Assembly: GCF_000020025.1 (NCBI RefSeq)
Contig: NC_010628.1
Span: forward strand, 4,050,001-4,082,000
DNA: 32,000 nucleotides
Source: Nostoc punctiforme PCC 73102
Lineage (GTDB): Bacteria; Cyanobacteriota; Cyanobacteriia; Cyanobacteriales; Nostocaceae
Direction: 5' to 3'
A program made the position numbers and the translations under genes. Within the stretch, counting starts at the first letter, position 1, and each line of letters starts with the position of its first letter. This document shows, piece by piece, positions 1 through 32,000 of the stretch. The notes under the pieces were generated by a model. That model saw only the letters and a program-made list of their open reading frames with translations. It made no database searches and had not been told where the DNA came from.

Positions 1-54
1 ATTAATTACACCTTGACGCTGTTCTTCTGTCAACCCAATGTTTATCGCACGCAT
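1..54 (-). CDS. First 18 codons of a gene running off the left edge; possibly Dps/ferritin-like
   Basis: The reverse complement of 1..54 begins with ATG (52-54) and reads MRAINIGLTEEQRQGVIN, in frame to the window edge. The 'IGLxEEQRxxVIxxLN'-type opening resembles Dps-family N-termini. Only 18 aa are visible. Confidence 0.35.
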   Translation of the reverse strand, partial: MRAINIGLTEEQRQGVIN

Positions 55-433
55 TATTTTTCCATCCCTAAGCAAACTTATTTATTAAGTTCTCAAATTT
101 TATATACATTCCACATCAACCAAAGGAAACATTATGAGCTTAGATGTGTTGCTAAATTGATAATTGTGCCTATGTCTTAATAGGTAGTATTCAGCTAATG
201 GTCAGCCAATAGTCTAGTAATTAGCGATTTAAAACTCCAAGCATAAGAATATTAAATATAATAGTTAATTCAAACTATCTAAACTCAGTTTTCCAACAAT
301 GCTCATGTGAACATAGCTTTATACTTAATTAATTTAATTTGCCAGCCACCTTAACATTAATAATTAGTAATGGATCACTGCTTTTACGCAATCACCCATT
401 ACTACTCAAGAATTACCAGAACTATTAATTTAG

Positions 434-790
434 TTACTTACCTGTAACTTTTTCTAACACATTCTTAATATTTTCTTCCACAGTGGTTGCGGATTGTGAA
501 TTTTCAGGACGCTTCTGCTTGTCAATATCAGCAGCTCCCTGAACCTCATTGAGTCCTTCGTTAGACTCCTTTTGAACCTTTCTCAATCCTTGTGGTGGTT
601 CTTTAGCAGCTTCGTCAGTTTTGCGTTGAATGTCAAGCAGTTGTGTAGTAGCTTCGGTAGGGTCACTTTGGTAGCTATCGATTGCAAAAGCAGGAAAAGC
701 ACTAGATAACAATAGTATGGCGCAAGTAAAAGCCACAACTAGAAAACGTACTGGGCTTAAGATAGATAAAACAGAAGCAATAATCTTCAT
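434..790 (-). CDS. Small secreted protein, unknown family
   Basis: 118-aa ORF. The N-terminus MKIIASVLSILSPVRFLVVAFTCAILLLSSAFPAFA/IDS looks like a Sec signal peptide with an AxA cleavage motif. The mature part is charged and low-complexity (E/K/Q-rich). No family recognised. Confidence 0.6.
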   Translation of the reverse strand: MKIIASVLSILSPVRFLVVAFTCAILLLSSAFPAFAIDSYQSDPTEATTQLLDIQRKTDEAAKEPPQGLRKVQKESNEGLNEVQGAADIDKQKRPENSQSATTVEENIKNVLEKVTGK

Positions 791-1319
791 TTGAAATCCT
801 CGATAACAGCTTTAACAACGCAGAACTTTCACTGAGAAAGCGGAGCTTATACTTTTATTTGGCAAATTGAGCAATAATAAAAATAGCAGGTCACACTTCA
901 ATCTGAAAGTTCTTGTCAAAGGAACCTGATGAATAGATGAAGAAATTATCTCTGTATTTCTGCATCGAATTAGAAGGGATAATAAGCAAATACCACCTTA
1001 ATCCTGTAGCAAAATTCTTACATTTGATATTGACATTCTTTTCTCAAGGTTCCCTGTTTCTACTTGTACTTTGAAAATGCTAAAGTCTGCATCAATCTCT
1101 AGAATGAACTTTTCTATATCTGTGGTTGCAATAAAAATCAGTCTCTAGATATATCGACTTAATATAGTTGTCACAGCTTAATGACTTTGGGATTTATGTT
1201 CAGTTAGCTCGACTTTATCCAATCAAAGCAATTTCACAAGGATGCACTTTATAGGATATTTGTAAAGTATAAATTTATATAAATATTCCCTTTTTTAAGG
1301 GGAAAAATAAATCTTTTCT

Positions 1320-2420
1320 TTAAACTTGATAAGTCTGCCTTATTACCTCTTCTATTGAACTTACACGATTGAACATTTCTATTAATTCATGGGATCTAGT
1401 TTTTCGCTTCGCCAGCAGTACTTTTAAGGGCATTAAATAATGAACATCTGGGTCATTTCCCAAGGCAACTTCGGCTGCTTGCAGGACTTTTGTCGCATTC
1501 TCAAAAATATCCTTGTTGTCAAAACCTTCTTTTGCTGAAATTTGATGTAATACCTTACTGGGTACAGTTTCTCTACCCAGTAAGGTATTATCTAACACCA
1601 AACCTTTCAATAACGCTAGCAGAGCCGCATAGATAGAAAAATCATCACAACTATCACAAGCTTTAAATTCAATGCGTCCGACTTCAGCCGGAATGCGGGC
1701 TATTTTTGTTAGTGAGGGTATACTATTAATCAGTTGTTCTTCTTTCTGAACAAAGACTAGGGCTGCTGGTCTTTTTCCAGTTCTGATAAACGTTCGTACC
1801 GATAACCCATCCCATAAACCTCCTTTATAAAAAGGGGAACTATAACTAAAAGGAACGATATAGGGACTGTAATAAGTTAACTTTCTACCAATATCAATCA
1901 CATTTTCAGTAGACAAATCTGCCACCGAAATATTTAAATCTGGTCCATAAGACACCATGTGAATATTAGCAGTTTGTTCGTCAGGATAAGCCTCTAGCTG
2001 TTTTATTTCATAATCATTTAATGGAGGTTGAGGCTCAAAAGCCGGATTGTAGGGATTAAAACTGACTAAAACTGGTGATAAGTCAAAATTAGCAGCAACT
2101 TCACGTAGTAAGCGAAAACTTTCTGATAATTCCGTAATAGCGCCTTGAATATCAGAATGTATAGTTGTTCTAATTTCAATACCTTTAACATGACAGTCTA
2201 TCACTTCATCGGAATCTGCAAATCTTTCAAATCCCTCAATATACCATCTCTTCATCTTAATACCCGCATCACCTACACGCAGTTGAGGATAGTCGCTGGG
2301 ATATGTGGGGAGCTTTTCAATAATTTGATTAAAATCAGAAAATTTTGTGTGGGAAAAATCAGCAAATTTTCCTTCTTTGTTTAGGAAAGCGACTTCATGC
2401 TCAATACCAAAGAAAAACAT
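1320..2420 (-). CDS. Glutamate-cysteine ligase family 2 (GCS2/YbdK-like carboxylate-amine ligase) protein
   Basis: 366-aa ORF. The N-terminal 'FGIEHEVAF' and the overall size recall GCS2/YbdK-type ligases. It is not the plant-type GshA. The assignment rests on motif memory only. Confidence 0.55.
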   Translation of the reverse strand: MFFFGIEHEVAFLNKEGKFADFSHTKFSDFNQIIEKLPTYPSDYPQLRVGDAGIKMKRWYIEGFERFADSDEVIDCHVKGIEIRTTIHSDIQGAITELSESFRLLREVAANFDLSPVLVSFNPYNPAFEPQPPLNDYEIKQLEAYPDEQTANIHMVSYGPDLNISVADLSTENVIDIGRKLTYYSPYIVPFSYSSPFYKGGLWDGLSVRTFIRTGKRPAALVFVQKEEQLINSIPSLTKIARIPAEVGRIEFKACDSCDDFSIYAALLALLKGLVLDNTLLGRETVPSKVLHQISAKEGFDNKDIFENATKVLQAAEVALGNDPDVHYLMPLKVLLAKRKTRSHELIEMFNRVSSIEEVIRQTYQV

Positions 2421-2688
2421 TATATATACCTTTATTGCTTATAGTTAACCTAATCTAACTAATAGATATTTCCAAAAATTAAATATGCTTTCTCTAGAAC
2501 CCTTGTAGAGACGTAGCACGAATATTTGAGATACTCCAATCAAATTTACTTTAACTATAAAAATTCTCAATAATAGGATAAATGAATTTTACCCTAAGAT
2601 CGGCTTTTGCGATTTGATAAACCTCTCTGATTTATTTTTCTGTACTGCCCAGACTATCTTCCTAGTCGCCGATTAGGGTAGTTTAGTA

Positions 2689-3396
2689 ATGACTGAGGAA
2701 AGCTTGAGACGTGAGTTTATGACAAGTACCGTTCAATCCCCCTACAGCAGCGAACAGATTGCCGCTTGGTTGCGTGGACTGCTCACCATTGCTTGGGCAG
2801 ATGGTAATTTTGATGCCCAAGAACAGGAATTAATAGCCAGCATCACCAAAGATGAATTAGCTCCTAAGATTAAATGCGACTCACTAGAGGTAATTACGCC
2901 AGAGGAATTAGCCGCAGTGTTGGGTAAAGGTACACCAGCTGCGGAAAATTTCTTAAGGACAGCGATAATGGTAGCGATCGCAGATGGTACTTATTCTCCC
3001 AGTGAAGATGAGGTTCTACATCAATTCTGCCAAGCCTTAGAACAGCCAGAGAATTTACTAGAAGCCCTTCGCCACACCCTAGAAAACCCACAGCAAGTTA
3101 CCCCTGTTATTTCCAGCCCTGGACTTACAAAGCGTCAAATTGATGCACTACACCCTCTGCGTGACTGGCTGGATGGGCTAGATATTCAAGACCCAAGAGT
3201 AGCCCGCTTTTTGTGTAAAATGATCCCCTCCCAGTGTCCCTTTGAGCGGGATGTCACCTTATTTGGACGCAAGATTGTCCACATCCCGCCGATGTGTAAA
3301 ATCAATCCCTTGTATGAGCAACTGGTGGGCTTACGTTTCCGCGCCCTCTCTTATCTAGCAGATAAATGCGGTGAAGATGTTTCACCATATATTTAG
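2689..3396 (+). CDS. TerB-like N-terminal domain fused to a 'Mo-dependent nitrogenase C-terminal' (Mo-nitro_C)-like domain
   Basis: 235-aa ORF, with an alternative start at Met11 (2719). 'AAWLRGLLTIAWADGNFDAQEQELI' and 'RTAIMVAIADGTYSPSEDEVL' are TerB/DjlA_N-like repeats. The C-terminal 'CPFERDVTLFGRKIVHIPPMCKINPLYEQL' matches my memory of the cyanobacterial Mo-nitro_C domain. Confidence 0.6.
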   Translation: MTEESLRREFMTSTVQSPYSSEQIAAWLRGLLTIAWADGNFDAQEQELIASITKDELAPKIKCDSLEVITPEELAAVLGKGTPAAENFLRTAIMVAIADGTYSPSEDEVLHQFCQALEQPENLLEALRHTLENPQQVTPVISSPGLTKRQIDALHPLRDWLDGLDIQDPRVARFLCKMIPSQCPFERDVTLFGRKIVHIPPMCKINPLYEQLVGLRFRALSYLADKCGEDVSPYI

Positions 3397-3470
3397 TTAG
3401 AGTTAGGAATGAGGAGTAAGGAGTTATAATTTGTAACTCCTCACTCTTCACTTCTCACTATTATTTAAGT

Positions 3471-4499
3471 ATGCAATTTATCGATCAAGCAAAAATTGAA
3501 GTTGAAGCTGGTAAGGGCGGTGATGGTATTGTCGCCTTCCGGCGAGAGAAATACGTGCCGACTGGTGGCCCCTCTGGTGGTAATGGGGGACGAGGTGGTT
3601 CGGTATTTTTCGTTGCCGACGAAAACCTACAAACCTTGCTGGACTTCAGATATAATCATCGCTTTCAGGCAGAAAAAGGAACTCGTGGTGGGCCAAATAA
3701 CTGCACAGGGGCAGGAGGAAAGGATTTAATTATCGAAGTTCCCTGCGGTACAACCATTTATGATGCTGAAACTGGCGAACTGCTGGGAGATTTAACTGAG
3801 CCTCAGCAAACTTTACTGATAGCCCAAGGTGGTAAAGGTGGACTAGGAAATCAGCATTTCTTGAGTAACCGTAACCGCGCCCCAGAATACGCTCTCCCAG
3901 GATTACCGGGGGAAATAAAGCAGCTGCGTCTGGAGTTGAAACTTTTAGCAGAAGTGGGGATTATTGGCTTACCAAATGCTGGAAAATCCACTCTAATTTC
4001 ATCTTTATCAGCAGCACGTCCAAAAATTGCTGACTATCCCTTTACTACCCTGATCCCAAATTTGGGTGTAGTGCGGAAACCAACTGGCGATGGTACTGTT
4101 TTCGCCGACATTCCCGGACTAATTGCGGGAGCATCTCACGGGGCTGGGTTGGGGCATGATTTCTTGCGTCATATTGAGCGCACGCGAGTGCTACTTCACT
4201 TGATTGATGCCACTAGTGATGATGTAATTAGGGATTACAACACAATTAAAGAAGAATTACAAGCTTATGGACAGGGTTTAGCAGAACGTCCACAAATTTT
4301 GGCGCTGAATAAAATTGATGCTGTAGATCGGGAAACTGTCGATTTGGAGGCTTTAGCTACCCAACTTAATCATCTCTCCTACGCCCCGGTTTTTATAATT
4401 TCAGCAGTTACTCGCACCGGCTTAGAGCCGATGTTACAAGAAATCTGGGGAATTCTTGACCAAATGAAGGTTCCTGAAGAAGTGGAGGCATTGAGATAA
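3471..4499 (+). CDS. obg: GTPase Obg/CgtA
   Basis: 342 aa. It has the Gly-rich Obg fold '[45 protein letters not shown]'. GTPase motifs are G1 [10 protein letters not shown]3 DIPG and G4 NKID. Confidence 0.97.
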
Positions 4500-4536
4500 T
4501 TCGTAATGGGCTACGCCCCGCTACGCTAACGTAATT
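4496..4536. repeat. Dispersed repeat copy (short form) overlapping the obg stop codon
   Basis: It starts with 'ataattcgtaatg' (4496-4508) and ends with 'cgctaacgtaatt' (4524-4536). Both 13-mers recur perfectly in inverted orientation at 4797-4809 and 4748-4760. The obg TAA (4497-4499) lies inside the first 13-mer. Confidence 0.75.
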
Positions 4537-4592
4537 ACTACTTCATTGGCAGGAAAGAGCAAACATAGATGATTGGAAAAACCACATCTGTC

Positions 4593-4620
4593 GTAGGGGC
4601 AATTCATGAATTGCCCCTAC
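4593..4620. repeat. Perfect palindromic hairpin repeat (13-bp arms), member of a 'ctgtcgtaGGGG' dispersed family
   Basis: 'gtaggggcaattc at gaattgcccctac' lies between the convergent obg and kinase genes. A related copy 'cacctgtcgtaagggcgcaaggtcttgcgcc' is at ~18408-18437. It may act as a bidirectional terminator, but there is no U-tract. Confidence 0.6.
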
Positions 4621-4747
4621 AGTGAGGCTCTATTATCATCAAATAATGATTAATTAAAACCTAAAACGACGTATTTAAATTGATACACAAGATAATTCTT
4701 TTGCAACCTTTGTAAATCTAATCGTAATAAAAGCTCTTAAAATTACG

Positions 4748-4809
4748 AATTACGTTAGCGAGTCCGCGTTCGCTTTTAGCGTCTCGTAGAGAGCGTCATT
4801 ACGAATTAT
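4748..4809. repeat. Dispersed repeat copy (long form, inverted relative to 4496-4536) overlapping the kinase stop codon
   Basis: The reverse complement reads 'ataattcgtaatg acgctctctacgagacgctaaaagcgaacgcggact cgctaacgtaatt'. It contains the 'gcgtctcgtagagagcgtc' core (4779-4797), also seen at 8406-8422 and 30279-30298. The kinase TAA (4799-4801, minus strand) lies inside the terminal 13-mer. Confidence 0.75.
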
Positions 4810-7800
4810 ATTGACTATTTTGCATCAAGGGAATTTTAATCACAAACTCAGCGCCTTGTCCTGGCTGCGAAATACATTCTACGGAACCGCCATGTCTTTC
4901 TGTAATGATCTGGTAGCTAATTGCAAGTCCCATTCCCGTACCTTTGCCGATGGGCTTGGTGGTAAAAAAGGGATTAAATAATTGTTTTTTCACATTTTCT
5001 GGTATTCCCAATCCATTATCGGCAATCCTAATTATTACCTGATTTGGCTCCTGTAGTTGAGTACAAATGGTAATTATCGGAATTGGGCATTGGTTATTCT
5101 TCTTGTCTGCTTTACCGCCACTCTCCACTCTCTCTTCTAAAGCATCGATCGCATTTGACAAAATATTCATGAATACTTGGTTTAGCTGCCCAGCGTAACA
5201 TTCAACCAGGGGGAGTTTGCCATATTCTTTGATTATTTGAATTTTTGCGTGTTGGTCGTTACCCTTGAAGCGGCTTTGCAAAATCATCAAAGTACTATCG
5301 ATTCCCTCATGGATATCAACAGCTTTCATTTCGGCTTCATCCAAGCGCGAAAAAGTTCGCAAAGAAAGTACAATCTTTCGAATGCGGTCTGCCCCAATAT
5401 TCATTGAGTTTAGTATTTGTGGCAAATCTGACTTCAAAAAGTCTAGTTCGATTCGTTCTGCAAAATCCTGAATTTCTGGTATGGGTTCAGGATAATGACT
5501 TTGGTAGAGTTGCAAAAGTGAAATTAAATCTCGAGTGTATTCCTTGGCAGGGCTGAGGTTGCCATAGATAAAATTGACTGGGTTATTGATTTCGTGTGCT
5601 ACTCCTGCAACTAGTTGACCCAAGCTGGACATCTTTTCACTTTGAATTAAGTGAGTTTGGGCGTGTTGAACTTCACGGAGTGCAACTTTAAGTTCTTCGG
5701 CTTGTTGTCGTAGTTGAGCTTCCGACTTTAGCAATGCTTCCTTGGCTTGTTTACGTTCGGTAATGTCCCTAGCAACAACTACCTGACAAAAAGGCTCTCC
5801 TGTTTCGGGATGTTTAACCATGAATATGTTGCAATCAGTGGGAATTTCTATACCTGTTTGAAAATGCCTATGGCGAAACTCACCTTGCCAGAAACCATGT
5901 TGAGACATTAAAGGAAGAATTTGCTGTATCAACTCTGCAAAAGCTTCTGGTGAATGAAAATCATCCATAGACTTGGTTTTGGCTGCTTCCAGGCTATTAA
6001 GCCCCACCATCTTGAGTCCGGCAGGGTTCACATAGAGAACTTGCCCTTCCATTGAAGCAATGCCAATAAAGTCGCTGCTGTTTTCAATCAATGCTACAAA
6101 TTTTTGCTGTTCCTCTTCAGCTTGTTTCCGCTCTGTAATGTCTAACACCATTGAGGCAACGCCAATCACCTGGCCATCAGGAGCTATTAACGGGTTGTTA
6201 TACCACTCGCAGACCATCGTTCTACCATCTTTAGTGACGTTATTGTTGACGCTAAAACTTCTTCCTCGTTGTGTTAGCAGAGCGGTGATAATCTCATTTA
6301 CGTGCTTTCTGGCGTTTTCAGGTACTATGGTCTCAAAACGATTCCCCAGCATTTCCTCTGTAGTGTATCCAAAGATTCTTTCTGCTGCCCGATTCCATAT
6401 CTGAACTTCAAAGTTAGTATTCCATTCAATGATGGCTAAAGGTGTTTGTTCAATCAGCAACGCCAGTCTTTGCTTTGAAGCCCTGAGTTCTGCCTCTGCT
6501 TGCTTGTATTCAGTAATGTCGCGGTAATACCAAATCCTCCCGTAATAGTCTTCTAAAGCTGATGTCTCACCACAAACTCCTTGGTGTTTACGCACAGGTG
6601 CAGAATAGCGGTCAAAAATCTTTCCAGACTTGAGGAAAATTTCATCACGGCTGCTTTGCTCTGGATGCTGGTAAAGATACTCCACCTTAGCCACAAATTC
6701 GTCTGGATTTACTAGCTGGTTTAGTACCCATTCCAGAAGTTTGCGAGCATCGCCTCTTTCGAGCAGTGCAACAGGAATTTGCCATAACTGGGAGAATTTC
6801 TGATTAAATGATGTAACCGTAAGATTTTCATCAACAATTAGAATTCCGTCGATGGAAGCTTCTTGTTGAGCTTGGAGTACAGCATTAATGCGGTGTAGGT
6901 CTTTCTCAGCTTGCTGGCGATCGCGCAGTATGGCTTGCTGTTCGCTGATGTCGCAAAGTAACCAACGCCAGCCGATCTGCTGACCTTGTGAATCATACAT
7001 CGCAACCATCTTGATACTAGCAGGAAAGGCTGTCCCTCCTCGTGACTGTAGTTCGACTTCCCAATCCTGCACCTGCTGCAAATTTGTCAGTTTATTCATG
7101 AAGGTTTTGCGGTCTGGTTCAGCGATAAACAGGATGAATGGTTTACCTACCAGATAGTTTTGTCTCACAGATAGTAAGGCTGCGGTTACATAGTTAGCCT
7201 CTTTGATGATGCCGGCGAGATCAGTCACTAAGTAAGCATTTGGAGCGAGATCAAACAAATCCTGGTAACGCCGACGCTCTAATTCTGCCGTTTCACGAGC
7301 GATCGCTAATTCTTCGTTTTGTTGGCGCAGTTCTTCTTCGACTACCTGGAGTTCTTCTAGGGTTTCCCGAAGTGCTTCACAGGTTTGCATAAGATCGGTA
7401 ATGTCGGTAACTCTGTCAGTCACACCCAGAACTTTATCAACTTGATTCGGTAAAATAATGTCTCTAATACTACCCACTAAAAATTTATTACCAGTCTCAT
7501 CTTCAAAGCAAGACTTTTTGGTAGAGATAAGATGGGTTATACCCTGAGCATCAGTAAAAAGATCCTGGCTCTCGTTAATAATATTCGTGGTGAAAACCAG
7601 TTCATCTTTTTGCCGGAACACATCAGCTTCTGCTTGAGGAAAAAAATCATAGTCTGATTTACCAATTAATTCTTCTCGGCTATGACCTATGAAATTACAG
7701 TAGTTATCGTTAAATAATACCCAGCAATGTTGACGGTCTTTTACAAAAATTGGGTCAGATATGCTATTGACCATCTGATGCAGAAATGCTGGAGAGAAGT

Positions 7801-7858
7801 TTTGCTGCTGCGTGTTGTGTTTTTGCGCGAGGTTATCTAAGAATTTAGGATGGTTCAT
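4799..7858 (-). CDS. Multi-PAS sensor histidine kinase (cytoplasmic, orphan)
   Basis: 1019 aa. About five PAS/PAC-like segments are present (e.g. 'ISDPIFVKDRQHCWVLFNDNYCNFIGHSREELIGKS', 'LIEQTPLAIIEWNTNFEVQIWNRAAERIFGYTTEEMLG', 'LIENSSDFIGIASMEGQVLYVNPAGLKMVG') with coiled-coil linkers. Kinase motifs are H-box 'GQLVAGVAHEINNPVN', N-box 'NILSNAIDA', G1 'DNGLGI' and G2 'GTGMGL'. No response regulator is adjacent. Confidence 0.93.
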   Translation of the reverse strand: MNHPKFLDNLAQKHNTQQQNFSPAFLHQMVNSISDPIFVKDRQHCWVLFNDNYCNFIGHSREELIGKSDYDFFPQAEADVFRQKDELVFTTNIINESQDLFTDAQGITHLISTKKSCFEDETGNKFLVGSIRDIILPNQVDKVLGVTDRVTDITDLMQTCEALRETLEELQVVEEELRQQNEELAIARETAELERRRYQDLFDLAPNAYLVTDLAGIIKEANYVTAALLSVRQNYLVGKPFILFIAEPDRKTFMNKLTNLQQVQDWEVELQSRGGTAFPASIKMVAMYDSQGQQIGWRWLLCDISEQQAILRDRQQAEKDLHRINAVLQAQQEASIDGILIVDENLTVTSFNQKFSQLWQIPVALLERGDARKLLEWVLNQLVNPDEFVAKVEYLYQHPEQSSRDEIFLKSGKIFDRYSAPVRKHQGVCGETSALEDYYGRIWYYRDITEYKQAEAELRASKQRLALLIEQTPLAIIEWNTNFEVQIWNRAAERIFGYTTEEMLGNRFETIVPENARKHVNEIITALLTQRGRSFSVNNNVTKDGRTMVCEWYNNPLIAPDGQVIGVASMVLDITERKQAEEEQQKFVALIENSSDFIGIASMEGQVLYVNPAGLKMVGLNSLEAAKTKSMDDFHSPEAFAELIQQILPLMSQHGFWQGEFRHRHFQTGIEIPTDCNIFMVKHPETGEPFCQVVVARDITERKQAKEALLKSEAQLRQQAEELKVALREVQHAQTHLIQSEKMSSLGQLVAGVAHEINNPVNFIYGNLSPAKEYTRDLISLLQLYQSHYPEPIPEIQDFAERIELDFLKSDLPQILNSMNIGADRIRKIVLSLRTFSRLDEAEMKAVDIHEGIDSTLMILQSRFKGNDQHAKIQIIKEYGKLPLVECYAGQLNQVFMNILSNAIDALEERVESGGKADKKNNQCPIPIITICTQLQEPNQVIIRIADNGLGIPENVKKQLFNPFFTTKPIGKGTGMGLAISYQIITERHGGSVECISQPGQGAEFVIKIPLMQNSQYNS

Positions 7859-8405
7859 ACCGGGATTTATCTCTAAAATTTGACAATAAGCCTCTACCTG
7901 GTTTTACTACATAAAACTGCCCCTCTCAGATTCGGAGAAGGATACACTTGAATGAAAGTTCAAGGCAAGGCGGAATTTGTGGAACTCACGTTTATTTAGC
8001 TCCGTGTGTCTCAGCATGAGTATTATTAATTATTCCCAGACTAAGTATGAATGCAACAAGCAAACCCATCTTTAAGTTTTAGTGTTTCCAGAAAATTCGG
8101 GACTAGGAAGATTTTGTTCTCTGGGGAAATAAAGACGCTAGGCGATCGCACTCATTATCTGTGGCGTAGTGGCGTGGCAAGGCTAAAATAGACTATTTTT
8201 GGACTTCGATTTACTGATAGAGGTGGCTCTTGTTACAGAGATAGTTGCCACCTACTGAAATCGCAACACTCACAAATTTATACCCAATTCTGCAAAATAC
8301 ACTTACAGGCGAAAAACAGACAGCCTCATGCACGACGATATTTGCTGGATTAGGTAATATCATGTGCGGTTAATTCGTTCTCACTGCGAACGAAGTGTTC
8401 ATGGA

Positions 8406-8422
8406 GCATCTCGTAGAGAAGC
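8406..8422 (+). repeat. Core of the 'c(g/a)tctcgtagaga(a/g)gc' small dispersed repeat
   Basis: 'gcatctcgtagagaagc' is embedded in a ~90-nt repeat-like stretch (8385-8470). It shares orientation and core with 4779-4797 and 30279-30298. Confidence 0.55.
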
Positions 8423-8704
8423 AATCTCCGAACTCTTGCAATTGCTTCGTTGCAATCGTAATGACATATCCTAAGTGATTAGGAGGACATGATATAAAGT
8501 GATCGCAGACCATAAACTAGCTTCATCTATATCTGATACGATATACGGCATTCCTCAGTGAAATTAGAAGCCCACACTGTACTTTGTAATCCAAGTCAGC
8601 GCGGCTAGTTTGCGTAAAAATTGATACAAAAGCTTAAGGGCTGTGCTTACTGGTAAAAAAACGGAGTTAAACTAGAATTGCATGGTAACAATCAAAGGAA
8701 AATT

Positions 8705-9310
8705 ATGATGAGCGATCGCGACTATACATTAATCATTGATAAAAGCGGTAGTATGTCCACACCCGACCAAGTGGGCGGTAGAAGTAGATGGGAGATTGCC
8801 CAAGAGTCTACACTGGCTTTGGCAAGAAAGGCCGAACAATTTGACCCCGATGGCATCACCGTTTACTTGTTTTCCGGTAGATTTAAACGCTACGATGATG
8901 TCACCTCAGCCAAAGTCGCACAGATATTTCTCGAAAATGACCCTGCTGGGACGACAAACTTAGCAGGTGTGCTTCAAGACGCAATCAATAATTACTTTCA
9001 ACGTAAAGCAGCCGGTAAAAGCAAGCCAAACGGAGAGACAATTTTAGTCATCACCGATGGTGAACCAGACGATCGCAAAGCGGTTTTTGAAGTCATCATT
9101 CATGCTACTCGCCAGATGGAGCGTGATGAAGAATTAGGAATTTCGATCATTCAAGTAGGTTCAGATGCCCAAGCGACTAAGTTCCTTAAAGCTTTGGATG
9201 ACCAGTTGCAAAGCGTCGGCGCTAAATTTGATATTTGCGATACTGTTACTTTAGACGACTTAGAAGAAATGAGTCTTGTAGATGTATTGACTAACGCAAT
9301 AACTGACTGA
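8705..9310 (+). CDS. Single-domain von Willebrand factor A (vWA) protein with complete MIDAS
   Basis: The ORF track starts at 8678. I prefer ATG 8705 (MMSDRDYTLIIDKSGSM) because the paralog starts MLENRDYTLIIDKSGSM and 'aaaggaaaatt' precedes it. MIDAS residues are DKSGS, 'GTTNLAG' (Thr) and 'ITDGEPDD' (Asp). No signal peptide or TM segment. Confidence 0.85.
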   Translation: MMSDRDYTLIIDKSGSMSTPDQVGGRSRWEIAQESTLALARKAEQFDPDGITVYLFSGRFKRYDDVTSAKVAQIFLENDPAGTTNLAGVLQDAINNYFQRKAAGKSKPNGETILVITDGEPDDRKAVFEVIIHATRQMERDEELGISIIQVGSDAQATKFLKALDDQLQSVGAKFDICDTVTLDDLEEMSLVDVLTNAITD

Positions 9311-9351
9311 TTAGTTTAAAGTTTTTTATTAAATAATTAGGAAAATTATAA

Positions 9352-9956
9352 ATGCTAGAAAATCGTGATTATACCTTAATTATTGACAAAAGCGGCAGCA
9401 TGGCAACCCAAGATCAAAAGGGTGGCAGAAGTAGATGGTTTGCAGCGCAGGAATCTACTTTAGCTTTAGCTAGTAAGTGTGAGCAATTTGACCCAGATGG
9501 TATCACTATTTACTTATTCTCTGGTAAATTCAAGCGATACGAAAACGTGACATCCAGTCTAGTAGGGCAAATTTTCCGAGAAAATGATCCCTCTGGTACA
9601 ACTGACTTGGCAGGTGTGTTAAACACGCAACTGACGATTACTTACAACGCAAAGCAGCCGGTCAAACAAAGCCAAATGGTGAAACAATTTTAGTGGTTAC
9701 TGATGGTGAACCGGACGATCGCAAAGCAGTTATGAAGGTAATTATTGAAGCTTCTCGCCGCATCGATCGAGATGAAGAATTAGCCATTTCCTTCATTCAA
9801 GTTGGCACAGATCCACAAGCTACTCGCTTTCTAAAAGTCTTAGATGATGAACTCCAAAGTGCTGGTGCTAAGTTTGATATCTGCGACACCATTACTATGG
9901 AAGATATGGAAGATATGAGTCTATCAGAAGTGTTGCTCAATGCCATTAATGACTAG
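9352..9956 (+). pseudogene. Tandem vWA paralog interrupted by a 1-nt deletion (two ORFs, 9352-9693 and 9693-9956)
   Basis: In gene 1, '...gca ggt gtg ctt caa gac gca...' aligns to gene 2 '...gca ggt gtg tta -aa cac gca...' at ~9619-9624. After the shift, the other frame reads KHATDDYLQRKAAGQTKPNGETILVVTDGEPDD, colinear with gene 1 QDAINNYFQRKAAGKSKPNGETILVITDGEPDD. Stop TAG 9691-9693 overlaps GTG 9693-9695. Confidence 0.7.
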
Positions 9957-9982
9957 ATATATCATTTATAGGAATTGCAAAA

Positions 9983-10378
9983 ATGGATTCCATTGATAAG
10001 CTGTTAGCCGAACTCAAAACTGAATATAAAGAAGTAAAACCACAACAGCAACAGTCAAAATCAGCCACAGCCAAATCCTTTATTCCACCATTGCCAAAGT
10101 CGGCATCTTTTATGGATCCCATTTTGGCAGAGGTTAAGGCTAATTTTGCAGAAGAGGATGCTGCTATTGAGTTAAAAAAACAACAAGAACTAGAACAAGA
10201 GCGAATTCGCCAAGAACAACTCAAAGCCAAACAATTAGAGGGTTTGAAAATACAGGCAAAAGAATGGTTAGCTAAAGTAGATCCACTTTCGTCGGAAGGA
10301 CTTTGGTTTGAAAGGTTTGCTGAAAGTTACCCCTCAAAATTAGAGGCAGCGGTTGAATATTTAAGAAGCAATGAATAA
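9983..10378 (+). CDS. Hypothetical Q/E/K-rich coiled-coil protein, third gene of the vWA operon
   Basis: 131-aa ORF starting 26 nt after the vWA paralog, on the same strand. The central 'EEDAAIELKKQQELEQERIRQEQLKAKQLEGLKIQAKEW' is coiled-coil-like. The conserved-looking C-terminus is 'DPLSSEGLWFERFAESYPSKLEAAVEYL'. No family recognised. Confidence 0.6.
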   Translation: MDSIDKLLAELKTEYKEVKPQQQQSKSATAKSFIPPLPKSASFMDPILAEVKANFAEEDAAIELKKQQELEQERIRQEQLKAKQLEGLKIQAKEWLAKVDPLSSEGLWFERFAESYPSKLEAAVEYLRSNE

Positions 10379-10397
10379 ATGTTTTCAAACAAGAATG

Positions 10398-10423
10398 TAG
10401 AGACGCAATATTTTACGTCTCTA
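10398..10423 (+). terminator. Hairpin terminator candidate after the vWA operon ('tagagacg...cgtctcta' repeat family)
   Basis: An 8-bp stem, tagagacg / cgtctcta, has a 10-nt loop and is followed by 'ttaattttta'. It lies 20 nt after the stop at 10378. The same 'gtagagacg' family occurs at ~2505 and 19597-19623. Confidence 0.5.
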
Positions 10424-10518
10424 TTAATTTTTAGACATGTCTAAATAAACAATTCAAGATTCAAAAATAATCTCCTATCTCAAATTTAACATGAGCAATT
10501 ATTATTTATTACCCATGC

Positions 10519-10866
10519 TCAATATTGATGGTGATTTGTTCGATTTGAGTGTTGAACAGCCCATTCATGCATAGCATAGAGAATTGGTTGCAAAGTTTCT
10601 CCTAAATGCGTTAGCGAATATTCTACCTTTGGTGGAATTTGGGGATAAACTTCTCGATGGATAATGCCGTCTTGCTCCATTTCTCTAAGTTGCTGAGTCA
10701 ACATCTTTTGCGTAACTCCGGGTAAAGCTCGTTGTAACTCTCCAAACCTTTTTACGCCAGTCATTAATTCTCTAATAATCAAAACTTTCCAGCGTCCGCC
10801 AATTACCTTTAGGGTAGTTTCTACTTCACAAGTCAGCCTGAGATTGTTTTCTGCTTCAGCTTTCAT
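10519..10866 (-). CDS. HxlR-family winged-helix transcriptional regulator
   Basis: 115 aa. '[71 protein letters not shown]' is the classic HxlR signature. Confidence 0.9.
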
Positions 10867-10975
10867 AGTCAGTTTTTAAGAAGTACCTTACTTAGGTTTG
10901 CTGGGTAGTACCGCTAGTTAAAAGTATGGGTACATCTACAACACTCCACAAGATTTAACTGCTCTCTTTGATGGA

Positions 10976-11800
10976 CTAAATTTTTTTGGCAATGTGAAAA
11001 GCGGATATATATGAGAGATGAAGACTGCCTCCGAAGTCATATTCTATACTTTGCCTTAATCCTTTAAATAATGCTTTTTTGGTATCTGGAGGTAACTTTA
11101 GGTATGGCGAGTAAGTGTTTAAAAGCATTAAATATTCATCAACATTATATGTCACTTCAGATACAACTTGCCCGGATATTAAATCTTTAAATTGGCCCGA
11201 ATCGATGGACATATTTCCTAATGCTCTCAATATCTCTTCTTGGGTTTCTATGTCTTCATATCGATCAAGCGATGGAGCATATAATTGATAGATTTTGGAT
11301 AAGCGTTGATATACTTCAGATGAAGGTTGAAGTTCTTTGTTCCATAGTAAAATCAGGTTGCCAGTTTGTTGTAAGGCATTTGCTGCTTTTTGATATCCTA
11401 CTTCTGGTGATATCCAATGAAAAGAACTCGCTGCTAAGACGGCATCAAATTTAGAAGGCTGTAAAGTCCACTCTTCAAAAGATGTATTCTCAATCTCTAC
11501 ATTGGGATACATTCGACAATTCTGTTGAGCTAACCGAAAAAAATCTGGGTTGGGTTCTAAGCAAATCATTGAGCATCCCAATTGAGCGAATGCTATCGTT
11601 GCAGTTGCAGGGCCACATCCTACTTCTAGAATTTTTGAGTTAGTGGAGAGTTGAGCAATTTCCGCAACTTGGTGAGTTAAATCCTCTGGATAGCGGGGCC
11701 GTGCCTTGTTATAAGCCTCTGCTGCCGGAGAATACCAATTTTTTCGCTGTTCAAGGTCTTTACTGGAGTAACTGATTATTGCTTGTTTTAGGTCTTCCAT
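10976..11800 (-). CDS. Class I SAM-dependent methyltransferase
   Basis: 274 aa. Motif I is 'ILEVGCGPATATIAF', followed by the post-I acidic 'CLEPN' and 'FDAVLAASSFHW'. Confidence 0.85.
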   Translation of the reverse strand: MEDLKQAIISYSSKDLEQRKNWYSPAAEAYNKARPRYPEDLTHQVAEIAQLSTNSKILEVGCGPATATIAFAQLGCSMICLEPNPDFFRLAQQNCRMYPNVEIENTSFEEWTLQPSKFDAVLAASSFHWISPEVGYQKAANALQQTGNLILLWNKELQPSSEVYQRLSKIYQLYAPSLDRYEDIETQEEILRALGNMSIDSGQFKDLISGQVVSEVTYNVDEYLMLLNTYSPYLKLPPDTKKALFKGLRQSIEYDFGGSLHLSYISAFHIAKKI

Positions 11801-11928
11801 AATCTACTTGGAATAGCGCTTCAGAGAAAGCAATGTGGAATTAATTTGAAGAAGGCAAAAGGCAAGAGGAAAGAAGGCTTTTTAAGTTGTACGGAGTTTT
11901 TTCACGCAATCAAATATGAGTCCTATAG

Positions 11929-12675
11929 TTACGTAGCTATCAACTCAGAATCGATTTCCGACGGCGCACTATCTTGAACTAGCGATCGCGTTTCACCATT
12001 ACGCTGGAGGATACCGCCAACCATTGCTAACAAGGCGTTTACCTTGCGCGTTCGCCACATATCTACAAGTTTTTCCACTTTGCTAGCAGACATCTGTCGC
12101 ATCATGGCTTCGTAAAGATAAGCAGCATGTCCAGTTTCATCTTGGGCAATACTTAGCATTCCTAACTTCAAGTTACGATCGGTTGGCTCGTTATCAGGTA
12201 ATACTTTCGCCATTCGCGCAAAGTCTTTACTAGCATCTAACTCAAGAATGTATGTGCTAGCCATAAACACATCCCAGTCAATGACAGCAGGTTTAAGTTG
12301 TTCTTGCGTGTAGCCTTCAAAGAATGCAGCAAAAAAGGGACTACGCTGCTGTTGTGATTTGTTTGTGGTTGTAGTTTGGGGTTGACGCTTAAAATCTATA
12401 ACTTGTTTATTCATCTGCTGTAAGGCGTGGGCAAAGACTTTACCATGCCTAGTCTCATCTGATGCGTGTTTTGCTAATTTTTCGGCTAGCCATGTATCGC
12501 CTTCGGCTGCGGCGCGATCGCTCAATGCAGATAAAAACGGCACAGAACCAGATTCAGCAAAATAAAACCCCGCAAGGATGTTGGGACGGGTTTTAGAATC
12601 ACGAATTTGAGCAGCAGAATAATAGGCAAAAGCACCTGAACCAGCTAAATGCAGAATGTGAGTTAAGAAGTTCAT
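11929..12675 (-). CDS. Ferritin-like diiron-carboxylate protein, function unknown
   Basis: 248 aa. Two ExxH motifs ('SDETRHG', 'QDETGHA') are each preceded by a helix carrying Glu ('FAESGS', 'ILELDAS'). This gives the E/ExxH/E/ExxH four-helix-bundle pattern. Confidence 0.7.
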   Translation of the reverse strand: MNFLTHILHLAGSGAFAYYSAAQIRDSKTRPNILAGFYFAESGSVPFLSALSDRAAAEGDTWLAEKLAKHASDETRHGKVFAHALQQMNKQVIDFKRQPQTTTTNKSQQQRSPFFAAFFEGYTQEQLKPAVIDWDVFMASTYILELDASKDFARMAKVLPDNEPTDRNLKLGMLSIAQDETGHAAYLYEAMMRQMSASKVEKLVDMWRTRKVNALLAMVGGILQRNGETRSLVQDSAPSEIDSELIAT

Positions 12676-12861
12676 CAGAAATTGCCACTGATAATTGGAA
12701 GGTTACAATTCTTATACTAATGTGCATTTTCTATTCAGGTGTCGCCAAAGGGTTTTACCTGCTGGGATTTTCAATTGCCCGTGGCAGTATGTCAAGGGTT
12801 GACAAATATATCTCATCATTTTGCTAATATCATCCCACAGAGGTAATGCAGGTGAGTTGGG

Positions 12862-13428
12862 ATGGAGAAATTAGCTAAACCAGTACGATTTTGGCTGTGT
12901 GCAACTATCATATTTGTGGGTTTGATAGGTTGCGATCGCTTTATTGGTACTTCTGGAGAACCAGTTGAGCGAGTGAGTGATGGCGATACTATAGTAGTCA
13001 AAGATACCAACGGCAAAAATTTTACCGTGCGCTTTGCTTGTGTAGACGCGCCAGAAATAGCCCACTCTAATAAAGAAAAGCAGAGTAAACGCACTAGCGA
13101 TCGCAATCAATTTATTTGGGGTGTGAAAGCCCAAGAACGGGTACAACAACTGGTGCAACAAGGAGGCGATCGCGTGACTTTGAATATCACAGATAGCGAT
13201 CGCTATGGACGCAAAATTGCCGAAGTCCGTTTACAAAATGGCACTTTTGTGCAGCAGATATTGTTAAAAGAAGGATTGGCAAAGGTATATCGTCCTTACT
13301 TAAACAAGTGTCCTAGCAAAGACTTAGTTCAACAGGCCGAAGCTGAAGCCAAGGAGCAACGTGTTGGGATTTGGAGTGACACTAAATTTGTTAATCCTTG
13401 GGAATATCGCAGCCTATCAAAAAAATAA
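12862..13428 (+). CDS. Thermonuclease (staphylococcal nuclease, SNase) family lipoprotein
   Basis: 188 aa. The signal peptide has lipobox 'FVGLIG/C'. SNase motifs are 'VSDGDTIVV', 'RFACVDAPE' and 'DRYGRKIAEV'. Confidence 0.9.
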   Translation: MEKLAKPVRFWLCATIIFVGLIGCDRFIGTSGEPVERVSDGDTIVVKDTNGKNFTVRFACVDAPEIAHSNKEKQSKRTSDRNQFIWGVKAQERVQQLVQQGGDRVTLNITDSDRYGRKIAEVRLQNGTFVQQILLKEGLAKVYRPYLNKCPSKDLVQQAEAEAKEQRVGIWSDTKFVNPWEYRSLSKK

Positions 13429-13655
13429 AAACTCTGCCTGTTTCTAATTGAATGCACTACATTTTTTGGCATTGCATATTTGCGCGATGAATTAGCAACT
13501 TCCAAATTAAAAAACATTCAAAAATCTCATACAACAATCCTCTCTCTTCTTCATCTCTCTGTGCCCTCTGCGCCTCTGTGGTTTGTTTTCTTGGATAATT
13601 TATTTCTTGGAAATCTCTTAGCAACTTCCAAAATTACCCCTGCGCCCTGCCTGCC

Positions 13656-14543
13656 TCACTCCTCTTTCCAAGTTTGCAGTTGAAAATAAATTAATACCAG
13701 CGTCACTGCTAGTAACACCGTTGCTGCTGCTGCTGCATAACCAAAATCAAACTGACCAAAAGCCTCTTGATAAATGTAGTAAACCAGCAGATTAGTCGAA
13801 TTCAGCGGCCCGCCGCCAGTCATGACAAAAACTTGCTCAAAACTCCGCAATGTAAAAATCGCGGTAGTAATGACTGCAAATATCACAGTAGGGCGCAATC
13901 CAGGTAGAGTAATATACCAAAATTGTTGCCAAGCATTTGCTCCATCCAAATCTGCTGCTTCATAACGGCTCGGAGGAATTGCTTGCAACCCGGCTAAAAA
14001 AACTACCATATTGAAACCGAGTTGTTTCCAAATACTCATTAAAATAATTACTGGCATTGCCCAAAATGTATCTCCTAGCCAGGGGATGGCTGGAATGCCA
14101 AAAAAATCTAAAAGTCCGTTAACTGGCCCTGATGTTTGAAAGAGCCAGCGAAATCCCAAACCGGCTGCCACAAGTGAAATAATCGAAGGTAAAAAGTATG
14201 CACTCCGCATAATGCCCCGCAAAGGAATAGAGCGGTTTAATAGCACTGCCAATCCCAAGGAAATAACTAAACTGGGAATAATGGTGGCAACAGTAAAATA
14301 AAAGGTGTTACCTATAACTTGCCAAAAGTCAGGGTTGAGTAGCAAGCGCCAATAGTTTTTTAAGCCTATCCAATAAGTACCTTTTAAGGTGAAACTACCA
14401 GCAGTAAAGCTGAGGTAAAACAAATAGGCGATCGGCCAAATGATAAAAACGCCTAGTAAACTTAGTGCTGGTGTGAGAAAAGTCCAGGCAGCTACTGTAT
14501 CATTATCCAACCACGACTTAGTAGTATATATTTTTTTTGGCAT
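13656..14543 (-). CDS. Carbohydrate ABC transporter permease (MalF/UgpA-like), without adjacent partner genes
   Basis: 295 aa with about six hydrophobic helices. The EAA loop is 'EAADLDGANAWQQFWYITLPGLRP'. No second permease, binding protein or ATPase is nearby. Confidence 0.9.
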   Translation of the reverse strand: MPKKIYTTKSWLDNDTVAAWTFLTPALSLLGVFIIWPIAYLFYLSFTAGSFTLKGTYWIGLKNYWRLLLNPDFWQVIGNTFYFTVATIIPSLVISLGLAVLLNRSIPLRGIMRSAYFLPSIISLVAAGLGFRWLFQTSGPVNGLLDFFGIPAIPWLGDTFWAMPVIILMSIWKQLGFNMVVFLAGLQAIPPSRYEAADLDGANAWQQFWYITLPGLRPTVIFAVITTAIFTLRSFEQVFVMTGGGPLNSTNLLVYYIYQEAFGQFDFGYAAAAATVLLAVTLVLIYFQLQTWKEE

Positions 14544-14624
14544 CTATAATTTTTCCTCTTAGCTGTTTATGATCCTCCGCCCTGATTCTACCCTTAGCTT
14601 GGTTTCTCCTCGTATTAGCGATGT
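14521..14624. repeat. Left copy of a ~104-bp direct repeat (permease start plus relic purN 5' end)
   Basis: Manual alignment of the core 14537-14624 against 18711-18797 gives about 8 differences in ~88 aligned nt. Weaker similarity extends ~17 nt further left. The copy contains the real permease ATG (14541-14543, minus strand). Confidence 0.8.
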
Positions 14625-14625
14625 C
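14569..14625 (+). pseudogene. Relic duplicate of the purN 5' end (19 codons)
   Basis: ATG 14569 reads MILRPDSTLSLVSPRISDV, against the purN N-terminus MTLRPDSTLSLISPSISDV (16/19 identical). It then runs into repeat sequence and stops at ~14743. Confidence 0.7.
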
Positions 14626-14646
14626 TACGACGGGCTACGCCTACGC
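14618..14646. repeat. Left arm of a perfect 29-bp inverted repeat
   Basis: 'gcgatgtctacgacgggctacgcctacgc'. Its exact reverse complement 'gcgtaggcgtagcccgtcgtagacatcgc' is at 18326-18354. Related 'ggctacgcc' motifs occur at ~4509 and ~25373. Confidence 0.9.
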
Positions 14647-14690
14647 TTGGGTAAGCTCTTGGTTCATAATTATCTCTACTTAGAGTTTTT

Positions 14691-14855
14691 AGAGGATGTT
14701 TTAAAAGTCCTCTTGTCGCTAACAAAACGTTTCAGATCCCCCTAAATCCCCCTTAAAAAGGGGGACTTTGATTCCGGTTCCCCCCTTTTTAAGGGGGGCT
14801 AGGGGGGATCAATAAGTGCCTAAAATCACAGTAAACTACTTTTAAAACATCCTCT
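14691..14855. mobile_element. MITE-like element (~165 bp) with perfect 18-bp terminal inverted repeats
   Basis: The left TIR 'agaggatgttttaaaagt' (14691-14708) is the exact inverse of the right TIR 'acttttaaaacatcctct' (14838-14855). The interior is itself palindromic: 'gatccccctaaatcccccttaaaaaggggg...cccccctttttaaggggggctaggggggatc'. It has no coding capacity. Flanks are 'tacttagag' and 'tacttaaag'. Confidence 0.65.
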
Positions 14856-14981
14856 TACTTAAAGCTAATCCTAATTTGAGCGACTCTGTTTTTTGAAAAA
14901 AATTAGATCGTTCCGCTTCGCTACACTCTAAAAGGGTAAAAGAAAGAAGGGTAGAGGGCTAAAGAACTAAAGTATAAAGGG

Positions 14982-17900
14982 CTACTGAAGAATCCTCCCG
15001 GCAGCGCACACAATACGAAAACCAATATCGTTGAAGCGGTAGTCGCGCGAGTCGTTGCCGCGATACGCGGAACGGCAGTACTCAGGACTGTCGTCCCAGG
15101 AACCGCCCCGCAGCACTTGAAATTCATTATCATTATCTATCCATGCACTTCCATCAGTAGGCGCTCCTTTATAGCTGTCATGCCAAGTATCTTGGCACCA
15201 CTCCCAGACATTCCCGTGCATATCACATAATCCAAAGGCGTTGGGTGGAAAACTTCCTACTTCTGTTGTTTGTTGACGATATTTTCCCTTTGGTGCAGAA
15301 GCGTAAGTAGAATTTCCATCGTAGTTGGCTAACTCAGTTGTAATCGTCTCACCAAAGTGAAATGGTGTATTTGTGCCAGCACGACAGGCATATTCCCACT
15401 CTGCTTCACTTGGTAGGCGATATTCGCGCCCAGTCTTTTGACTCAGCTTTTTGCAAAATTCTACTGCATCATTCCAGGACACTGTTTCTACAGGACGTTT
15501 TGCTCCCTTGAAGTTGGAGGGATTGCTACCCATTATTTGCTGGTACTGTTCCTGAGTCACTTCAAACTTGCTTATAAAGAAAGCAGGTACATTTACAGCG
15601 TGTTGTGGGTTATGACCAGTTTCCCCGGGTGGTGAACCCATCTTAAATGAACCAGCAAGAATCTCAACCATCTCCAGAGTTATGCCATTACCTAAGTCCT
15701 CCTTAAAGAACTTAGCTTGTTTGGTAGGATCTCGTTTAATTACCTGTCCCTTTTCATCTACTGTTACCGTTTCAAACTTAAAGGTTTCAAGCTTAACGGG
15801 AATATATTTGGATGATTGGCCCTTAAAAATTTCACTACCTACTACTGCTGTCACCAAACCTACACGTCCCAAACCAGCCCACTTCAAAAACTTTTGTCGG
15901 GTAATTCGCTCTTGAGTCGGTTGAGTGGGTTGAGCAGGTCTTGGCTGCTGAATCGGAGATTTAATCAATTCTTGGCTTGCTACAACTCTGGTTTCAATTG
16001 CAGTGATGTCCGTTTGTTTAAGTCCTAGAGTCCGTTGAAGTTGCCTTAACCTCTGTCGAACATCATCACTATCAAGGGAATTCCCTGCTTCAATTGTTTT
16101 AGTTAATTCCTGCTCATACTGCTGTAATTTTTGGCCGTATTCTGCTTCCTCTCGCTGCCTTTGTTTTTCTGCCTCCTGCTGCTTTAGTCGTACAGCTTCT
16201 TGTTGTTGCCGTTGTTTCTCTGCCTCCTCCTGTCTGATTCTCTCTTGCTGTTTCCGGGATTCTGATTCTGAAGATGATTGAATAATAATTGCTTCGAGTT
16301 GAGCTATTTCCGCATCATTTAGTTCTAAAACTTGCTGAAATCGTCGCAACTCTTCACGAGTAGCGTCACTAAGAGGATATTCAAACTGCATCGACTCTCT
16401 AAACACCTCTTCATACTGCTGAAGCTTTTGCCGATGTTCCTCGATCGCAGCAACAATTGGATTTTCTATTGCAGTCACATTCTCAGCAGTCAGATTCAAC
16501 GCTTGATGACGTTGGGTTAGTTGAGAGCGTTTGAAACTACTGAGCGGATATTCTTGTTGAACAGCTTCTCTAAACTCTTGCTCATACTGCCGCAAGTTTG
16601 CTTGATACGTTTCAATCTCCGCATTAATCCGCCTCTCGATCGCCCCCACATCCCCTTCACTCAACCCCAACGTCTGCCAAGTTTCCTGCAACTGTTTCCG
16701 CGTCACCTCATCTGGATAATGCTGGCGCTGCGTCGCCTTCACAAACGCCTGCTCGTACTGCTGGAGTTTTTGATGATAGCTTTCAATCTGCGTGGTGATT
16801 TGTGCTTCAATTGGGGCAACATCTACATCCGTCAGTCCCAAACGCTGCTGTTGTTGGCGTAAATCATTCCGCGTTGCCTCACTAAGGGGATATTCCTGCT
16901 GCGTGGCAGTAAAAAACAGCCGTTGGTAGTCCTGGAGTTTCTGGCGATATGCCTCTACCTCAGCCGTAATCTGAGATTCTATCGCCGCAATATCCCCATT
17001 TGCAAGTTCTAATTGCTGCTGGGTTTGCCGTAAGCGATCGCGGCTTACTGTACTCAGGGGAAACTCCTGTCGCAGTGCTGTTGTAAACGCTTGCTGATAT
17101 GCTTGGAGGTTTTGCTGATGTGTCTTAAACCGTGCAGTTACTTGTGCTTCAATCGGCATCGTGTCTTCATTTCGCAGCCCCAAAATTTGCTGGAGATTTT
17201 GCAAATCGTGGCGATCGCTATCTGTAATTGTCTCATCTCGCTCCAGTAGTTCAGTAAACACCTGCTGATACTGCTGGAGTTTTTCCCGGAAGTCATTGCG
17301 ATACGGTTCCAACACCTCATCTTCAACCGCCTTCGCCTCAGTTGTCTCCAATCCCAAGCGAGTCCTCTGATAATCTAGTGTGCGACGACCAACAAGAGAA
17401 ATTTCGCCTCGATGAATAAATCGCGCAACTTTTTTACGGTATCGCTGTCTGGGATCGCCCGGAGCCACCTTTGCCAGTCGAATTTTAAAACCTTCTCGAA
17501 TTGCATAGATTTCCGGCTTCATTGCAGGTTGAACTTCTCGCACCTTCTGACTTGCGTATTCATGGAGTTCATCGATAGAGATAAACTCATCTTGATCGCG
17601 ATCGGCTTCTCCCGACTTGATACCTTCAATCAAAAAACGAGTGTAAATCGATAAATCTTGTCCCTCTTGCTCAAAGGAATATTGAGTCGAGGTAGAAGAA
17701 GTCAATACTGCTCGTCCTTCACCGCCTAACTGCTCTCGGATGTCAATCGTGCCGTCATCTTTGGCAGACATACCCTCAGCAAACGCGCCACTAAAGCAGC
17801 TATCTAGGATTACTACCTGCCGACGGGAGCGGCTTTCGCTCATGCGATCGTGAATGAAATTGGCAGACACCGACGTTGAGCGAATCAATTCGCCCTGCTG

Positions 17901-18203
17901 CGTTTTACTGGTGTTACGAGTCGCCAGATAGAGCCTACCGCGATCGTCTTTGATGCCGTGTCCCGAAAAATACAGCAACAGCAAATCATCTTTGTGCCGA
18001 CCGGAGAACAGCGTTTCGATCGCAATTTCTACAATTTGTCGTTCAGGATTTTTTAGCAGGGTAATATCTGACGCAGCAAACCCGCCCATCTCGCTATGCA
18101 GCAGTACCTCACAAACTGCTTCCACATCTCTAACTGCACTGGGCAAAGGGTTCAGCCCTGGCTCATACTCACTGACCCCAATCAGCAACGCTACCTTCGC
18201 CAT
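14982..18203 (-). CDS. Orthocaspase (peptidase C14) / 8 x 57-aa repeats / putative TM / FGE-sulfatase (SUMF1-like) domain protein
   Basis: 1073 aa. Caspase domain, aa 1-~245: 'VALLIGVSEY', 'LLLLYFSGH82G', 'VVILDSC136FSG'. Repeats span aa ~252-748. The hydrophobic segment is 'WAGLGRVGLVTAVVGSEIF' (aa ~775-793). FGE-sulfatase motifs, aa ~842-1068: 'RLPSEAEWEYACRAG', 'GLCDMHGNVWEWCQD', 'LRGGSW', 'IGFRIVCA'. Confidence 0.92.
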   Translation of the reverse strand: MAKVALLIGVSEYEPGLNPLPSAVRDVEAVCEVLLHSEMGGFAASDITLLKNPERQIVEIAIETLFSGRHKDDLLLLYFSGHGIKDDRGRLYLATRNTSKTQQGELIRSTSVSANFIHDRMSESRSRRQVVILDSCFSGAFAEGMSAKDDGTIDIREQLGGEGRAVLTSSTSTQYSFEQEGQDLSIYTRFLIEGIKSGEADRDQDEFISIDELHEYASQKVREVQPAMKPEIYAIREGFKIRLAKVAPGDPRQRYRKKVARFIHRGEISLVGRRTLDYQRTRLGLETTEAKAVEDEVLEPYRNDFREKLQQYQQVFTELLERDETITDSDRHDLQNLQQILGLRNEDTMPIEAQVTARFKTHQQNLQAYQQAFTTALRQEFPLSTVSRDRLRQTQQQLELANGDIAAIESQITAEVEAYRQKLQDYQRLFFTATQQEYPLSEATRNDLRQQQQRLGLTDVDVAPIEAQITTQIESYHQKLQQYEQAFVKATQRQHYPDEVTRKQLQETWQTLGLSEGDVGAIERRINAEIETYQANLRQYEQEFREAVQQEYPLSSFKRSQLTQRHQALNLTAENVTAIENPIVAAIEEHRQKLQQYEEVFRESMQFEYPLSDATREELRRFQQVLELNDAEIAQLEAIIIQSSSESESRKQQERIRQEEAEKQRQQQEAVRLKQQEAEKQRQREEAEYGQKLQQYEQELTKTIEAGNSLDSDDVRQRLRQLQRTLGLKQTDITAIETRVVASQELIKSPIQQPRPAQPTQPTQERITRQKFLKWAGLGRVGLVTAVVGSEIFKGQSSKYIPVKLETFKFETVTVDEKGQVIKRDPTKQAKFFKEDLGNGITLEMVEILAGSFKMGSPPGETGHNPQHAVNVPAFFISKFEVTQEQYQQIMGSNPSNFKGAKRPVETVSWNDAVEFCKKLSQKTGREYRLPSEAEWEYACRAGTNTPFHFGETITTELANYDGNSTYASAPKGKYRQQTTEVGSFPPNAFGLCDMHGNVWEWCQDTWHDSYKGAPTDGSAWIDNDNEFQVLRGGSWDDSPEYCRSAYRGNDSRDYRFNDIGFRIVCAAGRILQ
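15960..17450 (-). repeat. Intragenic array of eight 171-nt (57-aa) coding repeats
   Basis: The anchor 'LQxY(Q/E)QxF' recurs at aa 309, 366, 423, 480, 537 and 594, an exact 57-aa spacing, and again at 692 after a charged insert. The unit pattern is LQxYxQxF-x7-(E/F)YPLS-x3-R-x2-L-x3-QQ-x-LGL-x3-D(V/I)-x2-IE-x-(Q/R)I-x6-(Y/H)-x2-(K/N). Copies are diverged at the DNA level. Confidence 0.85.
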
Positions 18204-18325
18204 TTAATTTACCTATGCTGCGATCAAATCCTATACGGCTTTAATCTCTGTATTGTTTCATTTATACCAAGTTTTAGAATATTATCTCTATCAACCGGAC
18301 TAGATTATAAGCAAAATTTAATCAA

Positions 18326-18354
18326 GCGTAGGCGTAGCCCGTCGTAGACATCGC
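18326..18354. repeat. Right arm of the perfect 29-bp inverted repeat
   Basis: It is the exact reverse complement of 14618-14646. It lies 123 nt upstream of the caspase start codon (18203, minus strand). Confidence 0.9.
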
Positions 18355-18419
18355 AACATAGAAAGAGACACTGCTAAATTACAGCAGTTTTCATATATTT
18401 GAATCACACCTGTCGTAAG

Positions 18420-18437
18420 GGCGCAAGGTCTTGCGCC
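18420..18437. repeat. Hairpin of the 'ctgtcgtaRGGG' dispersed repeat family
   Basis: 'ggcgcaa ggtc ttgcgcc' (7-bp stem) is preceded by 'cacctgtcgtaagg'. Compare 'catctgtcgtagggg' at 4585-4599. Confidence 0.55.
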
Positions 18438-18515
18438 TCTATCGCGTGGTCTATTTACTACGATTTAGTAGAGCATTTCATTAATCCATAGCAAATTAAA
18501 TTTGGCAATACCCTG

Positions 18516-18662
18516 CAATGTTAATGCATCGGCTGACAATGCCAATACATAGGGTAACAATACCAATGTATCGGGTAACAATGCCAATACATCGGTTGAC
18601 AATGCTAATGCATCGGGTAACAATGCCAATGCATCGGGTAACAATATTAATGCGTCCTTTTG
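18516..18662. repeat. 21-bp tandem repeat, about 7 units (consensus caatgccaatgcatcgggtaa)
   Basis: Units start at 18516, 18537, 18558, 18579, 18600, 18621 and 18642 (the last degenerate). Each unit has 1-4 substitutions. The array lies in the divergent region between the caspase gene and purN. Confidence 0.9.
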
Positions 18663-18693
18663 CATTAAACAAGCTACGCTTTTACACAAAAGT

Positions 18694-18717
18694 GTACGTA
18701 TTATATCTTTTTGGCAT
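18694..18717 (-). pseudogene. Relic duplicate of the ABC-permease 5' end (8 codons)
   Basis: The reverse complement 'atgccaaaaagatataatacgtac' reads MPKRYNTY, against the real permease 'atgccaaaaaaaatatatactac' reading MPKKIYTT. The frame closes shortly after. Confidence 0.6.
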
Positions 18718-18797
18718 CTATAATTTTCCCTTTTAGCTGTTATGACCCTCCGCCCTGATTCTACCCTGAGCTTGATTTCTCCCAGTATTAGCGATGT
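18694..18797. repeat. Right copy of the ~104-bp direct repeat (relic permease start plus real purN 5' end)
   Basis: See 14521-14624. This copy contains the purN ATG (18742) and a relic 'cat' (18715-18717) at the same 25-nt spacing seen in the left copy. Confidence 0.8.
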
Positions 18798-19395
18798 TCG
18801 CCAACAAGTCGCCCCTTTAAAGCTGGGAATTATGGCTTCTGGGAATGGCAGCAATTTTGATGTAGTTGCTCAAGCTATCCAAGATGGACAACTAAATGCC
18901 CAAATTCAAGTTTTAATTTACAATAATCCCTCGGCGAAAGCAGCCGTCAGAGCAGCTAATAGAGGTGTAGAAGCTGTTTTATTGAATCACCGCAACTATA
19001 AAATCCGAGAAGAGTTGGATGAGAAAATTGTGCAGACATTGCAGCACTACGATGTGGAATGGGTGATTTTGGCGGGTTGGATGCGATTGTTAACGTCAGT
19101 TTTCATTGATGCCTTTCCTGACAAAATTATTAATATCCATCCTAGTTTGTTACCTAGTTTCAAGGGAATCCATGCTGTAGAACAAGCCTTGGCATCTGGG
19201 GTAAAAATTACTGGTTGTACGGCGCATATCGCTTGTTTAGAAATGGACAGTGGCCCAATATTGATGCAAGCCGCAGTACCAGTATTGCCAGATGATACAG
19301 CAGAAACACTCCACGCCAGGATTCAAATTCAAGAACATCGAATTTTGCCGCTAGCGATCGCTCTGGCAGCTTCTTCGTCAAAGTCATTTTTTTAA
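18742..19395 (+). CDS. purN: Phosphoribosylglycinamide formyltransferase
   Basis: 217 aa with 'KLGIMASGNGSNF', 'ILAGWMRLL', 'IINIHPSLLPSFKG' and 'GCTAHIACLEMDSGPIL'. Start 18742 is the only in-frame ATG upstream of the first beta-strand, giving a ~25-aa N-terminal extension. Confidence 0.92.
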   Translation: MTLRPDSTLSLISPSISDVRQQVAPLKLGIMASGNGSNFDVVAQAIQDGQLNAQIQVLIYNNPSAKAAVRAANRGVEAVLLNHRNYKIREELDEKIVQTLQHYDVEWVILAGWMRLLTSVFIDAFPDKIINIHPSLLPSFKGIHAVEQALASGVKITGCTAHIACLEMDSGPILMQAAVPVLPDDTAETLHARIQIQEHRILPLAIALAASSSKSFF

Positions 19396-19520
19396 CGTAG
19401 ACGCAGAGGCACAGAGAAGCCAGTGCGTTGGGGAGACAGCGCCGTGGGCGGGTTTCCCGACTTGAGGCGACTGTCGTCGGGTTCCCCGACTTGTAGCAAC
19501 TGGCGCGACACAGAGAAAAG
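19396..19520. repeat. Cluster of small dispersed repeats downstream of purN
   Basis: 'cgtagacgcagaggcacagagaag' (19396-19419) has an inverted relative at 13549-13581. Two units 29 nt apart follow: 'gggtttcccgacttgaggcgactg' (19450-19473) and 'gggttccccgacttgtagcaactg' (19479-19502). Confidence 0.6.
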
Positions 19521-19600
19521 AAAGAGAAGGAAAAAATTGCTTAACTGAACTGTAGTGGTCTATAAATCAATACAGTTCAGATAAGAGCAAAACACTTGTA

Positions 19601-19623
19601 GAGACGGCGATTTATCGCGTCTC
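19601..19623. repeat. 'gagacg...cgtctc' hairpin repeat
   Basis: 'gagacggcga ttta tcgcgtctc' is preceded by 'cttgta'. It belongs to the same family as 10398-10423 and ~2505-2520. There is no flanking U-tract on either strand. Confidence 0.5.
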
Positions 19624-19720
19624 AAAACCCCAAAATTTTTGCCAGTAGCCCTTAAATGAACCGTATTGGTCTATAAGTAAGTTTTCGTAACGTGCATTAA
19701 TCCCTGGTTGTTGACAGTAT

Positions 19721-21139
19721 TTATGATTCATTATCAAACCACCAAGGGTCATTAGTCGCATTAGTTTTAATTAAAATAGCTTTTTTTCGCATGAACCGTT
19801 TCAGCGCTGCTGCACCCATGCGCGATCCTCCCATCCCAGAGAATTTGAAAGCGTTTTTCTCTCCCTCGTGCATGATGGCAGTGAGTGCAGCATCGTTGAT
19901 ACTAATAGCACCTGCTTCTATCTGCTGGGCAATTTCTAAGGCTTCAGCTTCCGAGGCAAAAACAGCAGCACTTAATCCATAAATTGAATCATTTGCTAAA
20001 GACACCGCTTCCTCAACTGTGGAAAAAGGCATTATTGGCATAATGGGGCCAAAAGTCTCTTCCGTCATCACTTTCATGGAATGATTAACCTGGGTAAGCA
20101 CTGTTGGACGACACCACCAACCCCCGCCTAAGTCTTCAATTACACCACCGCAGTGAATGACTGCTCCCTTTTCTACTGCATCTAGGAGATGATCGCTAAT
20201 AATTGCGGCTTGTCTTTCAGCGATGATGGGGCCAATTTCTCCACTTTCAACAGTGGGGTAGGCTAGCCCAAGGCGATGTGCTTTGGCTACTAGTTGATGG
20301 TAAAACTTTTCAAATATGGATTCAGCAACATAAATCCGCTCAATTGATAAGCACGACTGTCCAGTGTTGACGACGGAACCCCACAAGATTGCTGAGGTTG
20401 CTAATTCTAAATTGGCTGATTCTAAAACGATCGCAGGATCTTTTCCCCCTAACTCCAAAAAAGCTGGAATAAACCGTTTAGCAGCCGCTTCTGCCACTTT
20501 TCGCCCTGTTGCGACACTACCTGTAAAGCATACTAAGTCTACATTGTCAATCAAAATAGATCCGGTTGCGCCTGCTCCTTCAATAAAAGTTAAGACATCG
20601 CGCAATTTAGGGACGGCATTGAGTGCTGTTGTCATTGGTGCAACGAAGCGGGGAGCTATTTCACTGGGTTTGACAATGACGGCACAACCCGCCAACAATG
20701 CCGGAATGGTATCAATAGTTGAGAGCAACAGTGGAAAATTCCACGGGCTAATTATCCCAACTAGGGGGTAAGGAACGGATGTTTGTTGTAAGGCGATAAA
20801 TGGAATTGCTGTGTTTTTTGCAGAGTCTTGCAGCAATTCTGGTGCTAACCTACACCACCGATCGATGCTAGAGAGGAAAGAGTCTATTTCTAATATTGAG
20901 GTTGATAATCTTCCCGTATCATTTACCAGAGCTTCCGTTAAGCGATCGCGCTCTGATACTATCGCTGCCTTCCACTGCTGTAAAGCTTCGATTCTCCCCT
21001 CTAAACCCAGCTTTTGCCAGCTAACTTGCGCCCGGCGCGATCGCTTGCATTGCTGTGCTAGCAACCTTGGGGGTGGCGGGATAATTACGTAGTCAAATTT
21101 GCCAGTTCGGGGATTGCGGACTTCTATTGGTTTTGTCAT
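19721..21139 (-). CDS. NAD(P)-dependent aldehyde dehydrogenase
   Basis: 472 aa. Motifs are 'ISPWNFP', catalytic Glu 'FLELGGKDP', catalytic Cys 'NTGQSCLSIERIYV' and 'EETFGPIMPI'. Confidence 0.92.
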   Translation of the reverse strand: MTKPIEVRNPRTGKFDYVIIPPPPRLLAQQCKRSRRAQVSWQKLGLEGRIEALQQWKAAIVSERDRLTEALVNDTGRLSTSILEIDSFLSSIDRWCRLAPELLQDSAKNTAIPFIALQQTSVPYPLVGIISPWNFPLLLSTIDTIPALLAGCAVIVKPSEIAPRFVAPMTTALNAVPKLRDVLTFIEGAGATGSILIDNVDLVCFTGSVATGRKVAEAAAKRFIPAFLELGGKDPAIVLESANLELATSAILWGSVVNTGQSCLSIERIYVAESIFEKFYHQLVAKAHRLGLAYPTVESGEIGPIIAERQAAIISDHLLDAVEKGAVIHCGGVIEDLGGGWWCRPTVLTQVNHSMKVMTEETFGPIMPIMPFSTVEEAVSLANDSIYGLSAAVFASEAEALEIAQQIEAGAISINDAALTAIMHEGEKNAFKFSGMGGSRMGAAALKRFMRKKAILIKTNATNDPWWFDNES

Positions 21140-21182
21140 TTGTCATTGGTTATTGGTCATTAGTCATTTGTCATTGGTCAAT
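21134..21182. repeat. STRR-type heptamer tandem repeat (7 units; TTGGTCA/TTTGTCA family)
   Basis: The units are tgtcatt tgtcatt ggttatt ggtcatt agtcatt tgtcatt ggtcaat. The first unit contains the ALDH start codon (CAT 21137-21139). Confidence 0.85.
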
Positions 21183-21205
21183 AATTAATAGTTATTCTTC
21201 CCCTG

Positions 21206-21226
21206 CTCCCCATTCCCCATTCCCCA
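21206..21226. repeat. Heptamer tandem repeat (c/t)TCCCCA x3
   Basis: 'ctcccca ttcccca ttcccca' ends 2 nt from the C-N hydrolase stop codon (21229-21231). Confidence 0.75.
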
Positions 21227-21228
21227 AT

Positions 21229-22272
21229 TCAAATTATCCCCAGTTGGGCTAACCGATCAATTGTGGCTTGCTGGGTTTGCAAAAAGTGTTTACGGTCTAT
21301 TTCTCCCTCCAGCATAGTATTAGCTGGGTAAAAGTGTGATTGGTGATAACTTTCGGCGTATAGTTCAAAGCGTTGGCGGGCAAGTAAATTATGTAACCCC
21401 GGCCGGCGGCGATCGCGGCGTAAGGCTCCTAAATCAATCTCGGCAAATGCTGCCATGCTCTCGCCTGCACCTGTTTCGGCTAAAACGATTCCCCGATGGT
21501 CGATGATTTTAGAGCCACCATCAGCCGAAGCTATGGGGATGGCAATATTAGCGATGCCTGCGGTATTGGCTGAAACTACGTAAGCCATGTTTTCGACGGC
21601 GCGAGTGATTTTTGCCGCGTCTTTGGGAGTGAGGTTTTTGTTGTATACTTCCGAAGTGGAATGGACAAAAATCTCTGCTCCTCGCATCGCCAGACACCTT
21701 GCCACTTCTGGATATAAAATTTCTTCTGATGCTAAAGCTGCTAAATTACCGATCGCAGTTTTGGCTACAGGGAAAACTCCCTCTAAACCATAACAGTCAA
21801 GATATTTATCCCAAACATCATGGGGAGTGGGAGCAAATAAAGAATTTAGCCGCCGATACCGCAAGACGATTGAGCCGGAGGGGTCAAGAATAAAACAGGT
21901 TTGGAAGTACAATCCAGGAAAGTTGGGATCAACTTCGTAGGCGTTACCAGCTAAGAATATTTTATGTTTTTGGGCAATTTTACCCAGCGCCTCATACTCT
22001 GCACCAGCCATTTCTATACAGGCTTTTTCTGCCCATCCTGCGAGACTATCTCCCATTGGGAAACCCGTGAGGAAATATTCTGGCAGTACAATTAAACGAC
22101 AATCAAAGCCAATAAAAGCGATACTGGCAGCAATTTGTTGAGCTAGGCGGTTGATGGAGTTTTGCATGAGCGATCGCGCTTCGTGGCGATCGGTTGCTTG
22201 GTTGACTGCATGACAGGTAACTTGGAGTGCCAAGGCCCGGAATGAGTTGAGATTATCAGTATTATCTGCCAT
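21229..22272 (-). CDS. Carbon-nitrogen hydrolase (aliphatic amidase/formamidase-like branch) with non-canonical catalytic positions
   Basis: The ORF track extends to 22317. I prefer ATG 22272 (MADNTDNLNSF), which removes the overlap with the upstream gene. 'RLIVLPEYFLTGF' carries the catalytic Glu. 'IVLRYRRLNSLF' has Arg where Lys is expected. 'NLAALASEEILYPEVARCLAMRGAEI' has Ser where the nucleophile Cys is expected. 'NMAYVVSANTAG' is also present. Confidence 0.85.
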   Translation of the reverse strand: MADNTDNLNSFRALALQVTCHAVNQATDRHEARSLMQNSINRLAQQIAASIAFIGFDCRLIVLPEYFLTGFPMGDSLAGWAEKACIEMAGAEYEALGKIAQKHKIFLAGNAYEVDPNFPGLYFQTCFILDPSGSIVLRYRRLNSLFAPTPHDVWDKYLDCYGLEGVFPVAKTAIGNLAALASEEILYPEVARCLAMRGAEIFVHSTSEVYNKNLTPKDAAKITRAVENMAYVVSANTAGIANIAIPIASADGGSKIIDHRGIVLAETGAGESMAAFAEIDLGALRRDRRRPGLHNLLARQRFELYAESYHQSHFYPANTMLEGEIDRKHFLQTQQATIDRLAQLGII

Positions 22273-22297
22273 GCTGTATCCAAATTTTTTTACTACC

Positions 22298-23059
22298 TTA
22301 TAGAATACGATCGCCACCCCAGAGCGATCGCACTAATTTATCCGTCATTTCTGCCCCAAATAGCCGCACAGCAATTTGGTTGTCTGGGTCGCGTTCTGCA
22401 ACAGTACGGCGCACAAATAAGTCACGCTCAGATAAAGCATCCCGTTCTGATTCTGCTACTGGTTCAGCTTCATCTACCCAACCTAGCCAACGATCTATCA
22501 TCTCATGCGCTAGCGTGTGGATGCGAGCAAGTGTCTCTTCTGTAACTGGACTGGTGTAACACAAACTAGTATGAGATTGTACCTGACGGATATACAGCGT
22601 TTTGCTAATATACTGCTGAAAACGTGAATCTTTCAGGAACGCCAGATATGTCTGGTTCACAGGTTCGTAGTAACGATCCAAATAGTCGAGGTCAGTGAAT
22701 AGATCGGTGCGAGAGACGTAATCTATAAAAAAGAACAGTTCTGGAACCGTGGCAAAGACAATAGCCAAATGAGGAACATGAATCTGCGACTTGAGCCAAA
22801 CAGTTAGGTGCATATTGCAAAAGCCAGATTTAGGTTCGCGTAACCATGAATGCACAAGCCAATCAATTTCTGGACCAGAGAAGGTATTGACCGAGCCGTG
22901 CGCTTCTCCAATCAAGGCAGAGTATTTTTTAAAATTCTCGGTAGACGGATCTGAATGTAATTCAAAACGAGCGTCTATTTTCTCACGGAGTTCATTTGTC
23001 CAACCCCACAACTGCTCAAATAAGGCTGTATTGTCTACATTAATTTTCTGCTCAAGCAC
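22298..23059 (-). CDS. Red chlorophyll catabolite reductase (RCCR)-like protein, ferredoxin-dependent bilin reductase superfamily
   Basis: 253 aa. 'EIDWLVHSWL', 'VPHLAIVF', 'IDYVSRTDLFTDLDYLDRYYEP', 'LYIRQVQSHTSLCYTS' and the C-terminal 'ERDLFVRRTVAERDP...LFGAEMTDKLVRSLWGG' are colinear with my recollection of plant RCCR/ACD2 ('IDFVIGSWIH', 'APNFVVEL', 'LDLPHRKDLVLNPDYLKEYYQDT', '...FGEEVSSRVVHAIKEAFG'). Confidence 0.7.
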   Translation of the reverse strand: MLEQKINVDNTALFEQLWGWTNELREKIDARFELHSDPSTENFKKYSALIGEAHGSVNTFSGPEIDWLVHSWLREPKSGFCNMHLTVWLKSQIHVPHLAIVFATVPELFFFIDYVSRTDLFTDLDYLDRYYEPVNQTYLAFLKDSRFQQYISKTLYIRQVQSHTSLCYTSPVTEETLARIHTLAHEMIDRWLGWVDEAEPVAESERDALSERDLFVRRTVAERDPDNQIAVRLFGAEMTDKLVRSLWGGDRIL

Positions 23060-23242
23060 TGTTTGTACCCTTTTAGATCAGAATGCAAACAAACATAATA
23101 TAAAAGCAAAAAACCAGCATCTAGCTTCTGCCAGAATTCTTTCACTGAGCCAAAACAACTGTAAATGGCGTGGAATTATTGTTTGCTTCTCCTGTCTTTG
23201 GATAAACTTAATTTAAATCAAGAACTTCGGGTAGAAGAGAGA

Positions 23243-24178
23243 ATGTCAAATTTCCGCGATCGCACAGAGTCAAACACCGATAAAGTTTTACTCATCGGAG
23301 TTACTGGCGGCACAGGTGGAAATGTCGTTAAGGGATTTCTCGAACAGGGAGTTACCAACCTGCGAGTCATCACTAGAGAAATTGATCTTAATCGTCCAAC
23401 TCTTGCAAAGCTCAACAATGCCGGAGTTGAACTGGTAAAAGCCAACCTCGACGATAAAACTTCTCTCATAGCAGCCTTTGCAGGAATTTCGGCTGTTTAC
23501 TGCCACGCCACTTCTGCGGACTCCGCTAAAATTGACCCGCTAGAGGTGGAGAGAGCAAGGCGAGTTGCACAAGCTGCCAAACAAGCTGAAATTAAGCACT
23601 TTGTCTACAATTCCGCAGGTGGGGCGGATAGGAATTCCGGAATCCCTCGCATTGAGCAAAAGTATCAAGTAGAGGAAATTCTCAAAGAAGCGGGCTTACC
23701 TACTACTATGTTGCGAGCCTGCTTGTTTATGGAGGAGTTTTGGAAGAAGTACACGCGACCTTCTATTATCAAAGGTAGTTTTCCGTTTTCAATTCAGCCA
23801 GATAAACCCCTTCATCTAATTACAACCAAGGATATGGGCCGCGTTGCTGCCTACGTAATTAAACATCCCACCAAGTATATTGGTCAAGAAATTGAGCTAG
23901 CTGGCGATGTGCTGACTCCAAAACAGATGGCAGAGGCATTCTCCCAAGCGCAGGGGCTAAAAGTTGTCCATAAAGAGACACCTGCTTGGATTTTCTTACT
24001 CTTGCTGCAAAAAGAACTGTTCGATTTGATTCAGTGGTATCGCAAAAAAGGTTATCAAGCCGATGTCCAGCGTTTACGAGAAGAGTTTCCTGGACTTCTA
24101 ACAACATTTAGTGAATTTTTGGCAGAAACTCACTGGTCAAATGCGGAACTTACCTATGAGAGTCTGCGATCGCATTAG
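23243..24178 (+). CDS. NmrA-like NAD(P)-binding (atypical SDR) protein
   Basis: The ORF track starts at 23165. I prefer ATG 23243 (MSNFRDRTESNTDKVLLIGVTGGTGGNVV), preceded by 'gaagagaga'. It has the Rossmann motif GxxGxxG and an NmrA-like length of ~311 aa. Confidence 0.85.
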   Translation: MSNFRDRTESNTDKVLLIGVTGGTGGNVVKGFLEQGVTNLRVITREIDLNRPTLAKLNNAGVELVKANLDDKTSLIAAFAGISAVYCHATSADSAKIDPLEVERARRVAQAAKQAEIKHFVYNSAGGADRNSGIPRIEQKYQVEEILKEAGLPTTMLRACLFMEEFWKKYTRPSIIKGSFPFSIQPDKPLHLITTKDMGRVAAYVIKHPTKYIGQEIELAGDVLTPKQMAEAFSQAQGLKVVHKETPAWIFLLLLQKELFDLIQWYRKKGYQADVQRLREEFPGLLTTFSEFLAETHWSNAELTYESLRSH

Positions 24179-24235
24179 TACACTGTGGCAAAAGTTTGCT
24201 TACCTTTAACCAGTTGCTCTGAGCAACTGATTAAG

Positions 24236-24271
24236 CCGGAATGAGTTGAGATTATCAATATTATCTGCCCT
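24236..24271 (-). pseudogene. Relic of the C-N hydrolase 5' end left by segmental duplication
   Basis: The 55-nt blocks 24236-24290 and 22237-22291 differ at 3 positions. One of these changes ATG to AGG (24269-24271). The relic reads (R)ADNIDNLNSFR, against MADNTDNLNSFR. Homology ends at 24236. Confidence 0.7.
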
Positions 24272-24288
24272 GCTGTGTCCAAATTTTT

Positions 24289-25068
24289 TTAACCATGCCT
24301 AGGGTCGTCTATGCCTACACCTCCCCAGAGCGATCGCACAAGTTTATCTGTCAACTCAGAACCAAACATCTGTGCGGCAAATTTATTACCTGGATCGCGT
24401 TCAGCACTGCTACGGCGCAGCGCCAAATCACGAGCTGCCAAAGCTTCCCGTGCATCTTCTGACACTGGTTCAGCTGTATCTACCCAAGTTAGCCAGCGAT
24501 CGAGGGTTTCGTGTGCAAGTGTGCGAATCAGTTCGAGAGTTTCCAAGGTGGGTGCGCTGGTGTAGCACAAGCTAGCAGGCGATTGAAATAAGCGAATATA
24601 GGCGCTTTTGCTAGTAAATGCCTTTAAGCGCGAATCGTCTTGCAACTTTAAGAATGTTTGATTAACTGGCTCATAGTAGCGATCGAGATATGCCAAATCG
24701 GTTAAAAGCTCAGTTCGGGGGATGTAATCTATATAAAAGAAAATATTTGGTAACGTGCCAAACTCAAAGGCTAAATGAGGAACCTGAATATGCGACTTCA
24801 ACCAAGTGGTGAGACGCATCGTGCTAAAGTTTGATTTTTCGGGGTTTCCTAGCCACGAATGAACTAACCAATCAATTTCTTTCCCGGAAAAAGCTGTGAG
24901 CGAACCCTTCATCTTGCTATCGAGACTGCTGTATTGCTGTAAACCTTCTACAGAAGGGTCTGGATGTAACTGGAAACGAGCCTCTAGTTTTTGGTGTAGT
25001 TCTTTTGTAATTCCCCACAACTGCTCAAATACAGCCTTATTGTCTAGATCGCTTGGTTGCTGAGTCAT
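24289..25068 (-). CDS. RCCR-like protein, paralog of 22298-23059
   Basis: The ORF track starts at 25125. Met20 (25068, MTQQPSDLDNKAVFEQLWG) aligns with the paralog start MLEQKINVDNTALFEQLWG. By eye the two are roughly 60% identical, with all the motif blocks shared. Confidence 0.7.
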   Translation of the reverse strand: MTQQPSDLDNKAVFEQLWGITKELHQKLEARFQLHPDPSVEGLQQYSSLDSKMKGSLTAFSGKEIDWLVHSWLGNPEKSNFSTMRLTTWLKSHIQVPHLAFEFGTLPNIFFYIDYIPRTELLTDLAYLDRYYEPVNQTFLKLQDDSRLKAFTSKSAYIRLFQSPASLCYTSAPTLETLELIRTLAHETLDRWLTWVDTAEPVSEDAREALAARDLALRRSSAERDPGNKFAAQMFGSELTDKLVRSLWGGVGIDDPRHG

Positions 25069-25593
25069 AGTTTGAGTTTGCGGTTTTTCTATAAACTTTA
25101 TATTTAGTTTGACACTCTTCGGCATCTAGCTCTTTGCTCATATCGAGCAACCCATTCATCGAATTCAGGACTGTGGTAAACAGTTCATCAACTAGACATA
25201 ATACAGCTATTGCAGCAATCTGTATTAACCGATGATTTCTCAACTGGCTCTTAATTTAGATGAGTATTTTCAAATAGATACAGGAATTATATTTAATTTT
25301 TGAAAAAACTCAGTACCACGAAAAGAGCCTTATTTCCCGTTGCCTTTTATCTTCTAAGCTAAATTAGTATGGCTACGCCACGTTGCGCGAACAGAAATTA
25401 AAACCACTTCTTATAGTCTATTCTCCTTCCATTTAAAAAATATTCTATGCCATTATCGTTATATTTATATACAAACATGTCAACATAGGATTATCAATAG
25501 ATTTATTCCGTATTAATACTGGCTAAATCATATTTAAAAAAGTGTTAGATTTAGGAATGTGCAATTATAATGTATCTAAGAAAATAGTATAAA

Positions 25594-27198
25594 ATGCGCC
25601 TGCTTTACAAACTTAGATTTGTTTCTTCTCAATTAGTAACTGTAACAGTCCTGCTGACATTATTCTTGTTTATCCCTCAAGTTTTTCTAAATTGGCAAGC
25701 ATATTATAATTTCAATAGTATTATTAAAAATGAATTTAAACTACAAACACTGAGTGATAAAATTACTTATTTTGATGAAGTTTTAACAATGTCAGCCCGG
25801 ATGAATGCTGCTACAGGTAACTCTGCTTGGGAACAACGATATCGTCAATTTGAGCCTAAACTTGATATTGCTATTAAAGAATCTATTAAGCTGGCTCCTA
25901 AAGCATATCAAAATGAGGATGCCCAAAAAATTGATGCTGCTAATCAGCTTTTGGTTACAATGGAATATCAATCTTTTGATTTAGTGAAGAAAGATCAAAA
26001 AGGGGCGGCACAACTACTACTTTCTAGCAGAGAATATGAAACTCAGAAGCGTATTTATGCTGATGGTGTTGCCAAAAGAAACCGTAATATATCACTTCAG
26101 TTACAGCAGAAGATTGATGAATATTATACAAAAATATTTTGGGCAGTTTTAGAATCTATTATAAGTTTAGTACTGCTGATTCCGGCATGGCTTTTAGTAT
26201 TGAATTTATTGCAGCAATATTTAAAAGCTAAAAAAATTGCTCAAGCTGCCTTAGAAGAAACGAATTGTAGGTTGGAAATGCAAGTGGCAGAGAGAACGGC
26301 AAAATTAGAATATAAAAATCTTCAACTACAACAGACACTACAAGAATTGCAATACACTCAAGTACAACTTATTCAAACTGAAAAAATGTCCTCATTAGGC
26401 CAGTTAGTTGCTGGTGTTGCTCATGAAATCAATAATCCAGTTAATTTTATTCATGGTAATCTGATACATCTTAAAGAATATAGTCAGCAATTACTAACTT
26501 TAATTAAGCTGTATAAACAAGAGAATTTTAATTACAACCCAGAAATAACTACTCTGATTGATGAGATAGATTTAGAGTTTATTATTGATGATATGCCAAA
26601 AATATTATCGTCAATGGAAGTTGGTACTGAGCGCATTTGTGAGATTGTGCTAACTTTGCGGAACTTCTCGCGTCTTGATGAAGCAGAAATGAAATCTGTT
26701 GATATTCATGAAGGAATTAATAGCACACTATTAATTTTACAGCATCGTCTTAAAGAAAATCATAAACAGCAAGAAATTGAAATAATCAAAAATTATGGTA
26801 ATTTGCCCCTTGTTGAATGTTATGTAGGAGGATTAAATCAGGTGTTTATGAATATATTTAGTAATGCTATTGATGCTTTGTATGAACAGAAAGGAGAGTA
26901 TTTAATAGGAAAGGTTAAAAAACATCTGAGTTCTATTATTGTCTATACTCAAGTGAAGAATGAAGAGTATGTAATTATTAGTATTAAAGATAATGGGCCA
27001 GGAATAACAGAGGAAGTTAAAACTAGATTATTTGACCCTTTTTTTACTACTAAACCTGTAGGTAAAGGCACTGGACTAGGATTATCTATTAGTTACCAGA
27101 TTATAGTAGATAAGCACAAGGGAAAAATCAACTGTATTTCTGCATCAGGTAAGGGTACAGAGTTTGTGATTGAGATTCCTATCAAGCAGACGCGGTAA
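25594..27198 (+). CDS. Membrane sensor histidine kinase (two TM segments, extracytoplasmic sensor domain), orphan
   Basis: 534 aa. TM1 is 'LVTVTVLLTLFLFIPQVF', followed by a ~150-aa loop and TM2 'IFWAVLESIISLVLLIPAWLLVLNLL', then a coiled coil. The H-box 'GQLVAGVAHEINNPVN', N-box 'NIFSNAIDA', 'DNGPGI' and 'GTGLGL' are present. The kinase core is a close relative of the one at 4799-7858. Confidence 0.92.
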   Translation: MRLLYKLRFVSSQLVTVTVLLTLFLFIPQVFLNWQAYYNFNSIIKNEFKLQTLSDKITYFDEVLTMSARMNAATGNSAWEQRYRQFEPKLDIAIKESIKLAPKAYQNEDAQKIDAANQLLVTMEYQSFDLVKKDQKGAAQLLLSSREYETQKRIYADGVAKRNRNISLQLQQKIDEYYTKIFWAVLESIISLVLLIPAWLLVLNLLQQYLKAKKIAQAALEETNCRLEMQVAERTAKLEYKNLQLQQTLQELQYTQVQLIQTEKMSSLGQLVAGVAHEINNPVNFIHGNLIHLKEYSQQLLTLIKLYKQENFNYNPEITTLIDEIDLEFIIDDMPKILSSMEVGTERICEIVLTLRNFSRLDEAEMKSVDIHEGINSTLLILQHRLKENHKQQEIEIIKNYGNLPLVECYVGGLNQVFMNIFSNAIDALYEQKGEYLIGKVKKHLSSIIVYTQVKNEEYVIISIKDNGPGITEEVKTRLFDPFFTTKPVGKGTGLGLSISYQIIVDKHKGKINCISASGKGTEFVIEIPIKQTR

Positions 27199-27472
27199 GC
27201 AAATATATAAATTCTTTCGTTTAGCTCAATGAACCGTATTAATCTGTCCCCTATATTTCTGGAATATTCATAACTCTATGCTAATGGTCTAACTTAAATT
27301 GTCACTCGAAAAGATATATTATTTGTAGTCACAGCTTTGACATAATATTGCAATAGCTTTGTCAATCCGATCTGCAATAGTTTACTCATCAAACCGTTTA
27401 ACGGAACTAGGCAGGTAATCCCTGCCTTTTTTAATCAATGCTTTCTAGCACTGCATTCCCTTACTATTATAA

Positions 27473-29833
27473 TTATGGGTGATTCCCCTTTACCTGAGAA
27501 TTACTAATAGAAAATCCTCGACGCGTGGGTTTAATATTAGCTAATTTCACCTGAAAACTTACCTTGTCATTCATTTCACCGCTTCTTGCTTCCAAAGTCC
27601 ACTTACCAGGACGTAAATTCCAAAATAAAGAATTAGCTGAATTTGTATCTAACTTTTCACCATTGAGCCACCATTCAACAGGTGCAGATTTATTTCCCGC
27701 TAGCTTAAATTCGAGTTTTTGCTTCGTTTCTTCACCTGGATACAGTAAAAATAAGTCGCCATGATGCGGGGACAAAATTCTCAAATTGGTAGAAACAAGA
27801 CTCGATTGCTGTTGTTTTGCCAACCACTCGTTATACTCTGGTGGTAAGTTAAATTGATTGTTACCTTCGTAGGCAATTTTATCTTCTGGATAGAAATATT
27901 CCTGCACAACTGAGGTACAATCTGATGTCGGCCGTAATCCCGAAATTGCACAAATAGGTAATTGTATTAAACCTTCTGGAGGTGGAAAAGCTGCTGGTTC
28001 TTGATGTTCGTGCAGGTGTAACATAATCCGATTCCACAAGGGTGCAGCCCCTGTCACACCTGAAACTTGTCGCATCGGTTCGCCATTGAAATTGCCTACC
28101 CAAGTAGCGACGGTGTAATCAGTAGTGAAGCCAACTGTCCAAGTATCACGAAAATTGGAAGAAGTGCCAGTTTTAACGGCAACAGGAAAGGGTAAATTTA
28201 ACACAGAGTTTACACCAAATGCTGTGGCACGAGCATGATTATCACTGAGTATGTTAGTAATTAATTGCCATATCGTCGTTGAATTTTGGATATTACATCG
28301 CATATTTGGTGCGCTTTCAGCGCAACTTGAATTTTGGATTGGAGAATCAGAAAATGTGCTTACTAAAGGGATAGACTCTCCAAGTCGTGCCATAGTAACG
28401 TAAGCTCTAGCTAGTTCCCATAAACTGACTTCGCCGCTACCGAGAGTTAACCCTAAACCGTAATGTTCTGGGGTTTGATTGAGATTTTCAAACCCAAGTT
28501 GATGCAATCGTTCTAAAAAAGTCTGCACACCTACTTTTTCTAAAACCCTGACTGCGGGTACATTCAACGAATTTGCTAAGGCGATTCGCACCCGCACAGG
28601 GCCAAGAAAGCGTTCCGTGTAATCGGTTGGGCTGTAAAGTCTCGCGCCGGGAATTGCATAACGGGCGGGAACATCTGCCAAAATGGTATTTGGGCGAATT
28701 AAACTTTTTTCTAAAGCTAATTCATAAACAAAAGGCTTGAGGGTAGAACCAGGTTGACGTAGCGCTTGCACTCCATCATTGCGTCCTAGTTTTGCTTGAT
28801 TAAAGTAATCAGGCGAACCGACATAAGCCAATACCTCACCAGTGTGGTTGTCAATTACCAACGCAGCTGCATCATGAACATTATTAGCGGCTAGGGAAGA
28901 AATCACCTGCTGCACCTGTGCTTCTACAAACTGCTGTAAAGGGCGATTTATAGTTGTGCGAATAACGGATTTATCTCCCCAGCCTTGCTTTTCAAGAGGA
29001 GTTGGGGGGATTTGATTGGCTAACCAAAATAAAAAGTGTGGTGCGGCGATAATTCCTCGTGGGCGAGACTGAAACACAACTTTTTCGGTTTGTGTTCGGG
29101 CTGCTGCGATCGCTCCACTAATATATTTTTCCTCTACCATACGATTGAGGACGTATTTTTGTCGCTGCTTCAACCGTTCCCAATGTTCATAAGGATTAAA
29201 ATATGTGGGATTATTGGGGATAGCAGCCAACAAACTAGCTTGAGCAAGATTTAACTCACTCGCTGGGATGGAAAAATAAGTCTGCGCGGCTGCTTCCACA
29301 CCATATATATTCCCGCCCATTGGTAGCCGATTAATATATGCAGAGAGAATTTCATCTTTATTCATCCCTGCTGTTAACCGCCAAGATAGCCAAATCTCTT
29401 GCAGTTTACCAGAAAAGCTGCGGGGGACGGGATCTAACATCCGTGACAGTTGCATAGTAATAGTGGAAGCGCCGGAAACAATTCGTTTCGCGTGGATAGC
29501 TTCTTTGCTGGCGCGGATAACAGCTTTCATATCCAACGCGCCGTGATGGTAAAAGCTGCCATCCTCGGCGGCTAAAATAGCATGGATAAACTGGGGCGAA
29601 ACTTGATTTAGCGGTACGACTGATGTATGTTCTTGGTCACGGGTGAGCAATGTTCCTAATGGTAAACCATTGCGATCGCTAAATTGCATTGCCAGTTGAT
29701 TTTGGGCAATATCTGCGGCTCGAACGGGCGCAAAATACGGTAATAAGCGTATAATCAGGCAGATTACCAGCACAGCTAGGATAAATTTGCTACTGTGTTT
29801 AATTTGGAGTAGCGATCGTAAAATTAGTTTCAT
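27473..29833 (-). CDS. pbpC: Penicillin-binding protein 1C (bifunctional glycosyltransferase/transpeptidase)
   Basis: 786 aa with an N-terminal TM anchor. GT51 motifs are 'EDGSFYHHGALD' and 'GASTITMQL'. Transpeptidase motifs are 'STLKP' (SxxK), 'SLN' and 'KTGTS'. A C-terminal beta-rich PBP1C-type domain follows. Confidence 0.9.
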   Translation of the reverse strand: MKLILRSLLQIKHSSKFILAVLVICLIIRLLPYFAPVRAADIAQNQLAMQFSDRNGLPLGTLLTRDQEHTSVVPLNQVSPQFIHAILAAEDGSFYHHGALDMKAVIRASKEAIHAKRIVSGASTITMQLSRMLDPVPRSFSGKLQEIWLSWRLTAGMNKDEILSAYINRLPMGGNIYGVEAAAQTYFSIPASELNLAQASLLAAIPNNPTYFNPYEHWERLKQRQKYVLNRMVEEKYISGAIAAARTQTEKVVFQSRPRGIIAAPHFLFWLANQIPPTPLEKQGWGDKSVIRTTINRPLQQFVEAQVQQVISSLAANNVHDAAALVIDNHTGEVLAYVGSPDYFNQAKLGRNDGVQALRQPGSTLKPFVYELALEKSLIRPNTILADVPARYAIPGARLYSPTDYTERFLGPVRVRIALANSLNVPAVRVLEKVGVQTFLERLHQLGFENLNQTPEHYGLGLTLGSGEVSLWELARAYVTMARLGESIPLVSTFSDSPIQNSSCAESAPNMRCNIQNSTTIWQLITNILSDNHARATAFGVNSVLNLPFPVAVKTGTSSNFRDTWTVGFTTDYTVATWVGNFNGEPMRQVSGVTGAAPLWNRIMLHLHEHQEPAAFPPPEGLIQLPICAISGLRPTSDCTSVVQEYFYPEDKIAYEGNNQFNLPPEYNEWLAKQQQSSLVSTNLRILSPHHGDLFLLYPGEETKQKLEFKLAGNKSAPVEWWLNGEKLDTNSANSLFWNLRPGKWTLEARSGEMNDKVSFQVKLANIKPTRRGFSISNSQVKGNHP

Positions 29834-30278
29834 CAGGGAATCCCTGTCAAGAAAACCTACCTTAATTTTGACGCAGCGATTACATTGATATCAGTAAATA
29901 TGTCAAATCCTTAATAATTTATTTGAAATCACTTAGCAGATGTAAATTAATATTTGCAGAAGTTAAATACTGATTCATAGTTAAGAATTGTAGTGATTTT
30001 TAGGAACAATCACATAGAATTAGTTATCTATGTAAATAAACATAGTTAAATCCAAACTCTAGGTAAAAAATAGTCAGATAGCATCCTTTATTTGTTTTGG
30101 CATTGCCAACTCAAGAAGGTATGCAAAGTTTTGTTAGCTATAAGTTGTAAATTTTTTATTTTGAATTATTAAAAATATGATTATCAGATTTTTACACCGT
30201 TTACACAATAAAATTCTATATTTCTTACTTAGCGTTCTTGGCATACTTAGCGGTAGCCTGCGGCAAGCCGTTCGCGTA

Positions 30279-30298
30279 GCGTCTCGTAGAGAAGCGTC
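30279..30298 (+). repeat. Core of the 'cgtctcgtagagaagc' small dispersed repeat
   Basis: 'gcgtctcgtagagaagcgtc' lies within a ~60-nt repeat-like stretch (30240-30300), directly upstream of the alpha-2-macroglobulin signal peptide. Confidence 0.6.
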
Positions 30299-30368
30299 TA
30301 CGTTAAAAAAAATTAGCCATTCCTCACGCCAGAAGAGAAGGATACAGTTTCTTCTTCTCTTTACATTC

Positions 30369-32000
30369 ATGCTAGCAATGACAGGGTGTAATTTTTTTGG
30401 TATCAACTCAAGTAAAGAACAACTGCCAGCAGTATCCCCACTTACACCACCAAAATTACCAGACTGGATTGAACAAATTAGTCCTATTGGCGATGCAAAA
30501 CCTCTCAACCAAATTCGCATCCGTTTTAAAGAAGCTTTAATCCCAGTTGAAAGTCTTGATAGTCCGGAACAACAGAAAATATTAGAAAAATTTGCCCTTT
30601 GGCCGCCTTTACCCGGTCAATTTCGCTTTTTAACACCGCGTATGGTGGGATTTCAAGCTGAGAAAGCATTGCCAATAGCGACAAGATTTCAAGTCACTCT
30701 CAAAGCAGGTTTAGCTGATTTAAAAAATCATCGCCTAGATAAAGATTTACCTTGGACTTTCAATACCGAATCTATCAAACTGACTAATTTACCTGGTGTC
30801 AATCCTATTGAGAAGGCTGATATTGAACCCATTGATTTACAAGAAAAGCTACAGTTTACTTCCAACGTAGAATTAAATTTAGCTTCCGTACAAGAAAAAT
30901 TACAGTTAATTCCTGAAGGAAAAAATAAAGGTGTAGGCTTCAAAGTCGAATTAAATAAAGAAGAAAAACCAGTAAAAAATGAAGAAGACCCTTTAGAAAA
31001 ATTTGACCCTTCAGCCCGCAATTGGATTTATAATCTCATCCCACAGCAAAATCTCGAAAAGGCAACTCCTTATCGCCTAGTCTTTTCTCCCGGAATACGT
31101 CCTGCTTATGGCAATCTCCCTACAGAGAAAGAATTTGCCAGTAAGTTAGTAACTTATTCACCTTTAGCATTCCAGAAAATCAACTTTTACGGACAGCCAG
31201 ATTCAGGTGGAACTTTTGGAAGATTTATTAAAGGCAGTCCCCAACTAGAATTTAATAACGTTTTACTGCCAGATTCAGCTAAAGAAAGTATTACGATTAA
31301 TCCAGCACCAAAAGACATTTCGAGAATCATCCAAATAAATGATGAAGATAAAATTGTCGGCATCAATCCTTATGCACTAGAACCAGCTAAAACTTATACA
31401 ATTACTATTGGCGGAAATCTCAAAGATAAGTTTGGGCAAACTTTGGGTAAACCTGTAACACTTAAATATGATACTGGAGATTTAGCCGGGGATATCTGGG
31501 TGCCATCAGATTTGAATATTTTCCCCACAGATAAAAATTTACAGCTAAATATTACTACCGGAAATCTACCAGAATCTAAATATAAAGCAGCTTATCGAGC
31601 AGTTAAACCAACAGATTTAGTTTATTTTAATAATAGTAATGATTTATTACCACAACCTTCTGATTGGCAAAGCTTTAAGGTATCGGGTCAGAAAAACCAA
31701 TCAGTCGATATTGCTGTTCCTCTGCGGGAAAAAATAAGTGCAGCCACAGGAATGTTAGCTTATGGAGTGCAAGCCCGTACTAATAAATATCAGGAAAATG
31801 GAAAGGAACTGTGGCGAGAACCTACCACTTATGGCTTAGTTGAATTGACGAATTTGGGCGTATTTACTCAGTGGTTTCCTGATTCAGGCTTAATTCGCGT
31901 CAATCATCTGACAGATGGTTCGCCAGTTCAAGCGGCGGCTGTGGAAATTTATCAATCAAAATTACAAGCAAAATCTCGCCCCGAACCGATATCTTGTGCA
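30369..32000 (+). CDS. Bacterial alpha-2-macroglobulin family lipoprotein (5' part; continues beyond the window)
   Basis: The frame is open from 30165 to the window end and is absent from the ORF track because no stop is reached. The lipobox is 'FMLAMTG/C'. MG-domain-like beta-rich sequence follows ('FRFLTPRMVGFQAEKALPIATRFQVTLKAGLADL', 'YGLVELTNLGVFTQW...DGSPVQAAAVEIYQS'). Pairing with pbpC is the known association. The start codon is uncertain: ATG 30369 is too short for a signal peptide, and in-frame ATT 30312 or ATG 30177 are alternatives. Confidence 0.8.
   Translation, partial: MLAMTGCNFFGINSSKEQLPAVSPLTPPKLPDWIEQISPIGDAKPLNQIRIRFKEALIPVESLDSPEQQKILEKFALWPPLPGQFRFLTPRMVGFQAEKALPIATRFQVTLKAGLADLKNHRLDKDLPWTFNTESIKLTNLPGVNPIEKADIEPIDLQEKLQFTSNVELNLASVQEKLQLIPEGKNKGVGFKVELNKEEKPVKNEEDPLEKFDPSARNWIYNLIPQQNLEKATPYRLVFSPGIRPAYGNLPTEKEFASKLVTYSPLAFQKINFYGQPDSGGTFGRFIKGSPQLEFNNVLLPDSAKESITINPAPKDISRIIQINDEDKIVGINPYALEPAKTYTITIGGNLKDKFGQTLGKPVTLKYDTGDLAGDIWVPSDLNIFPTDKNLQLNITTGNLPESKYKAAYRAVKPTDLVYFNNSNDLLPQPSDWQSFKVSGQKNQSVDIAVPLREKISAATGMLAYGVQARTNKYQENGKELWREPTTYGLVELTNLGVFTQWFPDSGLIRVNHLTDGSPVQAAAVEIYQSKLQAKSRPEPISCA

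Follow-up and report, generated by a model that had tools for sequence, protein, structure and literature searches.

Segmental duplication by unequal exchange at short repeats is known to leave direct copies around a stretch of DNA, with a novel joint at a short sequence and with one copy of each gene decaying; collapse between the copies restores the original site, and the product is formally identical to that of a Campbell-type integration. Chromosomal integron arrays, such as the Vibrio superintegron with its toxin-antitoxin (TA) cassettes, and the pdif modules of Acinetobacter plasmids are built from small modules, many of them TA pairs, with a ~100-nt repeat in one orientation and variable content. 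The HIP1 octamer (GCGATCGC) is associated in the literature with illegitimate as well as site-specific recombination, and it influences transformation in a Chi-like manner (PMC4390886; bioRxiv 10.1101/2024.09.10.611283), and the small element SDR5 is described as inserting into HIP1 (PMC4390886, after Elhai et al. 2008, also cited in PMC5861425). EACC1-caspase pairs form a two-gene conflict/defence system (Kaur et al. 2020, PMC7159879; mechanism in PMC12642450). Each of these systems resembles in part the locus described below.

The DNA analysed here, referred to as the window, is a stretch of 32,000 nucleotides of Nostoc punctiforme PCC 73102 (NC_010628.1, positions 4,050,001 to 4,082,000). 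An earlier note on the window had reported a ~104-bp direct repeat of roughly 90% core identity, carrying relic gene starts, around a segment that splits the divergent starts of a permease gene and purN. The following features are involved.

13656-14543, minus strand: live ABC-transporter permease ORF, 295 aa, Pfam BPD_transp_1, in the left copy of the putative duplicated unit.
14534-14624, plus strand: core of the left direct repeat, with the permease start, a 25-nt spacer (14544-14568) and dead purN codons 1-18 (14569-14622).
18699-18797, plus strand: right direct repeat, with the dead permease start (to 18717), a 24-nt spacer (18718-18741) and live purN codons 1-18.
18742-19395, plus strand: live purN, 217 aa, with a HIP1 site at 19354-19361 (codons 205-207) taken as the end of the duplicated copy.

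The repeat is real. In a pairwise alignment, 83 of 91 columns (91.2%) are identical between 14534-14624 and 18708-18797, with one 1-nt indel, and the full-length comparison of 14521-14624 with 18694-18797 gives 94/106 (88.7%). Two sub-patterns of the repeat each occur exactly twice in the window, with 0 occurrences expected from shuffles. The relic starts are likewise as reported: the left copy joins the live permease ATG to dead purN codons 1-18, and the right copy joins the live purN ATG to a dead permease start. Some details have to be amended. The spacing, given as 25 nt in both copies, has this length in the left copy, and the right copy has 24 nt; a 19th relic codon ('V') attributed to purN is part of a 21-nt mini-element that interrupts a HIP1 site; and the right copy extends beyond its reported limit, the dead permease continuing leftward, interrupted, with a vestige at 18457-18471. 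Both spacers contain a TATAAT (14545-14550 in the left copy and 18719-18724 in the right), conserved and read from the sequence by eye; a promoter scan gave nothing above chance (10 found vs 7.1 expected), and an Rfam scan of the window returned no matches.

The earlier note had also proposed to look in relatives for further copies of the repeat and for an empty site. The window was compared with the best 80 purN loci, all from Nostoc species, making 81 loci and 1.4 Mb in total (L numbers below). The repeat unit was found only at the permease/purN junction, with 1-2 copies per locus, and is therefore not a dispersed repeat. In 60 loci the permease has an orthologue of 92-99% identity. The empty site that had been predicted is present: in 31 of the 80 Nostoc species, permease and purN stand back to back, 21-26 nt apart, free of cargo, and the same arrangement occurs in the outgroups Nodularia NIES-3585 (21 nt) and N. 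linckia z18 (24 nt). The back-to-back permease-purN pair, postulated earlier from the window and here seen directly, is the ancestral state. The segment between the repeats is thus a presence/absence polymorphism, and not all relatives carry the cargo arrangement. The empty sites inside Nostoc sensu stricto may be primary or secondary, and the purN gene tree, built on a short gene (642 nt), fits either.

We consider it probable that the repeats mark the worn ends of a single, old duplication in direct orientation, which copied the head-to-head permease-purN unit, enclosed a defence-type cargo and subsequently decayed. In less-decayed alleles the homology between the two direct copies runs further than in the window. 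On the left, the purN relic extends as far as codon ~42 in L016, L051 and L074 and as far as codon ~28 in L023; L021, L049, L056, L007 and L028 have preserved its 3' part (aa ~170-207), which there runs into GCGATCGC and S, a repeat at the left end of the cargo. L028 retains both ends of the purN relic in one copy. The right permease relic extends to nt 66, ending at the junction CTCACA/TAAATAGG, in at least 24 loci plus L003 and L008 (at least 26), and the latter two keep the full permease relic up to this common right junction. A TGG>TAG change in the relic is common to nine loci. In the window, the permease relic has been reduced further, to its start and the following vestige, which lies beyond a ~225-bp element bearing a 21-bp array.

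18457-18471, minus strand: upstream vestige of the dead permease, ACTACGATTTAGTAG, compared with the live ACCACGACTTAGTAG at 14510-14524 (13/15 identical, p=0.035).

At the level of sequence, these longer relics show a duplicated stretch of at least ~0.71 kb, with permease nt 66 at one end, purN codon 207 at the other and the 24/25-nt spacer between them; therefore, nothing need have entered the 25-nt spacer, and the duplication of ~100 bp by insertion proposed earlier does not hold. There is a single novel joint with a short common sequence, and the carriers have the same junctions. The occurrence of one junction pair in at least 26 loci implies that the duplication arose once, and the same two junctions in dozens of Nostoc species indicate a single origin. 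The relics are no closer to their own live copies (0.905) than to the live copies of other species (0.895) and diverge faster than live copies do (0.89 vs 0.93); the event is therefore old and was not followed by strong homogenisation. No diagnostic substitutions consistently separate relic from live purN 5' ends, and only the average distances are informative.

The earlier note had pictured instead a circle carrying the caspase gene, a MITE, hairpin repeats, a 21-bp array and a ~104-bp homologous patch, which entered the 25-nt junction by a single crossover. Such a circle would leave the relic starts of both genes in the direct repeats and would fit the existence of empty sites and the lack of a transposase or integrase, but alleles with the same junctions keep purN to codon 207 and permease to nt 66. 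Moreover, the small elements that it was supposed to bring along are missing from many of these alleles.

14687-14855, no strand assigned: MITE-like insertion with 18-nt perfect terminal inverted repeats (TIRs; 14691-14708 and 14838-14855), secondary.
18474-18698, no strand assigned: ~225-bp element that interrupts the dead permease copy and contains a 21-bp tandem array (6.2 copies, 18516-18645), secondary.

The former has TIRs and no coding capacity, is absent at the site in L008, L029, L033 and L046, where S runs directly into the caspase 3' flank, and has partial copies in other loci and on cyanobacterial plasmids, as is typical of MITEs. The array-bearing element occurs solely in L001-L008, L042, L050, L053 and L060. 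Because they are absent from many alleles with the same two junctions, the MITE, the hairpin 21-mers and the array are later additions, restricted to certain lineages, and did not enter with the caspase gene. Taken together, the longer relics and the late arrival of the small elements make the 104-bp patch a decay artefact of this lineage, and the patch-bearing circle a very improbable source of the repeats. The window retains 54 nt of purN on the left and ~20 nt plus a 15-nt vestige of permease on the right, and the locus therefore looks like a ~100-bp target duplication. Of the earlier interpretation, the junction, the polymorphism and the cyanobacterial cargo stand, and the ~100-bp duplication and the joint arrival of the small repeats fall. 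The Campbell-type single crossover is kept as one of two formally equivalent routes, with a homology patch of ~0.7-1.5 kb in place of 104 bp.

The likely starting state of the duplication is illustrated by N. linckia NIES-25, which has the order S-mazEF-S-caspase-full permease-24 nt-purN. Here the same cargo is contiguous with a complete permease-purN unit, and the duplication may therefore have spanned ~1.5 kb. In the mechanism that we propose, the cargo would have lain just beyond the permease, as in NIES-25, and the duplicated unit is likely to have taken in the entire permease (~1.5 kb plus cargo). The duplication would have occurred by illegitimate exchange between two HIP1 sites with 10-11 nt of common sequence, either as an unequal crossover between chromosome copies or through a circle that was excised and later integrated by a homologous (Campbell-type) crossover; both would give the same product and are formally equivalent. 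Reciprocal decay of the redundant copies followed: the left purN lost internal stretches in several independent deletions, and the right permease shrank to 66 nt. The island may have spread among Nostoc by homologous recombination in the flanking genes and may have been lost by collapse between the repeats or between S copies. This scheme follows segmental duplication at short repeats closely; the differences are that the enclosed DNA is a mobile defence-type cargo and not more of the same chromosome segment, that decay to ~90 nt mimics a long target-site duplication, and that no intermediate with two intact copies was seen.

The sequence left of the permease relic bears on how far the unit reached. 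In 6 of 6 sequences tested, this block can be aligned with the 40 nt that immediately precede the permease stop of NIES-25 (p = 0.004-0.125). Over all Nostoc loci, no significant similarity of this sequence to permease 3' flanks was detected, and for this reason a full-length right permease copy is no more than suggested by the alignment. A shorter unit would make such a copy unnecessary: only the documented ~0.71 kb (permease nt 1-66 to purN codon 207) would have been duplicated, the right permease would never have been full length, and NIES-25 would be unrelated or secondary. This could have happened through a circle or fragment with exactly those ends plus the cargo, integrating by homologous crossover, or by disruption of purN at its 3' HIP1 by the cargo, followed by addition of an intact purN with 66 nt of permease through homology-facilitated illegitimate recombination. 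In line with it, a second full permease copy was found in no locus examined, the pre-junction block lacks general similarity to permease 3' flanks, and the NIES-25 cargo looks recently exchanged. It requires, however, that the same cargo came to lie beside the same gene pair twice independently and in the same orientation; against it also stands the alignment of the pre-junction block to a single, consistent position in the permease 3' flank of NIES-25. We regard the shorter unit as unlikely, though a serious alternative.

The history of the NIES-25 cargo itself is less simple. It nests within the diversity of island alleles, its mazEF being 94% identical compared with 85-86% for permease and purN, so that NIES-25 could be a secondary recipient of the cargo. 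Trees of the caspase N-domain and mazEF, considered as a polarity test between NIES-25 and the island type, were uninformative, as L098, a paralogue from another locus, also nests inside. Judging from these sequences, the cargo has clearly undergone exchange.

The left joint of the duplication can be placed at a single octamer. The features concerned are as follows.

14618-14646, plus strand: HIP1 octamer (GCGAT/CGC) at the joint of purN relic and cargo, split by a 21-nt SDR5-like mini-element (14623-14643), GTCTACGACGGGCTACGCCTA.
14644-14686 (core 14645-14671), plus strand: left end of the cargo and the window's sole copy of the S repeat, which covers the promoter of a minus-strand UPF0175-like antitoxin gene together with its first 8 codons (MNQELTQA).
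18329-18349, minus strand: second 21-nt SDR5-like copy, inverted, absent there in L014, L025, L033 and L075.

HIP1 occurs at about 1 per kb. The joint sequence GCGATCGC is common to purN codons 205-207 and to the S of the cargo, and the purN 3' relics of L049, L021, L056, L007 and L028 stop at the octamer of these codons. Beyond the octamer S is not derived from purN (z = -0.1 to 2.5 in 12 comparisons), and therefore the purN relic ends, and the joint lies, at HIP1; the right half of S was also considered as a decayed purN tail, and the similarity was not significant. In L006, L050, L052, L053 and L061 the joint is the uninterrupted ATTAGCGATCGCTTGGGTAAGC. The 21-mer sits at GCGAT^CGC in the window, L004, L008, L029, L041 and L059, and a different mini-element occupies the same octamer, at GCG^ATCGC, in L003 and L014. 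Copies of the 21-mer are dispersed at unrelated positions in other loci. A module of ~20 nt that lies precisely inside HIP1, is present or absent at orthologous sites and is dispersed is of the SDR5 type, as that element is described in the citing papers PMC4390886 and PMC5861425. The 37-nt inverted repeat I1 of the segment (14618-14654 / 18318-18354) exists because the 21-nt element has a second, inverted copy.

The DNA enclosed by the repeats includes the caspase gene and the remnant of another gene.

14982-18203, minus strand: caspase gene, 1073 aa, with an 'EACC1-associated type' Peptidase_C14 domain (residues 3-232), repeats of 57 aa and, at the C terminus, an FGE-sulfatase domain (844-1065).
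18214-18252, minus strand: EACC1 relic adjoining the caspase start on its upstream side and consisting of the final ~12 codons with the stop, ATTAAAGCCGTATAGGATTTGATCGCAGCATAGG, compared with the intact EACC1 3' ends in L098 and L095, ATTAAAGCAGCTCAAGATTTTGTAGCAGCATAGG.

A Pfam search of the inserted segment recovered one real ORF, with Peptidase_C14 and FGE-sulfatase only. The protein scores 173 bits against the NCBIfam model NF047832 ('caspase, EACC1-associated type'; cut-off 140), and its His and Cys motifs are present (SGHG at 80, DSC at 134). It shares with the described EACC1-caspase systems the domain type and the combination of a constant N-terminal caspase with a variable C-terminal domain. 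Intact relatives have a 125-aa gene 10-13 nt upstream of the caspase. In contrast, the caspase of the window has no EACC1 gene next to it, and every island allele examined retains just the last ~12 EACC1 codons; tblastn with two EACC1 proteins detected no further EACC1 sequence, either in NIES-25 or in the 81 purN loci, among them the window. By its domains, the cargo is an EACC1-system caspase-type protease that has lost its EACC1 pore-forming partner. The effector gene being missing, it would be decapitated as a death-effector system, while the caspase ORF is intact. Two HIP1 sites, already noted at 17034 and 17211 within the caspase gene, were confirmed; HIP1 density in the cargo is 0.62/kb compared with 0.75/kb in the window, and the close caspase homologues all come from Nostoc, supporting the cyanobacterial origin claimed for the cargo. 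An origin from a plasmid or phage was rejected: when the island and a four-cassette relative were searched against 72,556 plasmids by megablast, only paralogous FGE domains and MITE hairpins matched.

In relatives, the cargo also holds mazEF, brnTA and higBA toxin-antitoxin modules, with content varying freely between species; mazEF and the caspase lie on the minus strand, brnTA and higBA on the plus strand. The S repeat has 54 copies in the relatives, all within the island, in one orientation and at module boundaries, with 1-4 per island. It is ~105 nt long and consists of an antitoxin gene's promoter together with its first ~23 codons. No S was found outside the island in the 1.4 Mb of loci, and a scan of metagenome contigs with a 20-mer core matched only the same Nostoc locus, apart from two chance matches, which ruled out S as a genome-wide repeat.

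This organization resembles integron and pdif arrays, and S could be read as a recombination site at which a distant recombinase inserted mazEF, brnTA, higBA and the caspase singly, with the purN 3' HIP1 as primary attachment site. The ~105-nt length, single orientation and boundary position of the island-restricted S, the free variation of module content and the several joints at the octamer inside S agree with such cassette insertion. On the other hand, the S consensus gives no fold signal as single-stranded DNA on either strand (z = 0.48 and 0.35 vs shuffles), ruling out an attC-like hairpin, and lacks a recognisable attC or Xer core; S is no more than the 5' end of a gene. No intI integrase was found and no recombinase was present in the window or the islands, except one IS in L041; the modules lie on both strands, unlike common-orientation cassettes; the long S copies do not coincide with HIP1 at their left ends, and the right end of the island carries no S half-site. 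Homologous S x S exchange accounts equally well for gain and loss of modules. Membership in the integron or pdif arrays is therefore not supported, and site-specific cassette insertion seems to us quite unlikely.

Direct repeats around a segment that is missing from other genomes could also be left by a transposon or IS with target-site duplication, or by an integrase element as attL/attR. As claimed earlier, the window contains no transposase, integrase or tyrosine/serine recombinase domain, and no tRNA or tmRNA either. The only inverted repeat, I1, is the dispersed 21-mer and marks one end of the segment proper: it abuts the left repeat only, its right arm lying 340 nt from the right repeat. 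The direct repeats are moreover gene fragments, whose length varies between species from ~20 to >600 nt, unlike a target-site duplication, for which a fixed length of 2-15 bp would be expected. A transposon or integrase element can hardly be credited at all.

In addition to the left joint of this duplication, a second joint of HIP1 with HIP1 was found in NIES-25, where the toxin HIP1 (6062 in L033) and the antitoxin HIP1 (6531 in L033) are fused, and a third HIP1 breakpoint occurs in L039 and L047. At least 3 breakpoints therefore fall exactly in GCGATCGC, 2 of them with HIP1 on both partners; several joints reuse the same S octamer, and the events are thus not fully independent. As in the reported HIP1-associated recombination, breakpoints lie in the octamer, and two types of mini-element occupy the position described for SDR5; the difference is that natural rearrangements deduced by comparison are considered here, and measured recombination events there. 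Microhomology of an abundant octamer is enough to explain the HIP1 joints, without dedicated HIP1 machinery. It is conceivable, though we think it doubtful, that HIP1 octamers are preferred crossovers of a Nostoc process that builds and reshuffles S-bracketed mazEF/brnTA/higBA/caspase arrays and is able to duplicate adjacent housekeeping genes. If so, the locus would be a natural record of HIP1-dependent, integrase-independent cassette exchange beyond chance microhomology.

In summary, the case is instructive, although it represents fairly ordinary genome evolution. It calls for caution in inference from single genomes, as a long 'target duplication' can be an illusion produced by a larger, reciprocally decayed duplication. 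The three precisely mapped natural breakpoints in HIP1 octamers bear on the decades-old question of the role of HIP1. Many of these Nostoc are lichen or plant symbionts, and a recombination hot spot with a variable defence-type islet is documented at a conserved head-to-head gene pair in their genus.

Alignment bore out the direct repeat with relic gene starts that the earlier note had placed on either side of the caspase gene. The permease-start sequence at 14534-14624 is found again 5' of purN at 18708-18797, matching in 83 of 91 columns (91.2%) with one indel, and the 104-nt unit of the earlier note aligns at 88.7% between its two copies. In the window, sub-patterns of this unit have exactly two occurrences each, where none was expected. 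The spacer between the start codons, previously given as 25 nt in both copies, is 25 nt in the left copy (at the permease start) and 24 nt in the right copy (at the purN start).

Gene layout around the repeat pair
13656-14543, minus strand, ABC permease gene
14982-18203, minus strand, 1073-aa ORF (caspase gene)
18742-19395, plus strand, purN

A purN scan of species-representative genomes gave the best 80 Nostoc loci (91-99% protein identity), which were mapped by tblastn and blastn. The predicted empty site is present in relatives: the permease and purN start codons lie 21-26 nt apart in 31 of the 80 loci. In the same mapping, the interval between permease and purN contains 490 aa or more of the caspase gene in 26 loci, the window included, and remnants in 14; 10 others are rearranged or interrupted by contig ends. 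Because Nodularia NIES-3585 (21 nt) and N. linckia z18 (24 nt) also have this junction, TATAAT box in the spacer included, the back-to-back order is ancestral. Within 1.4 Mb of loci, copies of the repeat unit are restricted to the permease/purN junction, ruling out a dispersed repeat.

In Desmonostoc muscorum (L089 5575-7001; L-numbers denote loci from related genomes) the junction holds a Pilin_GH gene, unrelated and not bordered by repeats, and the junction spacer is widened to ~125 nt in Nostoc PCC 7524 (L090 6403-6480); it has therefore been struck repeatedly in separate lineages. Pilin_GH is also found as a C-terminal domain within the family of the window caspase. The aldehyde dehydrogenase gene comes next after purN only in L003-L006 and L020, synteny not extending across species, so the right flank is variable too; hairpin-type repeats, both tandem and inverted (19444-19501, 19540-19585), lie 3' of purN at 19396-19720. 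Elsewhere in the window, two VWA-domain ORFs are adjacent (8678-9310 and 9352-9693), and the second, of 113 aa, may be truncated, since N. punctiforme UO1 (L097) has, at the syntenic position, two VWA genes of 201 aa each.

Longer relics survive in relatives. The left dead purN reaches codon ~42 in L016, L051 and L074 and codon ~28 in L023, consists of the 3' part only (aa ~170-207) in L021, L049, L056 and L007, and keeps both ends around an internal deletion in L028. The purN 3' relics always stop at GCGATCGC, an occurrence of the cyanobacterial octamer HIP1 that forms purN codons 205-207 (19354-19361 in the live copy), and then run on into GCTTGGGTAAGCTCTTGGTTCATAATT..., the repeat S that makes up the left end of the cargo; past the octamer, S does not derive from purN (z = -0.1 to 2.5 in 12 comparisons against shuffles). 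The window itself has purN codons 1-18 fused to the purN-relic octamer (TTAGCGAT|CGC), through one of several internal deletions that arose independently. As for the right copy, most relatives retain permease nt 1-66 5' of purN; at least 24 loci, and L003 and L008 as well, have the junction CTCACA|TAAATAGG, and a TGG>TAG change in the permease relic is common to nine loci. The relic is divided by a ~225-bp element in L003, L008 and the window, where its far part is only a 15-nt vestige (18457-18471).

Given that relics extend to purN codon 207 and permease nt 66, the original duplication covered at least 66 + 24/25 + 621 nt, ~0.71 kb, and arose once; the duplicated stretch was possibly ~1.5 kb. 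The earlier reading of a ~100-bp duplication as the footprint of an insertion is thereby contradicted: the ~100-bp repeats are what erosion has left at the ends of a duplication, 0.71 kb long or longer and joined at HIP1, around a variable defence-type islet. The Campbell-type crossover proposed with it is possible with a long patch and not with one of ~100 bp, and its product is identical to that of an unequal exchange. Relics are about as similar to live copies from other species (0.895) as to their own live copy (0.905), and relic copies diverge faster than live copies, which speaks for an old event and against strong homogenisation.

The MITE, hairpin repeats and 21-bp array, previously thought to have entered with the caspase DNA, are absent from various relatives or limited to a sub-lineage. 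The 21-nt elements, the MITE and the array are each later than the arrival of the caspase gene. The MITE (14687-14855), which splits S, is missing in L008, L029, L033 and L046, and the 21-bp array is limited to one sub-lineage (L001-L008, L042, L050, L053, L060). The array-bearing ~225-bp element (18474-18698; array 18516-18645), with 6.2 copies of CAATGCCAATGCATCGGGTAA and variable copy number, is inserted in the dead permease copy.

The 21-nt elements in the window
14623-14643, plus strand, 21-nt element GTCTACGACGGGCTACGCCTA inside the junction HIP1
18329-18349, minus strand, inverted copy of the 21-nt element

The inverted copy, which accounts for a 37-nt inverted repeat, is missing in L014, L025, L033 and L075. 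The junction octamer is intact in five relatives and carries the 21-nt insert in five others, and L003 and L014 have a different mini-element at GCG^ATCGC, the position in the window being GCGAT^CGC; two different ~20-nt mini-elements entered one and the same octamer independently. In this behaviour they match SDR5 elements, whose described insertion point in HIP1 lies between nt 3 and 4 (PMC4390886; PMC5861425, citing Elhai et al. 2008).

The islands of relatives, that is, the cargo between permease and purN, carry MazF/RHH, BrnT/BrnA, HigB-like/HTH_37 and UPF0175-like/PDC-S70 modules and also one IS. Between one and four copies of S (~105 nt) bracket these modules (mazEF, brnTA, higBA, UPF0175/PDC-S70, caspase), and all 54 copies have a single orientation. 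S corresponds to the promoter and first ~23 codons of a UPF0175-like antitoxin gene and does not fold, and no copy outside the island was found in the metagenome collection. The window has one S copy only. As the earlier note held for integrases and transposases, no recombinase, transposase or tRNA is found in the window, and no plasmid source of the island was found.

Examples of islands with S copies, from L003-L099
L043, 3900-7600
L061, 5600-7650
L033, 5900-6600

The 1073-aa ORF carries a Peptidase_C14 domain with SGHG and DSC motifs and a C-terminal FGE-sulfatase domain, and scores above the cut-off for the NCBIfam 'caspase, EACC1-associated type'. Its homologues have the N-terminal ~60% in common and diverse C-terminal domains, as in the described EACC1-caspase two-gene architecture (PMC7159879); in one such system examined by experiment, EACC1 is a pore-forming effector freed by caspase cleavage (PMC12642450). 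Homologues at other loci (L095, L096 and L098) are preceded by a 125-aa gene at a distance of 10-13 nt. In contrast to that system, the window caspase is orphaned: of the EACC1 gene, no more than the final ~12 codons can be recognised (18214-18252, minus strand, 5' of the caspase gene). This loss is common to all island alleles examined and to NIES-25, and the caspase ORF is still intact in many species. Tandem-like 171-nt (57-aa) repeats occupy the caspase interior (16100-17300), and orthologues range from 1011 to 1112 aa, apparently through changes in repeat number. Two caspase copies, with mazEF and brnTA modules between, occur in L053 (-7955..-250 relative to purN) and L060, which indicates further internal duplication.

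In N. linckia NIES-25 the cargo adjoins an intact permease-purN unit in like orientation, the order being toxin remnant::S, mazEF, S, caspase, short EACC1 relic, ~270 nt, complete permease, 24 nt and purN. Three independent breakpoints lie in HIP1 octamers: purN::S; the NIES-25 fusion of a toxin-gene to an antitoxin HIP1, sites that are 469 nt apart in L033 and have CTAA(A/G)GCGATCGCTT in common; and the L039/L047 rearrangement, which parts purN from permease at GCGATCGC|TAAAGGATG. With a HIP1 density of 0.93 per kb, chance is unlikely, although the S octamer was reused by several events. Published work ties HIP1 to recombination of both the site-specific and the illegitimate kind (PMC4390886) and describes a Chi-like influence on transformation (bioRxiv 10.1101/2024.09.10.611283); microhomology from an abundant octamer is the simplest reading of the joints. 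A dead permease relic 5' of purN with unrelated genes beyond is retained in L039 (5600-5812), L047 (6830-7043), L019, L045, L067 and L079, all broken by larger rearrangements, in L039/L047 exactly at a HIP1 site.

From a NIES-25-like arrangement, exchange between the purN and S octamers, either between chromosome copies or via a circle then integrated by homologous crossover, would give permease-J-purN(1-207)-S-cargo-permease-J-purN, where J is the junction spacer; the island type of the window would follow once the right permease had been largely lost and the left purN had decayed. The block just left of the permease relic aligns with the final 40 nt before the NIES-25 permease stop in six of six sequences (p = 0.004-0.125); comparison with Nostoc permease 3' flanks in general gave no signal, and no two-copy intermediate was found. 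NIES-25 matches island alleles at 94% in mazEF and 92% in the caspase N-terminal region but at 85-86% in flanking genes, and its cargo nests among the island alleles. The evidence on this step is thus mixed, the change may have run in either direction, and a NIES-25-like starting state is an inference.

The locus is a well-documented member of event kinds already known, namely segmental duplication with reciprocal decay, HIP1-associated rearrangement and a hot spot occupied by a defence/toxin-antitoxin islet, and the S-bracketed module array is its sole feature not explained by any known system.

Follow-up and report, generated by a model that had tools for sequence, protein, structure and literature searches.

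An EACC1-type caspase protein of Nostoc punctiforme PCC 73102 with a predicted DGR-diversified lectin-fold domain, a candidate single-chain sensor-effector

The Nostoc punctiforme PCC 73102 DNA analysed here, referred to as the window (the whole stretch of 32,000 nucleotides), was found to carry on the minus strand an ORF whose product is 100% identical to the known protein ACC81713.1 (UniRef100_B2IZU2). In the preliminary description it had been read as one 1073-aa ORF fusing a caspase domain, repeats, a hydrophobic stretch and an FGE-sulfatase domain. Both the ORF and this order were upheld, and the Pfam families named there for checking, PF00656 and FGE-sulfatase, were each matched. The gene and its parts are as follows.

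14982..18203, minus strand: complete ORF of 1073 aa with an ATG start (100% identity)
17508..18197, minus strand: Peptidase C14 (orthocaspase) domain of the EACC1-associated type, residues 3-232 (Pfam, NCBIfam, codons, Foldseek)
16284..17390, minus strand: alpha-helical stalk of fixed length, residues 272-640, made of six full 57-aa repeats and a half repeat (repeat analysis, AF2)
15969..16283, minus strand: charged coiled-coil insert rich in Gln, Glu and Lys (641-690), then one displaced partial repeat (~688-745) (repeat analysis, AF2)
15825..15902, minus strand: Tat-like motif and weak hydrophobic segment, TRQKFLKWAGLGRVGLVTAVVGSEIF, residues 768-793, at the site of the paralogue TM helix
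15009..15791, minus strand: beta-extension and FGE-sulfatase/C-type-lectin-fold (FGS) domain, residues ~805-1065 (Pfam, PDB profiles)
15024..15095, minus strand: predicted DGR variable region, hypervariable codons 1037-1060 (24 codons), DDSPEYCRSAYRGNDSRDYRFNDI (orthologue/template comparison, PMC7517822)

The N-terminal domain matched PF00656 (Peptidase_C14) over residues 3-232 with an E-value of 3.6e-18 and 66.5 bits, the Pfam cut-off being 21.4. His82 (codon CAC, 17958-17960) lies within YFSGHG and Cys136 (codon TGC, 17796-17798) within LDSCFSG; these codons, from whose canonical contexts a catalytic dyad had been proposed, were confirmed, and both residues are invariant in an alignment of 28 homologues. 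The AF2 model of this domain (pLDDT 70-90 save for residues 135-176) resembled the MALT1 paracaspase, the Yca1 metacaspase and caspases with a Foldseek probability of 1.0, and a caspase-hemoglobinase fold is present in the model. The combination of caspase and FGE-sulfatase is, as had been stated, a recognised class among cyanobacterial orthocaspases, accounting for 39 of 473 orthocaspases (PMC8283722).

The stalk consists of six full in-phase 57-aa units (residues 272-612) and a half unit (613-640), each full repeat being composed of a helix of ~13 aa followed by one of ~35 aa, and it was modelled by AF2 with pLDDT values of 85-93. A long helix was modelled at residues 630-705, and the displaced partial repeat is ~17 residues out of phase with the six-unit array. 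Thus, the helical 57-aa repeats described earlier are present, while the count of eight in phase is replaced by six, a half and one displaced partial. The same repeat array occurs in 120/120 family members, and a Pfam profile search of the protein assigned no family over the stalk.

The hydrophobic stretch WAGLGRVGLVTAVVGSEIF (residues 775-793) has an Arg in mid-segment, a 19-residue Kyte-Doolittle mean of 1.23, for which the usual TM threshold is ~1.6 over a helix of ~19 residues, and a summed value of +6.8 on the Hessa scale, and no helix was modelled there by AF2 (pLDDT ~30). On these grounds the segment previously taken for a TM stretch exists but is not a strong TM helix. The TM helices of paralogues at the same position have Kyte-Doolittle means of 1.85-2.46 and are preceded by basic residues; PBP, TPR, WD40, cyclophilin or BON domains come after them. 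Since strong TM helices recur there in paralogues that end in other domains, a membrane-spanning design is favoured at the level of the family; for ACC81713.1 itself, to which such an arrangement had been ascribed, the TM call is weak. A Tat signal is an N-terminal S/T-R-R-x-F-L-K motif followed by a moderately hydrophobic, Gly-rich core. ACC81713.1 departs from it in having T-R-Q-K-F-L-K, internally, at residue 768, with R-Q-K replacing R-R and Arg standing where orthologues carry Gly; a true R-R, also internal, is found in P0042, P0044, P0056 and the vWA-FGE protein of L084. The segment looks like a degenerate internal twin-arginine signal. ACC81713.1 is absent from the non-cytoplasmic listing of Vallota-Eastman 2020 (PMC7517822), where a cytoplasmic location is predicted for it.

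FGE-sulfatase was matched by residues 844-1065 (Pfam, E 4.4e-60), and PDB profile matches of the FGS domain included PvdO (5hha, 2.5e-56) and the DGR target TvpA (2y3c, 1.9e-35), a DGR-diversified binding protein and the best structural relative besides PvdO. As judged from sequence comparison, the C-terminal tip of the domain is a DGR variable region with adenine-specific hypervariation among Nostoc orthologues. Template-homologous DNA extends over ~14985-15113. The invariant scaffold LRGGSW-xxx-P-xx-CRSA-x-R-...-GFR is common to 16 Nostoc copies, which vary in the intervening NNC/NNT codons, and orthologue differences are almost confined to positions that are adenines in DGR templates. Codon-position entropy was 1.05, 0.79 and 0.25 bits at positions 1, 2 and 3 of 26 variable-region codons and 0.27, 0.21 and 0.39 bits in 211 upstream codons, so that the pattern is reversed in the variable region. 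The pattern expected from the inferred template adenines led to eight metagenome loci with Asn-rich templates (GSWNNNPNNCRSAYRNNN...NNNIGFRV), and in the two loci checked the template lies just 3' of a bAvd and reverse transcriptase pair, beside FGE-domain target genes. The window gene and the L085 template, a heterologous one, mismatch at 14/29 adenines and 3/70 non-adenines, and the 16 copies pooled mismatch at 263/488 and 82/1132, respectively (odds ratio 15, p ~4e-92), in a test that used heterologous templates only.

The 3' end and the post-stop bases are identical to those of two variable regions adjoining the N. flagelliforme DGR reverse transcriptase; no stable hairpin was predicted 3' of the variable region (z = +1.65). 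The 32-kb window, like the surroundings of the orthologues, was found to have no reverse transcriptase, Avd or template, so ACC81713.1 would be a 'remote' DGR target. It appears, classed as 'CLec & Peptidase', among the remote variable proteins assigned to the N. punctiforme DGR (Vallota-Eastman 2020, PMC7517822, Table S3), a call based only on at least 50% nucleotide identity, and this DGR (Npun_F4885-F4892) is expressed and mutates both of its local targets (PMC12691664). The FGE-sulfatase domain had been regarded as a ligand sensor; the domain stands, and with a predicted DGR variable region as its tip it would be more than a generic sensor.

The caspase scored 173 bits against NCBIfam NF047832 (EACC1-associated caspase), the cut-off being 140. 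The N-terminal 60% is shared by proteins that end in FGE, BON, WD40, TPR, PDZ, GUN4, PBP or cyclophilin domains, and C-terminal domains are swapped even at this locus (L001, L030, L055, L073). Directly upstream of the homologues in two more distant relatives (L089 and L091) lies a 125-aa gene, and a member of this upstream-gene family matched Pfam EACC1 with 25 bits against 23.6; at L091 the gene order is EACC1, caspase-FGE, bAvd (a DGR gene). Upstream of the window gene, no plausible EACC1-like ORF was found in 18204-18741, and tblastn with cyanobacterial EACC1 gave no match in the window and none in 80 Nostoc loci (L001-L080), so the known substrate is locally missing. The N. punctiforme copy is orphaned from a system of several parts, and its earlier portrayal as self-contained is doubtful, since the caspase is of the EACC1-associated type and relatives carry a 5' EACC1, one of them also a 3' DGR gene.

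Orthocaspases cleave after Arg or Lys. In the EACC1-caspase system KrAvs12, EACC1 is cleaved into a pore-former, phage proteins are sensed via a cytoplasmic STAND ATPase, and a putative EACC1 cleavage site was modelled at an Asp (Evans et al. 2025, bioRxiv, PMC12642450). The EACC1-caspase pair is a two-gene conflict system, 'System 4', described mainly in actinobacteria (Kaur, Burroughs, Iyer & Aravind 2020, eLife, PMC7159879). The statement that no member has a known trigger or substrate thus no longer holds for EACC1-type caspases and still holds for the subtype with an FGE sensor, as no trigger, substrate or phenotype of any caspase-FGS protein was found in the literature searched.

The insertion that carries the gene is delimited by the following features.

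14534..14624, no strand: left copy of a 91-bp direct repeat, with the real permease start and a corrupted duplicate of the 5' end of purN
18708..18797, no strand: right copy of the 91-bp direct repeat, with the real purN start and a duplicate of the first codons of the permease gene
14618..14654, no strand: left arm of a 37-nt inverted repeat, short dispersed repeat-like, ...CTACGACGGGCTACGCCTACGC...
18318..18354, no strand: right arm of the 37-nt inverted repeat, ~115 bp 5' of the start of the caspase gene
14855..18370, minus strand: approximate extent of the cassette, which sits upstream or downstream of the permease gene in other Nostoc (L035, L050, L077, L092 versus L001, L002, L008)

The direct repeat is a duplicated permease/purN junction with the inverted repeat just inside it, in agreement with the repeat-bounded insertion proposed at the outset, and the right arm of the inverted repeat travels with the gene at the alternative site in L035. 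The ABC permease gene lies 438 bp downstream on the same strand, so the gene is not literally devoid of a same-strand partner as had been asserted; the permease is merely a housekeeping gene, and nothing like EACC1 lies upstream. Among 64 Nostoc loci holding both flanking genes, the junction is uninterrupted in 32 (15-26 bp, mostly 24), a large insert is present in 19, and 13 have shorter inserts, which include a duplicated junction or gene fragments in seven cases. With half of the junctions empty, the gene is not universally syntenic, and its assignment as accessory stands: it is real, dispensable and of a published kind.

Taken together, ACC81713.1 is probably a sensor-effector in a single polypeptide, belonging to the EACC1-type caspase family and made up of caspase, rigid stalk, weak Tat-like segment and DGR-varied FGS domain; most likely its role is in conflict or defence, a hypervariable sensor of ligands being linked to a caspase effector. 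The 24 codons of the FGS tip would be rewritten at template adenines by the chromosomal reverse transcriptase encoded elsewhere (Npun_F4885-F4892), and the variable lectin tip would bind a changing ligand of non-self origin, for instance a phage or competitor surface component; provided that the anchor works, this would probably happen outside the cytoplasmic membrane. Binding may cluster the protein via the stalk, and proximity would then activate the caspase, whose cleavage of its target could arrest the growth of the filament cell or kill it. The pore-forming propeptide EACC1 would be the target in complete relatives, and an EACC1 encoded elsewhere or another substrate in N. punctiforme.

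It is possible, though unlikely, that the gene is a decaying relic, the orphan of an EACC1, caspase-FGS and DGR system that no longer works as a sensor-effector and persists only through recent insertion. The toxin partner and the local retroelement would have been lost, EACC1 and DGR genes being absent here and present beside relatives, but full-length caspase-FGE copies lacking EACC1 occur in eight or nine other Nostoc species, so the EACC1-less form is maintained and is not a one-off. RQK in place of RR and the Arg within the hydrophobic core would mean that the twin-arginine motif and part of the anchor have been lost; the 3.2-kb ORF, however, is intact, with an invariant dyad and with N-terminal 240 residues that are 85-98% identical across species (mostly 92-98%), comparable to the flanking permease. 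Truncations and remnants are frequent at other Nostoc loci and half of the loci are empty; the six truncated copies of 19 are compatible with a gene that is often useless. ACC81713.1 is the sole member of its 90% cluster, with the identical protein in 22 contigs, so cultured lineages carry no fixed variable-region variants as far as these 22 consensus sequences go. Variable regions of orthologues nevertheless hold different adenine-directed variants, so diversification went on after the local DGR genes had been lost.

A regulatory or housekeeping protease is improbable; its variable lectin domain would tune the recognition of an endogenous ligand or of a cell-envelope component, and its caspase would process cellular proteins rather than kill. 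Stress, differentiation or ageing would be its settings. The reading corresponds to the 'regulatory pathway tuning' put forward by Vallota-Eastman 2020 (PMC7517822), and non-death roles are proposed in the literature for orthocaspases and DGR-diversified signalling proteins; yet the caspase subfamily in question is the one paired with a pore-forming toxin, and a hypervariable binding tip suits a changing non-self ligand more than a fixed endogenous one. The window neighbours are housekeeping genes with no defence island, and PADLOC matched a generic caspase model only (5e-16), but the gene is dispensable and often decayed, and the N. linckia copy is flanked by toxin-antitoxin genes. That the protein is an enzyme, as its source names 'formylglycine-generating enzyme required for sulfatase activity' and 'SUMF1/EgtB/PvdO family nonheme iron enzyme' and the strong FGE-sulfatase Pfam and PvdO/FGE PDB matches would have it, is highly improbable, because only one of the two FGE catalytic cysteines is kept (Cys341 of human FGE as Cys1043, the Cys336 position falling on DGR-variable Asp1038), NCBIfam PvdO, EgtB and OvoA scores are far under their cut-offs and the best non-PvdO structural relative is the DGR-diversified binder TvpA, so that the FGS domain is predicted to be non-catalytic.

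The sensor-effector reading can be carried further, and rather doubtfully, to a Nostoc clade with an EACC1-independent trans-membrane 'death receptor' rewritten by the DGR in trans. The lectin domain would fold first and then reach the periplasm by way of the internal Tat-like signal-anchor, its ligand-binding tip being rewritten in trans by the chromosomal DGR; extracellular binding would be relayed via the fixed-length 57-aa repeat stalk and would activate a cytoplasmic caspase on a substrate. If this holds, a multicellular bacterium would possess a receptor-protease that consists of one chain and can be diversified somatically. As a discovery the gene adds little, the protein, its architecture class, its DGR-target status and the logic of the caspase subfamily being already in print. 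Its value is as a compact one-protein test case of what DGR-diversified lectins sense and what the attached caspase cuts, in a genetically tractable species whose DGR mutates two local targets in culture; having no nearby EACC1, and with natural Nostoc strains with and without the gene, it could help to separate EACC1-dependent from EACC1-independent outputs.

The cyanobacterial DGR variable proteins of Vallota-Eastman et al. 2020 (BMC Genomics, PMC7517822) that combine an N-terminal Peptidase_C14 with a C-terminal CLec/FGE-sulfatase domain include this very protein, and the C-terminal lectin fold, the variable region at the 3' gene end, the scaffold GGSW...CRSA.R...GFRVV and a site away from the reverse transcriptase are common to both accounts, whereas the repeats, the EACC1-type class, the Tat-like segment, the locus polymorphism and the comparative adenine-directed variation are absent from the earlier one. 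With System 4 (PMC7159879, PMC12642450) the protein shares the EACC1-associated caspase class, NF047832 being above cut-off, and a constant N-terminal caspase followed, often beyond a TM helix, by C-terminal domains that vary greatly; the 125-aa EACC1 gene lies 5' in two distant relatives, but none is found in the window or the orthologous Nostoc loci. The sensor of KrAvs12, the one characterised member, is a cytoplasmic STAND ATPase, whereas that of ACC81713.1 would be a DGR-diversified lectin domain. MaOC1 of Microcystis and the type I metacaspases Yca1 and TbMCA2 have the SGHG and DSC.SG dyad motifs and the fold in common with ACC81713.1, but neither the 57-aa repeat stalk nor the lectin domain. 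TvpA of Treponema denticola (PDB 2y3c) and Mtd of Bordetella phage BPP-1 share the FGE-sulfatase/CLec fold and, in the alignment, variable residues in the same C-terminal segment (GGSW...C...GFR); these are a surface lipoprotein and a tail-fibre binder without a fused effector, whereas in ACC81713.1 the lectin domain is fused through the stalk to a protease.

In this stretch of the Nostoc punctiforme PCC 73102 chromosome, the ORF at 14982-18203 (-) encodes a 1073-aa product with 100% identity to ACC81713.1 (UniRef100_B2IZU2), annotated in the source as 'protein of unknown function DUF323'. Pfam searches assigned residues 3-232 to Peptidase_C14 and residues 844-1065 to FGE-sulfatase, with scores well above the cut-offs in each case. 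His82 (CAC, 17958-17960, in SGHG) and Cys136 (TGC, 17796-17798, in DSC.SG) do not vary across an alignment of 28 homologues, and the AlphaFold2 (AF2) model built from that alignment has a caspase-like N-terminal domain, for which Foldseek returned MALT1 paracaspase, yeast Yca1 and animal caspases with a probability of 1.0. By sequence, phmmer gave no match of the caspase domain in the PDB, and a caspase profile recovered metacaspase-4 alone, weakly. From the motifs, their invariance, the Pfam matches and the fold, the anatomy in the preliminary description, including His82/Cys136 as the canonical catalytic dyad, is correct. Promoter and terminator scans gave nothing beyond chance level.

The 57-residue periodicity reported for the central region was also confirmed, though not as eight units in phase. 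A profile made from the units located six full repeats (residues 272-612), then a half repeat (613-640), and a further partial unit at about 716-745 that is out of phase behind a Gln/Glu/Lys-rich coiled-coil insert. Six and a half repeats stand at identical positions in all 120 family members inspected, so that a variable-number array was dropped and the region is a fixed-length stalk. It was modelled by AF2 as helices of about 13 and 35 residues in alternation (pLDDT 85-93); a single-sequence model (pLDDT 48) was too poor for use. No Pfam family covers the repeats, and none of the 50 Foldseek matches listed from the PDB (all E <= 0.001) falls in them.

The key feature absent from the preliminary description is a variable region of the kind diversified by a diversity-generating retroelement (DGR), located in the FGE-type domain, whose best solved relatives are PvdO and the DGR target TvpA. 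Alignment of the orthologue C-termini disclosed a constant scaffold, LRGGSW-xxx-P-xx-CRSA-x-R-...-GFRVVC, with hypervariable positions between its residues, even in P0007 and P0009, two family proteins that are otherwise near-identical. In the DNA, variable codons read NNC or NNT, their third base being constant, and they occupy one short segment:

15024-15095: hypervariable codons, residues 1037-1060

Fifteen Nostoc copies were aligned by codon under the guidance of their protein sequences, as indels ahead of the variable region invalidate a gapless comparison. Over 211 upstream codons, mean entropy was 0.27/0.21/0.39 bits for codon positions 1/2/3, and over the 26 codons past GGSW it was 1.05/0.79/0.25 bits, a reversal that is the signature of adenine-directed mutagenic retrohoming. 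A template was inferred by placing A at the variable positions, and the pattern was scanned over the metagenome collection; a stricter, over-specified form gave no matches, and a relaxed one retrieved eight loci whose templates are rich in Asn, for instance GSWNNNPNNCRSAYRNNNNRRDNHNNNIGFRIV. In the two metagenome loci checked, L084 and L085, the template directly follows the DGR gene bAvd and a reverse-transcriptase gene, adjoining FGE-domain targets. One of these, a 1069-aa protein (L085, 1211-4420), joins a GntR HTH, a response-regulator receiver (REC), a caspase and FGE, a further arrangement in which a caspase is coupled to this variable lectin module. Against the L085 template, which is a metagenome sequence and not N. 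punctiforme's own, the window variable region mismatches at 14 of 29 A positions and 3 of 70 others, and sixteen Nostoc copies at 263/488 and 82/1132, respectively (odds ratio 15, p ~4e-92).

The 3' end of the gene and the bases just past its stop codon (GCGCTGCCGGGAGGATTCTTCAGTAGCCCTT) are identical to the corresponding bases of two variable regions that adjoin the DGR reverse transcriptase in N. flagelliforme CCNUN1, at a locus (L094, 7811066-7824136) that comprises an AAA ATPase, a VMAP-FGE target, an FGE-only target, bAvd and the reverse transcriptase. No recognisable template repeat accompanies these two variable regions within 6 kb of that reverse transcriptase, and the window and 80 orthologous loci gave none either; the N. 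punctiforme enzyme was not among the best 120 matches to a DGR reverse transcriptase query.

Between stalk and FGE domain, the hydrophobic stretch taken earlier as transmembrane does exist. WAGLGRVGLVTAVVGSEIF (residues 775-793) is the hydrophobicity maximum of the protein, yet weak (Kyte-Doolittle 19-residue mean 1.23; Hessa scale sum +6.8), has an Arg at a position occupied by Gly in orthologues, and forms no helix in the AF2 model (pLDDT ~30). ACC81713.1 is absent from the predicted non-cytoplasmic paralogues of Vallota-Eastman et al. (PMC7517822). Support for a membrane span comes from caspase-stalk relatives ending in PBP, TPR, WD40, cyclophilin, BON or pilin-like domains, which have strong helices at exactly the same position (Kyte-Doolittle means 1.85-2.46, with basic residues just before), while the sole relative ending in GUN4, a cytoplasmic domain, has no helix there. 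Membrane topology of the N. punctiforme copy is plausible by homology.

Together with its upstream residues, the segment (TRQKFLKWAGLG...) resembles a twin-arginine signal (window 15825-15902 (-)). More distant caspase-FGE homologues have a genuine R-R (MSRRQALIL in P0042 and P0044, IKRRQLLKWGGFG in P0056), as does a vWA-FGE DGR target of unrelated N-terminus (L084, 5728-8724), where INRRQFLKW precedes the same beta-extension and FGE; in the Nostoc clade R-R is replaced by R-Q-K. The combination of RRxFLKW, Gly-rich core, beta-extension and FGE thus behaves as a module fused behind differing N-terminal domains, and the internal Tat-like motif may direct Tat-dependent export of the folded lectin domain. 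No mention of such a module was found in Kaur et al. 2020 (PMC7159879). In DGR targets with unrelated N-termini, [ST]RRxFLKW followed by a Gly-rich hydrophobic core was seen as an internal motif before the beta-extension and FGE.

Permease and purN, which are transcribed divergently, flank the gene, and its neighbours in the window are of housekeeping type (PAS histidine kinase, methyltransferase, rubrerythrin-like protein, SNase, ABC permease, purN, aldehyde dehydrogenase and nitrilase-type hydrolase). Four elements were delimited:

14534-14624 / 18708-18797: 91-bp direct repeat, ~92% identical, copies of the permease-start/purN-start junction
14618-14654 / 18318-18354: 37-nt inverted repeat, short dispersed-repeat-like, just within the direct repeat and around the gene
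18516-18645: 21-bp tandem repeat, 6.2 copies, consensus CAATGCCAATGCATCGGGTAA, upstream of the caspase gene and inside the insertion
14691-14855: MITE-like element, 3' of the gene

The left 91-bp copy has an additional T that breaks the frame, and this 91-bp duplication may represent promoter/5' UTR and not coding sequence. The core of the 37-nt repeat, ACGACGGGCTACGCCTACGC, occurs in the window and in L001, L008, L012, L019, L030, L035 and other Nostoc loci, and several genomes carry a copy ~140-160 bp 5' of the caspase start, among them L035, whose caspase gene is downstream of the permease; the 21-bp repeat recurs in L001, L002, L004 and L008. The MITE-like element has a 76-bp G/C-run palindrome (14735-14810) between inverted ends of 18 nt that match perfectly (14691-14708 / 14838-14855), and its right end is the 3' limit of the cassette common to other loci. 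The purN ORF of annotated length (5' end at 18742-18831) starts 24 bp from the permease start, and typical PurN sequence starts ~30 codons further in (IMASGNGSNF).

Among 80 Nostoc loci fetched with a permease query, 64 contained both flanking genes. The junction was uninterrupted in 32 of these (15-26 bp, mostly 24), 19 had inserts of 3.4-6.1 kb, and 13 had shorter inserts, with a duplicated junction in seven and leftover sequence of the insertion interior in five, including caspase-gene fragments in four; examples are the 3' end of the gene in L012, its 5' end in L023 and L044, and repeat DNA in L079. The close relative Nostoc sp. UCD121 (L004, 2253-2784) has all but window 14692-18317 (gene and 3' flank), retaining both direct repeats, both inverted-repeat arms and the tandem repeat, a state explained either by clean deletion or by a scaffold that predates the insertion. 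Four Nostoc genomes, represented by loci L035, L050, L077 (~8960-12450) and L092 (6001-9123), have an uninterrupted purN/permease junction and carry the cassette (window ~14855-18370) downstream of the permease instead, where the window has the SNase gene; in N. linckia it is flanked by PemK/ParD toxin-antitoxin genes. Eight or nine of the 19 copies with a recognisable start encode intact caspase-FGE proteins, four are intact with other C-terminal domains, including BON, and six are truncated. No transposase or integrase was found at the locus. Empty junctions, remnants, the alternative site and truncations together establish the gene as accessory, locally mobile and often lost, in line with the accessory gene in a repeat-bounded insertion proposed before.

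The caspase matches the NCBIfam model 'caspase, EACC1-associated type' (173 bits, cut-off 140). Kaur et al. 2020 (PMC7159879) described a two-gene system with a 5' gene for the small membrane-active EACC1 and a 3' caspase gene, the caspase having some 50 alternative C-terminal domains, often behind a TM helix. In a Ktedonobacter member, EACC1 is cleaved by the caspase and the freed fragment makes membrane pores (Evans et al. 2025, PMC12642450). By tblastn, no EACC1 homologue was found in the window or in the 80 Nostoc loci, nor is there a candidate ORF upstream of the N. punctiforme caspase gene. The effector in N. punctiforme PCC 73102 therefore cannot be a neighbouring EACC1, and would be encoded elsewhere or be another kind of substrate.

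The protein thus combines a catalytically equipped caspase, of a subfamily that cleaves a pore-forming propeptide where its output has been characterised, with a conserved stalk and a lectin-fold domain bearing a retroelement-diversified tip; its architecture and DGR parts are near-certain. As a whole, it is probable that it works as a sensor-effector: the variable tip would bind a changing foreign ligand, binding would cluster the protein via the stalk, and proximity would activate the caspase to cleave an effector of death or arrest. Sensing would be extracytoplasmic if the anchor is functional. The main rival, a decaying orphan copy, is rather unlikely, as intact copies are well conserved (N-terminal 240 residues 85-98% identical across species, mostly 92-98%), which argues against a dead gene. 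There is a small chance that the protease is regulatory and non-lethal. A catalytic FGE is effectively excluded and the domain is non-enzymatic: of the two catalytic cysteines of human FGE, Cys341 alone has a counterpart here, and the position of Cys336 aligns to Asp1038, a variable residue.

The gene and the outline of the sensor-effector protein are real and not new, since a published table of DGR targets already includes the protein, orthocaspase surveys have counted its architecture class, and the caspase subfamily and its mechanism have been described. Table S3 of Vallota-Eastman et al. 2020 (PMC7517822) places ACC81713.1 under 'CLec & Peptidase' among the remote variable proteins assigned to the N. 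punctiforme DGR, a class requiring only at least 50% nucleotide identity of the putative variable region. A 2025 mBio study (PMC12691664), whose scope was the two adjacent targets, found this DGR (Npun_F4885-F4892) expressed, with adenine-directed variants in both. A 2021 survey (PMC8283722) counted 39 proteins with caspase and FGE-sulfatase among 473 cyanobacterial orthocaspases, and Doré et al. 2024 proposed DGR-diversified lectin domains as antigen sensors of conflict systems. The small additions made here are, as judged from sequence, comparative proof of adenine-directed variation in Nostoc orthologues and a Nostoc clade apparently lacking EACC1; further ones are the stalk of 57-aa repeats with its constant length, the Tat-like module inside the chain and the polymorphic insertion site.

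EACC1-like partners do occur in other cyanobacteria. In an Allocoleopsis locus (L089), a 125-aa gene (P0121, 4615-4992) stops 9 bp ahead of a homologous caspase gene. The P0121 family has >1000 members, one of them over the Pfam EACC1 threshold; these 125-aa proteins are mostly unannotated, mostly missed by that model, and matched by no NCBIfam model. Asp48 of P0121, in ILD/PNPP, is near Asp49, the putative cleavage site modelled for Ktedonobacter EACC1. In the metagenome locus L091, P0042, a full-length caspase-stalk-FGE homologue (61% identical), lies between an upstream EACC1 and a downstream bAvd; the record stops ~145 bp past bAvd, and no reverse transcriptase or template was seen within that span. 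Whereas the N. punctiforme copy has no such partner adjacent, L091 unites at least EACC1, sensor-caspase and bAvd.

Follow-up and report, generated by a model that had tools for sequence, protein, structure and literature searches.

The RCCR-like, CN-hydrolase and aldehyde dehydrogenase (ALDH) genes Npun_R3277, Npun_R3276 and Npun_R3275 of Nostoc punctiforme PCC 73102, which lie in the 32,000-nt stretch of DNA analysed here (the window), form a cluster that is conserved across heterocyst-forming cyanobacteria. As judged from its sequence, the hydrolase belongs to a separate, conserved clade defined by a Glu-Arg-Asp-Ser active site, and we estimate a probability of about 0.5 that the three genes belong to a pathway of modular make-up that breaks down or detoxifies a ring-opened tetrapyrrole or pyrrolic fragments of one. 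We found no description in the literature of either the gene cluster or the active-site variant. The locus comprises:

24289..25125, minus strand: RCCR-like paralog B, Npun_R3279 (ACC81719.1), longest ORF 278 aa; PF06405, 69.1 bits
23165..24178, plus strand: NmrA-like NAD(P)-binding reductase, Npun_F3278 (ACC81718.1); PF05368, 145 bits
23060..23164, no strand: divergent intergenic region between the starts of RCCR-like A and the NmrA-like ORF, from the ORF coordinates
22298..23059, minus strand: RCCR-like paralog A, Npun_R3277 (ACC81717.1), 253 aa, GTG start
22273..22297, minus strand: 25-nt spacer from the RCCR-like stop to the hydrolase ATG, read directly from the sequence
21229..22272, minus strand: CN_hydrolase protein, Npun_R3276 (ACC81716.1), 347 aa, ATG at 22272
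21140..21228, minus strand: 89-nt spacer from the hydrolase stop (21229) to the ALDH ATG (21139), with heptamer tandem repeats
19721..21139, minus strand: ALDH, Npun_R3275 (ACC81715.1), 472 aa

All three ORFs of the cluster were found again at the positions, on the strand and with the two gaps given in the initial annotation, and the Pfam scores above confirm the second RCCR-like paralog and the NmrA-like neighbour that it had described. The stop codon of the RCCR-like gene (TAA) occupies 22298-22300. Although the longest hydrolase ORF spans 21229-22317, the 347-aa product of the ATG at 22272 is the annotated N. punctiforme protein and has the commonest length among the orthologs listed. The spacer between hydrolase and ALDH contains two 7-nt tandem arrays, GTCATTG repeated 6.6 times (21135-21180), which by its first bases overlaps the beginning of the ALDH gene, and TCCCCAT repeated 2.9 times (21207-21226). 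A terminator scan revealed no terminator-like site within either spacer, and from the sequence the three genes are probably co-transcribed. The divergent intergenic region is the presumed promoter region of both RCCR-like A and the NmrA-like gene; promoter-like matches within 23060..23164 were no more frequent than expected by chance. The NmrA-like ORF is 337 aa here and most members of the NmrA cluster are 309 aa; if its start is Met27 (23243), the intergenic region is 183 nt. Paralog B is annotated in RefSeq as 259 aa with its start at 25068. The Npun_R3277/R3279 pair was already noted by Thomas et al. (2009; PMC2716323), and strong induction of Npun_R3277 in hormogonia is mentioned in the passage of that paper that cites Campbell et al. 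(2007).

Among 80 RCCR-like loci taken from species-level genomes, 49 have the RCCR-like, hydrolase and ALDH genes on one strand in the same order, and at four others the contig ends at the hydrolase. The gene order thus recurs well beyond N. punctiforme, in Nostoc, Anabaena, Cylindrospermum-like, Scytonema, Stigonema, Brasilonema, Tolypothrix, Fischerella, Pelatocladus and Floridaenema, with median gaps of about 71 and 102 nt and with flanking genes that vary from locus to locus. The trio is present, too, at a locus whose hydrolase sequence is listed under Anabaena sp. FACHB-709. The proposal of a three-gene unit therefore stands as far as conserved order is concerned, but not as a fixed trio, because its modules are separable, the hydrolase is sometimes deleted, and a fourth gene, DUF3598_N, which accompanies the others in most relatives, is absent from the Nostoc window. 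Two observations count against a single pathway: 15 of the 80 loci have an RCCR-like gene with neither hydrolase nor ALDH, and of 12 Nostoc loci lacking the hydrolase at least eight show an internal deletion that retains the RCCR-like and ALDH genes. RCCR-like genes are often paired divergently with NmrA, also in cyanobacteria outside the Nostocales, and the two occur without hydrolase and ALDH in cyanobacteria (L033, L039 and L040) and in "uncultured bacterium" MAGs (L029 and L080).

The family assignments of all three proteins held up in HMM searches. RCCR-like A matches PF06405 RCC_reductase with 76.2 bits (cut-off 24.9) and the Arabidopsis RCCR structures 3agb, 3aga and 2zxk with E values of about 1e-11; its AlphaFold model (pLDDT 84) has AtRCCR as top Foldseek match (TM 0.76), and the protein is thus predicted to have the FDBR/RCCR fold. 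Identity of the RCCR-like proteins to AtRCCR is just 22-27%. The Asp that aligns with AtRCCR Asp291 is invariant in them (Asp224 in paralog A), whereas the Glu at plant position 154 is replaced by Val101 in paralog A, which counts against the tetrapyrrole pathway, and is kept, along with the Asp291 equivalent, in paralog B (LAFEF). The alpha/beta/alpha sandwich is shared with the ferredoxin-dependent bilin reductases (Foldseek TM 0.64-0.79 to HY2, PebB, PcyA and PebA), although the matches to the models for that group (PcyA, PebA/B, PebS, HY2) are weak (PF05996, 19.6 bits against 31; NF009723, 19.7 against 327). That superfamily also includes "FDBR2" partner proteins, and in its published trees RCCRs and related sequences served only as an outgroup and are not FDBR members (Rockwell et al., 2023; PMC10151467). 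The initial annotation had held cyanobacterial RCCR homologs to be functionally unassigned, in agreement with our finding no assignment in the searchable literature.

The ALDH matches PF00171 Aldedh with 341.5 bits (cut-off 23) and its translation has the canonical motifs SPWNFP (Asn), ELGGK (Glu) and GQSC (Cys). Since it matches PDB 4h7n over residues 1-469 with an E value of 1.4e-264, the structure of an ortholog has been solved, which its depositors named just "Aldehyde dehydrogenase". The nearest solved enzymes besides this ortholog are aminoaldehyde and betaine-aldehyde dehydrogenases, and the best NCBIfam model, NF006916 (succinic semialdehyde dehydrogenase), scores 351 bits, below its cut-off of 521.

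The hydrolase matches PF00795 CN_hydrolase with 109.5 bits (cut-off 23.2), and its model (pLDDT 84) has the predicted alpha-beta-beta-alpha fold of the nitrilase amidases (AmiE, AmiF, Nit2/omega-amidase and N-carbamoylputrescine amidase), nearest to aliphatic amidase and formamidase. Residue-by-residue alignment to NitFhit (1ems) and AmiF (2e2k) places its tetrad at Glu65, Arg141, Asp152 and Ser182. It keeps the catalytic Glu at the head of the tetrad, as well as an acidic residue two places beyond the nucleophile, but the Lys, second Glu and Cys of the canonical Glu-Lys-Glu-Cys are Arg141, Asp152 and Ser182, so that the earlier description of the protein as an atypical C-N hydrolase was justified. 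The tetrad positions are invariant in all 24 sequences compared, which come from cyanobacteria, Acidobacteriota, Bacteroidota and Gammaproteobacteria, and E-R-S sequences are followed in the clade structure by an E-R-C sister clade and then by E-K-C. The hydrolase is also the best conserved member of the trio (81-99% identity over the cyanobacterial loci compared). Its best NCBIfam matches (aliphatic amidase, formamidase and N-carbamoylputrescine amidase) fall far below the curated cut-offs and it meets no curated equivalog. The first suggestion, an amidase acting on a lactam, can therefore not be taken for granted in a protein without the canonical Lys and Cys.

Outside the cyanobacterial trio, RCCR-like genes adjoin a Rieske/VanA_C oxygenase gene in 20 loci, mostly of high-GC or Chloroflexota genomes and one Xenococcaceae MAG; 15 of these have a second FDBR-like paralog and 10 an alpha/beta hydrolase, and in the heterotrophs the surroundings include genes for amide hydrolases, ALDH, CoA-transferase and HMG-CoA-lyase-like proteins. 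By analogy, these clusters resemble the logic of plant chlorophyll breakdown, in which the same three enzyme types act as pheophytinase (PPH), pheophorbide a oxygenase (PAO) and RCCR, and they lend independent, though indirect, support to the proposed link with an opened tetrapyrrole. Two Nostocales loci have, after the cluster and convergent with it, a Rieske oxygenase gene with a PaO domain (PF08417, 61 bits), at about 0.1 kb in Tolypothrix (L032) and about 1.8 kb in Fischerella (L025). Against such a link, a Rieske gene is nearby in only 2 of the 49 trio loci and none was found in the 32-kb Nostoc window, and the Rieske proteins encoded in the heterotroph clusters match VanA_C and not the PaO domain. 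Plant chlorophyll breakdown also differs from the trio in having neither a nitrilase-fold nor an ALDH step; the enzyme that takes off the formyl group in Arabidopsis is a P450, CYP89A9.

The hydrolase and ALDH genes, with or without DUF3598, are also found without an RCCR-like gene, for example in Scytolyngbya and Acidobacteriota. They are adjacent in Blastocatellia (L086; 65% and 64% identity, genes overlapping), in Scytolyngbya (L090) and in L093/L094, and RCCR-like genes are absent from the 8 kb retrieved to either side of the pair in L086, L090 and L093 and of the E-R-S hydrolase in L092, where the ALDH is distant. These absences argue against one pathway. They raise the alternative, which we rate as somewhat unlikely, that two unrelated modules are inherited side by side in the Nostocales: a hydrolase-ALDH(-DUF3598_N) module for the breakdown of some small nitrogenous substrate (for instance a cyclic imide or amide, or an aldehyde bearing an amino or amido group), and a separate RCCR-like(-NmrA) module. 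This would fit the loci in which only NmrA and RCCR-like genes occur (L033, L039, L040 and L080), the Nostoc loci that lost the hydrolase and kept its neighbours, and the heterotroph contexts of the hydrolase, with hydantoinase A/B, an isochorismatase-type amidase, Amidohydro_1 and a GntR regulator, a set that we take to resemble creatinine/N-methylhydantoin degradation. Alpha/beta hydrolases and an Amdase-family protein (PF17645) are also present among the heterotroph clusters built around either the E-R-S hydrolase or the RCCR-like gene. The hydrolase clusters could by analogy represent a creatinine/hydantoin-type or nicotinate-type lower pathway for a small N-heterocycle unrelated to tetrapyrroles. 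The families concerned are those of NicD, NicF and NicE of nicotinate degradation (N-formylmaleamate deformylase, maleamate amidase and maleate isomerase, the last related to the Amdase family) and of enzymes of the creatinine pathway. None of these genes, however, is in the Nostoc window, and we know of no FDBR-fold protein in either pathway. Nor does an adjacency that is inherited and without function sit well with a trio that stays adjacent, co-directional and close-packed across distant Nostocales families while its flanks change, or with the HMGL-like, CoA-transferase III, isochorismatase and hydantoinase A/B genes that are common to Rieske/RCCR-like clusters (L042, L073, L097, L100, L119-121 and L135) and E-R-S hydrolase clusters (L086, L087, L091 and L092). 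L103 has a co-directional string of RCCR-like, alpha/beta hydrolase, ALDH, Amdase-family and two-domain CN hydrolase genes, and the RCCR/Rieske cluster of L042 includes a CN hydrolase and an isochorismatase. The CN hydrolases of these two loci are of the canonical Cys-containing two-domain type and only 28-31% identical to that of the window, and are therefore not its orthologs, a point against the single-pathway reading; still, both loci join a CN hydrolase to an RCCR-like gene, L103 together with an ALDH. Finally, L029 ties RCCR-like and NmrA genes to DUF3598_N, DUF1838 and a 347-aa partner protein, which are companions of the hydrolase in L086 and L089.

The altered active site allows the reading, which we consider doubtful, that the nitrilase-fold protein has no catalysis of its own and, as a pseudoenzyme, binds or scaffolds the ALDH. 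Of the superfamily's four catalytic residues only the first Glu is unchanged, a literature search yielded no natural Ser or Arg variant with described activity, and some Nostoc lineages dispense with the protein. Each replacement is chemically conservative, however, and loss of catalysis is difficult to reconcile with the invariance of the tetrad in several phyla and with the conservation of the hydrolase above its two partners, while the pairing of Cys with Arg in the E-R-C sister clade speaks for the stepwise evolution of a functional site. A role in amine or polyamine/GABA metabolism, with the RCCR-like protein as a bystander, appears very improbable. The best NCBIfam matches and nearest solved ALDHs do suggest an N-carbamoylputrescine-type or aliphatic amidase paired with a succinate-semialdehyde or aminoaldehyde dehydrogenase, but the scores are far under the cut-offs (57.5 against 427 and 54.5 against 410, besides that of NF006916), the hydrolase lacks two residues on which such amidases depend, Cys and Lys, and genes for an agmatine deiminase, a transaminase or a decarboxylase are missing from the cluster.

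In the tetrapyrrole pathway that we favor, the RCCR-like protein would bind a linear tetrapyrrole through its FDBR/RCCR fold and may carry out a ferredoxin-dependent two-electron reduction, like that of plant RCCR on red chlorophyll catabolite. The Glu-Arg-Asp-Ser protein and the canonical ALDH, which co-occur outside the cyanobacteria too, would act as a pair and turn products that carry amide and aldehyde groups into carboxylates, joined in most relatives by a DUF3598_N protein; the NmrA-like reductase and second RCCR-like paralog may provide additional reductions. Oxidation of a formyl group by the ALDH and cleavage of a lactam by the hydrolase are roles that we infer. For the cluster as a whole, the comparison with other bacteria suggests a possible role in the breakdown of ring-opened tetrapyrrole pigments.

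The three minus-strand genes that the initial annotation had grouped together encode proteins of the families proposed for them: an RCCR-like protein (RCCR-like A; PF06405, 76.2 bits, cut-off 24.9), a CN-hydrolase (PF00795, 109.5 bits, cut-off 23.2) and an aldehyde dehydrogenase (ALDH; PF00171, 341.5 bits), all well over their thresholds. The two neighbours it had named, an NmrA-like reductase and a second RCCR-like protein (paralog B; PF06405, 69.1 bits), were both found. The genes are arranged as follows:

19721-21139, minus strand: ALDH (Npun_R3275), 472 aa, PF00171
21229-22272 (from the ATG), minus strand: CN-hydrolase of the nitrilase superfamily (Npun_R3276), 347 aa, PF00795
22298-23059, minus strand: RCCR-like A (Npun_R3277), 253 aa, GTG start, PF06405
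23165-24178, divergent neighbour of the trio: NmrA-like reductase (Npun_F3278)
24289-25125, neighbour of the trio: RCCR-like paralog B (Npun_R3279)

By exact-sequence look-up the proteins of this region correspond to ACC81715 to ACC81719, and the annotated starts are those of the 347-aa hydrolase and the 253-aa RCCR-like protein; a longer GTG-initiated ORF in the hydrolase frame extends to 22317. The spacers are as previously described, 25 nt between the RCCR-like and hydrolase genes and 89 nt between the hydrolase and ALDH genes, the latter holding two heptamer tandem arrays. A terminator scan detected no terminator-like site within either spacer, promoter and terminator matches were no more frequent than in shuffled sequence, and an Rfam scan of 18000-26000 detected no known RNA family. 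There were no Rieske or other tetrapyrrole genes within the 32-kb window. Counted from its first ATG, the NmrA-like ORF encodes 337 aa, and most members of its cluster are 309 aa. Translation may instead begin at Met27 (23243), in which case the divergent promoter region common to this gene and RCCR-like A would be 183 nt wide.

To determine how widely this gene order occurs, one genome per species was scanned with an RCCR-like alignment, giving 354 encoding stretches, the best 80 of which were analysed as loci. RCCR-like, hydrolase and ALDH genes follow one another on one strand in 49 of these 80 loci, and another four are cut off by the contig end inside the hydrolase gene or shortly past it. 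The RCCR-like gene is followed by the ALDH gene without a hydrolase in 12, and 15 have neither hydrolase nor ALDH. The genera with the trio include Nostoc, Anabaena, Scytonema, Stigonema, Brasilonema, Tolypothrix, Fischerella, Pelatocladus and Floridaenema, among others; it is also present at a locus with the hydrolase sequence listed for Anabaena sp. FACHB-709, and is repeated in five low-GC metagenome loci. Because the trio recurs across species, the outcome that the initial annotation had named as refuting its proposal, a lack of synteny in any other genome, clearly does not apply. The median gaps in the trio loci are approximately 71 and 102 nt. Their flanks vary, and those of the window (PBP/histidine kinase on one side, purN/caspase on the other) are common only to close Nostoc relatives. 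The trio has the features of an operon-like conserved cluster: its genes are co-stranded, separated by short spacers without an intergenic terminator, and kept in order while their surroundings vary. Conservation of the hydrolase and ALDH genes as a pair extends to the Acidobacteriota. Eight of the 12 hydrolase-less loci, all from Nostoc (related loci L035, L037, L050, L057-L060, and L075), keep short N- and C-terminal remnants of the hydrolase between intact RCCR-like and ALDH genes, indicating an internal deletion of the hydrolase gene.

Most relatives have a fourth gene, DUF3598_N; of the 49 trio loci, 36 carry it downstream of the ALDH gene and on its strand, at a distance of 29 to ~5,700 nt. 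In the window the ALDH gene is instead followed, after a 325-nt spacer (19396-19720), by purN on the opposite strand, and L001 and L011 likewise have no DUF3598_N after ALDH. By comparison with L017, L020-L022, L051, L052 and others, the N. punctiforme lineage has either lost DUF3598_N or relocated it. The titles and abstracts returned by a literature search offered no bacterial function for DUF3598.

Several other features of the window were recorded. A 21-nt tandem repeat of 6.2 copies (18516-18645; CAATGCCAATGCATCGGGTAA) lies some 100 nt before the ATG annotated for purN (18742) and is overlapped by two mechanical ORFs, 18465-18854 (minus) and 18518-18736 (plus), that are probably not genes. 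The minus-strand gene at 14982-18203 encodes a 1073-aa protein with an N-terminal caspase domain (Peptidase_C14), a C-terminal FGE-sulfatase domain and, between them, a long Gln-rich stretch whose translation appears to contain internal repeats. In L081 a 650-aa homolog of this protein lies just upstream of a bAvd gene, which suggests that it is a target of a diversity-generating retroelement there. Between 25001 and 27000 the G+C content falls to 0.32, compared with 0.42-0.46 in the cluster; this stretch spans the gene for a 534-aa histidine kinase (25594-27198), a conserved neighbour in close Nostoc relatives only. Lastly, the plus-strand gene at 2689-3396, which adjoins the Obg GTPase gene, encodes a 235-aa protein with a TerB-like domain and a "Mo-dependent nitrogenase C-terminus" domain (PF06967, 146 bits).

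The initial annotation had made its proposal depend on the 253-aa protein belonging to the RCCR/FDBR superfamily, and this is borne out by profile, structure matches and predicted fold. RCCR-like A matches the Arabidopsis RCCR (AtRCCR) structures by sequence (E ~1e-11), and its AlphaFold model (pLDDT 84, pTM 0.84) shows the alpha/beta/alpha sandwich of FDBR/RCCR proteins. The top Foldseek matches of the model are AtRCCR (3agb, 3aga, and 2zxk; TM 0.73-0.77, with 0.76 for the best match, E ~1e-14), followed by HY2, PebB and PcyA. An alignment of cyanobacterial and Chloroflexota relatives, a second FDBR-like family and an AtRCCR fragment has 11 invariant positions, among them Asp224, which aligns with AtRCCR Asp291. 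At the AtRCCR Glu154 position, paralog A has Val101 and paralog B has Glu, as read from an alignment at 22-27% identity in which the AtRCCR numbering assumes a shift of 43 residues between the crystallised and full-length chains. We take Glu154 and Asp291 to be the acidic pair facing the substrate, with the numbering attributed to Sugishima et al. (2010). Of the RCCR-like proteins encoded directly ahead of the hydrolase gene in the related loci, 23 have Glu at the Glu154 position and 27 have Ala, Val, Gly or Ser.

The Npun_R3277/R3279 pair is named and discussed by Thomas et al. (2009; PMC2716323), who also relay a hormogonia array in which R3277 was induced and R3279 repressed. For Npun_R3275-R3279, or the guessed PCC 7120 tags alr3487-3491, literature searches returned that paper or nothing, and the Npun tags were absent from the searchable text supplements of N. 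punctiforme RNA-seq papers. In a study of FDBR phylogeny (PMC10151467), RCCRs and related sequences serve as an outgroup. In the literature searched, no report was found of ferredoxin-dependent reduction of RCC to pFCC, the reaction of red chlorophyll catabolite reductase (EC 1.3.7.12), by any bacterial member of the RCCR family.

The second member of the trio has the nitrilase superfamily profile and a predicted alpha-beta-beta-alpha fold (model pLDDT 84), the top Foldseek matches being an aliphatic amidase and a formamidase (E ~1e-20). The catalytic residues were mapped by alignment to NitFhit (1ems; Glu54, Lys127, Cys169) and AmiF (2e2k; Lys133, Glu141, residue 166). The window hydrolase keeps the first Glu (Glu65) but departs from the canonical Glu-Lys-Cys triad and second Glu elsewhere, having Arg141 for the catalytic Lys, Asp152 for the second Glu and Ser182 for the Cys nucleophile. 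Without exception, Glu65, Arg141, Asp152 and Ser182 are kept in 24 members of the clade, which come from cyanobacteria, Acidobacteriota, Bacteroidota and Gammaproteobacteria. An exhaustive search of cluster representatives showed nested clades: the nearest relatives (~46-67% identical) are Glu-Arg-Ser proteins, those at ~35-43% identity are Glu-Arg-Cys, and beyond these lie canonical Glu-Lys-Cys proteins, including two-domain proteins of ~520-750 aa. The hydrolase is the best conserved member of the trio, with 81-99% identity among the cyanobacterial loci compared. A literature search for natural Ser/Arg nitrilase variants gave nothing relevant. Since a Cys nucleophile is regarded as the hallmark of the nitrilase superfamily, the Arg/Asp/Ser clade is of enzymological interest.

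The ALDH carries the SPWNFP (Asn), ELGGK (Glu) and GQSC (Cys) motifs in its translation. It matches PDB entry 4h7n, named by its depositors only as "Aldehyde dehydrogenase", at E 1.4e-264, and a solved structure of an ortholog therefore exists. Its best NCBIfam model, the GabD2-type succinate-semialdehyde dehydrogenase NF006916, scored 351.2 bits, below the cut-off of 521; the protein is assigned to its superfamily and to no specific ALDH function.

Outside the Nostocales, the Glu-Arg-Ser hydrolase occurs in different company, from which we conclude that hydrolase and ALDH, with or without DUF3598_N, form a module of their own.

Contexts of the Glu-Arg-Ser hydrolase in related loci.
L086, Blastocatellia: hydrolase overlapping ALDH (65% and 64% identical to the window's pair); hydantoinase A/B, isochorismatase, HMGL-like, DUF1838, SnoaL, cupin
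L090, Scytolyngbya: hydrolase, ALDH, DUF3598_N, alpha/beta hydrolase; no RCCR-like gene
L093/L094: hydrolase, ALDH, DUF3598_N, DUF4437; toxin-antitoxin pair inserted
L091, Pyrinomonadaceae: hydantoinase A, AMP-ligase, Amidohydro_2, cupin, DUF3598_N, CpeT-family gene
L092, metagenome scaffold: hydantoinase A, AMP-ligase, Amidohydro_2, cupin, DUF3598_N, HMGL-like, CoA-transferase III, isochorismatase, hydantoinase B
L087, Bacteroidota: HMGL-like, CoA-transferase, aconitase-like subunits, DUF3598_N
L084, Gammaproteobacteria: DUF1838, short-chain dehydrogenase, methyltransferase, molybdopterin oxidoreductase
L089, Merismopedia: GUN4-domain and Mg-chelatase H genes nearby

A 347-aa protein encoded in L086 has a weak match to the glyoxalase family (PF00903). 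The insertion in L093/L094 (9068-9650) comprises a 78-aa ORF and a PemK toxin gene between hydrolase and ALDH, the cluster being otherwise intact.

RCCR-like genes also have other partners. Three Chloroflexota MAG loci (L042, L061, and L073) share a block of DUF3891, two unknown genes, RCCR-like, alpha/beta hydrolase, a Rieske/VanA_C oxygenase, a second FDBR-like paralog (FDBR2) and a further unknown gene that is a paralog of one of the two upstream unknowns. An HMGL-like gene lies further downstream in L042 and L073, the L042 version being a flavin-reductase-HMGL fusion, and a Xenococcaceae MAG (L028) has Rieske, FDBR2 and RCCR-like genes in that order. A metagenome scan with an alignment of non-Nostocales RCCR-like proteins, from which 45 metagenome loci were examined, added 16 mostly high-GC loci in which a Rieske oxygenase gene adjoins the RCCR-like gene; most of these have FDBR2, approximately half have an alpha/beta hydrolase, and five have at least one of HMGL-like, CoA-transferase III, hydantoinase A/B and isochorismatase. 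Outside the Nostocales, 20 loci have a Rieske gene of the VanA_C type next to the RCCR-like gene. DUF3891 and two unknown genes are often found upstream in the Rieske/RCCR-like loci (L028, L042, L061, L073, L096, L097, L100, L119-L124, L126, L129, L130, L135, and L136), and their vicinity often includes HMGL-like, CoA-transferase III and hydantoinase A/B genes.

Chlorophyll breakdown in plants proceeds through pheophytinase, PAO and RCCR, the same enzyme types as the bacterial alpha/beta hydrolase, Rieske and RCCR-like proteins. The Rieske/RCCR-like/FDBR2 cluster is a candidate bacterial cluster for opening tetrapyrrole rings. However, the Rieske proteins of the heterotrophs match VanA_C and not the PaO domain. 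A Rieske protein of ~450 aa with the PaO domain (PF08417, 61 bits), a C-terminal CxxC motif and a hydrophobic tail is encoded convergently after the cluster in two of the 49 trio loci, a proximity that is only suggestive. These two genes, and a string of RCCR-like and hydrolytic genes on a 393-kb metagenome contig (L103; GC 0.57), are:

L032:14050-15399, Tolypothrix sp. VBCCA 56010: PaO-domain Rieske, ~0.1 kb after the RCCR-like/hydrolase/ALDH/DUF3598 cluster
L025:16157-17494, Fischerella sp. PCC 9431: PaO-domain Rieske, ~1.8 kb after the RCCR-like/hydrolase/ALDH/DUF3598 cluster
L103:8456-17163, one direction: RCCR-like, alpha/beta hydrolase, ALDH (492 aa), Amdase-family (PF17645), two-domain CN hydrolase (573 aa), FAD monooxygenase

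Upstream of the L103 string, on the other strand, are isochorismatase, CoA-transferase and HMGL-like genes. In L042 a CN hydrolase and an isochorismatase gene lie upstream of the RCCR/Rieske block; this two-domain CN hydrolase, in which the site was read, retains the Cys.

The most likely reading, to which we give a probability of roughly 0.5, is that the three genes work together as one unit of a modular pathway for ring-opened tetrapyrroles or their pyrrolic fragments. In this pathway the RCCR-like enzyme would carry out a ferredoxin-dependent reduction, and the hydrolase and ALDH would together turn products bearing amide and aldehyde groups into acids. A functional link is indicated by the adjacency of the trio across the Nostocales while its flanks change, and by the partner families (HMGL-like, CoA-transferase III, isochorismatase, hydantoinase A/B, and likewise DUF3598_N, DUF1838 and the 347-aa protein) that occur both in RCCR/Rieske clusters and in those with the Glu-Arg-Ser hydrolase. 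Also consistent with it are L029, which combines RCCR-like and NmrA genes with DUF3598_N, DUF1838 and the 347-aa protein, and the presence of the L103 string and the L042 CN hydrolase and isochorismatase beside RCCR-like genes. The conserved adjacency and the common partner families also weigh against the main rival, that two unrelated modules merely lie side by side, which we consider possible but clearly less probable. In its favor, the two-domain CN hydrolases of L042 and L103 and the ALDH there, at 28-31% identity, are not orthologs of the window's proteins, the RCCR-like and hydrolase/ALDH modules often occur apart, and some Nostoc lineages can do without the hydrolase. The gene contexts in heterotrophs, whose protein families presumably resemble those for creatinine/N-methylhydantoin degradation and for the lower part of the nicotinate pathway, would fit just as well with a pathway for a small N-heterocycle that has nothing to do with tetrapyrroles. 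If the modules are unrelated, the finding is an ordinary conserved neighbourhood only.

Two other readings concern the enzymes themselves. The hydrolase might be a pseudoenzyme, which would be compatible with the other readings and would accord with its departure from the canonical residues; we think this unlikely, because the three replacements are conservative, the residues are invariant and the sister clade keeps its Cys, which together argue for a site that is altered but working. Ordinary amine metabolism, as an amidase and an ALDH might suggest, is highly improbable, since the polyamine, succinate-semialdehyde dehydrogenase and aliphatic-amidase identities all miss curated NCBIfam cut-offs; for the hydrolase the scores were 57.5 against 427 for aliphatic amidase, 57.4 against 406 for formamidase and 54.5 against 410 for N-carbamoylputrescine amidase, and a polyamine role for the hydrolase/ALDH pair was rejected on this basis.

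Beyond the trio as a functional unit, a more tentative and, at present, rather doubtful proposal is that a single undescribed bacterial pathway, which fully dismantles chlorophyll-type or other tetrapyrroles, exists in variant forms, one being the trio and another the Rieske/RCCR-like/FDBR2 clusters of Chloroflexota and other bacteria. Such a pathway would begin with dephytylation and oxygenolytic ring opening, followed by reduction by the RCCR-like enzymes and cleavage to monopyrrolic imide, amide and aldehyde fragments. These fragments would be processed by the new Glu-Arg-Asp-Ser nitrilase-fold enzyme and the aldehyde dehydrogenase, and would enter central metabolism via the CoA-transferase and HMG-CoA-lyase-like enzymes.

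The genes of the trio region are all annotated by family in public records. Our literature search, outside of which lay most subscription journals, found no description of the conserved cluster, of the Glu-Arg-Asp-Ser hydrolase clade, of the DUF3598_N association, or of the Rieske/RCCR-like/FDBR2 clusters in heterotrophs. The yearly turnover of chlorophyll and other tetrapyrroles is very large, and their breakdown in plants follows a well-mapped route; to our knowledge, their later disposal in cyanobacteria and heterotrophic bacteria, beyond the early steps, is largely open. Our analyses turn a vague "red chlorophyll catabolite reductase" annotation from Nostoc into specific candidate genes that can be tested. 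These comprise a conserved cluster in the genetically tractable N. punctiforme, an ALDH ortholog of solved structure, and partner clusters in other phyla with a candidate ring-opening oxygenase. The bacterial disposal of chlorophyll-type pigments thereby becomes a directly testable question in a tractable organism.
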